Source: Blasia pusilla
Taxonomy: Eukaryota
Length of the DNA: 64,000 bases
Assembly: GCA_050084515.1 (NCBI GenBank)
Contig: CM114271.1
Span: 30,814,001 to 30,878,000 of the forward strand
Direction: 5' to 3'
Below the pieces are notes generated by a model, which saw only the letters and a list, made by a program, of their open reading frames with translations, made no database searches and was not told the origin of the DNA. The translations under genes and the position numbers were made by a program. Shown piece by piece: positions 1 through 64,000 of the stretch (positions are counted from its first letter, which is position 1; each line of letters begins with the position of its first letter).

Positions 1-906
1 ATACCATCTCTTCTGGATAGAGATAAAAGAGAAAGAGATACTACTCCACAGATTGGATACCAACAGTACGAGTTGATCAAGCTTTCCATTGGAGAGAAAC
101 TCTTTTAACAATCTTCCTCCTACTTGACATTCCACAACTTTGAACGACTTTGAGTTACAGTGTGAAGGTTGGTCGGTTGGAAACCAACATAGGAAGATGG
201 ACTGCCGAAACAATCTGGGTCACTGAGACCTATGATTCCGAGTAATCTATGTACAGACAGAGTAAACTTTACATTCGGGCACTCTTCATACTACATGGAG
301 GTTCCAAGGAGCCCTGCTACTGCACACCGGGATCTTACATATCAGTGCTCTATCTGATAATTGGAGTGTTGGTGCAGATAGTTGGTGGCCAGAAGGCACT
401 TCGATCTAACACATTCCTACAAATGTATGCCTCCCCTAGCAACTCTATTGCCCAGATCAGCATTCACTGGGGAAGTGGAACCAATAACATGGTCACGACG
501 GATAGATGACTTAGTCGAGCAAGACTCCCGACAAAATCCTACTGACGGAAGCCGTGGAACGGATTTCGAGTCGTGTCAACTCACAATTGTCGACGATCAG
601 TGCTTTGAGGCTTTCTGGAAAGAAGACATCACAATGGGCGTTCTTGTTAAAAGAGGGTTCTGCACCACCGCCTCAACTGACGCCTGCCACGTCAATATGA
701 TGGACCAAGAGGGCAGCGAAACCCACTACACTTGCCACAGATTCTTGTTGTAATCTTCCACACCACGTGGATTTTCTCAGGACCTCAGCCAGCCCTTAGT
801 TGAACCTGCATTGTCGGTCAAAGAGCTCTTCAATTTCTACTCGACTTTCTTTCACAAGCCAAAGAAGCGAGGCACAAAGTTCAAGCGGCCTTCCAAGCGT
901 ATACTC

Positions 907-2187
907 TCACACGAGAATACGCAGAGAAGGCTGGAAGGAATAAAATCCGAGCGGGAACTTGGTCCAGCCATGCCAACTCACATTACGTTTATCTACTTCA
1001 TAATCTGGTAGCCAGCAACAAGTTTTTTTGGAGTTGTCATAATGGAGTACTCTCCAGCCCTTGTCGTTCTCCTCTCGGTAGAATCCAACTTCAAAGACCA
1101 TATCATCATGTCCTACATGACCGCACCTATGGAAACCGGACATGAACTTGGTGCCTAGAGGTTCTTTCATCTCGTCGATGAGAGTTGCCATGTCTTCTAG
1201 CACGACCACCCACATTTCATCCCTACATTCCTGAAGCTTGTAGAATGTATTACAGCCCAAGGGCGACTTGGCCGGTTCTCTAACAACCAGTAACAATTCT
1301 TGCTGGTGCTCCAAGAGCTCCAGAAAAGGCCCAAAATGCCTCGGAACCCAAAATTGACTCCATGTCTGGTTATCTAAGTTGTACTTCAACACCCTGTAAT
1401 GGTTCAACTCTCTACCGTCTCCTCGTACTAGGCAATAGAGATATCCGTTGACACAGAGGCTCCTTCCAGCGTAGGCAGAATCCGAGTTTCCAAGTGGTAG
1501 ACGAGAACCCAGTGCCCAAGAAAACGTTCGAGAATCATAAACTAGTGTGGTCCACAAAGAGCCCTTGTACAAGCCTGCAATGACGAGGTTATACTTTTCC
1601 TCGTGCTGTCGGACGACCATCCCCACAAGCAAATTTCTCCCCGAGATCACATCCTGGTGTAACCTGCCTTTCCTGATCCACGGCGGTGCTGGCATATGAT
1701 TCTCTCGCCCATTTCCTTGTTTCCTCGGCAACCGCAGTTCTCTCCATTTTCTGGTGATGGGATTGCACACAAAGAACTGTCCGAATATGCAAGTATCGAA
1801 TAGAAGAAGTCCGCCAGCCGACGCTACCAGAGACAGAGATTCATACAGAGAGGGAGAGTTTGCCCACACCTCGGCCTGTAGAAAAGCGAGAGAATGTCTC
1901 TGCCAATCGTTACACACCGAGTTGAACACTGTGAAAGACCCATCCCATGTATTGAAGTACACAGGCACACATTTGGAGATGTTTTGAGAAAGAAGGGAGA
2001 ATCCCACGGAAATGATCAGGACGTTCCATCTCTTGCAGACAGTTCGAAAGCGGACGAGGCTCGAGAAAGGAAGCTTTGAGAGCAGTCTGATCACTAGATC
2101 CTCGTGCAGCAACTCCCAAACAGCCGGTGGTTGGATGGTTGTTTGCGAATCCGCCGAAGCATTGCTCGTACTCGCAACAAGAGCCAT
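907..2187 (-). CDS. F-box protein with C-terminal kelch-like/F-box-associated beta-propeller, intronless, 426 aa
   Basis: N-terminal F-box (VWELLHEDLVIRLLSKLPFSSLVRFRTVCKRWN), followed by LVASAGGLL, FVCNPITRKWRELR, VYDSRTFSW, GYLYCL and C-terminal FQPSL, typical of plant F-box/kelch-type proteins. Confidence 0.9.
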   Translation of the reverse strand: MALVASTSNASADSQTTIQPPAVWELLHEDLVIRLLSKLPFSSLVRFRTVCKRWNVLIISVGFSLLSQNISKCVPVYFNTWDGSFTVFNSVCNDWQRHSLAFLQAEVWANSPSLYESLSLVASAGGLLLFDTCIFGQFFVCNPITRKWRELRLPRKQGNGRENHMPAPPWIRKGRLHQDVISGRNLLVGMVVRQHEEKYNLVIAGLYKGSLWTTLVYDSRTFSWALGSRLPLGNSDSAYAGRSLCVNGYLYCLVRGDGRELNHYRVLKYNLDNQTWSQFWVPRHFGPFLELLEHQQELLLVVREPAKSPLGCNTFYKLQECRDEMWVVVLEDMATLIDEMKEPLGTKFMSGFHRCGHVGHDDMVFEVGFYREENDKGWRVLHYDNSKKTCCWLPDYEVDKRNVSWHGWTKFPLGFYSFQPSLRILV

Positions 2188-3367
2188 TTAGGTAGTAGTT
2201 TGGGACAGGCCTCAAGAGCTCCGAAGGAAGAGCGAGAAACTAAAATCGCCGTGACACTGGCTGCACCAAAAAAGGAGGATCTCACACTCCCATTTGTGCA
2301 GTTCGAGGTAATCGCTTGAGTCGGTACGCACGAGCAACGGCAGCACGCTGTCCTGAGTGGGCAAGAGCCGAGCTTTTCTGAGAAGGGGACTCCGAAAATT
2401 GAAGGAAAGTCACGGGGTCTAAAGACTCTGGGAAGTTGTACTTCCATAAAACCAAGAGGTAGAACAGAGTAAGAGCTGATGAGTCCGGCGTTACTGACAG
2501 AGTGGTTGATGGCAAACTCTTGGTGCATAACAGGTTCAGAATAACTGAAGTGGTCGCCCATGAGAACAGATTGAGGATGAATGACTGAATGCCGTCATGG
2601 ACGCCCATCTTGTTTCCACAGCCCATTTGTGCACGACGGCCAATGGATCTCTTGCATTACCACACTTACGTTGCCCGGGAGACGAGAAGCGAGCAAGGCA
2701 GTTGCCTCCATCTCCTGGGTAACTGGGGTTTCCACGAATAACCGTTTCGTAGTATCAGCAAGACTCGTCCCCTCTGCTTCAAGCTATCCCTCAACGTACT
2801 CACACCTAAACTGGACACAGCGTTTAGGTCTCAAATTTTCCTCTCTTCGAAGGCCCGTGCAAAAAAGAAAATCCCACGGAAAATTCGTAGGGAAGAAAAC
2901 AACATTCTGTTCCTTTACAAGCGGCCTTGAAAAAAGTGGGGCATGTAACATTGTAGTCCACAACTGTGCACCTCAACACTCGCGGTCTCCACTAGAGTCG
3001 GAGCACTTGGGAGAAACCGCTACGATAGGCACTACCTGATATGGGTAGTGCCCATCGTAGCCCACTCAATGCATCTACTCCCTTGAAGGCCATCCACCAG
3101 AGTTCAGCAGGTCCGACTCACGACCCATTTGAAGAAATCCTACCTCCTCATCTGCTCTCCCAAGATCTGAAGCGAGGGCAGATAGCAGGACAAGCAGACA
3201 ATAGTTTGCAAGAGAACGGTTCTTGTGTCCGCAAGAGCCCGGGCAGCGCTCTGCACTTTAATGTAAATGGAGCCGCCTGTCATGAGTAGATCCGTTCAAA
3301 GTCGCAAGTAAAGTTACGAGGGAGGAGGATGTGAACGACTCGTTTGTTCCGGTGCACCCGGTTTTGG

Positions 3368-4720
3368 TCACGGGGTGAGATTCAACGAGGGCTGGAAAAG
3401 GCACATTTCGCAGTGATAGCTATTCAGCGGGTCGATGTGCGGAAGCCTAGTCCACGATTTCGTGACAAGATCATAGCACTGGACGTACCTTAGAATCTCC
3501 TCATCGCACACATTTACGAGCACCAAGTAGATCAAATTGCCCCCGCCTACACACAAATCCCAATGCCTAGTCCACCTGGTCACGGCGATTTGCTCGTTGA
3601 TCTCCTCCTCCAATTCCGAGACGACACGCCACAAGGAGCCATCTGCTTCAAGCTCCCAGCAGTGAAATATCAACGAGTGCATCAATCTGAGAAACATTCG
3701 GACACGACCCTGGCGCTCCGCGAGCTCAATGGCAAAAACATTGTCTCCCATTCGATGGCGTGGCATTGGAATGTCACACCAAGCATCCTGCTCTAAGTCG
3801 TACTTGATCACGCTCCACCCCGACACATCATCGCCATCGTCTTCGCGCAATCCGCGAACTACGCAGTACAGGCAATTGTCACAAGAAACAGGGGACCTCC
3901 TGAACCATGCGACCATCGGAGGATCGGCTCCCCAACTCCACGAGTTCGTGCTGCGATCGTAGACCTGGGTTTGAGGGCCCTCTTTGCTCACCATAGTCGA
4001 CACAACGATCTTGTACCTCTGCTGCTCCTTGTAAGTTATCATCCCCACCACGCACTTGGTCATTTTCGCAGTCCAGCTTCTCGATCTCATCGCGTGAAAC
4101 CTAACATGCCCGGTTCCCATCAAATCCAACGTCCCGACGTCCCCAATTTCGGCATCTGCGATGATCTCGAACAGTGGAGGGGGCAAGTTGCGCCAGCTTT
4201 TCGTAACGGGGTTGTACACTATGAGCCCCCCAGTCTCGCGATTGTGAAAGCAGAGCAGGCCACCATCAGATGTGGCCAAATACAGGTTCCTGTGCTTGAA
4301 ATTCAGCGAGTGTTGTGTCCATTTGCCTTTGGTTTGACTGTAGGACGTGAGGGATCCTGCCATACTGCAGAGGAGCTGTGGAGTAGGATCCGGAAGGCAG
4401 AGAGCACGGGAGAGAATGACAGAGTTCCACTGCTTACAGACAAGGCGCATGCCGATTAGGTCATCGGGAGGTAACATAGCGAGGACGGATTCCAAAATGT
4501 CATGGGGGAGTTTTACCCAGAGTTCCAGATCCACGTCGCTACCACTCACGGAGCTGTTCTTGATTGCAAGAGGAGTAGGAGATTGCTCGATCAAAAGAAT
4601 TTTGTGAATATTATCTCCCAGCTCACGAACTCTACATTTGAGCACCCGGCTCCTCTTGCCCATCGACTTCCTGTATCTCCTAATTTTGTCTCTCCAGGAA
4701 ACAAACTGTGCAATTAACAT
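3368..4720 (-). CDS. F-box protein with C-terminal kelch-like/F-box-associated propeller, intronless; tandem paralogue of 907..2187
   Basis: F-box LWVKLPHDILESVLAMLPPDDLIGMRLVCKQWNS; LATSDGGLLCF, VYNPVTKSWRNLPP, VYDRSTNSW, C-terminal LFQPSL. The ORF-track start at 4846 is GTG; the first in-frame ATG is at 4720, and the true start is uncertain. Confidence 0.88.
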   Translation of the reverse strand: MLIAQFVSWRDKIRRYRKSMGKRSRVLKCRVRELGDNIHKILLIEQSPTPLAIKNSSVSGSDVDLELWVKLPHDILESVLAMLPPDDLIGMRLVCKQWNSVILSRALCLPDPTPQLLCSMAGSLTSYSQTKGKWTQHSLNFKHRNLYLATSDGGLLCFHNRETGGLIVYNPVTKSWRNLPPPLFEIIADAEIGDVGTLDLMGTGHVRFHAMRSRSWTAKMTKCVVGMITYKEQQRYKIVVSTMVSKEGPQTQVYDRSTNSWSWGADPPMVAWFRRSPVSCDNCLYCVVRGLREDDGDDVSGWSVIKYDLEQDAWCDIPMPRHRMGDNVFAIELAERQGRVRMFLRLMHSLIFHCWELEADGSLWRVVSELEEEINEQIAVTRWTRHWDLCVGGGNLIYLVLVNVCDEEILRYVQCYDLVTKSWTRLPHIDPLNSYHCEMCLFQPSLNLTP

Positions 4721-4915
4721 TTTGTCACACCAACGATTCTCGATACCCCTGTGCAGTTCTTGGTGATTCACCTGCCCGCAACCGCTCTGATTCTGCCCAG
4801 CCGGCTTCGAGATCTCCGGTCCGGCCCGAGAACGATTCCGCTTCACCAGCCCACGCGGACCGTCATCGACAATTACTGCAAACCCGCGAGTCTCTGTTAC
4901 TCATATTCCAATTCG

Positions 4916-4918
<3 letters not shown>

Positions 4919-4965
<47 letters not shown>
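4919..4965. repeat. Compound (CT)n(CA)n microsatellite upstream of the second F-box gene
   Basis: Directly visible dinucleotide run. Confidence 0.95.
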
Positions 4966-7900
4966 CCACAAAATGCAAGAGTCACTCCTACTCCAATTCG
5001 CCACCCTTTCGAATTCTCTCTCTGTCTACCACACTCACACAAACACACAGAATGCCACGAGCAATGACAATCCGTTAGCTCTCACTTCCCAGAAGAAGGC
5101 GATCTTTTTTTCCCTCTCCACCGCTCGAGAGGTTTGCTCCTCGGGAAGAATTCCGAAATTCCTATTTTTGCGATCCAGAAATGTCGCTCTCTTCCATAAA
5201 TCGGACCCTCATTCATGGGGTAGGCTGATCGATTAATTAGTCATCCGCCTCCGAAAGTTCGACAGTAAAGACGGAAGAAGCAATTATGCCCTACGCGTCT
5301 CCCTGACTGCTCCTACCTCCATCCTGCAGTGCACGTCTTCGCCATAGCCACCAGTGACCAGTCAAGAGCGTTGCAGTACAGCAACAATGGAAAGCGAAAG
5401 AAATTGTTCCTCAATTAAAGAATTGCGAGGAGGCCCAGCCCGGTAGGCCCATCAGAACTAATCTCGTCGGGATTGTCGACGTGACTGGAAATGGGCAGTC
5501 AATTGCTCCCTCTCTTCCGGGGTTTATCCAATTTCTTCTCGTCCGGTCGTCCAGCAATAAACGCATCGACCTTCGTTCCAGTATACTACGCCGTCTTTTC
5601 TAATCTCGAGCGCTATCCAATTCCATTTCTCGACCTTCTCCACCCGCGACCCCCCACGCGTATTCCTCGACTGCCTGCCAAATCCGCGGTTCGATCCTAT
5701 GCTCATGTACGGTACGCGACTCAATCTCGTCTCGATTTATCTGTCGGCGGCACTGCAGTCTCGGCCGCTCGCCCATACCAAGAATATCCACCAACAACTC
5801 CTTTTCTCGCCCTCCAAAGACTGAAACTCATGGAAAGACTCCTCCTCTCCACAGCTTGTACGGTATAGCTCGGACAGATTGGCCCTGCCCGCAACAACAT
5901 GATGCGTATACGGTTCGCAACTTGTGGATGCGGTTGTCTGGAGTGAGCTTTCCAGAATCCAGAGGCGACCGAGCATTCCGACAAGCCTATGCGATAGTTT
6001 ACTAGTGTTGGCCATGGGGCACATCCGTCCACCATGGTAGGAAGCTTGACGGAAACACAGTTCCAAATCTCATCTAGCTGGGCGGCAGAGCGGGACGGAA
6101 GCGATCGAGGCTGTTGGATCCGGGAAACAGGGCCACCAGAGCTCGCGATTCCGCCGGGAATGCGACTATGAAAGTTGTGCGTGCTCCCATAATCCATCTG
6201 TCCCTCGCAGCAGTCAGTCCCGTCCCGAGCGAGACCTTACCATGTAGCTCGTCCGACTACAGTGCAAGCCTCGTCCTGTCTGTACAGTTTCCGCGAACCC
6301 CTACTCCCCCATCTCTTCACTGCGTAGGCTCGAACACCAGACGTACGAGTCTCGATCGGCTACAGCCACTGGTTGAGTCTGTAGTCCGGACTCCGGTTCC
6401 CTTGTTCGCAAGAGACACCGGAATGTACCGAGCTCTGCGGTAAACTGAGTTTGACGAAAGATATTTTCTTCCCAACTTTTTCGATCATCGTACATACATA
6501 TTCGAGTATTACGTGGACCCGCATGCAAATCATTAGTCGAACTGCCCGTCACAGCACAAGACCATAGCCACCCGTGAACTCTCTGTCAGTGATTCCGCAG
6601 CGACCGAGGCGGGCCGACTCCGTAAACATCGATCGGGTTCCTCGTCGCGACCGCAGCGACGTCCTGCCATGTCTGGACAAGGACAACAACAACCATGGAG
6701 CCCCCAAGACCTCGGCGATGCACTGAACCCCCGCGAATGATTGCAATCAACAAACTTGTCTTCAACACGGACTCGTGAGAAGATTAGTTTGGAATAGGCG
6801 TGGACGTACATAGCATAACTCTCCAGCACTCGCGATTGACCGTGAGAGTGTGAGTACCTGAGAAGTGTGAGCCTTTCGAGGTTGAAGGCATCCGAACTTC
6901 CTCTTAGTTGGATCCACGATCCTAGAGTTCTTGAGGCGTGAAAAACGCAGCCATGGCTCCGCATCGCTGTCCCAACAGTCGATATCGATCGCTATTTGCT
7001 CATCGCTCCTCCAGTCGAGCGGAGGAATATCTGGTGCAGCTCAATGAAATCCGATCACGAAGCACCACTCCAGTACCCTTAGCCGAGACAATTGCGAGGT
7101 CCTTTCGCCACCGATCGATCTGTCATGGTTCGACCCGGATCTCGGAATATCGTTCCTCTCCTTGTCTCTTCTCTAGCGCTTTCGGGCTGACGTCGTGCCT
7201 GAAAGCTATGCATCACACTTTTTATGTGGGAAGCACCGTACGACAAAGTCTGCATCCTCTACCTCATATAATGATAGTTTCAGGACCTTTTCATGATTTC
7301 ATCCCTTCCCCTTACTGGTAATCTCTTAGGTAAGTGAGCATCTCTCTTCCGAATGGATATTTGGGAACAGAATTGAAACTGGTTTGAATAACATGTACTC
7401 AGGTCATTCGATTTTCTAATGTTAAAAAATCTAAAAACTCCCCTGTTCCCACCATTTCAATCATGGAAGGAACTGAGTAGGTTCAAGACTCCTCTTTATA
7501 TTCTCATGTTGAAAAAACCCTCATCTTTAAATTTTCTCGCTATAATACTAACTTTCGTTTTAGAGTTTTGGAAAAAATATGTTAACATGGAAACCACTTT
7601 ACACAATATTTTCTCCTGCTCTTACAGAACTTTTGGAACTCATCCACTACACTCGTTTCACAAATCAGTTTTCACTAGATTAGTCAACTTTAGGTTTGTT
7701 TTTTTGTGTCAGCAGTGATTTTTTTTTGTTTTGGACGAGTGACAGCATGAGCTTAGTACAGAAAGGGGACCGGGTTTTATTTTCAAAGAGGGCAGTTTGG
7801 TTGATCAGGGATCTGTTCACTTTATTGTGACATGGGTATGTGTCTTCTTCGAGGGGTTCTCTAATCCAGTTTTATACTCTTCTTATAGAGAGTGTCTTTT

Positions 7901-8456
7901 CTTTTCTGTACTTTTCTTCAATCTGAAAGTGTCTTTCTCCTTTTCTCGAATGTTGAACTTCTCGAAGACTGACTTCCTGTTTTCTTGAATTTTCTAAAAA
8001 TATGTAGTGCATGTTTTCAGTTGAACGTCACAGGAATGCTCGAGACGGAAAGAGATAAGATTCGAGAAGAAATTGATACCCTTCCATTACATAAAGTACG
8101 TGTGTCACAGAAAACCTTATTTTTACATGACCTGCTTGGCACTGGACACTTCGCGGCGACTCGATCAGTCATCGGTGCCGTGCTTGCATTTACGCAGTCC
8201 AAGTTCTAAATATAGTGGACATATATACTAACACAGTCCGTCAGTTACATTCCGCATAGTCTGGACACTTATATATGTACGAGATGTACGTATACAAGAG
8301 TCGTTACGTCCGTTCTTACATCGCAGCAGCCTCCAGCTCGATGTTTATTGAGAGCTTTGATTTCGAGCTCGCCAGGACTGGAATTGAACTCCACTTTGTG
8401 AGGGTCCCTTGTTCTAGGGGCCATGGAACTCGAAGTGTGATGATCCGGTCACTCGA

Positions 8457-10763
8457 CTACAGGACTGCGGAAGCCTGCGGGTTCTCCTCGATGAGTCCGT
8501 TGCCGGGACAGAAGGTGACTTCGTAGTTGGATCCGGTGCCGCAAGTGAAAGTGGAAGTAGGATCGTCGAAGTTGTAGCTGTATGAATCACCGCACGCCCT
8601 CTTGAACACTTTGGTTCCGTCGGTCGGCCCTCGGCCTGCAGTTCCATCGGTGTTGACGCAAGACAAGCCACCACTCGGATGGGAAACCAACTTATTGTTG
8701 CCCACGCAGAAACCCCTGCAGAGCGTACTTACGGAGGTCAATTTCATGTCGAGATGTGGACCTCGTTTCCGAGAAGAGCGAGTGATAGAACTGCCCACAA
8801 AATTTCCTATTGTTTCAGATCTAGACACGAATGATCGAGCATCTTCAACGATCGATGGAGCCGCACTGTTACAAAGTCTGGTTCTTAGATCACAATGTCT
8901 AGAATATATTTGGACGCGGAGTAAGTTAACTTCGCGACACTGGCCCGACGTACCTGATATCATTGATAACACACTTGGGAGCGCCGCATCTGAAGTCCTC
9001 GAGCATTTCTTCGCCGGCTCCGACGCGGTTGATCACACGGATTTGCAATCCAATGGTGTACGCATTCTGATTCCCATTCAACTCAATTAGTAAGTGAACA
9101 AGTCTGTGCTCCCAGCGCTCTGATCTACGAGTTGTAATTCGTCGTCTACAGCTCTGTACTCAAGTCTCCAAGCCTGGGCTCTCAGGCATGCATCATGTAC
9201 AGTTCTGTTCGCACATATCCAATCTCGAGCTTGCATGTATCAAACGGTTCAGTAGCTAGTGCTAGAACTACATGAATAAGCTTGAACCTCGCCAGACGAT
9301 CACGATCTCTAATTTTCTCTTCTAGCTCCGATGCCAACGTTGACATCAACCTCTAAATCGATCCACGCCTAGGAACTTTCAAACGCTTTGACTGATGAGT
9401 TCCGACAGCAGAGGACATCCACTCGTCTTTGATTATGAACGCAAATGTCGAGTAACAAGCATTAATTCAACTTCTAGATTTTTGCAATCATAATGTGCGG
9501 AATTGCATGGATTGGACCGCAGACGGTGATGGAGAGGAAGAACTGACCACATTGCTGAGGTCGTAGAAATCGGTGCCCTGAGCTCCGATGGTGAATTCGG
9601 CCAAGTTGGCCAAGTTCCTGTCTCGGGCTGCGCTAGGGTTGCCAGGAGCGGAGCATTGACCGGACACAGTGGCCCATATGGTTCCGGCAGGCCAGCGGCA
9701 TTGTGCGCCGAAGTCCAAAAACTGCGAGGCACCGGGGTTCAATTTGAACTGACTGATTCTGTTGTTCTCACTCTGCGCACAAGTGTCGACTGAGAACCCG
9801 CAACTGTTCCGGATGTTTATACCACAGCCTGAACATCAAGCGCAAACATATTAGCACTTGAACAGATCTGGGTGAAACTTGATCGAGGAATAGGGGTGTG
9901 CTTTAGCTAAATACCCGAGATTCTATTGACCGATCACGGCGAAGCTCTGCATGTTTAGTTGTTAGGACGAAGTTAAGTTGTTGCGTTGCTACCACCAATC
10001 GTCAGTATCCTGAGGCATTGCATCGTCCGGTTGTCGAACTCGACGATGTCATCTGAATCTCCATCTACAACTCATGTGTACGTGTTCAGGAACTAGTACA
10101 GTAAACTGCGGAGGTCCCAACACTTCAATATGTCTCCTGGCAGAGCTTGGCCGGAGTACTTGGAATCGACGAATCATGAATGAATCGATACCAACTCAAC
10201 CGGATCCCCCGGCAGGTCGACATAAGAATAGATTGATTCTGTATCGTTGGATCGACACATCACCATTTACATCTCCTAGACGAAAGACATTTGACTCAAA
10301 TTCACGTCCGTGAACTCATAAACCGTCGTGTCCAATACACGACTTTGGACTCGAGGAAAGCAGATTCTTGACTAGAGACAAGGAATGGGTCAGTCATGAT
10401 CACGAGCTCAGATTTCCTTCCTTCGGAAAAGTCCCCGAGGTGCACGCTAGACATGTCCATTATAAATTTGCGACGCATACCTTGTAGCAACTCATACAAA
10501 ACTTAGAATAGTTCCCGAGATAACAGTGTTAGGAGCTATGCACAAAACAATGTTCAGTCCGATGAACGATCGATCAATTAATAGGTCAGGAAGGTTGAGG
10601 GTAACTTGCGATACCTTGAAGAGCCTCCAGAAAACGTCGCACATACATACGTTCATAGCTAGCAAAATATACTAATTACTCACTCACCATGGACAGAATC
10701 GATGGCGATCGCGGCGAACATGACGGCCAGCAGGCCCAAAGCAGCGGCTGAATCCCGAGCCAT
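8457..10763 (-). CDS. Thaumatin-like protein (PR-5 family), 4 exons: 10763-10688, 9828-9548, 9066-8954, 8715-8457; 242 aa with signal peptide
   Basis: Exons join in frame at GT-AG sites. Signal peptide [26 protein letters not shown]; thaumatin motifs [49 protein letters not shown]-like TATTTAAG near 10931-10938 on the minus strand. Confidence 0.92.
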
Positions 10764-12159
10764 CTCTGATGACTTCGATTGCGAGCGTCGAAGAATCCAA
10801 CGAGTCCAACGGCTCAGATGGATGGATACCGGAACACTGGATCCACAGCTTAAGATCAAGATCCGCACTGAACCGCGATCTGACTGAAGCTCGAGCGATC
10901 ACTGCTACGTCAACCTCAGGACGCTCGCCTCTTAAATAGTCGCGCCCACCCCCGTCCACCCCTCGATCCAGAGCTACCCACCTAGCGCGAGAGCGAAGAC
11001 CCCATCCAAAAACATGCGCAACATCGAGTCAACATGAACGACAACGCTGTCCAAACATGAGGACTCTGTTCATTCCATGCTTCACCGCCGAGTCATGAAG
11101 GAACACGCTTTCCATCCATAGCTTCATTGTACCTAATCCGTTCCGACAACCTGCGTACGATTTACTTCCATATTCAACTTCCAAATAGGAATTCACACAA
11201 CTTTACGAGACCAAACGACTCATAGCCCACAGAGATTGGAGGATCGCTTTGTGGGCTATGAGTCCTTTGCGCCTTTCGCACAAGCCTCTACCATGCGACT
11301 CAAATATGGGGATAATTGTTTTTTTAGCTGCGACAATTATTTTCCATGCGAAGAGGACCCCTAATATGGCGAAAGTTTTACTTCCCAAAGATAAGCACGC
11401 ACTTGTTGTATTTATTCGTTGGTGGTTTTTTTTTTCCAAACTAATGTCCTAATGTCGATACGAAAAGCTAGTCACCCGCTCAACTTATGACAGTGTGAAC
11501 CTTTAAAGATCCACTTGGAGCTTCCTGGCTGCCAGGCTACTTAGTCTAGTGGGTTTACGACACGTGATGAGGGAGTGGGAATTTGGGAAAGAAACGTTGG
11601 AGGGACATTTCTTTCTAGAGATATCTTGGCTAGTGAGAGCCATTGGACCGGAGTGACGCCCGGTACCTTGCGAAGGACACCGTATTAAAAGCTTCACACG
11701 TGTTGAAAGTGATGCGCTACAAAATTTTCTGTTCTATTTTATTTTATTTTTTCGTAAATATCTCCTCGGTAGATAAGGTCGTTGTATGAATTGTTGGATA
11801 AGGGACGTGTCGGTCATTGTCTGCATTGGTATATCGAAATAGCATCTTTCCTTGAGGACACGAAAGCTTTGAATTTTGATATATAGAGGTTCTTGGGAAA
11901 CAATTTTGCCACTATTTTCTTTTGTTTTATTTGGGACTTGTTTTTTTAAATCGTGCCATGGAAATCCATCTTACTATAATAAAATTTTTCAAAAGAGACC
12001 AACTAAAAATAATAACATTCCAAAAATTTAAGACGAGTCAAAAATCAAAAAACACATGTAAATGCCCAAATATAGAAGGAATAAATCCATAGTTTGCAAA
12101 CGATATGGGCATTTACATGTATCTTTTGATACTTTCCATGTCCACACTTACGATATCCA

Positions 12160-13070
12160 TTAAATAAATCCATCGCCATCGCTTGCATGTTTCACAACAT
12201 AACTTAACTCTTTGATTCTTGTTGCTGCTTCTACCAGCGAAGCTTTAGTATGTGCCGCTTGACACACAAAGTCAAAACGTGTTGGATCAGCAATCACCAC
12301 ATCATCTAGCATCCGAGATTCACTTCGAGACATAACAAGATCAACTCTTTAATAAGAGGTTTCTTGTGTAGTTGAAGGTAGGACATGGAGCTTCTCTTCC
12401 CTAACAATCTATTATATAGTATAAGCCACTAATGCTTCCGCCTCTCCAATCATGTGAGGTCGTTCGTTCTCGAGCATGTGCACATTGAAGAATATATTAA
12501 TATGGATATCCTTTTGCATTAATGGGTTTGGAATCCCCACATACACAATTTGGCATACCAAGGAGAGAAGGATGGAAAAATCCATGACGTAACTACAAAG
12601 TAGTTGAGAATATACTTCAAGGAACTTCAAGATGAAATGAAGAATAAGGGGATTTGCAATAAGCCATGCTCTCGCTTCTATACCCACACATGAATACAAA
12701 GGAGCTCGATGAGGATCAAAGGATGCCTCACGGAGAATTATGGAAAAGTTGATTTGATGCAAATTCTCGCCGATATGCTCTTGAAGTCGATCAAGCGCTT
12801 TTGAAATCAATTTATTGAAAGGGGATAGAATTGCTTATGTAGCAAGAGGAAGAAGAGCTCGAGCAGATCTTAGTTGCTATTGGAAGAAAAGAGCCTCCTC
12901 TTCTCCATGGACAATATAATCCATCAAGATAGATGCATCTTCTTTGAGAAACCTTCAAGTCATAATCAATTCTACCAACGCCGAACGTCCCACATACCCT
13001 TCCGAAAGAAATATACATGATACCTTGTCATGAAGCCAAGACACCATTATCTCCCTCAAATGTATTCAGA
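12160..13070 (-). mobile_element. Degenerate 3' part of a non-LTR retrotransposon with CCHC zinc finger and restriction-like endonuclease (CRE-like)
   Basis: Frameshifted minus-strand translations give LYSCVGIEARAWLIANP, then CVCG...LQCAHARERTTSHD (zinc knuckle), then RVDLVMSRSESRMLDDVVIADPTR (RLE-type PD..D motif). Confidence 0.6.
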
Positions 13071-13074
13071 CTAA

Positions 13075-16000
13075 GAAGTTGACCTAAGATTCAATAACTT
13101 ACTAACATCTCGACGAATGGCCGTAGGTAAATTTGGCTCTAGGCCATAAAGTAGCAAGTACAATGAGAAAGATGATAAGCATGCCAGCTTGCTGAATCTA
13201 TATCCCATTGCCAACCACGGAAACTGGAGGTCCCAGTCTCCTAGGTGACCTCTCTGCAAGCCATACTTGCAAAATCCTCTCTTCACCGTCTGCACAACCC
13301 TCTCCGCTAGTCCATCCGCCTCAGGATGATCTCACGAAGTGGTGCGGTAGTCGATCAGCGTCTGATCACACAAGGCCTAAAACTCCCCGCAAAACTCCGT
13401 ACCCTGATCTGTCAACATCTCAGTTGGTGCACTGTAATGACTCAGCACTCGATCTAAGAAGGCATACGCTACTCCCTCACTCACTTTCTTAGGAAATGCA
13501 ACCAACTCTACCACTTTGAGAAGTGCTCGACCATCACCAACACATAACGACTATGGCGCTCCGTCAAAGGTAAAGGTCTTGAAAAATCCAAACTCCACTC
13601 TACCATCCTCCCAAACACGCAACACATCTGTCCCCTCCCACCGAAACCGTCCGGCTCGCTGTAGGATCCGATCTCGCTCTCTAGCACCCACTGTGCTCGC
13701 GACGCTGCCAGTGCGCAGGTACTCCAAGGCTACTCCATCGTCGTGAATATCTCAGCCACGTGTCCTCTCATCATTGCCCTCTGGATCTAAGGACTCTCCA
13801 TTTCACCTCGCTATCGAAGTCTCAGCAATCTGGCTCTCCATAGCTAACAAGCCCAAATAGGCTGACGCGTTCCATCTTGGCACCAACTCCTCATCACTCT
13901 CTCCATGCCATTGAGCTCCAGCGCATCTCGTTGACTCGAGCATTGGTTACGAATCAAACCATCTGCTTCTTGGTGGAGCGTCCCAGGTCTATGCACCACT
14001 TGGAAATCATACTCTTGCAACAACAGAGCCCACCTCACAAGCTTCCATGTATGCTTGTTGGACTCCATCAACCATTTAAGAGGCTGATGATCAATAATAA
14101 TGGTAAAGGGGTTGTCGAATAGATAATACATGAAATGTGCGACAACCCACACTGCAATCAAGCACTCATCCTCATACGAGATATACTTTGCCTCTACAGC
14201 GTTGTTTGAGCAACTAGCCTAAGCCACCATGAACTCTCTATCCTCATCGTCATGCTAGGTAAGCACGGCTCCAAGCCCCAACATGCTCCAATCAATACGC
14301 AACTAAAAAGGACGCCCCTTGATCGATCTCCTCAATATGTGCGCGGACGTCAACCCATCCTTGAGCAGCTGAAATGCTCTCTCCTGCTTATCCCCCCAAT
14401 GCCACTCTTGATCCATCTTGGTCAGCGACTTTGCAATCGAACTGAAACCCATGACGTACCGTCGATAGAAGTTCGCCAATCCCATGAACACACGAACTCG
14501 ACTCACATCTGTAGAGCATGGAATGCGTGAAATAGCCTCTACCTTTGTCTGTTGCACACCAAGGCTACCTAGGTATATGGTATGATCTAGGTACCCAATC
14601 TGGTCGTAGAAGAACTTGCACTTTTCCGGATGTAGCTTCAGCCCATGTAGCTGCAATTGTCGAAACACCTCCTCTAGGTGTCGCTCATGCTTCTCAACCA
14701 TGGCGCTAAAGACTACGATGTCATCAATATCATACCTAGCAAAATCCAAACTTGCCAAGATCCTATCCATGACCCTCTGAAACTCACCCGGGGCATTTTT
14801 TAACCCAAGTGATAAGAACCGCCACTGGTACAAACAATCCTTCCGGTGAGGATCGATGCCCCAAAATGCCGTCTTCTGTCTGTCCTTCAATCTGATAGGC
14901 AGTTGATGGTATCCGGCTTGAAGATCTAACGAACTAAAAACCTTTGCATGCCCAATAGCATGAAAGATCTCCTCATGGGTGGGCGTGGCATACCTATCAG
15001 ACTTCATCTGCCAATTGATAGGTTGGTAATCTCCACACATCCGCCTATCCGTCTAGTTGCCATGCACATCCTTCTTGGCGGGCATGATAGTGGGAAGATG
15101 CATACTCTCCATGCGACATCTTCACTAGTCCTACTCCTACCAAGTCCTCGCTCCTACTCTAAATCAGAGCCCTCTCCATGTCATTGTACCTTTAGGATCG
15201 TCGAAAGATTGGCATGTCGCTCGATAACTCAATGCGGATCCCTGGACCCTTCAGCATATCCAAGTCATGCATACTAAATGAAAAATAGCTTCTATAACTC
15301 CTAAGGAATTGGTGTATTCGGCACCCCTCTCCTTATGTCAACTTAGGGTCCATATCTGGCTCCCAAGTCTCCATCTTGACTTCAGTAGGACTCTCCGGCA
15401 TAGTTGTAGATGGTTGCTATGGTGCGACCCCGTCTCGGACAATAGAACCCGGTTGCTCCCCTCCAGGAAACTACAAACTCTGATCTCCTCCACGTGCAGT
15501 ACCCATAACCATGCTCGACGTTGTGGCTATTATCTCCCGGCGTACCTGCAAAACATCCCAAGAAGTCCAAAGGTGTCTCTCCTGATCATCCTTGGTATGT
15601 CGATCGCCTCTGATCTCGCTCCCAACCACTGCCTCAACCGTCTTGGTAGGCAAGCGGCTCACTAACGCATCAGCTATGATTTGTCGCATCCGCAAACAAC
15701 GCTGCTCGGCTACTCCTAAGCTGAAAATCCATATGAAGCAGTTCAACACCATCGTCCGACCCAAGACATGACATCATAATGCCTTGATAATGACAATATT
15801 GTCATCACTCCTATGGGGAATCCCATTGCTCACTCTCGCTCATCGGCGTTGGGCTCTACCAACCGCTGTACCTAGTCATCCCAAACCAAGCCAAGTCCGG
15901 CCTCCTTAAATGCATAGGAAGCTGGAAAACTCACCAATGTGGGAAAAGCTGCTCGTGGCATGCCAATCCTGTTGACCACAGTCAACGGCGGTCGATCATT

Positions 16001-18050
16001 GTGCCTCACTACTTGTGATCAACGATCAGGATTCAGAACAGAATCCACCAACAAAAGGGAGGAGCGTTCCACTCTCGCATACGCCCTCCGCAAAACCTCA
16101 TGTGGCACCAAGTTTTGGTCCACCAAAGACGCGGGCGATGTGCTCGTGAACGTACACTCGCCGTATCCAACAACACTGCCGGACCAATCCTTGCGCGCAT
16201 CTAATGTGCACTCATCATCACGCGGGACCTCGAATTGCCCAAAATCGGCATATTCTCCAAACTATACGCTGGAGAAAGGGACTGATCCTCCTGCAAGTAT
16301 CGCAAGATCCGAATCATCTCCCAAAACAACCTGGAACAAGAATCAGCTAACCCGCTACCTCGTCCAACACTCGATTGGCCGGGACACGGCCAACCAGCAA
16401 TGACCAAATCTATGGTCCCTATCCGCTCCAAGTCCTGCACCCCCAACAATGAAATGTCCCTTAGTAGTGAACTCTGGTAATCCTCAATGGCGGACGCACA
16501 CAACAAGTCGGGAAATCGGAGGCGTAACTGTGCCACATGGTGAAGTGAAGCGCACCTTGCAACATCATCAATCTCAACGTACAGGTATTGTTGCACGCGC
16601 ACTTCTGCCTAAAAAATAGTAGCTAAGCCTATGTTGATCCCTCCTAAGGGATCCAACACGCAAATACCCTCCTCTAGGATGTGCCACACAATCGGGGTGG
16701 TGTCCAAAGGGATCATAGTAGCACTCCAGGCTACCTCGGGTTCCTCTGACCCGTCACGCTCTAGTGCAAACGTGTGAATCCACGCCGTCTCCACATGGTC
16801 ATTGGCTAAGCATTGGAGTTCCTCACTCAAGCCCCACACCGGCACCATTCCTCCACGGAATGATGCGGCTATCATAACACTCCTCTCCCTAGAAGTGTCA
16901 GATGCGGGGATGTTCTCTCCACGGACATGTCCCTCAATCAAAATCGAAGGCCACTTGATGGCGCTGCTAAATGCTGCTAAAGTCGCCATCTCTCCTGGCC
17001 GTCGCTCGATCACTCCACCCGTGAATCGAACGGGGAGTGAACAAAGTCTTCAATCACCGGACTGCAATCCTAGTTTGTAGGACGCTAACTCCTCCTAGTA
17101 ATCTAGGGAAAATCCCATTGGGTACAACACTACTCAACCAACCAAGACGTCGTAGGACTCTACATCGCTCACGATCGCTTTGGCTTGCACCATGGACTCA
17201 TGTGTAGGATGTCCTGGGCAAATACTCACCATGACCTACTATTGGGTGATAAATTATGTGGTACTCGCTCCACCCAAGGATGTGTGTATCTTGAATGAAC
17301 AACGTTCCACATCGACTTTTGTCAAGCCCAAGCTTCTGAATGGTGCTTTCCCCAACATCAGAGGTTGCGATCTCGATTCCAACGGGATGCGCTGCGGACT
17401 AAAAACTCTACCTCCTGGGCTCACCAACTGGAAGACCTCTCCCCGGTTATCCAGCAACACAACACGAGGAGCAGCCATGGCATGCTCTATCGCGGGTCTA
17501 GCGGGCATCTCCGCCATCCTAGCAGTCGCAACCTGCCATGATTGTGAGATGTACATCCCGAGCATTGGCTCCAAGGGCAGGTCCATCACCTCCTGTGCAA
17601 TCACCTCTCAACCAGATGCATGAACTCCATCTCCACGCTCACATAGCGTAGCGGCCAGCCAAAAAACCTCTGCGGGTGTACCTTCCAACGTCATAACATC
17701 GGAAGTTGAAAACAACAGAGCAAGGTACACCATCGTGGCCGTCCCCAACATCGTACTGGACACATGCTCCTCCCGAGCATCAACAATAGGAGTCGTCGCA
17801 CTCGCCTCTCCCGTCTCCTTCTGTGCCTGCATACCAACCCCATCAACTCTCCCGGAATTCTGATCAAGACCCATCGATGGGGTCCTCATTGCCTCGGATA
17901 ACGTGAAAGACTGACGAAGCCTAGTCTGTTTTCTGGCTTCCCCCTCTGTGGATCCAACTCCACGGCGGCTCCACATGTAACAACAACGGCTGCCTCCAAC
18001 TGGCCAGCCGCCCACATCCAGCCAAGATCCACACTGGAGCCTATGCAAAA
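13075..18050 (-). mobile_element. Decayed Ty3/Gypsy LTR retrotransposon internal region: (gag?)-PR-C5 DNA methyltransferase-RT-RNaseH-IN; no LTRs recognisable
   Basis: Protease-like RIPLESRSQPLMLGK (about 17.35-17.4 kb); RT RMCGDYQPIN...FSSLDLQAGYHQL...GLKNAPGEFQRVMD...DIDDIVVFS (14303-15040); RNase H IDWSMLGLGAVL...IIDHQPLKWLM; integrase core WSLDF...LTDQGTEF...ADGLAERVVQTVKRG. The RT-RH-IN order defines Gypsy. Many stops and frameshifts. Confidence 0.92.
15730..16680 (-). pseudogene. DNMT3-like C5-cytosine DNA methyltransferase domain within the Gypsy pol region
   Basis: Ordered motifs: I VLDPLGGINIGL (degenerate F-x-G-x-G), II YLYVEIDD, IV DLVIAGWPCPGQS with catalytic Cys retained, V GLADSCSRLFWEMIRIL, VI YSLENM, VIII AHRPRLWWT, IX EPNADERE*AMGFP, X VLGRTMVLNCF. 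Interrupted by stops (for example 16609-16611 and 16201-16203) and frameshifts. Confidence 0.88.
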
Positions 18051-19487
18051 AGATGTAGTCATGATGCTCGATATGCCTCCAAGATCAGGTACTTTAATTG
18101 CCGCAAGATATCATCCTCGCCCACTAAGATTGGAGCTATTTGACCTCCGATGGAAACATACATTTCCTTAGGAAATTTGGCAGTGGTGGGCGACAGCTTT
18201 TTTAACAAGAAAATGATATACTATTTTATGTTCACGAAGGTCCTCGATATTTCGTATAGTAAAGTCATTTTTTGGCTGGTAACGGTCCTCACAAGTACTA
18301 GTCATTTTTTTCTACTCAACACGTATTTAATAATAAGTTTTCCAAAAAGAGCCGCCCACTGGTTAGGCCCCATGCGTCAAGTTCATACTTCGCGCCTTCC
18401 CGAGCTTTGGCTCAGTGCGCACAGATACTCAGCCCACTAGTATATCATACATCACCTGTCGGCAGTCGCTGCGGTAAGCACCTGGTGCGAAGGATAAGAC
18501 TGTGCACCGGAATCGGGCCGGGCCCCGCCCCGCAGGCAGCGCCCAGTAATAATACAACAGTTGAAGTTAGTCAGGCCATGACAACCCCTTGATCCACCAC
18601 GGAGACTCTCTCGCTGTGCCTACAAACAACAACAGACCGAGACTTCCATGATCCATCACACCTCCTCATGAGCTCGCGGAGTCCTGCGCACATGAGTTCT
18701 CGGACCACTTTTCTCTTGCTCCGCTGTCGAAAAATACCTGCTTCCTCGTTGGTACGGATAGCTGCGTCGATCGTACGTGATCGCTGTCGTTCGGCGGTAG
18801 AGCATGAGCCCAAAATCAGCGGCGATGAGTGAGTGAGTGGGCGGGCGGGGAGGAACCCAATCGGACTCGCAGTAACAATGTGAAATTCGGAGAGAGCTCG
18901 TGCTTTCGGATCCTGAAAGCATATTCCGATTCAGTCCTGCAACATGCTCGGGCCGGTCCAAAATCGAGAGGAGCGGCCGCGCGCAGCACCCACGTACGGA
19001 AGGAAAGTTAACACCCATCCCTTCGAAGTTCGTGCACTGCAACTCTAGGGTCTAGGCGTAACATGACCTCCCTCGAGGGCTCGACCTAGCACTCGGATTC
19101 TGTCAACTACCGAGTAGTTCCTCGTCGAGAACCGGTGCTTCCCGGGCGTGTACTTTTGAAGGCGGACGGGGGGTTTCCCGAGCTTTCCTGAATCCCGGTC
19201 GGCTACTTGACAGGAGATGCAAAAGAGATCCCGTACCTTCAGTCGGTTTTTCGCCGGTGTTTCAAAAATGGGAACGGAAAGCTGTGATTTCGACCGGTTC
19301 GATCAACGCGTAACCTCCCGGTTCTCTCTTCACTCATTTTCTCATCCGCGATTTCAACCCGCACGCTAGAGTCTAGACAGCGATGAATCGTCACTCCAGC
19401 ACGTCAGTTTCAAGAGATTTATGGCACCTCCTAATCTTCACGAGTAGCGTCTCGCGAGGAGCTGCTTGGGTGCTGTGCTGACGCGTA

Positions 19488-19519
<32 letters not shown>

Positions 19520-20152
19520 TTTTTTTTTTTTTTGAGGAAAGATGCACTTCGATAAAAACGAGTGATGGAAAACCCATCCGAAGTACAAAAGAGTAAAGGG
19601 GGACTCAAAGAGGGGGACTCAAAGAGTAAAATACGCTGACGCGTATTGCGGCTGGACTCTGGTATCTGGAGGCTCCGCGTGAACCGGAGCTGTTTATTAG
19701 CGGGATCGATATCCGACCGTTGACCTGGAGACTACACGCAGCACGCTGCGTGTCTGGGTCCCGGGGGGCCTGTTGTCGGGACCACTTCGGAACGCCACGA
19801 TCGACTGTATCGCCTGTGAAGACTCCAGCCACGCGTCGAATGCGGAAAGAAACTACTCCACCGGCCCTCAGATGAAAGTGGTTGCCCCCGATCCGACGTA
19901 TACGAGTATGCCGATTAAGATGACGGAAAGGTGTCTATTATTCCATATTAAAAGGATTTACGGATTTTTTTTAAGATGCGTGTCAGAAGGGAGGTACGGT
20001 ATGGTTGACACCACTTGTCAACCATTGACGTGTGGCAGTGGGAGTTCATCCTCCCATTATAGTATGGATGAGCTCATGATGGTTACTCAGCATTCTTATC
20101 GGGAAATTTTTAATGAAACAAGAATGCGGCCACGAGGGTTTATGATGATGAT

Positions 20153-21331
20153 CAGGGTCCGGGGAGTTTTTTCGTGACAACCGGTACATTATCGGTCTCT
20201 ACAAATCCGAGCGGCAATTTTTGAAGTTTTTTTCATTCCAGCCGGCTAAACAGGTACGAATACAAAGGACACCCTCCCTGAACCTTCGGTTTTTGGCCGG
20301 TAAGTGACGACCTGAATCGGAAATTCTCAGATTCTTCCGGCTAGCTCAACACTTAACCCCGGTTCTCCCCGGACATTGATGATGATTACTACTTCATCTT
20401 GTTGGCATTTCAACATGCAGAAGCATGGCCTTTGAAACGTCTAACCAAAGTGGTGGGGTAGTGGCTTACGGTTTAGGGTGAACCCTTCACTCGCGTCCGA
20501 CCAATCTCTAACTTTCACGTCAAATTTATTTAAAACAATCAATTGGAAAAACTAATTATTTCTGTGTTAGCAAGCCACCATTTTCCTATTGGATTTTTTC
20601 ACAATCTCCTCTTGGGATGCAATTTCTTTTTTTAAGAATGATGTTTTTAAAAGTAAAATTTTTAAGTCCTTTCTTTACGGCGTCTACATACGACTATGTT
20701 TTTTGGTTCCTTCATATAAGATATCCACTATTTGGACCTCCACCCACCATGATCCATTCGGGATTCGTGTAGGCAGGATATCCTCATTTTCCATATGTGA
20801 ATTTCTTCGCTTATCAAAGGGCCATAGAATGGTTTTCTTCCGGAAACTTTATAGAAAATGATCCCATACAATTGGTAGGAGGACAATAGGGCGTTAACTT
20901 GTGATGTGTTTTGGTTCCTTGACTTGAAAATGAAGACAACCTACCCATTTTTACATTTGAGGGTCTTCCATTTTACAAGGTGCTAAATTTATGAGGCACA
21001 TCTCTCACTTCATGTGAGGGATGTACCTCATAAATACAACTAGATAGAAAAAAAATCCAAAATGGAGTTGGACGTAAGTAGGTGCACATCTACCTCCTCT
21101 TGGCCAATGTCCGGGGAGAATCGGGGTTACGTGTTGACCTGGCCGTAAGAAATTTAGAATTTCCGATTCACTTTATAAATCAACGGCCAAAAACCAGAAA
21201 AAATACAGGGGTTCTTCTTTGTATTTGTATCTCTTTAGCCGACCGGATTCAAGAAAATATCAAAAATTACCGTTCTGGTCTGTAGATACCAGAAATGTAC
21301 CGGTTCTCACCAAAAAACTACCCGGACCCTG
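20153..21331. mobile_element. Non-autonomous DNA transposon with long imperfect terminal inverted repeats (about 20153-20378 and 21105-21331)
   Basis: Left end CAGGGTCCGGGGAGTTTTTTCGTGACAACCGGTACATT...CCCCGGTTCTCCCCGGACATTG is the imperfect reverse complement of right end CAATGTCCGGGGAGAATCGGGG...AATGTACCGGTTCTCACCAAAAAACTACCCGGACCCTG. No transposase ORF inside; no clear target-site duplication. Confidence 0.8.
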
Positions 21332-21362
21332 CTCTTGGCACCCCACACTCAAAACAACACCC

Positions 21363-21386
21363 TATATATATATATATATATATATA
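21363..21386. repeat. (TA)n microsatellite
   Basis: Directly visible. Confidence 0.95.
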
Positions 21387-22289
21387 CATAGCACAAATGT
21401 AGAGGTTGATATGTTGCTTTACTCTTTGTCTCTAAAAGAATACAACAGATTCCCACGTAGGAGGGTCTTTTGATTTGCTAATTGCCACACTTTGAAAAAA
21501 ACACCCAATAATGCAAACCTTGACGTCTTGCCTAACTCTTGGGTATTTTCATTCGAAGGCGTGCACCTACTACAAACCACACTTGAAACCACACAAAACT
21601 GTAAAACTCTGTATTTTTATTGCAAAATGCCTCTTCCATTTTCTTATTAACATATGACATTTTTAGTCGATCAAGAGCTCGGTGTGTATTTAGCCAATTT
21701 AGAATCAATTTTGGGAATTAAATTTAGAATCCATTGGAAATAAATTAAGATAATAATAAATAATTCAAATATCCATTATATGAACATGTTCGTAAAGGTG
21801 TCTTATGGAAGTCCAAGAAAGGGTTTCACGAGTCCTTGTCTTTTGTACTTTTAATGGATTTTTCTCTCCTCCACTTAGGGACCCTACGTGTCATGCCCTC
21901 CATTGTTGAAAACAGAGAATCAATTTTTTTCCGGAATTGGATGGAGCCCATTTCCCATTTCCTAAAACATATGCCTAAAGTCAACACCATAAGCAGCTAG
22001 GAGCAAATTGAAGGTGTCATTTATTCCAAAGGTTGAGACCAATTACTTAAGGAAGATAGTCTTGTGCATCACTCATATAACATGGATCATGAGATCACCT
22101 ATCCACATCTAAGCATACATTCTTTGATTGGCAACCATAATAATTGCAAAGCCTTCGTGGTGAGAGTTCACGGTTTGGTTTAACATAAACATCATATGAG
22201 CATTTATTCATGGATTTTCATCCAAAGATTTCCATCTTGTATATGTGTATATGATCCCCCGAACTCCATGTTTCCCATCCAGATCCAAG

Positions 22290-25200
22290 TGTTGGAATAT
22301 GTAAATGGCAACAAGCCAAGCGTAAATACTACACACCACACTCAAGGTAAATGATGCAAGCCAACTTGACCGTTGCATGCTACAATGTTAACTTAGATGC
22401 GTGTTGCTCATGTATTAAATATACCACACAATAAAGTGCTATGACTACAAATTTCCACTTAGCAATTATGTTGAAAATATGGTATCAGAGTTGGTTAAAG
22501 GTAAGATCTCTAACCAATTTCACACGAGCTCAAACTGAACTACCTGTCTGAGTTCTTATGTGAGTTACTTCTTACTCCCAAGAGTGGAACTCACATATGG
22601 ATAGAAGATAGGATAGAACTCTAAACCCTTCTTACAAGAACAAATAGTATGAACATTTAGGTTAAGAGTCTAGAAAATTCTATACCTGATTTTTCTTTTT
22701 TCACATGGATAGACATGAAGCTAAGAGAAGAGGAAGGAGACTAGCTAGCATCATAAGTTGATCATCTAGAAGCACAAAGGACCAGCAAGATCGTAGTGAG
22801 CACCTATCACGATCAAAGTTGAAGAGCCTTACCCAGAGACCTCCAAGGAAGGTTGGACAATACTTGAAGCGGATCATGCTAGTACAAGCATGACCAAAAA
22901 TTGGCATTGTAGAGGCAATTTACTCAATGAAGATGAGCTTGACCTCGACTATGTATTCTCACCTAAGCCCTATGAAAGAGATCAGAGACAATTTGGCAGA
23001 AGTCAAGATCTGAATTGATAATGAAACCATGGTGGCCACCTTGATGAATAGTGTGGCCCATGATTCTTATGGGGACTTCATAAACTATCTAGCCATGAGA
23101 GAAAAGATGCCTACTTTGCTTAACCTATGTACCCTCCTACTTCACAAAGAGAGGAGACGCAACAACCTTGCCGCCCAAGAAGGACGAGAATTGGGACATA
23201 GCACATTATTCAACCAATAGAAGGGGACATTCCTGCGCGTGTTGATATGAAGAAAAGAGATCACAACAGCGTGACACATCCGGACCAAAGGCCCAAACCT
23301 TGTGCACCACCATGAAGAAGTTCAATAATAAGACCTATAGCATTGTCAGCAAGAAAGAATGCACAATATGTGGTAAGATTGGTCATGATTCAAATCAATG
23401 TTGGTATAGGAATGATCGCCATAATTGATCGATGAGACCACAAGAAAAGAAAAGAATTGAAGATTCCTTGCCGAGAATGCAAGAACTAGTTGAGCACTCA
23501 TTCCAAAAAGTGAAGTTAATGCTTGTACACTTATCTTTGCATTGGTTACCACAAAAACCAAATGGAAATGTGGTTCATTGATAGTGGTGTCAATAACCAC
23601 ATGATTAAGCATAAAGGTTGGTTTGCATCTTACAAACCTTTGATGAATGGACCTGAAGTATCAATGGGAGATCGCTCCATCCATTCTGCTATTGGGGAAG
23701 GAGATGTGCAAGTGACATTGCCTTTGGGTGAAAACTATACTATTAAAGATGTGTGGCATATCCCAACCTTAACACACAACCTCATTTCCATCGGCCAAAT
23801 CACCAAAAAAGAGAAGATTAGGGTTGTCATTCATTCCACAAGATGTGAGTTCTTACAAGAGCCTAAAAAACTATGTTCCTGCCCGAGGAGTAAGGTATGG
23901 ATGACTATGTCAACTTCTTAGCAAGCCAATCCCTCAACTATTTGAAAAATCTTCAAGCCGACTAAAAGTTTGGCATAAATGACTTCAACACCAAAGGCCT
24001 TAAGTTGTTCAGCAAAGACAACATGGTTGCACGACTACCCATTTTGAATGGAAAGCTATCCACTTGTGACACATACTTACATGGCAAGCAATCTAGGAAA
24101 AAAATTGACAAATAGACCTTCTCGCAAGCTCCTACTCCTCCTGCCTAGTCCACATTAACCTTGGAGGATCAATTCAAAACGCTTCAATATTTGGGGCAAG
24201 GTACTATGTGCTATTAGTTGATGGCCATTCAAGATTTCTATGGGTTTCTTTCTTGCAACACAAATTTGATGCATTAGATGTATTCAAGAAATTTCTTACC
24301 ATGATGAGAACTGAAAGGGCCGTAACATTGGAATCCTTGCATCTACACCTTAGCGAACTCCCCTCAGAGGTGAAGATGATACGAATAGACAAGGCAGGTG
24401 AATTCATAGGGAAAACATTTGAGATCTTTTGTTGTGCTTGTGGCATCCATCATCAAGTGACTACTGCCTATACCTCACAACAAAGTCGTGTTGTCGAGAG
24501 GAGGGATTGAACGATAGTTGAGATAGCGAGGTGCGTGTTGAAGGAGTGAGATCCCCCCAACTACCTCTAGACAGAGGCTAATAGCACAACTACCTACATC
24601 TTGAACAAGAGACCAACAAGGGCTTTGGAGGAGAAAACACCTGAAAAAGTCTTCACTAGTGTCAAACCAAATGTCGCATAGCTTTGCATCTTTGGATGTG
24701 TACCTTATGCACATATATCAAAAGAATTGAGAAGAAAACTTGATGATAAAAGTGTACGATGTCTATTTATTGGCTATGGCACTAGAGAGAAATCTTATAA
24801 CGTCTTTTCCCACGAGCATCACAAAATGTTTTTGAGGCATAACGTCATATTTTATGAAGCCACTCCCCACTCGAAAGAGCATCAATCAAACGACCAAGAG
24901 TGGTCTCAAACCTCCAACGACGAGGGATCATAAAACGAATATGACAAGGATACACCATCTTATGGATCCACAACTTATATTGATCCACCACTAACACTTG
25001 CTCAAGGAGAGCAAATATTAGACCTAGAACACTCACTTTCAATACCACCTCTACAAAACTCAAGTCGACAACGACAACTTCCTTCTAACTTACGTGAGGA
25101 TTACATTCTACTCCTAGTTCTCTTTCTAAATCATGTACCATATCACCAAACTCCCATTGAGCCTCCATCATTCCAAGAGACGTGCACTAATCCACAATGA

Positions 25201-25938
25201 TAACATGCAATAACCAAGGAGTACAATATCATATTTGTCAACCGAACATGGGACCTCGTTCATCTTCCATGAGGGAGAACTATCATCCTTACAAAGTCTG
25301 TTTATAAATGTAAGTATAATGTTGATGGATCATTGTTCAAGGCAAGGCAAGGTAACATCGGACTATGATGAAATATATGGATCAATTGCAAAGATGACCA
25401 CAATTCCAATGAACATTTCTCTTGCAATCATGTGTGATTAGTCACTACTCGACATGGATTCCTTCTCGAATGAGATTCTGGAAGAAAGAAGTGTATCTAC
25501 TACAACCTCAAAACTTTATTGCTCTTGGGTCTTGATACTTTTTTATTTCAGGACTTAGTAGAGGGCTAATGGTTGAACTTCGTTGCACCCAATCACGATC
25601 AATTCAGTTTATTTGTCCCGAAACCCACTTTTCCTTATCTCTTGGTTCAAGAAAAAGTTTCCTATGAGGACACTAATATTGCGTGGTGTCCGGCAGAGGA
25701 GAAGGTTGCTGACACTTTCAAGATTTCGAGCACTCCTAGGTGTTTTGGATTCGCTGTAGAAGTAGTTCCGTTTAGGGAGGATGTTAACAAGCCAAACTTA
25801 AGCGCTGCACACGACACTAAACGCTGCAAGGCAACTTGTGCCCTGCAACTATCACTTAGTTGCGGCTCATGTATGCAACAGACTACATAATGCAGTGCCG
25901 TGACTACTCATTTCCGCTCAGCAATCCCGCTGGAAATA
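22290..25938 (+). mobile_element. Decayed Ty1/Copia LTR retrotransposon; 5' LTR about 22290-22478, PBS 22480-22490, PPT 25774-25781, 3' LTR about 25782-25938; RT/RNaseH largely deleted
   Basis: PBS TGGTATCAGAG (tRNA-iMet type); gag knuckle CTICGKIGHDSNQC; protease WFIDSGVNNHM; integrase LVDGHSRFLWV...IRIDKAGEF...AYTSQQSRVVERR; KLDDKSVRCLFIGY; RNase H tail EEKVADTF; polypurine AGGGAGGA followed by TGTT; the two LTRs align by eye. Confidence 0.9.
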
Positions 25939-26193
25939 AAGTAGACAAGCGCAGATTAGTATACTTCCCCATCTTCACGACCACCTATTTGGGCTATCTC
26001 GAGAACTTCGAGGTTTCAAATCTTATCTCCAGAGCATATTTCGTCCGTCCTTCATTCTGGTTCCCAACCAAAACCTCTCCAATTCCGGTGAAGTTTCAGA
26101 CTCGCCAATCTAAACTCTGTCGAAATTCCTCTGAAGTTTGGATTATAAGGAATCTCTGGAAGTAGCGCGCACACAAACGTAAGATGGAGACGT

Positions 26194-28506
26194 CTAGGAA
26201 TCAAATGACCTTTGATTCCTGCAGTCCAAGTTCTCGCCTGGGTTGACGGAACCCAGCTCACGGCAGAACTTTCGGTAGTACTCGACACGTCGGTCGGCTT
26301 CCGCAGAGTTCTGGTTGCACTCCAGCCTTCCATTGATGATATTGATGGTCACTCCAAATCCTGGACGTCTGTTGGCAGCGTTGTCGTTGCTGGTTGGAAT
26401 CCAACTGCCAGTCATCACGGCGTGGCAAGAGGGTTTGTTCCATTGAGTTGTAGACCAGAACCAGATGGCGGACTTGAATGCCATCACTCCCTCCCTGGCA
26501 ACTCGCTCGGGCTGGCTCAAGAGATTCTCACGGATTGCGTCACCGAATTGTCCGTAGTTGAAGTTCCTGCTCACACACGTGTTTCCAAACCATTGAGATG
26601 GCACATGTCTGCTCTAACGCGTAATATGTAATGTTCAGGTTTTGCACTGAACAATGTAGAGTAGCAGGTCCTCACCACACACAACTCTCATATATATAAT
26701 GCATCGCAATCTCCTTGAGAAATCTACACACGTGTTTCATCACATTGTACACAGATCCCGAGCATGAGAGCCCCATCACACACGGATTACGGGTTTTCCG
26801 TCCACCTGTTACATTTAGGAATGGGAGACAAGCCTTTTTGGTGAAGGTGGACAACTTCTAACGAAACTCAATGGCTCGTGAAGGTGGTAGATTCCAACAA
26901 ACTCTCGTGCATGTATGAACCCAAGACCAGGCTTAATGGAACTGAGGGAGCCATGGTGGGTGTCTTGAAACGCTGTAACTGGCGTCCGCAACTAGCACAT
27001 GGAGTGGAAGAGCTCTAGACGAAGAGCAAGTCCCGTCAGAACCACGTAAGAGTCCAAGATCTCGACCCTATGTTAGTTAGAATGTGGAAGATCATTCCTT
27101 GTTGTAGGAGTCGTTTCATATACTGATGTTACAAGGATGTGACAGTTTAAGTAATAGTTAAGTCACGGTTGACAGGTGAGGTAACGGCTGTAAGTAGAAT
27201 GTGTATCAAGCAACAACTGTTTTCGTTGATTGGTATAAGGTTTCTCGTGACTGAGACATCTTGTTCCAGATTTGTTCATGCAATCTCATAAATGCCTGAG
27301 GGGCTCCTTAGTTGAGGGCCACTGTGAGTATCGTGTTAGTTCGTTCGTGGAGAGTGAGTGAAGGCTTCTTTACCTACACACTCGTGATTCACGAGTACTA
27401 ACTACAGCACAGTATGTAATATTGAGAGTATGAGAGTATTGATAGAAAAATGGACCTTCAGTCCATCCATCAACAATCGGTCGAATGGTACCTAGCCAAC
27501 CTGGAGATGGATTGCTCGAAGCTATAGATATAGACCGGTGCACATGAAAAAAAATTGTCGGGAAACCGTGACCCCATCTATCTTACCAGGAGAGCTGCAG
27601 AGGACCACGTCCGAAGTATCTCTTTCCTGGTACACAAGGCCACTCAGACTTCCCATCGCAGTAGTCCCCTTGCGGATTGATCTCCTCCACGTACCTCAGT
27701 CCTGTCCAAATTATGCAAAACCACGAAAGCAATTCCCATTTTATCCCCGGTAGGTTCCAGCCAGCTAGCAATATCAGGTATAGAGTTCACGAGTCTTCGA
27801 TGGAGTCAGTATGAACGAACACAATAATTCCTAATGGCAGGCACTGCCTAGTTAGCTCTAGCTAGCTACCATAAATGCAATTCAAAGCTCGAGGTCTGGA
27901 TCGATCCCAGAGCGGACTACAGATACATGAGTTTATGACGTTAGGCAATTCCCAGGGGATGAAATCTAGCTCTATCGATGTCCTGATCATAGATTGTCTA
28001 CAACAGTACGCTGAACACTTGTAATCGACATCTGGAGGAGCTGAAGAGAATTGATAACTACCGGTGGTTTCATGATCGATATGGGCCAGAAAAGCAGCGA
28101 TTTCTCTCTTCTTCTGTCCATCGTCACCGGTTGTTCCAAAGCGAGGAAATTCTTCAGCAGCACGGATGAAAGCATCGTAGGTATACACGGAGTGTCGATT
28201 GGGGAATTGCGTCTCGAAGAAATTTCTGGAGACTATGTCCTGGACTCTGCCCTCACCAGGACTAGGTCCCGCTCCTCCACCACCACTGCAAGGCCCACTC
28301 TGGCAACCCTCACCACAGTAATCATCATCAAATCCACAGTAGCTCCACTTGCTGCAGCACGCATTGTTGTCACACAGTGCGAAATTCCCCTCCCTCCCAC
28401 ACTGCTGTGCTTCACATACTGACAGCAAGAAGGGAGCCACTACTGCTGCTGCCACCATCACCACCAGCACCGTGGGATTATCGCGCCTCCCCATCATCGA
28501 TGGCAT
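26194..28506 (-). CDS. GH19 chitinase with signal peptide and CBM18 (hevein) domain, 3 exons: 28506-28062, 27701-27587, 26566-26194; 310 aa
   Basis: Hevein domain [40 protein letters not shown]; Gly/Pro linker; GH19 motifs [52 protein letters not shown]. Exon phases are consistent. The start could be any of the nearby Met codons. Confidence 0.95.
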
Positions 28507-29595
28507 CTTCTTGCAGAGGCTGAAACAAACACTTCCACTGGATCGAACTTTTACTCGGTTCAGGTCCTTTCTCGACCCAACATCGCTTGAGACTGTGTGA
28601 GTGCAAAGCATAAAACGCGGCCATCTTATACCTACTGCTGAGAACCCCGCGCACCACCTTCTTTGCTTTACGAAGCTGTTACAACGCGTATGCCAATTTT
28701 GACCGCTCCGGTTTGAGCCGACCCAAGGTCTCTTGCCACTGACATGTGAGACTTCTCCTGCCCTCCTGCGACCTGTCACAGGAGGTCACGCACCTCCCTG
28801 ATCTAGGACTACGCACAAGCGCTAGCATATTCCGTAGTAAAGTAATAGGGGACGCCTCAGAGGGTTTATTTTAAATCAACTAGGGGGAATAATCCACGGT
28901 TGAAGTTTAATTAAATTTTTATTTTTATTTTTTAATTTCTTTTTGCTAAATTAATCGGAGGGCTTCATTTGAACAGCTTGTATTTGAATGAGACATGATT
29001 TTTTTTTTACTTGGGACACTTGTCAGTTCGGAAGTAAAAGAGGAAACTTTTTGATGTAACCAGCTGTATTAAGACACTTGTGAACTTCCTAGCTCTAGCT
29101 CATTGCATATAAATCATCCGCGTCCCTAAGTTGGAGTAGACTCAACGCAGGTGTCAGGGAATTGAAGAAGGTGGTGGTGAAGAAAGTGGCGGCAAAGTGG
29201 AGGCAGCATCAAGGTGTTGGAAAATTTGGAGAAAGCTTATCGAACCAAGAGGGTAAATCTCTGTTTCCAAGTAGGAATTGGTTTGGATTGTTTTACTTCC
29301 GCGTGGGTTTCTCCATGTGAAAGAGGAGAAGCGCTCTCTCGCTCACAAAATCTTCGAACAAGCTGGCTGCAAACGAATTCCAAGAATTCGTGACTTGTCA
29401 GTGTAGGAAGTAATTTTCGTCAGATCAGACTTCGTAAGTTTGCAATTTCCCATTCTGATTTGCTTCAGAGGAGCGGAGAACTAGCCGCACTACATCTTTG
29501 TGTCAACGAATCACAGGGCCTCCCTGACTCACTTCATTCGCGTTGGCGTATCGCAATCACGGGGAGTCTGTAATCGACTCTGTGTAGGCAGGCCT

Positions 29596-29690
29596 ATGTA
29601 ACATTGTCTTTTACTCGATTCCTTAAGTTCCACACGATGAGAAACTCATCATGTGGAACTTAAGGATTTGAGAGGAGAAAGTTAACATGG
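29596..29690. other. Stem-loop: 22-bp near-perfect core with imperfect extension; candidate pre-miRNA or small foldback element
   Basis: TCCTTAAGTTCCACACGATGAG-AAA-CTCATCATGTGGAACTTAAGGA (29620-29666, one mismatch), with further pairing in the flanks. Confidence 0.5.
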
Positions 29691-30599
29691 ATCCTCTGAT
29701 TGGAATTTATGAATCTGTAAGCTAGATTGAGAGCTGACGTTTCTTGAGAGAAATTGTAGAGAGGAGCTTGGCCAGCTCTTGCTTCCCACTGCCGTCCTCT
29801 TACCGCTCCTAGACTCCAACTTCAAAATTTTTTGAATACGAGATTGTTATCTTCGGAGGTGTGGGACTCGGTCCTCTTTTATCTCGAGAAAAAGTACCAA
29901 AGACAATCTTCTGTTTGCACTACTCACATTTTAGGTTTATCCTTGGACTTTCGCTAGAAGTAGACTTTAGCATTGTCCCATCTCTCTCTTTGTCTTCAAG
30001 AATTCTCTACATGAAGTGAGAATCCGCATGCTCACTTCACGCCATGATCAAGCTGGAGGACATTGCAAAGCTAAAAGAATAGTAAAACAACCTCTGCGGC
30101 GTTCACTCAGAACAACCTACGCCACGGGGTATTCTATTTTTGAAATGCCAATTCGACCAAGAATTCTTTGAATTTCATCCACATTGTTCCAGTTAGACTC
30201 TATCATCAACAAACGAGTGTCCCGTCAAGAAACGTCCCTCACAGTGACCAATGACCAATCAGCTGTTTTGCTCTCACTCGCTCAAGAGCCTGAAGGGAAT
30301 TCCCTTGCCCTTCGACTCTCCATCGCTTGCCCTCTAACTCTCACTCCTTTGGATGGCATCTTTTTCTCTCCCGTCTTCTCTCCTTTTTTATGGCGTATAT
30401 CTCTATCCTATCTCTCTCTTTGTCTTCGGACGACATTTTTCTTTTTCTGTATAAGATCCTCCGCCATCTTCGATCTTCTCTTGTGGCTGGCTGCAGCGGA
30501 CGTCTGACCCACGCACCTCTACCATATGCGCATATTTTTGGTGACTACATGTAGGGTCTTTTGGATGGGAACATCAGTATCCAAAATTTATCATGCGTT

Positions 30600-32045
30600 G
30601 CTTAGGCGTTTCCGTCCGTCGCTTGAGTGGATGCGTTGGAGCTCCACAAGAGTAGTGTTCCTCAAGCATTTTCGTCCGTCCTTTGAGTTGGAGCTCAGCT
30701 TCTCTCAGCTGTTGGATTCTTATTTGCTTCTCTCTCTGCGAACGAAATAGAGGAAGAGTATTGTTCCTTCGTCATTTTCGTCCATACTGTGAGTTGGATC
30801 TCCGCTTCCCTTAGCTGCTCGAACGAAATAGAGACACTTTTGTCCGTCCTGTGAGTGGGATGCGTTGAAGCTCTGCTTCTCTCAACAATTGAATTCTAAC
30901 GAAATAGAGGTATTTTCGTCCATCCTGTGAGTGGGATGCGTTGGAGCTCGCTTCTCTCAGCAATTGAATTCTAACAAAATAGAGGTATTTTCGTCTGTCT
31001 TGTGAGTGGGATGCGTTGGAGCTCCGCTTCCCTCAGCAGTTGAATTCTAACGAAATAGAGGCATTTTCGTCCGCCTCAGAGTTGGAGCTCAGTTGTTGGA
31101 TTCTCATTTGCTTCTCTCTCTGCGAACAAAATAGACGAAGAAAGTATGTTAGCCTGTAGTGTCATACTCCAAGTTGTGTTGGAGTTATGCTATGCATCAG
31201 TCCACATCAATGGCACAGATCACCACCCAATAATAGCACGGAGCAGCAGTTGAATTCTAACGAAATAGAGGCATTTTCATCCGCCTCTGAGTTGGAGCTC
31301 AACTGTTGGAGCTCCACAAGAGTAGTGTTCCTCAAGCATTTTCATCCGTCCTCTGAGTTGGAGCTCAGCTTCTCTCACTTGTTGGATTCTTATTTGCTTC
31401 TCTCTCTGCGAACGAAATAGAGGAAGAGTATTGTTCCTTCGTCATTTTCGTCCGTACTGTGAGTTGGATCTCCGCTTCCCTCAGCTGCTCGAACGAAATA
31501 GAGGCACTTTCGTCCGTCCTATGAGTAGGATGCGTTGGAACTCTGCTTCTCTCAACAATTGAATTCTAACGAAATAGAGGTATTTTCGTCCGTCCTGTGA
31601 GTGGGATGCATTGGAGCTCCGCTTCCCTCAGCAGTTGAATTCTAACGAAATAGAGGCATTTTCGTCCGCCTCTGAGTTGGAGCTCAGTTGTTGGATTCTC
31701 ATTTGCTTCTCTCTCTGCGAACAAAATAGACGAAGAAAGTATGTTAGCCTGTAGTGTCATACTCCAAGTTGTGTTGGAGTTATGCTATGCATCAGTCCAC
31801 ATCAATGGCACAGATCACCACCCAATAATAGCACGGAGCAGCAGTTGAATTCTAACGAAATAGAGGCATTTTCGTCCGCCTCTGAGTTGGAGCTCAACTG
31901 TTGGATTCTTATTTGCTTCTCTCTCTGCGAACAAAATAGAGGAAGAAAGTATGTTAGCCTGTAGTGTCATACTCCAAGTTGTGTTGGAATTATGCTATGC
32001 ATCAGTCCAGAGCAATGGCACATATCACCAACCAATAATAGCATG
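30600..32045. repeat. Higher-order tandem repeat array built from about 75-bp subunits
   Basis: Recurrent CGAAATAGAGG(T/C)ATTTTCGTCC...GTTGGAGCTC...GTTGAATTCTAA units. The block starting at 30636 is repeated at 31306. GAAGAAAGTATGTTAGCCTGTAGTGTCATACTCC occurs three times (about 31137, 31732, 31942). Confidence 0.95.
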
Positions 32046-32479
32046 GATCATCGAGGGAGCAAGAGTCTGTACGTGGGTTGTTTGTTCTCCATCAGCGCCC
32101 ATTAATGGCACGGCCCACCGAGGGAGCAGGAATGTGTAGGCAATCTGGTCGATGGGCCAGAGCAATGAGCTAAGTCCCAATGTAAACCTAATTGTGTTCG
32201 TAGCAGGATTCGATCCCCGCCCACTTGATCCGAAGCCGACGACCCGGCCCTAATGGCGTAGGCCTGCTAGATGTTGGAAAGAGGGGGATTCTAGATTTTA
32301 TGTATGAAAATAGTTTTTTCCCTGCTCAGATCACGTTCTCTTACAAATATCATAGCCTTTTTCTTATGTGAGCTTTATGAAATTATACAAATAGTGAGGT
32401 TTTTCTTACTTGAAATATCTAATTTATATTGATATTTTAATTTGCTCTTGTTAAGTTTGCAGTGTCGAATTGAGCCTAA

Positions 32480-35400
32480 CTTACGCCATGTCAACTCTCT
32501 CATTGAGCTACAAGAGGCCGTTAATTGTGAAAGAAATTGTAATAATTTTGAGTCCTGAATATGTGGTAGAGAGAGATAAGCATAGATTTTCATTATCTCG
32601 CTCGCAACGAAAACGAAAATTGTTTGATGTGGACTCTAAATTTTCTGCTGCTATTTCAAATGGTTTCAATGAGACTGAGGAGGTTAGAGAAGTCTCAATA
32701 GGCCAGGAAATTTTGATTACTCTCAATAGTAATAACTCACTTGGCACAAATAGTAGAAGGTATTTATTCATTTATAACATTTCTACCTTTTCTTATATAT
32801 ATATTTAGAATTTTTTTTCCTATTTTGACTTTTCTTATTCTTTGTCCAGGTTGGTAGCAACACCTACCAATGTCAATGTTCATGCTTCAATAGACACTAC
32901 ATCATCTCCCATGTATGTTTCTTCCACTTATTAATTTCTTATTTTTTATTGGTCTTTTTCGAAGTTGATTTTTTTAATAGAATTATTATGACTTCATTTT
33001 TATAAATATTTTTTTTCTCAGTCTTCCACTTCCGCCCAACCCCCAAGGATTACATGTTATGCTTCAAGTTGCACGAGCACAAGGCCAGAGAAGGAGGCAC
33101 AATCTTCTTCCTACAGAAGAAGTCGAGGCCATGACTACTAATGACTTTCATGCTCAAGCTAATATAAGGTATGCTTTGTATGCTTTTATTATTGATTCTT
33201 TCTATGTGGTCTTAAATTTTTATGAATGATTTCTAATAACAACATTTCTTGCAGGCCAATAATGGTACATCATGAAGTTATTCCAAACTCTAGGATTGTG
33301 GTCGTACCATCTCCAATGTATATTTCTACACTGTATACTCAAATTATAATATAGATATGTTTGTATGTATATTTATTTTTATTATAATCATATGTATTAA
33401 TTTCTTAACCTCTACTTACAGTTTCCTACCAATCCTCTACGATTATGTCACATTCGTCAAGTAGCTCGAGCTGAGGGCCAAAGAACAAGACGTGTTCATT
33501 TGGATGAAGTACATGAGTTACAGATGTTGGAAATCCATTGATAAGGAGTGATTCAATGGATCTAATCGTGAAGGCCACATGGAAGTGAATGAAGACAATG
33601 TACATGCCTCGATTCCCAATGTGGGATCTTTTTTGGATGAAGTACATGAGATTGCACATGTTGGCAATCTGTTGATAAGGAGTGATGCCATTGGAGCCAA
33701 TTGTGAAGGCCACCTGGAAGAAAATGAAGACAATGTACATGCCTCAATTCCAAATGTGGGATCCAGAAGGGTTGTGAACTTGAAAAAGTTGCTCAATATT
33801 GCACGTATTCCTAACTTTGAAGAAAAGCACATTCTAATTCTTAGGTTGGAAGATCATATTGATAGTATGAGTGGTCGTTTTAGTGTTGGAATTATGAATG
33901 TTATTTGTGTGAGTTGCAATGCTCTACATTGGAAGTGTGAGAGAGTGAAGTATATTAGGTTTATAAGCTTGCCTTTTGGTATGTGTTGTGGGCATGGTAA
34001 GATTCAATTACCATATTTGACAGCTTCACCTTCTATACTAGCAGAATTACTTTATGGTAGGAGTTCAAATAGTCTTCATTTTTTGCGCGTTGCACGTGCC
34101 TATAATAGTGCTCTTCAATTGGCATCTACTGTGGCTCATGTAACAGAGCAACGAGGTGGTACATGAAACTTCAGGATTCAAGGTGGTGTATATCATTCTA
34201 TTGGACCTCTTCATGCTGAAAGTGGTGCTCCTCCACAATTTTTGTGCAAATTTATATTCATGATGATGAGCATCAGATGGAAAATAGAAGAAGGATTATG
34301 AGTGGAGATTATCGAGATCAATTGAGGCGAGAGATCTTAAGGGGATTACAAGATATGTTCCATGCCCATAATCCATATGTGGCTCTATTTCGAAATGTGG
34401 CTATTGATCCATGTAATTCTGACTTCCATATTGTTCTTAAGGGTAGTAAGCAAGGTCTCGATGCGAAACGATACACCTTGCAAGTTGCTTCAGAGATTGC
34501 AATTATCTTGCTCAGAGATGGGAGTGAGCCAGTAGAAGGACATGATATTATTGTTCGCTTACATGGAGGAGGGCTTCGTCGTCTATCAGATCTGAGTGAT
34601 ATCCCATTGCACTTTTTTTTGCCTTTTGTTTATGGTGAAGCAGGTTGGCATCTAGGGATACCTTTGCAAGTGCAACATGATCATAGACATGATGCGCCGT
34701 TAAGAGGGGATGCTATGATGGACGAGGATGAAGATGATATTGTACAAGGGGGAATGCAAGGTGAAGTTACCACTCATGAGGCGAGCTCAAAGACCATTAC
34801 AACTTTACAATTTGCTTCATTCAGACTTCAAATGCGAGCTAACGCTATGGATAATAATCGATTGATGAAGTTTGGTCGTCTTACTCAAGAATATATGGTG
34901 GATAGGTATGCGACTATTGAAATGCAACGGCTAACTTGGATACGATTGCATCAAAAAGAGTTTAGAGTTGATTTATACCAAGGTGTCAGAGATGCCATGA
35001 CTCGGCATGATGTGAACGGTCGAGGCTTAGGGAGACGTATTATCTTATCTTCGTCTTTCATAGGAGGACCCCGTTACATGCATCAATTGTACCATGATGC
35101 TATGGCCATTATGAGACATTTTGGGAAGCCTTACTACTTTTTGACTATGACTTGTAACCCTAAATGGCCTGAGATTACTTCTGCTCTGCTTCATGGGCAA
35201 TCAATGTCTGATCGTCCTGACTTGGTTGTACGTGTTTTCCAACAAAAGAAGAAGGAGTTATCGAGACTTATATTGGATAAGCATATTTTGGGTCGAGTAG
35301 TAGGATGCATTCATGTAGTCGAGTTCCAAAAGAGAGGGCTACCACATGTGCATATCCTAATTATTCTTGCTTCTGAGGATAAGCCAAGGACAACCTCTGA

Positions 35401-38400
35401 TTTTGACGATATTATATCTGTTGAGATCCCCAATCCTATCACTCATCCTAGGCTACATTCTACTGTAAGAAATTGTATGATTCATGGTCCGTATGGAGTA
35501 ACACATCCAACTACACCTTGCACGGATTAAACGACAAAAAAATGTTCCAAAGGATACCCAATACCTTTTGCATCAATGACAATGGAGAATGAGGATGGAT
35601 ATCGTATTTATAAGAGGTAATTCATTGGTTTTGTTGTTTATTTCATGATTTAATGCTCTTCTATTAGTGTGCTATGTATTTTCCTCAACTACTAACACAC
35701 TTCTATATGTGTTTATGCAGGCGGGATAATGGGAGATTGATTAATAAGTCAAATCATGATTTTGATAATCGTTGGGTGGTTCCATACAATCCAATGTTAT
35801 GTACTTTATTTGATTGTCATAGAAATTTGGAGATAACAAATAGCATCTTGGCTGTAAAGTACTTTTATAAGTATGTGTACAAGGGATATGATGCCATATC
35901 ATATACCTCATCATGGGAGGATACTATTGATGAGACATCATTATATCTTGATGCAAGGTATTTCGATTCTTCTATCTTTCAAGCTCTCCCTATTTTTTCC
36001 TATGATATTATGTGGGAGCCTAACAATATTGATATTGTGTGGTATGAAGGTACCTTTCTTCTTCAGAAGCATGTTGGCGAATCTTGAAGTTTAGTCTATA
36101 TGCAGAGCAACCAAGTATTGTGAGATTGATTGTTCATCTTCCAGACAGTCAAAAGGTATATTTTCATGGGCAAGATTCATTGGGTAATATTCTGGAGCGA
36201 AGTAAGGAAACCACTCTCACTCAATGGTTTGCAACAAATGTTTCTAATTCAACTGCGCGACAATATCTTTATTTGGAGTTCCCTTCTCATTACTATTGGA
36301 ATAAGAAGCAATGGCATTCACGTGAACGCGCAAGAAAAGGATGGGTTTTTCATATACAAACATCCTATTGGACGTTTGTATATGAAAAACCCGGGTAAAA
36401 TTTCTATTCTCTATTAGGATACAATTATTAAGGCAAAATTTTAGTTAAAGTTATAAACACATTCGTGCTTCCTTCCTAATATTTTTTTTTGGCTAATCCT
36501 AGCTGAAGGGGAGCGTCATTGGTTACGATTATTTCTCCATCATGTAAGAGGAGCTCAATCATATCAAGATTTGAGAACTATCGATGGTGTAGTTTATCCT
36601 ACCTTCAAAGAGACTGCTATTCAAATGGGACTTTTGGAGGACGATAGAGAGATCTTTTGTTGCTTTGAAGAGGCGGTTGTCATTCGCACCGGCTATTCAT
36701 TACGTCTACTCTTTGCCATCAGTCTTCTATATAATACACCTTCTCTTCCGTCTATAGTGTGAGAACATTTTTTGGTTCCATTAACTGAAGATCTTCTACA
36801 TCAAAAGCGTGAGATAATATGCATGCCTTTTCTTAAGTTCATTTTTTTCTTATGAGTTTTTTAATGTATTTTATTTATTTTTTAACTTCTATATTTGTTC
36901 CTTATAACAGAGAATAGGTATTCTGACCCTTCCATTGGATGTTCACATTATTAATCTTGCGTTATTGGAGGTCCATAACCATCTTCAAGATCATGGTAAG
37001 AGTATGGCGGACTTCCTCAACATGCCTCAACCAGATTTCCAAGCCCGTAATTTATCTATTTCACATCTAGAAGAGGAAGAGCTCTCCTACGATCATGATA
37101 TGCTTTGTGAACGTGTGAGAGCAGAAGAGATATCTTTAAATGATGGACAACAAGCTATTTGGGAAGTTATTTGTAATGCTTTTTGAGATATCTTACAAGA
37201 TGCGGCGCCTTTTGTAAGTGGATATTATGCATAGTACATTTTAAGATGACTTTTTTACTCTTTAAATCTTTGTAAGTTTTATTCTTTTTAAAGTGCATTT
37301 CTGTCACTAAAAACATGGATTTTCAGGAAAAACTTTTCTTTATCGATGATCCTCGCGAAACGGGAAAAACCTTTTTGTACAACCTTCTTCTTGCAATAGT
37401 ACGAAGCGAGGGTCATATAGCTCTTGCAGCTGCATCTTCAGGAATTGCCGCTTTATTATTGGATGGAGATCGTACTCCTCATTCTCGATTCTCGATTCTT
37501 ATTCAAGTACATGAAAGCTCTACTTGCAAGTAAGTCTAGATTTAAGATTTTATATTATCCTTCATAAATGTTCCTCACATATTGTTTTGTTATCTATTTT
37601 CTAGCCTATCGGTCAATAGTCATATGGCCCGCCTTATACAAAAGGGGAAGTTGATCGTGTGGGATGAAGCTCCTATGACCCATCGTCATGCATTCGAGGC
37701 CGTTAATCGTACTTTCCAAGATATCATGGGTTTGATGGATACTCGATTACGAGACTTGCCTTTTGGGAGGAAGATCATTTTATTCGGTGGTGACTTTCGA
37801 CAACTTCTTCCAGTTGTTTATCGTGGAGATTGTGCTACAATTGTGCGTGCAACATTGAGGAGATCTCTTATTTGGTCTCACATGAGATTATTGAAACTCA
37901 CTACCAACATGAGAGTTAATACTTTACAAGGTATTTAAGAATTAACCTAATCTTTTTCCTTTTTCATTTCATGTGGTTTTTGTTTATTTTTAGTATGTAC
38001 TTATTTCTTGATCTTATATTTATTTGTAGGATATGCAAGAGAAGAGCAAGAAGCGTTTGCAACGTGGTTACTAGAGATAGGAGAGGGTCGAGTACCATTA
38101 CGTTTGGACCTTGGAGAGGATTTTATACAAGTTCCAGATGCGATAATTGTAAAAATGACAAGGATTAATGATCTCATTGACGTTGTTTATGGACACGATG
38201 TTAATATGTGGAGTGACGTTGATTTCTTGAGGGGTACATCCATTTTGTCAACCAAGAATACAACTGTAGATATTATAAATGCGGAAATCATGTCTCGATT
38301 TCTAGGAGAGGTAATATTTATGTTCTTGAATATCATTATTATATTTTCATTACCTATTGCTACATTTTTCTATCATCGCTCTTATTATTAATGATTTATT

Positions 38401-39117
38401 TTGTTTTTGCAGGAGCATACTTTCTTGAGTGCTGATTCTGTTTCCGACAACGAGATGAGACTTGTTTATCCGACAGAATTTTTGAACACATGTTTACCAT
38501 CTGGACTGCCACCTCATTGTTTGACTTTGAAGATTGGAGCTCCTATAATGCTATTACGGAATATGAATGGAGCAAAGGGACAAGCAAATGGGACTCGGCT
38601 GGTGATAGGTGGCTTTAGTAGACATCTTATAGATGCAAAAATTATCACAGGAAAAAACATCGGAGCTCGAGTTTTCATTCCAGGCATTCCATTGATTGCA
38701 TCTGATTCTGGCCTACCTTTTGATTTGCGACGATTTCAATTTCCTATACGTCCTGCTTTTGCAATGAGGATTAATAAGTCTCAAGGTCAAACATTAGATA
38801 GAGTCAGTATCTACTTGCCAAATCCAATATTTTCTCATGGGCAATTGTATGTTGCCTTATCAAGAGTAGGCTTGAGGAATTCTATTCATATTATGACAAA
38901 TAGTGAAAAGGCTATTAACAAAATAGGTGTTTATACTAGGAATGTTGTATATAATGAAGTGCAAAATTAAAATTAAAATAACATTACATGTGTCAAGTCT
39001 TATATTGGTATGCTTTTTTAGACTCGTAATACTTCATCCATTGAAAAAAAATGGATATGATTAATTTTGTATATGCTAAATTTTGATGCCGATGCATCGC
39101 ACAGGCATTCTTACTAG
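32480..39117 (+). mobile_element. Helitron with intron-interrupted, pseudogenised Rep/Pif1-helicase gene; 3' end CTAG at 39114-39117; 5' end not located
   Basis: Rep motifs YFLTMTCNPKWPEI, VVEFQKRGLPHVHILI (HUH) and KYFYKYVYKG. Pif1 motifs DPRETGKTFLY (degenerate Walker A), IVWDEAPM, GDFRQLLPV, INKSQGQTL and HGQLYVALSRV. GC-rich subterminal hairpin-like TGCCGATGCATCGCACAGGCA followed by CTAG|T. Confidence 0.93.
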
Positions 39118-40399
39118 TCTCTTACTATATCTGAAACATAAAGATATACCCTCTTTAGATATTCAAGAAGAGCCTATGAATCCCTACTACGCCCATTCTA
39201 AAATTTGAGGGGACTAATGAGAAAGAGGAAAAGAATTCATCTCCACATACTTTTCATTAACTTCTCATAGGGAAATGAGATAGATAATAGGGAAGAGGTC
39301 CCATAGGAAGAGGGGATAAATAGATCAAGAGAGAATCGGAACGTATCCTCTCCATTCCACTGAGTAGAAGTGCAAAAAGTATAGAGATTCAAAATGAGTT
39401 TAGTGGATGTCAATGGATGGTTCGAGGAAATTAGAGGGACAAAATGACTAGATGTTTTGTCGAGAGGGGAGGTAAGCAATGTGAGTGAGCAATGCCAGTT
39501 GTGATCTAGTAAGACATAATGGTATGGTTAATAGAGAGGCTATATGCATCTTTAGGAGTGGAGAAACCAAGAGTGATTTGATGACTTCCCTCCTTAAGGG
39601 GCATTCTTGGGATCTTCTTCGAGATTTTCTTTTTTGTTCTTGGCTTAATTAGTAACTTGTTTTACCAACCCACTTATTCTCTATCTCTACCCTTTTTGTA
39701 CCTCTACTCTAAAGTCTACGTTGAGGAATTGAGAGAGTTTATCCCTAATGGTGATCCATCCATTCCGTGTCATCTATCTTGTTTCCTCATGAGAGGCTAC
39801 GCGCAAAGATGAGGGAACATAGATGGACTCCCTTCCTCTTTTAATTCTTTTGGAATGGATAGGGACTTATAAGCCATTCTTGAATCTTCAAATAGGAACT
39901 CGTCCAATTCCTTATTCCTCCTCTTTATTCCTATGTGAAGGAAGTAAGTTTTTGAAAGATAAATCTTAGAAAGCCTTGTCTTGTTGAAACTCTATCCATT
40001 TATTTCTTCCCCTCTTCCATTTTCTTCTCCAACATGAAACATGATTTAAAAAACCACCGCTTGGTGAAAATTTATCCCTTCCTTTTTCTCTCCCCTTACA
40101 AATATTCAATATTATCCTTCTTTCCCTTGCGTGTTGAAAATCAAAATCTAATTTTCTTTCTATGACTCCTTCTGTTGAAAACATATCCCTCTCCCTTCAT
40201 TTCATGATTTATTCTCTACCTTAGTACCCTCTATTTTCAAAAATTAAACATATCTTCATAATTTCCTTATGAAACCTAAGAGTTGTGGGAGGAGGAGACA
40301 ATTTATCACATATCAAATGTGAACTTAACTAATAGTATACATTCCCCTTTTTTAATTTATATCTTTCCTTCCTTTATTAAAAATTAACCATGTCTTTAT

Positions 40400-42700
40400 A
40401 AATTCCTTATGAAATCTATGACACCTAGTAGAGGAGAAAGTTTAAAATATAGTATAGATAGATGGGAGAAATCATAAAAATTATTAAAATAAGGACCAAA
40501 AAATTCAATGAACTTCAAGGCTATATTTGGCTAATGGAAGAAGAAAACAAAGGAACCTCCAAAAAATAATTTCGCAACAACCAAGAAAACATAAATGATT
40601 TTTATGGAAATATGACTCGGCAAGGGAACCTATAGCTCATTATGGCATCTCCAACACCTTGAGATTGTTTGACAAGTCCAGTGATTTGAAATGGTGCAAG
40701 CATTACGAACTCATCATTTACAGTCAGAGAGCATAATAGCAAAATAAATAAAGAAACCTCGAATGATAGAAATAGCACACTTGGAAAGAAAAAGGGCAAA
40801 CCGAGGATACTCATTTATAGCTACAAGGAACGGAAGTGTAAAATAAATCCAATATGGATTCTTCTACACCTAGCTTTTTCCCTTGTACCACAATATAGGT
40901 TGCACTAAATAAAATAAAAATGAAAAAATTTAAATAATTTTTTTCCAAAAATGGATAAATTTAATAAGTAATTAAAACTAGAAATAAAATTTTATTTCAT
41001 TGAAAAGAAAATAGAAATTATGCCTATAATAGAGATTTTCAATTTTATTTTTTAAAACCCAAAGTGGTGTATGTGCTTTTGGTAGAGGGAAGGACTAATC
41101 TCCAAATGCAAGACTATGATGATACTATACAAGACAGAAGACCCATTTGCATGGCATCAACTCCCTCCTTTTAAGAGAATATACTTGGGCAATCTTGAGT
41201 ATGTCGGGTTCCAAATATTCTCCGTTTCCAACTTTTTGAATGGAAACAAATCCTTATCATGTAGCTAAAGGCTTTGGCATACAACAAAGCTGTAGTTTAA
41301 TGGGTTTTGTAGAAAATGAGTTTAACATGCAATAAAAAAATAGTACACTTTTTTTGTGATAGTACACAAGTTCAGAGTGCTCTTATTTGGAACTTGCTCA
41401 ATTTTTTAAAAAGTTTTCTCGTCGCCCTCCTCTTATTAGCTTTGAAATTCTTGCATATTTTTCATTTAGAGTTTATTATGGTCAAATTTTGTATAAAATG
41501 ACAAGAAGAAGATGACCTTCAATCCCATATGCTTATTTTACAATACTATGGATATATAAGGTATCATGCTTTATGTTTTCTTGTTCTTTAGTCATATTGG
41601 TAATTTTTTGAGTTTATTACTTATAGAGCACGGTTATTGTACGTCAAAAGATACGAGGATCATCATAAACGAAAGCATTATGATTGGAAAAATTCCACAA
41701 ATCCCAATTGTACATAATTCTCAAGAATGGATGAAGAAAGCTAAGATCAACAAAGAAGCTTTGGGTAAGTTTGACACATCTTTAAATCCTCACGTGTGAT
41801 GATTTTAATGAATGTGATTATTATTCTCTTGTTTCAAATCCTTCTACTTACAGAAAAACCAAAGATTAAATGAAATAAAGAGAACGAGAGACTTTTCCTT
41901 GATTTGTATGAAGATTATTATTTTCATCTCTATAATCCAAGCAGTGTAAGTCAAGATCAATGGTACCTTATTGCAATTTTTATGAATAAGAAAGAACAAT
42001 GATCCACCATATGAGCCACATACTTTGAGATATAAACTTTGTGGCCTAGTAATAAAGTACAAGAGTGAGAAATTGAATCAAGGTCAAATCAATGTTGAAC
42101 CAAGTGAATGGGATTATTACTTTGAGACTCAAATGCATAGCATCAAAGGCCCATCACTAAAAGAATTCAAGATACTTAGTGCATGTGATGGTGGTCATGA
42201 AGATCATGAGCTTGAAGGTCCAAATATTTTTGTTGATTTAAGTGAAGAAGAGTTTCAAAATATTGGGACTCAACCATTATTTTTTGATCTTGTAAGTGAG
42301 GAGAATGATTGATATATATATATATATATATAAAAGTAGTGATGGATCGACCTAACATATTTGTCAAAAGTTAAACTAAAATTCCATCAATCTTTGAGAG
42401 TTCGAGAATCAAAGCATACTCTCAATCAGGTGTAAAGGAAGACCAAAAACAAAGAATTCACAAGATACAAATGAGAGTATTATGAATGAAATGAATTCCT
42501 TTGATTCAAGTTCTAAAAGGTACAAGTAAGAAGGAATCCCAATAGGAAGACAAGAAGTTGGAACTTTTGTCTCAAATGTTTGAACTTCAACATATGGAGC
42601 TTCACTTGGAGCGAGAGAGAAGCTCAATAGTTCATTGTCTCCAATGCTAAAAATTAAGTAAGTAAAAAATATTTGTCAACATATATTATATGTTATCGCT
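40400..42700 (+). mobile_element. Highly degraded AT-rich transposon remnant, possibly MULE/FAR1-like
   Basis: Only short similarities: IPQIPIVHNSQEWMKKAK (compare MULE SWIM-adjacent IP..YIL.RW.K.AK) and CKGRPKTK near 42430. Confidence 0.3.
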
Positions 42701-44601
42701 CAAGTAAGCATGTGTATCATAGAATCATTTGAACAATGGTGTCTATATTGATTCGCCTAAGCTTGGTCTTTTCTTATTAATGAAAAATCTTGGAAATGAA
42801 TGGAGAACTCCGACATTCAATCTCTCATGCACACTACTGATATCATACAGTAAGGACTCTCCATGTAGGATAGCAAAGTTATACAAATCTCCATATGCAA
42901 GAGTCACTTTAGATACACTTTCACAGTGTATGGGAAAATATCTCAAAAATTGTCCATTTACCTTCTATACGGCCAAAAGCATTATCGATCATTACTCTTG
43001 CCTTTGAAGCTTTTCGATTGAATTTTTTTGCATTGGATCTCCTTGACGTGAGTGTCAATGGAATCCCTTCAATAATCATGGTTAAAGTGGATATGTACTT
43101 TGTAGATTGGTTAGTTATCTAATAGTAAGATGGCTTGGCAGAGGCTTCTTGTAGACTATGCAGCTCTTGGCTCCCCAAACACATCATGGAGCTTGGATCC
43201 ATATTTTATGTGTCTCATGGCTTAGTTAATTGTCCATTATGACTCCTCCTTTGGCGTCTCACGGTTGCCTTGCCGCCCATCGGATTTTGTTACTATTCTT
43301 GTGGTGTCTCGCCCATCTTGATTACTCACGAGTTCCTTGCTTCTTGCGCTTGGGTCTAAGGTTTCAAAATTTATTTGCCTTGTATTATTTTTTGTGAGTA
43401 GCTATGCTCCTTTCTCACCCAGGGCTTGTCTTAAGGCGCATGCGTGTCGGGCCTAGTGTTAGTCCAACGCCGTGTTCTACCACCCTTCCTAGTCCCGCAA
43501 CTACCTAGTCTAGGTTTTGACTTTGGTAGTTCATACCAAGGTCTTTCTTCCTTGGATCTGTGGTCATAAATTGCTTCTCAGGTCTTCGCTAGCGTGGGCA
43601 CCATAGACTTAGTTATTTGTAACGCCACATATGTGTTAATATTTTCTCATTTCTTCTTTCATTTCATTAATATCTGGCCATCTCACATATTTTGAGTACA
43701 CTTCATGTTTACTAGTGAGAGTTTGAATTAGAATATAAGTATATTTGACAATAGTAGAATCACCAATACTATACAAATCGTTGAGTAGTATCAATTGTGG
43801 AGTATGGGCCACTCAATAAACGACTACCGCAACACATTTAGCTAATTCAACTCTCTTTCTTGCTATCTCCCACTCACATATAGTTGGAATCTCAATCTCA
43901 TCCACTAGTGTTCGGAAACTTTCACAGGATATTCTCTGTTACTGCCTCCTATACGTATACATAAAATCTTCACTATAAATCCATTCGTCCTTGTGAATGA
44001 TCGACCTTCCCCAACGGAAATTGCCTTGGTATGACCCAAAAGTCTTTCTGTCCCTTCTCTTTTGTCTATGATTTACTACTCTCCACTTAGCAAACATGAA
44101 ATAAAACATGAAGAGCCCATGATTATCATGAGTCCGATGCACTAATCAAAAAATTCTTCAATTCTTAAAAAAAGTACTCCTTCAATAAAACATGCCAAAA
44201 ACATACCAAGTAAATCCATAAAAGCTAAGAACGCAATATCTACGATCACAAAAATTTACTCGGAAGCATACAAACTGATAGAATAAGAAAAAAAGAAAAG
44301 AAAACAAAGCTTGCTCCATATTCATAAGAAGGAGATTCCTAATTTTTGTTGAACCTAATTTGAGGAACCCTTATACCTAACGGTGCTCCGTAGTCGAGTA
44401 GAGCAGACATGTAGAGGAGAATACGCGAGAAGGGCCTCTGTCTCGCTCACTCTTCTGTCCGTGGTCTGAGACGAAGAGCTCGCACTGATTTGCTGTCTCG
44501 TTGGTTCTTCTCACTCACCGTTGCGGTGGTTGGATTAGCGGGATCGATCGAAAGCAGGGAGCGTAGGCGGAGCAAGAGAAGCAGCAAGTGGAGGAGGAGC
44601 C

Positions 44602-46096
44602 ATGGATGACAAGGGAGGAATCCAGGCGCTCTTGGCAGCAGAGCAAGAAGCACAACGTATCGTGTCCACTGCTCGTACAGGTGAGTCCAGATGATAAGTG
44701 AGAAGGCAATGTCGGGCTGCATGTGGATCGCAGGGTCAGGAAGCTCGCTTATGGTGTCGAGATTGCAGTAGCTTGGGAACTTGATTCATATTTCCGAGTG
44801 CCTTTAACCTGCCTGCCTGCCTCCCTCCCTGCCTGTGGGAGATAGGTAGGTTTTTCCGGCTTTGCTCCAACCAGGCATTGGGAGATGGTCGAGCAGAATT
44901 CGATCAGATCTGGTGATTCTGTTCTTGAATCGATCGGCGGACCTCTCTTCGCATCGTTCTACCTGACTTTACTTTGCTTTTTGTACCCTACTCTGCCTCC
45001 TCCTGATTCATTCTTCTTTTGCTTTTCGCCTGCTTTCGCCAAACTGGTGTAGATCGGACCGTTTTGCGGTCTGTAACACTGAGATCTCCCCGCATCCATC
45101 CGTATTCATACTCAAACCGGCTCTCACACGCACATGTAGACAGATCGTGGAGGGGTAATTTGATGGAGGAGGGGAGTGAAGTTGAATGACAGTGGGTTGC
45201 GGTGAGAAGGCAGTGTACTGAATCCGGCGGGAGCGTTTCGCTACTTTCTAACTAGGGAGCATGGTTTGTTATTTCTCGACTCAGCCAAGACACAGAGACT
45301 GCGGCAAGCTAAGGAGGATGCAGAACGAGATATTGCCGCGTATCGCGCTCAGAGGGATAGCGAATTCAAGAAAAAGCAGGAGCTGGTAAGTAATCTTCTG
45401 CTATTTCCACATTCCGTTTATGAAGCGAACGACTTCTGCGCGCGGAGCACCGAAAATTGAAGGACTACACTGTGACTCTCATATCAGATCAGAATCCCAT
45501 TTACTGGAGGAGAAGAATGCCGGGGTTTCTAACTTGTCTTGTTGTTCTCTCCGGTCAACAGTAGGTTCCCTGGTGCGTTCCCCTGTCCGATTGTTGTTCT
45601 GAGGTGGATTTTACCCCTTACCTACTTCACTAGTTCAGCTATGCTCTGCGTCCTATATGTAATGGAAGTCTTCTCTTCCTTCCTTTTTGCAGTCAAGCGG
45701 AAGTGTTGACTCAAATGTGAAGCGACTTGAAGCGGAGACTGATGCTAAGATTGAACTGCTGAAGACAGAAGCATCGCAAAGGAATGACGATGTAAGTTTT
45801 TGTCTTTAAATTCTGTGTCAGTTATGGCTATTCATGATGAAGGTTGTCTTCAGTCTTGGGAGATCCAAGACAGTAACTGAGTTTGCCAGTTTTGGTGGAT
45901 GGTTTGAGCATGTCTAGGAATTTTGAGAGGACTAGAGCTAATTTACAGACTACAGTAGCATTTCCAAGAAGTATCTGGTGCATACATGTGTATTGTGGAT
46001 GAAAGCATGGAACTAAGTGGTTCTCTTACTTGGATTTTGTAAATCTTGCAGGTCGCGGAATTTTTGTTGAAGTATGTCTTGTCTGTGAAAATTTGA
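44602..46096 (+). CDS. VHA-G: V-type proton ATPase subunit G, 4 exons: 44602-44680, 45285-45385, 45693-45791, 46052-46096; 107 aa
   Basis: Spliced product MDDKGGIQALLAAEQEAQRIVSTARTAKTQRLRQAKEDAERDIAAYRAQRDSEFKKKQELSSGSVDSNVKRLEAETDAKIELLKTEASQRNDDVAEFLLKYVLSVKI; all junctions GT-AG and in phase. Confidence 0.96.
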
Positions 46097-47748
46097 GCGA
46101 TCGTACAAGGACTCGTGGATTCGTTAACTCGACAGTGTTTCTCTATCATGTAGAACAAGGAAGTATGCTTTGATTTAAGTATGCTTTTCTATCCTACCAG
46201 TGATGGATGCTCTGCTGAGAGGATTGCCTTATTGGGGTGTAGATGTCAAGATAAGTACTTGTTTTTTAGACATCTCTTAGCACTAGAGGATCCTTTATTC
46301 TGTAGGTGCCTGTCAGTACAGGTGAATAAATTGTAATATTGCGATTCTGTGCTTAACAGCCCAGAATGTTGTTTATGGGTCTCCTTACTGAAAGTGCTTG
46401 TGTTGATATCAAGCCGACATAGTAGGTTGTGTGCGGTGTTGATATTTCCACTCTGCCAATTGAATTACAGTCAGTGAAATACCTTTAGTGTCTGCACTCA
46501 ACGGAAGCCGCAGCAATGGTGTTTGTCACTTCTTTCTTTTTAAAGTGAGCTGAGTGTCTTCTTTCTGTGTTCTCAAGTCTTTGTACTAAAAGCGTCAAGT
46601 GTTTTTATCCACTGCATGTGAAATTCTTTATTCACACGCTTCTTTGTCTGGCGTCTTTTGAGAGTTAGGCAGTGCTGTTTTCACTGTTTCGTTTCTCATG
46701 TCCTGGAATCAAAAGAATTAGCAATTGAAGGTCTGGAACAAGTGTCAGTGGGGTTGATTATCTAGCTTCCAAATGCTTGCCCACGCTTGGTCATTAAGTT
46801 AAAGATTGATTGGCGTCATGGTGAATTCAATGATTGAGAATAGGAATTGATGCTTGTAAATTACTGGTCCAAGTACCAACTGGAGGTGTACATCATGGAT
46901 TTTGATTAGTGAAATAGTTTGAATGTTATTTGCATCTTGAATGAAGTCACAGGAGAGTAAAGTTGCATGTTCATGAGCCTTTGGTCAGTGGAGAGTTGCG
47001 CACGTGGAGAGTTACAGCAACTGGAATACCTTCAAGATTTATCTTCTGATTTTCCAAGGTTCAAGAGTAATTTAATGGAATAGTATATGTGGAACTTCAT
47101 CGTTAGCAGCAGGGCGCTCGTTATGGTGGTGGATATCACTACAGCTACATAGTCTTACTTAGGGGCTCCAAATTGTGTGTGTTCAGACAAAAGACTTCTC
47201 TCTGCATGGCTTCTCTTCAGGAGTTATACGCCACCCAAATTGTTGTCAAGATGGATCTCATCCTAGAAGAAACCTTGATCAGGTTCTCTGAATGGAATAA
47301 AAGCGGGATCCTCATTATCACGAATGCTTATTACATTTGAAAACCTCGGATGAAGCTTGCCTGGATGAGTATACAATGGAATCACCTCTTGAAGAATCCC
47401 GGGATCAAAATACTTCTGTTAAGATATGTACGAGAGACCTGACTAGTGGATTCTCACTTTTGTGACATCTGGAAGCTGCGAAGTGGTTGCTTTTTGGATT
47501 CACTTAGTCGATGGCGCTGAAGGGCACACAGATATCAGCTTCAGACACAGATATGTATAGGGTGAGTGACATCAGCGCCTTTTTGTAGCAATACGAATTA
47601 CACACAGGAATGATAGGGTCTCCATCTCTAAGTTAGCTACAGTTGGTGTTGGACGGAAGCATGTAGTACTTGTTTCTGCCGGTTGCCCTTGCCAATCATC
47701 TTTATGTACGCAGCAACTTCACAGTGAAAAGGTGCCAATAGGAGCAGC

Positions 47749-50700
47749 TCAAGTAAGCTTCGACTGGGCCACAATAGAACCATCTTCCAGCCTGATCCAT
47801 GATTTCATCTCAAATTGGGGAGATTCCATGAGTTCCAAAACTCGTGAACCTCTCGTCCAAGTCCCATAGCCACCGTACCCAGTGTGGCGAGCGAAGCACA
47901 TCCACAAATTGCTGTCAGGACAGCACCAATCCAGTCCATGGTTGTGGCCTGTAAAAACAGCCTGCACATTCACGAGAGGAGGCAAAATCTGGACTCATCA
48001 AGCAGAGTAGAGCAGAGCAGAGCAGAATTCCATCGTTCAACCCTAGATAGTTTACAACATGATCAAAGATCAGGGCTGCATGTCTGCCTTCTTACCTTTA
48101 CCGATGCTTTTTGACGGAGCACATCCATGAGTCCCCAATCGGTAACCTGAGCGTCAACCGCTTCCAGGTTGATCGAACCCACACAGGGTGCTGGGATCTG
48201 CGTACCAGCTTGGGGTCCCAGTTTTAGGTGTGCTGCTGTGGGGATGTGGAAGAAGACGAGCTCTGGAATGCTGCATGCCAATCAATTAATTCAGGTAATT
48301 CAGAAGGCTGGATATTCCGAAGGAAAGCGCTGCCGTTCAAACTGAGATGAACTATTCCGTATTCAATTTGCTACACTCCACCATTTTTATATCATACCTT
48401 CCATCCGGGTTTATTGCGTTTGATTTTTGCTGAAACCAGGCTATCTGGCTAGCAGACAGGAGCTCAGGATATGTACCCCCACCAGAGTCCAGAAAGTAGA
48501 GAATGGTGGCTGCACGGCCCGGGTCGTTGAACGAGGCTATGGTGAGGGCATAGTTGGACAGGCTTGGCCATAGGGAGTTTGGACCTGCTTGAGACAAGGA
48601 GCTTGTCATTTCCACTTCAGCAGCCATCAACTCCTTGCGTGTGGTACCATGATAGTACCCGACCCCCTCTGCAGAAAACGCACGCTTGAAGATTAGTTTT
48701 CGAGCTCCCCAGATTCTATTCTTGGTCCCACGCTTCTCGAGCAGCTCCCGACAGCGGATAGGTGTATGAGGTGTCATCGCCACTTCTCGCAAATAGTAAT
48801 GTTTTAATCCCACCTTTCTATTGTTACACGGGTCTATATCTAAATTATTCAAGTTTTGGGAGTCATCTTTAGAGAATATCAAAAGAGTGTCATGGGTTGC
48901 GTGAGAATGATATTCATGACTAATCTTTGGAAGATTTTTTTTCCGACGAAATAAAAAATACATTACATCATTACCCCCACTATGAATCCCAAATACGATT
49001 AGAGTATTCTCTTTCCTCCATCCAAACCAAGGTAACGTGTGTCTCCTTCCACGGTCGATCTTTTTGGTGTGCTAGCTATACATAACAGATCTATATTTTC
49101 AGTGTCCCTTAGATTTTCATGTGATAGTTTTAGCCCTTCATTTTGGCATATAGATTCGGATCAGGTAAACCAAATTATCCATTACTAGTAAGATACTATC
49201 CATAAAAAAGTTATTGAAGAGCCCGTGAAGGATTAATTATTAAACTTTTTTCTGTCAAGAAAAAAGTTGAATAATTAATCCTTTGCACTCTCCCATAATA
49301 AATCCCCTAGCTACTAAATATTCTCTTATGGTCCTCAAATGAAAACGGATCTAAAAAAATAAATCCGACGTACCATGTTTTCCATTGCTTCTTTCAAAAC
49401 GCTCTACCCAACTCTCATAAGCACATTCGTCGAACCCACTCTCTGTCCACGACCTTGTTTGCTACCGCCACTTCATTCATTCGATCGACAGTGTGCACCA
49501 CATTCTCTTCAGAGGTCTGGCTAGCGGAGATCTTCTGGGAGGGGTTGTCATCGAGAGAACTCGGGAGAAAAGCAGCACAATCTGAACAATGCAGGAAGCC
49601 TCAAGCCACGACAAAATCTGGACAGCTAGCCGCCGCGATCAGAGAACTAGGGAGATTTGGGAGAGCTGAGGCAGAGCGGTGCTTACCAGCAGGAAGGCCA
49701 GGGATGCCGGAGGGTCCGAACCAGCTCATGTCGTACACCATAAAAGCGTCATCGTGATTGCCAAACACACTGGCGAAAGGAATCGACCTCTTCACCGCAG
49801 GGTCCACCGCCTGTGCCCAGTAATTGGACGAATTCGCTGCAATCACGTTGTTGGCTGTCACCTGGTCTCCTAGATAGACGACGAAGTCTGCAACATGGAG
49901 AAGGAAAGTAGAATCAGATGTCCTACGATCACAATTGACTAAAATTCACAATCAACTGGTATCTTCATGTCATAAGTTTTCAAATAAAGACGTATCCATA
50001 TGAAAACTCGCTAGTTGGAAGAAGTTTGCGCCCGTGAACTACTAATGTCCGTCCATTTTACGGTGCGGTTTTAGTAAGCGAGCAATTGACATTCAGCTGG
50101 ATAAACGAAGGGATTCTCACTCCATTTCTGCCCAAGTTGATTTGAGTGACACGCTCTCTCATCAGCCCAGGAAACCGTCGTGTATCATGTCACGACCGGT
50201 GTATGATGTGCGCACTGCAGAAAGCGGATTCAACGCTTCTCTGCTTCGGTGTCCACCAGCCCATTGCTGCACTTTGTACCGGGATCACTCAGCGTTTCTA
50301 TCTTGGGCAATTAAGCGACGACGAGATTGTACACCGGGCCCCATTTTCAAACCTCAGTGATGGCATCAATGTACATCTTTGCGAGTAATTCTCTTGACCA
50401 GTGCTTCATCATTCGAGATCTATCGCTCAAATCAATTGCACTACCCGGTATTTTTCTACTTCCTGGTGACCAATGCCATAGTCCTCGCCGTCTGAAACCT
50501 CAGCGCGACTTAAGAAACTTGTGAGAAACCGTGCAGTAGCCACAGCATTCTTGATCTGACCTTCAGAAAATTTATGAAGCTTTTGTGGATCAAGTATCTT
50601 CACCTTAGACTCTACAAATCCAGCTGAGAGACTGTACTCATTAAGTAGTGCCTGTCATAGCCTTGCGACCATATCGAGCTGAATGAGAGAGAGAGAGACT

Positions 50701-50856
50701 GTACTCATTAAGTAGTGCCTGTCGTAGCCTTGCGACCATAGACCCCGCACCCTGTTTGGACGGTGCTTGAGACATGGATGGGTGTAGAGAGAGGAAGAAG
50801 TGAAGAAGGTACCATATGAGAGGAGCTTCCCAAGTGTCAATCAACCAAGAAACATC

Positions 50857-50890
<34 letters not shown>

Positions 50891-51135
50891 AGGGTCTCCG
50901 AATCGAGAATGTAATCCTGGACGCCGGTGGATTTGAAGTCGGCTAAGGGCGCCCAATCGGACCAAGCGTTTTCTCCGTAATGCAAATCTGCCATGAGCGC
51001 AATCTTCAGTGGTCGATCTCCGGGGAATCGCAAACTCGGCTTTCCAACCTCCAGTTCCACCGACTTCACATCCACCCCCACCGTCCAAACCAGCAGCAGC
51101 ACCATCATCGTCACCCATTTCCACCGCTCCCCCAT
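47749..51135 (-). CDS. Calcineurin-like metallophosphoesterase, PAP16-like (purple acid phosphatase/DCR2 group); exons 51135-about 50891, 49887-49687, 48668-48398, 48270-48096, 47961-47749
   Basis: Signal-like N-terminus; motifs [70 protein letters not shown]. The exon 1 donor is not canonical (see findings). Confidence 0.88.
49228..49283. repeat. AT-rich palindrome (26-bp arms, 4-nt loop) in an intron of the PAP16-like gene
   Basis: AAGGATTAATTATTAAACTTTTTTCT-GTCA-AGAAAAAAGTTGAATAATTAATCCTT, one mismatch. Confidence 0.9.
50859..50889. repeat. (GA)n microsatellite at the exon 1/intron 1 boundary of the PAP16-like gene
   Basis: Directly visible. Confidence 0.95.
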
Positions 51136-52296
51136 TGCATTCAGACTCTCTCCTCTCCCAGGTCCCTATCCGGATCCCGAGATCTCACACGCTGAGTGCA
51201 AATCCATACTCCCAATTCATCGGCACATCCTCTCTCTACCTTTCCGGTATCGCAACCCCTACGCATCCCCCCCCGCCCCCCGGCTCCATGCACAATGTGC
51301 ACGGCAAGAATCACCCCCATCTCTCCAACTCCCGTAAGATTTCTGTTTTGCGTGCAGCGTTCCCATGAAACGCGGCAGAGGTCGTAAACCCACTTCCCCT
51401 GCAGGCACAGATGACGACGAAGAGCGATGGCGACGAGATCACTCCAAGTAGGATCGGAAAGCTTAATTGAATAATTCCTCTGAGAGCATCCGGTGGCATC
51501 GACCCCAGCATATTCTGGGAAATCTTGATTCTGCGCTCCGCCTACGCGATACCCGCTCCCCGTATCCGTAGAATACCATAACTGCTGTGCTCTTGGCCCA
51601 CAGACTTACATGCGGCAACCTCCTTGGATTCAAATATTCCTGTCGACCATTGCTTGATGCGCTCTCTTCGCGGTTCCCCGGAGATCTCCGTGAGATCGTC
51701 AACTCTGTGAAACAAGCGAAGCCATTACAGATCGTGAGCCGTGCAGTGACGGCGTTCCTGATTTTCTTGACAGTAGAAGCGCTCGCGCGTGGAGAAGCAG
51801 GTTGACTTGAGCGCGGCCGTCGCAGTGCCTGAGGAGTTGACGTGAGCGCTCCATCGACTCCGAACAGCGTGACCACTCCAGAGCTCGACGATCCATCGAT
51901 TCCGAGGAACGAAAAGACTATCGCGATCAACAACAATCTGCCGGTGACAGAATGCTGCATTCTCGTTGCTTTCTCTTCCCTCGCAACTTTTCGAGCGTCT
52001 CCAATGAGATTCAGGTAATTCGCTCGAATTCATGAGCGATGGACACCGTTCCCGTCTTGCATCGCTCTACCGCAAGGGAATCGGAGGATACAACATCAGC
52101 AAATAAGGAGTTTCTTTTTTCTTCTAACACTATCAAGAAATCGAATTTCTTCACTGCAATGGGAATTGAAAGTGGGACTCTTTTTCACCGTTCATGCGAC
52201 TTTTCTGACGAGGAGACGGCCTAAATGAAAGAAAACGGGTTTGAAATGTAGCTTACGGGAAATGATATGAAACCAACTTTTACTCATCGGGACTCT

Positions 52297-52420
52297 CATG
52301 TGATTGGGACCCAAACACGAAAAGAGAGGAATTCATTGGGATTGTGGTCATGATTTGGACCCAAACACGAAAAGAGCTTCTTTTCATTGGGATTGGGGTC
52401 ATGATTTGGACCCACACGGA
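52297..52420. repeat. About 50-bp tandem repeat, roughly 2.5 copies
   Basis: CATG..TTGGACCCAAACACGAAAAGAG...TTCATTGGGATTG recurs. Confidence 0.85.
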
Positions 52421-52775
52421 GTGCCACATCGATCAAGTCGATCAAATCCTTCCATTTCTTCTCTATGCACATGGAAAACACTCGCATTTCTCCTCTATCA
52501 TTTCTCCTCTATGCACATGGGAAACTAGCCATTGTCGGTGCTCCGCATGGATGAATGAAAATTAGCTCGAGAAGACAAAGACTCAAAAGAGGTTAGAGGA
52601 GAGAACAACACATGTCAATCAATTAGAGGTCGAAAAAGACAGGTGTTATCAAGAGGGAAGGCATCCCGTATAAGGGCACTCTCCCATAATAATATAGATG
52701 ATTGGAATCAATGGTAGGGAAGATCCGAGTAGTGGGTTATAATCATAAATTTCGGTTTCATTCCGAAAAAATTCG

Positions 52776-53580
52776 CAGGATTAGGGGGTTTCCTTTGTGT
52801 AAGGTATCTGAAACATGGTTGCACAAAAACGGACAAGTCCTTCCTTAAGACAGACATGGACGGACAAGTCCACAGACATAAGTTCCAAGAGGTGGGACCC
52901 ACACTTATAATCCATGATGGAAGGCAAGACAAAGATGAGTGGAGCAATGAGGGAAGAGGGAGGAAGAAACGAGGGAGTATGGAACACAAAGGCAGGTAAG
53001 GGGAAGGAGAAAGAAGGGAAAGGTGGGGCCTATTGGAATTTGCCCTTGTCAAGGTAGCATATGTACTTCATAATTACTATTGTAGAGTCCTTATGTGGAA
53101 ATACTTTCTTGTTGATCCATTGTCATGAGTTAAGAGACATAGGTTCCAAGAGGTGGGACCCATATTTAGAGTCCATGATGGAAGGCAACACAAGGATGAG
53201 TGGAGCAATGAGGGAGGAGGGAGTGGAGTTGGAGGGAGGAAGAAATGGGGGAGTATGGAAAACAAAAGCAAGTAAAGGGAAGGAGAAAGAAGGGAAAGGT
53301 GGGGCCCATAAGGACAAGTCCTTCCATAGGACGGACATAGACATGTATCCGGACACAGACTTTGTCCACATGCAACCTTGATCTGAAACTGGTTCAAACT
53401 CTGATTTTACCGTTTTCGGCTATGAAATACACGTAATATACCCAATACTGAGGAAAACCTCCCCGGACCCTCATTGGAATTTTCCCTTGTCAAGGTAGCA
53501 TATGTACTTCATAATTACTATTTTAGAGCCCTTATGTGGAAATACTTCTTATTGATCCATTGTCATGACTTAAGAGAAAT
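52776..53580. repeat. Interleaved direct duplications within a probable degenerate DNA-transposon remnant
   Basis: GTTCCAAGAGGTGGGACCC...GATGAGTGGAGCAATGAGGGA occurs near 52882 and 53143. ATTGGAATTT.CCCTTGTCAAGGTAGCATATGTACTTCATAATTAC occurs near 53032 and 53473. CTCCCCGGACCCT at about 53459-53471 resembles the terminus of the 20153-21331 element. Confidence 0.7.
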
Positions 53581-56500
53581 ATTATTATGTATCAAAAGGC
53601 TATCCTTTTCTAATAGTTTAGATTATTCTATATTTTTTTAAAATAAATTCCATATACTTATATGTTCTCAATAACCACTAGTATAAGCCATTGGTTTATA
53701 GTACTTCCCATAATTAACTCTCATAATTTTCAAGTGCCATTTTAAGTCAATTTTGAGCAATCTTATTGGCTCAAAAGGCAAGCAATCCTGTTGGTTGAAA
53801 ATGCCAAGTGTCGAGAGGAGAAGAGTTTGCAAAATGAATGCGCACTCTCCAATAATAATATAGATTTAAGTACACTAAGATACAACAATTGTTGTAAACC
53901 AATATTGGGTCGTCATGTTTCTCTTCTCACTCCTCTCTTTCTTCTTCACAGTTTTTGCATTGTAACACACAAAGGGCCGCAATTTGAGCATTACCGTTTG
54001 GTTTGGGTAGTTTTCCACCAGTACCAATATTTTTGTCATCTATACTTTTAAGCAAAAGTGCATATGCCACTACGAGACAAAATGGTCAACAAATATTAAA
54101 AAAAATAGTTGAAAGGTTCATTTAGGGTTAGAATGGATTGGAGTGACATACACATAGGTTGAGCTTCAATTTTGGGAGTTACGAGTTTAAGGGGCCACTC
54201 CCTCTTAGGTCTAAAAATTCCTCCATTTAAGACTCTATCCATTCCACTTTTTTTTTATTGTGCATAACATAGGCATATCTTGTCATATTCATATGGTGAT
54301 ATTTTCCAAACTTTAAAAAGGTTTTCACATGAAATAAGTATTCCTTCATACGAAATAAAAAGGGACATGATGTTACTAGGCCTTTTTCCAAGGAAGTTTC
54401 GCAGTGAATATGGAAATTTTGATTTTAACCAATAGCTCTATTCATGGCGCTAATTCTCCAACTCAAGTGAAGGAATTAACATGACCATGAATGATCTTTT
54501 TGCCCAAGTTCTTTCTCCCATAATTTGACTCCCTCTAGAAGTCACTTTCATGAGCTTTAGCTTCATCAAGTATCTCTTGAGCCTATGTATGGTCCAAAAA
54601 GTCTTCACTTCCTTTTCATGTGGGAAAGGAAGACCTTTACTATCATTCTTGGGTTGTCTCTCAAGAAATGATTAAAGTTTTAAAAAAAAGGGTATGTACA
54701 TTCTATCCAATCTACTTTCTATATGCCCTAAAACATGCTTTCAAAATTTAAGATTGAATTTGCAAAAATATGACCCAAAAACTTGCATTTGGCTTATCAT
54801 AAGGAGACACAATAAAGTTCCAACCATGGGAAAAAAAATGGACACCCACCATCTAAAGCATTTGGAAACATGTCAAAATAATTAATGTGTGAAAGGCTTC
54901 ACACATGGCCTCCAAGGATAGCTTTCTAGGGAAAATACCAACAAAAATAACAATAAGAGGTGGACAAGCATCCAACTAATGTCAAACTAAAATTTTCATG
55001 ATTTTACATTTTCACAAGAAAAGGGATGCTCACCCTCAATTTTTTTCAATTTGCATATGAATGGATTAGTTGTGAAGTTTGGTGTAAGAGTTAAGGTTTT
55101 CCTAGTAAAACGTCCACTGTCCATAGCATTCATAGCTTCATATCTATAGCATTCATAGCATCCCTCCTAAGGGGAAGGATGCTATGAATGTCTATGTCTT
55201 GTGGTATATTAACTCGAAGTTTCAAACACGCACAAGAGAAGGTTAGTCTTCTACGCTTGGAGAGAAAATTATGGGTGTTGTTCGTTATCAAACATCTCAA
55301 ATAAGATGTCTTACCATCGTGGATGTTGTCAAAAGTCTCTATTGTAGCTTTTTCCACTAAAGTTTATTTCTCGTGGTAGTTTAATTTGCAAGGTGACGTA
55401 ATCTTGCTTTAATTTTTCCTTTTTCTTGTAGTTTCCTTTGTTCCCCTACCAAAATCCTCACCAAACCAAAGTTACCAATAGTCTACTTGTGGGGCCTAAT
55501 TTTCCCAAATTGTAAGGGACATATGCCAACCATGTGTAGGAGCCCCAAATTTTTTTGTAGTACACTCATACTGAACTCACAATTGACTCACAAACCCAAG
55601 AATTGGACCTTTAGATTGCGATTGCAACACACATCAAAATTTCTATTTTATTTGATTTGTTTTTGAGTCGTACAAGGATTGAAATTTCTTCACAACTTTG
55701 TGAGTCATTTGTAGGTGTTTGCAAATTGCAAGTCTCCGTAGTTGCAAAAAATTGACTCAGAACTCACTCGCAAAATAGTCACAAAAAAGAAAGTCAAAGT
55801 AATGGTTTTTTGCACTTGTGAAGGACTCTTAAAGTAATGGTTTTGGACTGGAAAATCAGTTATTTTGTGATCCTCTCTTTCTTAGTTTAGACCCATTGTT
55901 TCCTAAGGATGGCATTGCCTTCCTCTCAGAAATTTCCTATAGTTTAGAACCAATAATTTTGAAAAAGAAGAAGAAGAAGACATACGATGAATCTTGCTCA
56001 TCTACATGTTCTTCAACATCTTAAAATAATTTCTTATCCAAAAAATCTCAAGACTTAGCACCATTATAGATGTAAACAAGTTGCAAAGAGAGAAGAGGAA
56101 TCCCGGAAAGTTGGGAAATAAAGCAAAAATGGAGCAATTCGGAGGTAAGAGAGAAATTTTTAGCTAATTTTTAGCACTATGTATATAAGTGGAATGCTAG
56201 CTGTTTGCAAATGTTATGTGATTAATTTGAAAGTGTATTTTTAAGTACCATAGGAGTGCAATGCTAGTTGTCTGCAAATGTTATATGAGTGATTTGCGAG
56301 TGCACCAGAACTTTTACATTGCAAGAGTTTTACAAGTTTTTTGTGTCTCATTGTAGTCATAAGTTGCAGTACCCATGACTCCCACTTTGTGAATCATTTG
56401 CGAGGAAAAATCGAAAATTTCATTATGAGTCGTTTAATTTATGAGTCTCTACGTCTTGCAATTGACTTGCAAAGTTCAAAATTGTGACAACCTAGAGTTA

Positions 56501-57306
56501 ACTTGCATTGGACTCCCAAATAACTCACAAATGTAGACTCAAAAAGTAGTCATAAATGCCAAAAAAAGGACTTGCAAGATGACAACTGTGCACCTCTCAT
56601 CTATAATAGTGCCTCTAGAAGCACCCTTCACAAAAAAAAATTTCTATGCTCCATTAGAATTTGACATAAAAAATATTAATATTTTGAGTGGCCCTAATAG
56701 CCTTAATAGAATAGATAGTGTCATTTTTCCTCATTGCCTTAATTAAATTTTTTTTATATAATTATGGCAAGAATTTGATTTGAGTTCAAACTTTGAATCT
56801 ATAAGTACTATTAACGAAATGTATCCCTTCAAAAACTTTGACATCTAGTTTGACATATTGAAAAAGTCTTTACATTCAAAAAGAACCTATTTGTTAAGCT
56901 CATCAAAAGCATACAAATAAACAAAATTCAACCGAATCTTCATAATTGAAAATATCAAATAGGAAAAATATATAAGAAGACTCACTTTTATGTTTGTTGC
57001 AATCAGTGTGTTGACATTTGTCCTATTATCAGACTTAAGGATTAACATAAATCTCCATTAATAAAATTTTAAAGCAATTTGTCATCATCATCGTACTATT
57101 ATTGATGTTTGTATATGGTTGTTAAACTCCATATTTTCACACCTAAAAAAAATCCACTAATAAATAATTTTAATCTCGCCGAAAATATCCAACTAAAGAT
57201 TTTTCAAGTCAAATTATTTTCACCAAAAAAATTACATTAGAAATATATAATTGGAGAATTTTTCAGATTGATTTTATTCATGGTGTGTATACACATCATT
57301 GTTGCA

Positions 57307-57373
57307 CACACATAAGCATAACACATACACCATCACCTCCACACATAAGCATAACACATACACCATCACCTCC
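57307..57373. repeat. 33-bp perfect tandem duplication
   Basis: CACACATAAGCATAACACATACACCATCACCTC twice. Confidence 0.9.
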
Positions 57374-58010
57374 ATACATATATCATCATTGCTCTTTGAT
57401 ACACTAAATGACAATCAATCCAAACCAACCCTCAACATGAGTGAATCAAGGTTTAATACGTTGTTGCACTATGCACCCTTTGCATGAGCTTGGAAGGCTC
57501 AACTGTAGAGAGATGAGTCTCTCTAAGCCTCCCCTTATGGTATACGCCTCTCCAAGGCTCCACAACTCAGAGGATGACATGTGCACATAGGTCATCCCAT
57601 CCCATGTGGGACATGACCATTATCCATGTTGAACCACACTAAGAATAGTTGGTGTCAAACATACCATATACCATCCTCACCAACCATCATCATACACTAT
57701 CATACTAGGCCCATCCCCACCAAAGTTGTGTATTACCAACCATTAATCTTGAGCCAAAGATGCTTGTCAATAATCACGCATTCCTAAAACTAAATGTTGT
57801 AGTGTTTGGCCAAGACATCTACATAAGATCAATCATGATTTCTCATCTCTATTTCCTTACCATTATATCTTTGTACTCATGACTCTTTTGGAAAAATTGT
57901 CACCACACTAGTATCACTCCATTGATAGAGATTTGGTGGTCATATACAATCCATCAGATACTCCCATACATCCAAGGGTACCAAGTTACCAACACCAATG
58001 GCCCCACTGT

Positions 58011-58660
58011 ATCTCCATCTCTAGTCTCTTTACTCTCTAGCATGAATACCTCATTCCAAGCATGACCGATGTATCAATCCGCATTATGTTGTAATAACTT
58101 GCATGGACCCACTGTTGGCCCCTAATCCATGCTTGGTATCATGTCAACTAGAGTGTAACCATATTTTGTTAGCCTTGATGATGTTGGATTCTCTACCATG
58201 TAGCACATAAAGTGGAAAGAACCAACCAAAAATAGAGTCAAAAAAATTGTGATATAGACAACAGTGGTTTGATAGGTCGATGAAAAGTAAGATAAGGATA
58301 CATAGGATAAGATGAGATAAGGACACTAAAGTCCAAAGAAGATCCTCTCATACTAAGTGAAAAGGTCATGTGCGATAAGGATGGGGAAAACTAATTTTTA
58401 TTCATAGTACCTATCTCTAAATATATAAAGGAAGAGGACAAGCCTTGAGGGGCATTCTACCTTTGTGCAATTCTAGATTTTTCTTATGAGCTTGAGATTA
58501 AAAAATGGCCACATCACATCTCCATTGCTAGTCTCTTCACTCTATAGCATGAAGATCTCACTCCAAGCATGGTAGATGCATCGATCCACATTATATTGTA
58601 ATAACTTATATGGCCCATTACTAGCCCCTAATCCACTCTTGGAGTCATGTCAACTAGAGC
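58011..58660. repeat. Diverged about 140-bp direct repeat pair (about 58011-58153 and 58518-58659) in TE-like debris
   Basis: ATCTCCAT..CTAGTCTCTT.ACTCT.TAGCATGAA...GTAATAACTT...CCCCTAATCCA...TCATGTCAACTAGAG in both copies. Confidence 0.8.
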
Positions 58661-61600
58661 CACTCGCATAACATGATCTTCCACGATTGTACCCTCTTCC
58701 ACCATTGGATGATCCTTGCAAACATCACTAACCCAAGTTGTGCCCCCAAAAAAATTCCTCAATATTCACCACTACATCCCTTTGTGCATCTGATTCAACA
58801 ATATTGCCAATTATACTCATTAGCAAACAACTAACACAACCACCATTTGATTGTCAATCTCATTGATAAGATGCAGAATCCTCCCAATAGTCCACCACAA
58901 GGTTGAAGGCATGGGCTTGGGAACAGGTTGAAGGCATGGGAATAGGTACACAATCAGAAAACGAACGAACACGACCACCATTTGTCTGAATGGGCGTGCA
59001 GGATGTGGGCCCGCGTTGTGCCTACTCCTGTCCCGCCTTGAGGTAGCATAGGGCTAGACTTGCCATGCGTTGGCTTTGTGCAGGCCAATGAAGGCTCGAC
59101 ACAGGCCATGCAAGTTGGATGCAGGCTAGAAATGGGTGGCAAGAACCAAAGGTGGATCGTTGGGCTGGCCGCTGGGGTGCAAGCTAGTTGAGACTTGGTG
59201 TATGTCATAGATAGGGTGGGCCTAAGTACGGACCACAAGAACCTGAACCCGTATGGACATTTATATCCTAGGGACAACCATAAGTTTGCAGACACAAAAT
59301 TTTTCTGTGTGCAACCTTGGTCCATTATAAACCCCATGGGCTAAAACATCACACCACCAACAAGCATATTATACACCACTCACTACCTCAAGGCCCTTGC
59401 CATTAAGTAGTTGGTAAGATGCTCCAACTCTAGCCTCACCATCAACTCATGTCACATTTATGTGTCATGAGTTGCAGCACACTCAAAACACCAAGGGCTG
59501 TCTAAATCTGAAATTGACACCCCTGCAACTCGGACTGCTGTACTCCCAAACCCAAGACTACTGCATAGGTGGTATGGCCTAACATCAAGGGCTATGCTCA
59601 AGAGTAAAGGAACACGCGCAATGCCACACTTTGGTCCATATGTCGCACAAGAGGGTCGAACCAAAAAAAAGGGATTGGGTGTTATCCAAGAGAACAACAT
59701 CATGGATATGCAATGTATACTCATTCGCTAGTACCACCAGCGACTCCTCCATTTGAGTTGTTACCATCTGCCATGTATCGCTCAAATCCACTTACACTCG
59801 CCTCTCCACCAAGAGACACTACCAAATCTTGCATAAACTTAGAAGATGATGCAACCACGCTATAACTCTCACTCAATGTGGCCATAGATGTAAACACCTC
59901 ACATGACCCCACACCCAACATCTCCATATCCATGGACGAACACAAAGATGCTTGACACACTGATATTATCTCCTCCAACGACAAGCTTAATGGAAGCTCA
60001 TCTCAACCCTTGAACTCTCTACCTAGGGCATGGATGGTCCATGTTCGAGAGAGAGAACGCCTTGTGTGCCTTTCATGTGTGTGCCTTGACTATGCTCCCA
60101 GGTTAAAAATCTGGATAAAATTCCAGGCCTTCACAAAAGAAAAAGAAAAGAAAAACAAACAAAAACCAAATCTCCTGAGTGAGAACCCCAAATCTAGATG
60201 TGAAGGTGCCATGTCGGATGCGATGTCAATTTCACATATGTGGAAGAGGTCCCATAAGCCAGATCGGCTTCCGTGGACTAAAAATCTAATCTACTCTACT
60301 CTACTCCACTAGCAAACTTGCAATAAAACCTAACATACTCGATCTCCCATTAGATTCACTTGACTAGGATCCAACAATGGGTCCTCGTCGCCTCTGAAAC
60401 GCGAAAGACTACAGCAGATGCATCTATTAACTACACCCTCCTTGTTATGTGTTTCACTCCAAAGCAACACCTCACAACTCAAATGCTCTAGTTGTCCCAT
60501 GAGTCAGTATGGTGGTGACATCCACTTGCATGTCTGCCCCATAGTGACAATAATTCCATTCCCATTGCATGCCTTTTTCACAACCATCATACTTCCACCT
60601 CCAACTCCAACAACATGATGGCATGCATCCAAGATTCTTGACTTCTTGGCCTCCACTTGCAGCAACTTCAATTCATCCTTGGCATTTACTCACTTTTTAT
60701 GACTGCTTGCTCTTCTATCCACATAAATTCTTCATAGCTATAGTTGGTCCAAGATGAATTTCCTCGCGAACATCAACCCCTTCCTTCACATTCACCAACA
60801 CATCCGGCTGCCCATAACGAGGTGTTAAATTCTCACACCAACCTAGCTTCCGCTCTTTGATTAAGCAATCCTCCTACAGGCGACGTGAGCCATCCCATTC
60901 CGTGTCCATCTCGGCCCAAAAACTTCTGATGTCCACAAATATTTCATCTTCTGATGTCCATATCGTCAGGTCCATTCGACATTGAATCGTACTTTCCTGT
61001 TTACAACTTCACACTCTATGCAGATGTGCGAAAAAATAATACGCACGTGTCTGAAACGAAACGGTTTGCTTCGATGTAGTTCAGCGGTTCTTTCGAACCA
61101 ATGCCCGCCATTTCAGTTCCAGATTGATGATGAATCAATCTTCCTGCAAAGATGAGTACTTACACAGCAGACAGGCAGCTACACTATGTAGTGATTGATA
61201 TAGCCAAACACCTCTGTAGTCTTACAATATGGTTTGCCTGATCATGTATAAATCTTGAATTTTGATATAGTGCCCCAAGTTCAAAGATATAACATTTTTC
61301 ATGTCTCCATAAGATTGGGTGTTAATTAGATTTTTCATTCCATTTTGGATGTTATGCATCTGAAGATTCCGCAACAGCAAAATCTTTACATGCAAGAATC
61401 AAGAATTGGTATGAAAGAGTTTTTCTTTTTATTTCATACCAATTCTTGCCTATTTTGAGCCCATTTCCTCCCGGCGAGATGAATATTCACTCCTTACAAT
61501 GCAAAGTGTTTAGGGTTACCACTGGCGTTATTATTACCGGCTTTTAACGCTACTAATAATGCATGATCACATGATGAACCACAAAACCATTCACATTTCT

Positions 61601-61695
61601 TCCATGCCAGCTCTGCAATCTTTGTAGACGAGCACAGCTAAAGAATTTTTGGCACTGGAAACAAACCCAGCAGAGTTTCTATTGCATTAATTGCT

Positions 61696-63950
61696 CTACA
61701 CATACTTACCTCTGTACTTGGGTCTAGGTTCAGGGTTCTCAGACAAAAGATTGCCTTCCCCGCTAGGAGCGAAAACTATATGGTGAAGACTGCCAGAGTC
61801 TCTACTTTCTTTTAGCATCGCAGCATGGTTATCTTTGAACTCTTGATGGGTCTCTTTGGCTTTCAAGGCTAGGTCATCTGTATAACTGCAGGTTTTCTCC
61901 ATGGTCAGTAAACATCGGCTGTATCGAGTACTCAAAATTTGCTCACTATTGGCTATGAGAACGAAGCAAGGATGCTTAGGAAGGAAATCCTCAGTGCACT
62001 CATCACGTGGTGCTGGGTAGAAAAATACTAACCGGCCACCTATTACGAGAAGCCGGGCTGCCATATCTAGTAAGTCATGCAAACACTCTGCCAAAGTATA
62101 AGGTGCCGTAGAGGGAATGTGCTCTCTCCTCATATCTTCAGAAATGGTGTACGGATCTCGGATTCCTTGCAACATCTTGCGGCCCCCTGACTTACGCCCT
62201 CCCGCTCGGACGCCATATGGCGGATCACATATAACTGCATCAAAGACCTACTCAACGGACAGTCAAAAACAAATTAGCACCTGCTCAATGACCAGCAAAA
62301 CAAAATTAGCATCATTTCTCACACTGCCTCAAAGCTCCTTGTTTGTTTCCTCGAGAAGATTCTAGTGCACTTGAGCAGAAGTCAGAGAACCCAAATTATC
62401 AAACCTTGGTCTTCACCCGTTTTGAAACAAGCTTGGTGGCCTGTAATCCTGATGCAAATACTCTTAACAGAAGATGTTCTAGAGTATGAAGAAGACCATT
62501 AAAGTAGGTAACTCCACAATTGCATCCAGTATTATGCACTCAATCTAACAAGGGAAGGCTGAAGCACACCTCAGAGAGGCCAGGGCGCCAGGGTGGAATG
62601 TTGTTGTCTGCTCGGATGAGACCAACAGGGGCTGGAAGATTATACTGGAGGACAATGTCACATGGCCTCGATGAGTTTAGTACAGAAAGTAGACAAATGC
62701 TGGATAATGTATGCATTGTTGCAAGAATGTAGAGAGCATGGGCATCTCAATGTGAATATATATATACACACATGTGCACCAATATCAACCAGAAAAGTCA
62801 CAGACCTGCTTGAAATTGCTCCAAACATTTTTGTTTGGTCCACGACCATCTCGAACTACCCTAATATCAATATCTGCACCCTACACTCAACCAACACAGA
62901 TATGAGAAAGTAGTTGACAACTTCAGTTCTCTCTTGTTCTTCATAGTAGGAAAGCCAAGCTAATGAAATAATCTTTCCACATTACTGGCTTGTAGTGGTC
63001 AAGATGTCAAGAAACAGCAACATGATTAGGCATCTTTGAGCTGCATTTTCAAAGCCATTGCATTTGAACAGGTGATTTTGCTCCAATGATGAAATGAACA
63101 CTTCCTATTTATGTCAGCACAAGTTTGCACAATGGAAACCCAACATTCACAACTGTATTTGTTACCAGAAGGATCTTCCCAAAATAAAGGAATAGCCGTA
63201 AGAAAATAATTGCTTGCCACACTCATTGGTACATGCCTAGCTTTTTCTCATCTTGCTCTCAACTCTCTTAGTAAATATGTAAAAAGAACTGACCATAGTA
63301 AGTGCTCCAAAGTGCGCAGCAGCTACAAGTATACTCCCAGTCCCAACAAATGGATCATACACCAGCTTGCCTGGCTGGGCAAGAGCTTGATTTGCCATTA
63401 GGAGAGCAACTTCAGCATCCATAGCTGTAGGTCCAAGGTAGTTGCGTCGACTTAATTCATATTTTACAATCACCTTCCGGTCTGAGCATCCAATCTCTCG
63501 GCCAAAAATGATGGATGTATTGTCTGCGGGTGGTAATCCATTGTTCAAGTCATTGCCATCTGTCTCGATCACCCAGAATTTATGCTGTGGGTTCTTCAAT
63601 TGAACGTCACCCTAAGGATAGGAATTCCAAAACACGCTTCCACTAATCAGCATTTGCAGTGGTTGAAGCCTACTTCTGGAAAGCTCAAGAAAATAAAATC
63701 GTCCCACTTCAATAAGCCGAGATGAGATTTGAACACACCTTAAAAGGAATGTACGTAAATGAATGAATTCGCTTTGTTTGTTCTTCATTGGTAAAAATCT
63801 TCCCAAACGCATCCACAACAATTTTGAAAGTGCTGTTTTCATGCAGATATGGATCTTTTCTCTCTTTGGGGTAACTCTCAATGGCTGCCTGTAATTCCTC
63901 ATATGTTCTTCCTTCTCCCCAGACTTCAAATATCCCTTTCACAAGAACAC
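61696..63950 (-). CDS. TRM11: tRNA (guanine-10-N2)-methyltransferase homolog, 3' exons: 63950-63739, 63611-63294, 62880-62806, 62644-62570, 62247-61696; 5' exons lie beyond the window
   Basis: YLGPTAMDAEVALLMANQALAQPGKLVYDPFVGTGSILVAAAHFGA, GADIDIRVVRDG, FDAVICDPPYGVR; all junctions GT-AG and in phase. Confidence 0.93.
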
Positions 63951-64000
63951 CTGTACAAAACACCGAAGCAAAATGAGTGGGATGTGCCAACCCAACTGCA

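Follow-up and report, generated by a model that had tools for sequence, protein, structure and literature searches.

A decayed gypsy-type retrotransposon copy points to a bryophyte family with a DNMT3-like cytosine methyltransferase in its Gag-protease frame

Retroelements that carry their own DNA methyltransferase (DNMT) were published in 2018 from dinoflagellates and one charophyte alga (PMC5890265). The gypsy-DNMT3 element among them is KnitGypsy-Dnmt3, from the charophyte Klebsormidium nitens (de Mendoza et al. 2018, Nat Commun 9:1341, PMC5890265). The only published test of a Gypsy-DNMT3 domain, made there in yeast with that of Klebsormidium, yielded no methylation, an outcome that its authors called inconclusive. 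SymbioDIRS-Dnmt3 and SymbioLINE-Dnmt, the dinoflagellate retroelements, encode C5 cytosine methyltransferases, and the SymbioDIRS-Dnmt3 domains are described there as producing de novo CG methylation in yeast (PMC5890265). A preprint describes "EpiLTRs" of Cymbomonas and Euglena, which carry a DNMT4-like DNMT (bioRxiv 10.64898/2026.05.21.726589).

Here we analysed a window of 64,000 nucleotides from Blasia pusilla, meaning the whole stretch of DNA under study. Its minus strand holds, at 13074-18029, what is very probably an old copy, 5'-truncated, LTR-less and frameshifted, belonging to an LTR retrotransposon family of the Ty3/gypsy type from bryophyte-type land plants. The order in that family is gag, protease (PR), DNMT3-like C5 cytosine methyltransferase (MTase), in-frame stop, reverse transcriptase (RT), RNase H (RH) and integrase (IN). 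The copy itself is a mere fossil pointing to this family, and a literature search found no published work on bryophyte gypsy-DNMT3 copies.

Extent and decay of the window copy

The methyltransferase motifs follow one another on the minus strand as VLDPLGGINIG, YVEIDD, IDLVIAGWPCPG, SRLFWEMIRIL, LENM, AHRPRLWWT, ERE*AMGFP and LGRTM, and the Cys codon within IDLVIAGWPCPG is TGT at 16384-16386. The original prediction had reported these C5-methyltransferase motifs in canonical order, in a domain at 15730-16680 between protease relics and RT on the same strand. Each motif lies where it was said to, RT is recognised by Pfam and the protease by alignment to relatives, and alignment to an intact relative adjusts the domain limits to 15690-16671, the domain of the relative P0005 matching by tblastn at 58-70% identity in three frames. 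The PF00145 match that was to be looked for is found in the read-through translation at E 3.7e-7 and 30.3 bits, against a curated Pfam cut-off of 22 bits, and again in a 9-kb scan at E 2.8e-6. This region is a genuine C5-methyltransferase relic. The same scan gave same-strand Pfam matches to RT (PF00078, 2.4e-22) and RNase H (PF17917, 1.6e-23), and to PF17919 (6.9e-20). The parts of the copy are collected in Table 1.

Table 1. Features of the retrotransposon copy in the window, in coding order
Feature	Position	Strand	Evidence
C-terminal gag remnant	17471..18029	-	tblastn to P0004 residues 427 onward, 44-45% identity
Protease remnant	17090..17470	-	alignment with relatives
Conserved linker, protease to methyltransferase	16672..17089	-	collinear alignment with P0004, P0005, P0009, P0011
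DNMT3-like C5 cytosine methyltransferase domain, decayed	15690..16671	-	PF00145; tblastn to P0005 domain; motif comparison
ORF1 C-terminal tail, post-methyltransferase	15420..15689	-	alignment to tails of P0004, P0005, P0011 and metagenome loci
Family-conserved in-frame stop TAG, then CAA CCA; boundary of gag-PR-MTase and RT-RH-IN	15417..15419	-	codon counts across loci; sequence read
Reverse transcriptase and RNase H	13925..15365	-	Pfam matches; tblastn to P0014, 58-59% identity
Integrase remnant, two frames	13074..13787	-	tblastn to P0051 residues 1970-2142, 49-62% identity, E 7e-33

Motifs I (F-x-G-x-G), IV (P-C), VI (E-N-V) and VIII (R-x-R) retain their order in the window copy, which is nevertheless a relic because motif IV reads PCP, not PCQ, and motif VI reads ENM, not ENV. 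Frame changes at about 16114 and between 15785 and 15770 spread the methyltransferase over three reading frames, and five in-frame stops interrupt it (16609-16611, 16201-16203, 16019-16021, 15872-15874 and 15830-15832); a further decay stop lies inside the ORF1 tail (15471-15473). Pfam places RT at about 14579-15007 and RNase H at about 14009-14398, in a region with a frameshift near 15091 and additional stops. The protease active site D-S-G has become E-S-R at about 17371-17379, followed by a ...SYDVLVG*VVLYPMGF block, where relatives read LLDSGAQPLMLGK and SYDVLVGGAVLYPMGF at the aligned positions. Pfam detected no protease in the window copy or in P0004, and Asp_protease_2 in the relative P0051 scored under the cut-off (E 2.8e-4). 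The integrase match ends at residue 2142 of the 2188 in P0051, and the Pfam rve match is weak and under the cut-off (E 0.0027). The Ty3/gypsy pol order PR-RT-RNase H-IN is therefore present, with the protease placed by alignment only and the integrase by tblastn. Since catalytic motifs, protease site and reading frames are all broken, the copy is dead, as had been foreseen, and incapable of the activities proposed below.

The N-terminal part of gag and the 5' LTR are missing: residues 1-426 of P0004, which include the CCHC knuckles, have no tblastn counterpart anywhere in the window. No 3' LTR was recognised at the copy, and a search for flanking direct repeats, LTRs and a target-site duplication found none. 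In relatives L003 and L057 the coding part lies between direct repeats (307 and 337 nt, 91-94% identity), and L036 and L071 have shorter or weaker ones. Because relatives have LTRs, the family qualifies as an LTR retrotransposon and the window copy as a truncated member. Separately, we noted an F-box ORF whose closest named matches are from Marchantia (34%) and Calypogeia (28%).

The methyltransferase in related elements

Twenty-four proteins are related to the window domain (E 8e-70 to 7e-42, 43-58% identity), and the 15 that are named come from Marchantia polymorpha (12), Calypogeia fissa (2) and Sphagnum troendelagicum (1); a relative is also encoded in 107 of 188 metagenome candidate stretches. 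PF00145 scores of relatives range from 27.7 to 46.1 bits. P0004 has the layout gag(CCHC)-PR-MTase, the Marchantia models P0014 and P0020 run in the order MTase, RT, RNase H, and P0051, from a more distant lineage, is a single ORF with CCHC, Asp protease, PF00145, RT, RNase H and integrase. By tblastn, the window copy is collinear with P0004 residues 427-1243 and continues to P0051 residue 2142. More than 100 relatives share with the window copy this collinearity of the domain with retroelement genes. Every metagenome copy is decayed (stop-free methyltransferase stretches in 3 of 48, longest ORF 957 aa), and no full intact element was found among them.

Judged from this locus alone, degraded and LTR-less as it is, a local rearrangement would be possible, in which a host DNMT3 mRNA or gene fragment was inserted once in or beside an ordinary gypsy copy, as a processed pseudogene or a nested insertion. 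We hold this to be extremely improbable: the window is collinear across PR, linker, MTase, tail and RT, and the same domain, place, linker and tail occur in the 24 database proteins and the 107 metagenome stretches, which are from other sources. Because the order gag-PR-MTase-RT-RH-IN recurs in at least three named bryophyte genera and in these stretches, the comparisons support the view, already taken in the original prediction, that the methyltransferase is intronless and integral to the gypsy-type element, and not a captured host pseudogene; sister elements carry the domain as well.

The domain itself is DNMT3-like, as was also proposed at the outset, and this assignment is supported by both profile and predicted fold. 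In a profile search against the PDB, DNMT3A (6.4e-16), DNMT3C (1.3e-13) and DNMT3B (9.3e-13) led, followed by weaker matches to DRM (1.7e-7) and then to HaeIII, HhaI (4.6e-5) and DNMT2. Profile positions 779-963 align to DNMT3A residues 9-173 and positions 1053-1084 to residues 238-269, and DRM chains match positions 776-901 only, at the DRM C-terminal end. These alignments show a linear motif order that is not circularly permuted, unlike that of plant DRM. The AlphaFold model (pLDDT 92.1, pTM 0.90) retrieved, among the Foldseek matches listed, only DNMT3A, B or C (E about 3e-19), with target TM of 0.76-0.83 for chains made up of the catalytic domain only. GWPCQG occurs in 20 of the 24 relatives and LENV likewise in 20; the P, C and Q of motif IV and the E of motif VI are invariant in an alignment of 20 diverse domains, and across 20-32 diverse members motifs I, IV (PCQ), VI (ENV), VIII (R-x-R) and IX vary hardly or not at all. 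Alignment and model show that intact relatives keep the catalytic motifs and a confidently predicted DNMT3-type fold.

Like animal DNMT3A, 3B and 3C, which are its best profile and fold matches, the family domain has motifs I-X in linear order, with AHR-x-R followed by aromatic residues in motif VIII and E-R-E-x-x-x-G-F in motif IX. Unlike them, it shares just 21-24% identity, has PCQ and not PCN in motif IV, and is fused to Gag-PR; Pfam found no PWWP or ADD N-terminal to the catalytic domain in P0004, P0005, P0010, P0011 and P0013, and gag and protease occupy their place in the family proteins. Wider homologue searches returned retroelement-type sequences throughout among the matches listed.

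Selection on the domain was assessed from codon comparisons. Between the window and other loci, dN is 0.32 for the methyltransferase, 0.17-0.31 for RT-RH and 0.45-0.50 for the protease, and methyltransferase dN/dS is 0.13-0.17; deep dS is saturated (1.6-3, or not computable), which makes these deep ratios only upper-bound-like estimates. Median dN/dS is 0.93 for pairs with dS of 0.05-0.1 and 0.18 for pairs with dS above 0.8. At the level of sequence, and with deep dS saturated, these values show purifying selection on the methyltransferase about as strong as that on RT. Neutral evolution of the domain does not describe the deep branches (about 0.13-0.18, with saturated dS), and close copies stand at about 0.9.

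A domain retained by selection could still serve as something other than a DNA methyltransferase, for example by giving the particle a structural or DNA-binding module, or by methylating the element's RNA. Such a role would fit the yeast result with the Klebsormidium domain, which its authors regarded as inconclusive, and RNA methylation has been raised for LINE-borne DNMTs (both in PMC5890265); the weak PDB matches also include DNMT2, which acts on tRNA. However, a pseudo-enzyme would not be expected to keep its motifs nearly invariant across so many diverse members, and among solved structures the DNA enzymes DNMT3A, B and C are by a wide margin the nearest. We therefore consider a non-DNA role quite improbable.

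The stop codon between methyltransferase and RT

The codon at the MTase/RT boundary is a stop in 55 of 57 loci (TAG in 37, TAA in 18; TAC in 2), a count in which the 56 metagenome loci are paralogues from few sources; the independent stop-bearing lineages are few, namely the main family, L026, L061, the window, Marchantia and Calypogeia. Directly 3' of this codon, 53 of the 57 loci carry CAACC, and the hexamer is CAACCC in 49, the window reading CAA CCA. Marchantia and Calypogeia gene models terminate at the stop (P0004, P0007, P0024, P0005, P0011 and P0018 reach no further than the tail immediately ahead of it), and in the four Marchantia models examined that reach RT/RNase H sequence (P0014, P0016, P0017 and P0026) the stop is skipped, each time at a different junction. 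These counts show that a stop at one fixed place ends the predicted gag-PR-MTase frame throughout the family. Because this conserved in-frame stop follows it, the methyltransferase ends ORF1 and is part of the gag-PR reading frame, separate from the one that bears RT. The single PR-MTase-RT ORF anticipated in the original prediction is thus not the family's arrangement; the distant P0051, with a sense codon at the stop position, does have one ORF.

How RT is made may be read from the conservation and context of the stop, which suggest that its synthesis probably needs readthrough. The tobamovirus-type leaky context has TAG followed by CAA at its core. In 55 of 59 loci RT is in frame 0 relative to ORF1, a condition for readthrough but not for reinitiation. 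Alternatively, the conserved stop could be a true terminator, with RT-RH-IN obtained through reinitiation at a nearby AUG, from an RNA that is spliced or subgenomic, or from other copies acting in trans. Reinitiation is conceivable because an ATG lies two codons 3' of the stop in most metagenome loci (CAACCCATGG); in addition, CAACCC fits the CAR-YYA readthrough motif except at the final base, and a downstream RNA structure is unsupported (covariation term -0.91). Nevertheless, the ATG is absent in the window and L026, and P0051 lacks the stop altogether, which makes a true terminator unlikely in our judgement.

With readthrough as the preferred reading, active elements would probably make Gag-PR-MTase as their main product and Gag-PR-MTase-RT-RH-IN through occasional UAG readthrough, and the methyltransferase would then be present in Gag-like amounts and be carried into the virus-like particle. 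In the particle or the nucleus, the enzyme might methylate the element's own new cDNA or new insertion de novo, a step that we regard as plausible but short of probable; de Mendoza et al. 2018 proposed it for other DNMT-bearing retroelements (PMC5890265). Joined into one picture, which we offer tentatively and rate as doubtful in its entirety, an undescribed LTR lineage of land plants (liverwort, moss) would carry a DNMT3-type de novo methyltransferase as the C-terminal domain of a Gag-protease-methyltransferase, with a conserved leaky UAG before RT-RH-IN, and this enzyme, at Gag stoichiometry in the virus-like particle, would methylate nascent cDNA before integration; together with the very large green-algal clade, it would make DNMT3 capture by gypsy elements ancient.

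Comparison with known DNMT-bearing elements

Cytosine methylation is the main route by which plants silence transposons, and a transposon with its own de novo methyltransferase therefore inverts the usual picture. The elements described here extend the gypsy-DNMT3 kind to true land plants. Among these is the model liverwort Marchantia, where seemingly whole gag-PR-MTase reading frames are annotated. Marchantia is transformable and methylome resources exist for it; the benefit to a transposon of methylating DNA is therefore testable there.

This enzyme family is also very common among the gypsy elements of green algae, on which our literature search found no publication. In Scenedesmus, Haematococcus lacustris, Chromochloris zofingiensis, Hariotina reticulata and Tetradesmus deserticola, the order is RT-RNase H-MTase-integrase-PHD finger. 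Green-algal proteins predominate among the best 120 of 208 matches (E up to 1e-5), and the methyltransferase homologue search gave 524 representative clusters at E up to 1e-30. The algal domains share 33-47% identity with the bryophyte-family domain (first row of the alignment) and the same invariant motifs, but lie after RNase H and directly before integrase, with a terminal PHD finger. In a tree of 248 methyltransferase domains, all 6 tips with the methyltransferase before RT fall in one clade of 46 (support 0.98), which holds no RT-before-MTase tip. If the algal and bryophyte elements are read together correctly, gypsy capture of DNMT3 would be ancient and widespread across green plants, and not specific to Klebsormidium.

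The algal architecture also bears on the target of a DNA-active enzyme. By joining the methyltransferase to integrase and to a chromatin reader, the PHD finger at the C-terminus, it hints at a chromatin-directed role, in which the enzyme would act on the host genome or integration site and not on the element's own cDNA, marking or choosing heterochromatic landing sites or perturbing host silencing. In the bryophyte family, however, the domain is part of the Gag-PR frame and integrase is encoded far away, and Pfam found no reader domain in P0004 or P0011; we consider a host target unlikely.

Among the described elements, SymbioDIRS-Dnmt3 and SymbioLINE-Dnmt belong to other retroelement classes (DIRS and LINE), and the EpiLTRs carry a DNMT from a clade sister to DNMT4 at the pol 3' end; both groups are set apart here by their published descriptions. 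KnitGypsy-Dnmt3 is likened to the window family by description, with no K. nitens sequence among the named matches listed. As described in PMC5890265, it shares with this family an intronless, non-permuted DNMT3-type domain within an LTR gypsy-type coding region, conserved key catalytic residues and purifying selection (Ka/Ks <0.2 there, against 0.13-0.18 for deep pairs here, with saturated dS). It differs in its repeats, reported there as DIRS-like, whereas the relatives here have plain flanking direct repeats. The same text places its domain "into the Pol polyprotein ORF", an arrangement shared with RT that P0051 has and the window family does not, the domain here preceding a conserved stop in the gag-PR frame. 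Finally, that paper places the acquisition "in the K. nitens lineage", whereas the host here is a bryophyte-type land plant.

A decayed gypsy element with an embedded methyltransferase

The C5 cytosine methyltransferase (MTase) motifs described in the original prediction are present as written, on the minus strand at 15.5-17.05 kb of the window. A single frame begins in the linker that separates protease and MTase and takes in VLDPLGGINIG, YVEIDD, IDLVIAGWPCPG, SRLFWEMIRIL, LENM and AHRPRLWWT, interrupted by two stops (16609-16611 and 16201-16203). The read-through translation matches PF00145 with an E-value of 3.7e-7 and 30.3 bits, above the cut-off of 22. Alignment with intact relatives, together with tblastn, placed a frameshift near 16114, which leads into a second frame (NLVPHEVLRR ... 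NADERE*AMGFP), and a further shift between 15785 and 15770, which opens a third (LGRTMVLNCFIWIFSLGVAEQR...). The copy carries PCP at motif IV and ENM at motif VI. The observation is real and goes beyond chance.

Relics of the other retroelement domains surround the MTase (see table). At the position of the protease D-S-G motif the copy has E-S-R, and Pfam recognised no protease in the window or in the related proteins P0004 (from Marchantia) and P0011, even at E-values up to 1. The copy matches P0004 only from residue 427 on, and the gag N-terminus is therefore absent. Neither long terminal repeats (LTRs) nor a target-site duplication were found around 13-18 kb using a repeat finder and self-blastn. 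The copy is a truncated fossil of about 5 kb without LTRs, and its identity as a remnant of a DNMT3-bearing gypsy family is secure. The copy is dead, as had been claimed: its reading frames, catalytic motifs and protease site are all broken. The CpG observed/expected ratio of the element (0.75, versus 0.72 for the whole window) reveals no depletion marking past methylation.

Features of the window, with the element first and neighbouring observations after it
Feature	Position	Strand	Evidence or remarks
MTase domain	15690-16671	minus	5 in-frame stops, 2 frameshifts; alignment to intact relatives and tblastn
Catalytic Cys codon of MTase	16384-16386	minus	TGT
Stop after MTase	15417-15419	minus	TAG
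Hairpin-like pairing CUUGGG ... CCYAAG	~15340-15372		~45-75 nt past the stop in metagenome locus L001 and other loci
Reverse transcriptase (RT) and RNase H (RH)	~14.0-15.0 kb	minus	PF00078 2.4e-22; PF17917 1.6e-23; PF17919 6.9e-20
Integrase (IN) relics	13074-13787	minus	tblastn to related protein P0051, E 7e-33; rve weak, E 0.0027
Protease (PR) and late-gag relics	17.09-18.03 kb	minus	recognised by alignment only
Inverted repeat	20153-20378 / 21105-21331		~230 nt, 79% identity; just beyond the element
Solitary relic	59320-59999	minus	resembles the family's late-gag/protease part, 29-67% identity to P0014, P0004 and P0011 (tblastn); no Pfam domain across 54.0-61.5 kb, no MTase or RT near the relic
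F-box ORF, intronless	907-2187	minus	best named matches Marchantia 34%, Calypogeia 28%; another protein 64%; tentatively suggests a liverwort source distinct from both genera
Second long uninterrupted ORF	3368-4900	minus	adjoins the F-box ORF; similar by eye only
Copia-type gag/protease and integrase	23520-24510	plus	ORF fragments; by eye only
Class I chitinase exons	26194-28785	minus	cysteine-rich chitin-binding domain; by eye only
Direct-repeat block	30635-32054		units ~300 nt, 74-98% identity, spacing 210-670 nt
Helitron-type replication/helicase	33552-38970	plus	long ORF run with Pif1-like motifs, by eye only; AT-rich region

The family, its type of enzyme and its maintenance

A word-indexed search with a 212-residue read-through piece returned 24 related proteins (E 8e-70 to 7e-42, 43-58% identity), whose named sources were Marchantia polymorpha (12), Calypogeia fissa (2) and Sphagnum troendelagicum (1); a later look-up added Sphagnum jensenii. 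The Marchantia models P0014 and P0020 show the order MTase, RT, RNase H; in P0004, a gag part bearing CCHC knuckles is followed by protease motifs and finally by the MTase. A scan of metagenome contigs found a relative encoded in 107 of 188 candidate stretches, and 80 were retained as loci. All of these loci are decayed to some extent: just 7 of the 80 have a plus-strand ORF of at least 400 aa (the longest being 957 aa), and a stop-free MTase occurs in only 3 of 48 single-frame stretches. Direct repeats of 163-339 nt with 86-94% identity flank the coding part in loci L003, L057, L036 and L071, indicating that members of the family are LTR elements roughly 9 kb long. Relatives with the MTase beside retroelement domains bear out the view that it is an integral element domain and not a captured host gene. 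A one-off pseudogene insertion is excluded, since the domain recurs in the 24 proteins and the 107 metagenome stretches.

A profile built from the 24 relatives was run against all PDB sequences. The top matches were DNMT3A (6.4e-16), DNMT3C (1.3e-13) and DNMT3B (9.3e-13), followed by tobacco DRM (1.7e-7) and by HaeIII, DRM2, HhaI and DNMT2 (1e-5 to 1e-4). The alignment with DNMT3A is linear, motifs I-VIII preceding IX-X, and DRM chains cover just part of the profile, at their own C-terminal end. The Calypogeia domain was modelled with high confidence by AlphaFold from a 32-row alignment (pLDDT 92.1, pTM 0.90), and all listed Foldseek matches of the model were DNMT3A, B or C (E ~3e-19, 21-24% identity), with target TM scores of 0.76-0.83 for chains with the catalytic domain alone. 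Together, the profile ranking, the linear alignment and the predicted fold support the original description of the enzyme as DNMT3-like and not permuted, as judged against PDB enzymes.

GWPCQG and LENV are each kept in 20 of the 24 relatives. A comparison of 20 diverse domains showed no variation at P, C and Q in motif IV, at E in motif VI or at several further motif residues. By the Nei-Gojobori method, applied to 48 loci, the median dN/dS was 0.93 for pairs with dS 0.05-0.1, a ratio that is attributable to decay following insertion. The median fell to 0.18 at dS above 0.8, and the window copy gave 0.13-0.17 against the loci, with these deep ratios being rough estimates because dS is saturated. 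In the same comparison of window and loci, dN of the MTase (0.32) was similar to that of RT-RH (0.17-0.31) and lower than that of the protease (0.45-0.50). Evolution of the domain thus appears non-neutral at depth, the pattern expected of a functional transposon gene.

A conserved stop between methyltransferase and reverse transcriptase

The MTase tail and the start of RT are both present in 59 sequences, namely the window copy and 58 loci; in 55 of these, RT shares the frame of the tail. The junction codon, aligned in 57 sequences, is TAG in 37, TAA in 18 and TAC in 2, and is followed by CAACCC in 49/57 and by CAACCA in 3/57, the window included. The junction stop is also present in the divergent metagenome lineages L026 and L061. 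Several protein models end in the tail shortly before it (P0004, P0007 and P0024 from Marchantia, P0005 from Calypogeia, and also P0011 and P0018). The four Marchantia models examined that reach RT/RNase H (P0014, P0016, P0017, P0026) bypass the stop, and their junctions all differ, in the manner of predicted introns. The conserved stop, the shared frame and the model ends indicate that ORF1 encodes gag-PR-MTase and that ORF2, in frame with it, encodes RT-RH-IN. The single PR-MTase-RT ORF that had been anticipated does not apply to the family, in which the stop intervenes; it does exist in P0051 (2188 aa), from a more distant metagenome lineage, which has a sense codon at the stop position and joins CCHC, protease, MTase, RT, RNase H and integrase in a single ORF.

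From this arrangement we infer that RT-RH-IN would be expressed via translational readthrough of the conserved stop. With CAA directly after it, the stop resembles the leaky context of tobamovirus type. Reinitiation past the stop, instead of readthrough, is a possible route to RT-RH-IN. RNA structure downstream of the stop was considered and is unsupported: RNAalifold with 8 sequences predicted a hairpin ~45 nt 3' of it with a covariation term of only -0.91, and the hairpin-like pairing falls within a stretch conserved as coding (peptide ETWEP..GPKL). With the readthrough arrangement, the MTase would be expressed at Gag level, would be packaged and might then methylate the element's own cDNA.

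Green-algal relatives and published elements

When the family profile was run with HMMER against the full set of 1.84 billion representative proteins, it matched 8801 at E <=0.001 and 524 at E <=1e-30, many of them 1200-3456 residues long. Some of them have a different architecture, with the order RT - RNase H - MTase - integrase - PHD, seen by Pfam in the green-algal gypsy polyproteins P0055 and P0077 (the MTase of P0077, missed by Pfam, was located by the family profile) and found also in P0128, P0171, P0276, P0204 and P0211. In precomputed Pfam annotations, most of the best 120 of 208 matches carry integrase and a PHD finger, and nearly always RT and RNase H too. The named hosts of this architecture are all green algae (Scenedesmus, Haematococcus, Chromochloris, Hariotina, Tetradesmus), and one Tetradesmus member derives from a transcriptome record. 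Our literature search found no paper on green-algal RT-RH-MTase-IN-PHD elements.

Among 292 MTase-bearing proteins, RT precedes the MTase in 131, the MTase precedes RT in 8, and 153 have the MTase only. In a FastTree phylogeny of 248 MTase domains, rooted at the midpoint with no outgroup (no host DNMT3 or DRM), the bryophyte family forms a 22-tip clade with support 0.997. A 46-tip clade (support 0.98) contains all six MTase-before-RT tips and zero RT-before-MTase tips. This split indicates that the two architectures are separate, old lineages within one MTase family.

De Mendoza et al. 2018 (PMC5890265) reported that Symbiodinium has DIRS and LINE elements that carry a DNMT and that Klebsormidium nitens has KnitGypsy-Dnmt3; they gave Ka/Ks <0.2 and placed the acquisition 'in the K. 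nitens lineage'. When the K. nitens domain was placed in yeast, no methylation was observed, a result its authors call inconclusive (PMC5890265). 'Streptophytes (Gypsy-DNMT3)' are mentioned in bioRxiv 10.64898/2026.05.21.726589, and retrotransposon-embedded DNMT3s in PMC12344493. The accessible portions of PMC6453930, PMC11982613 and PMC12344493 contain nothing on bryophyte DNMT-bearing retroelements, and the literature, as far as its main text was available, yielded none for liverworts, mosses or other land plants, although supplements may list some. No Klebsormidium sequences were among the named matches to the family. A tractable land-plant model host and the placement in ORF1 make the question of function more testable, the phenomenon itself having already been published. 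Like KnitGypsy-Dnmt3, the family is a gypsy lineage with a DNMT3-type domain and hence a published kind of element; its land-plant host range, and an enzyme that belongs to the Gag-PR frame and is followed by a conserved stop, may be new if both features stand up to comparison with the K. nitens figures.
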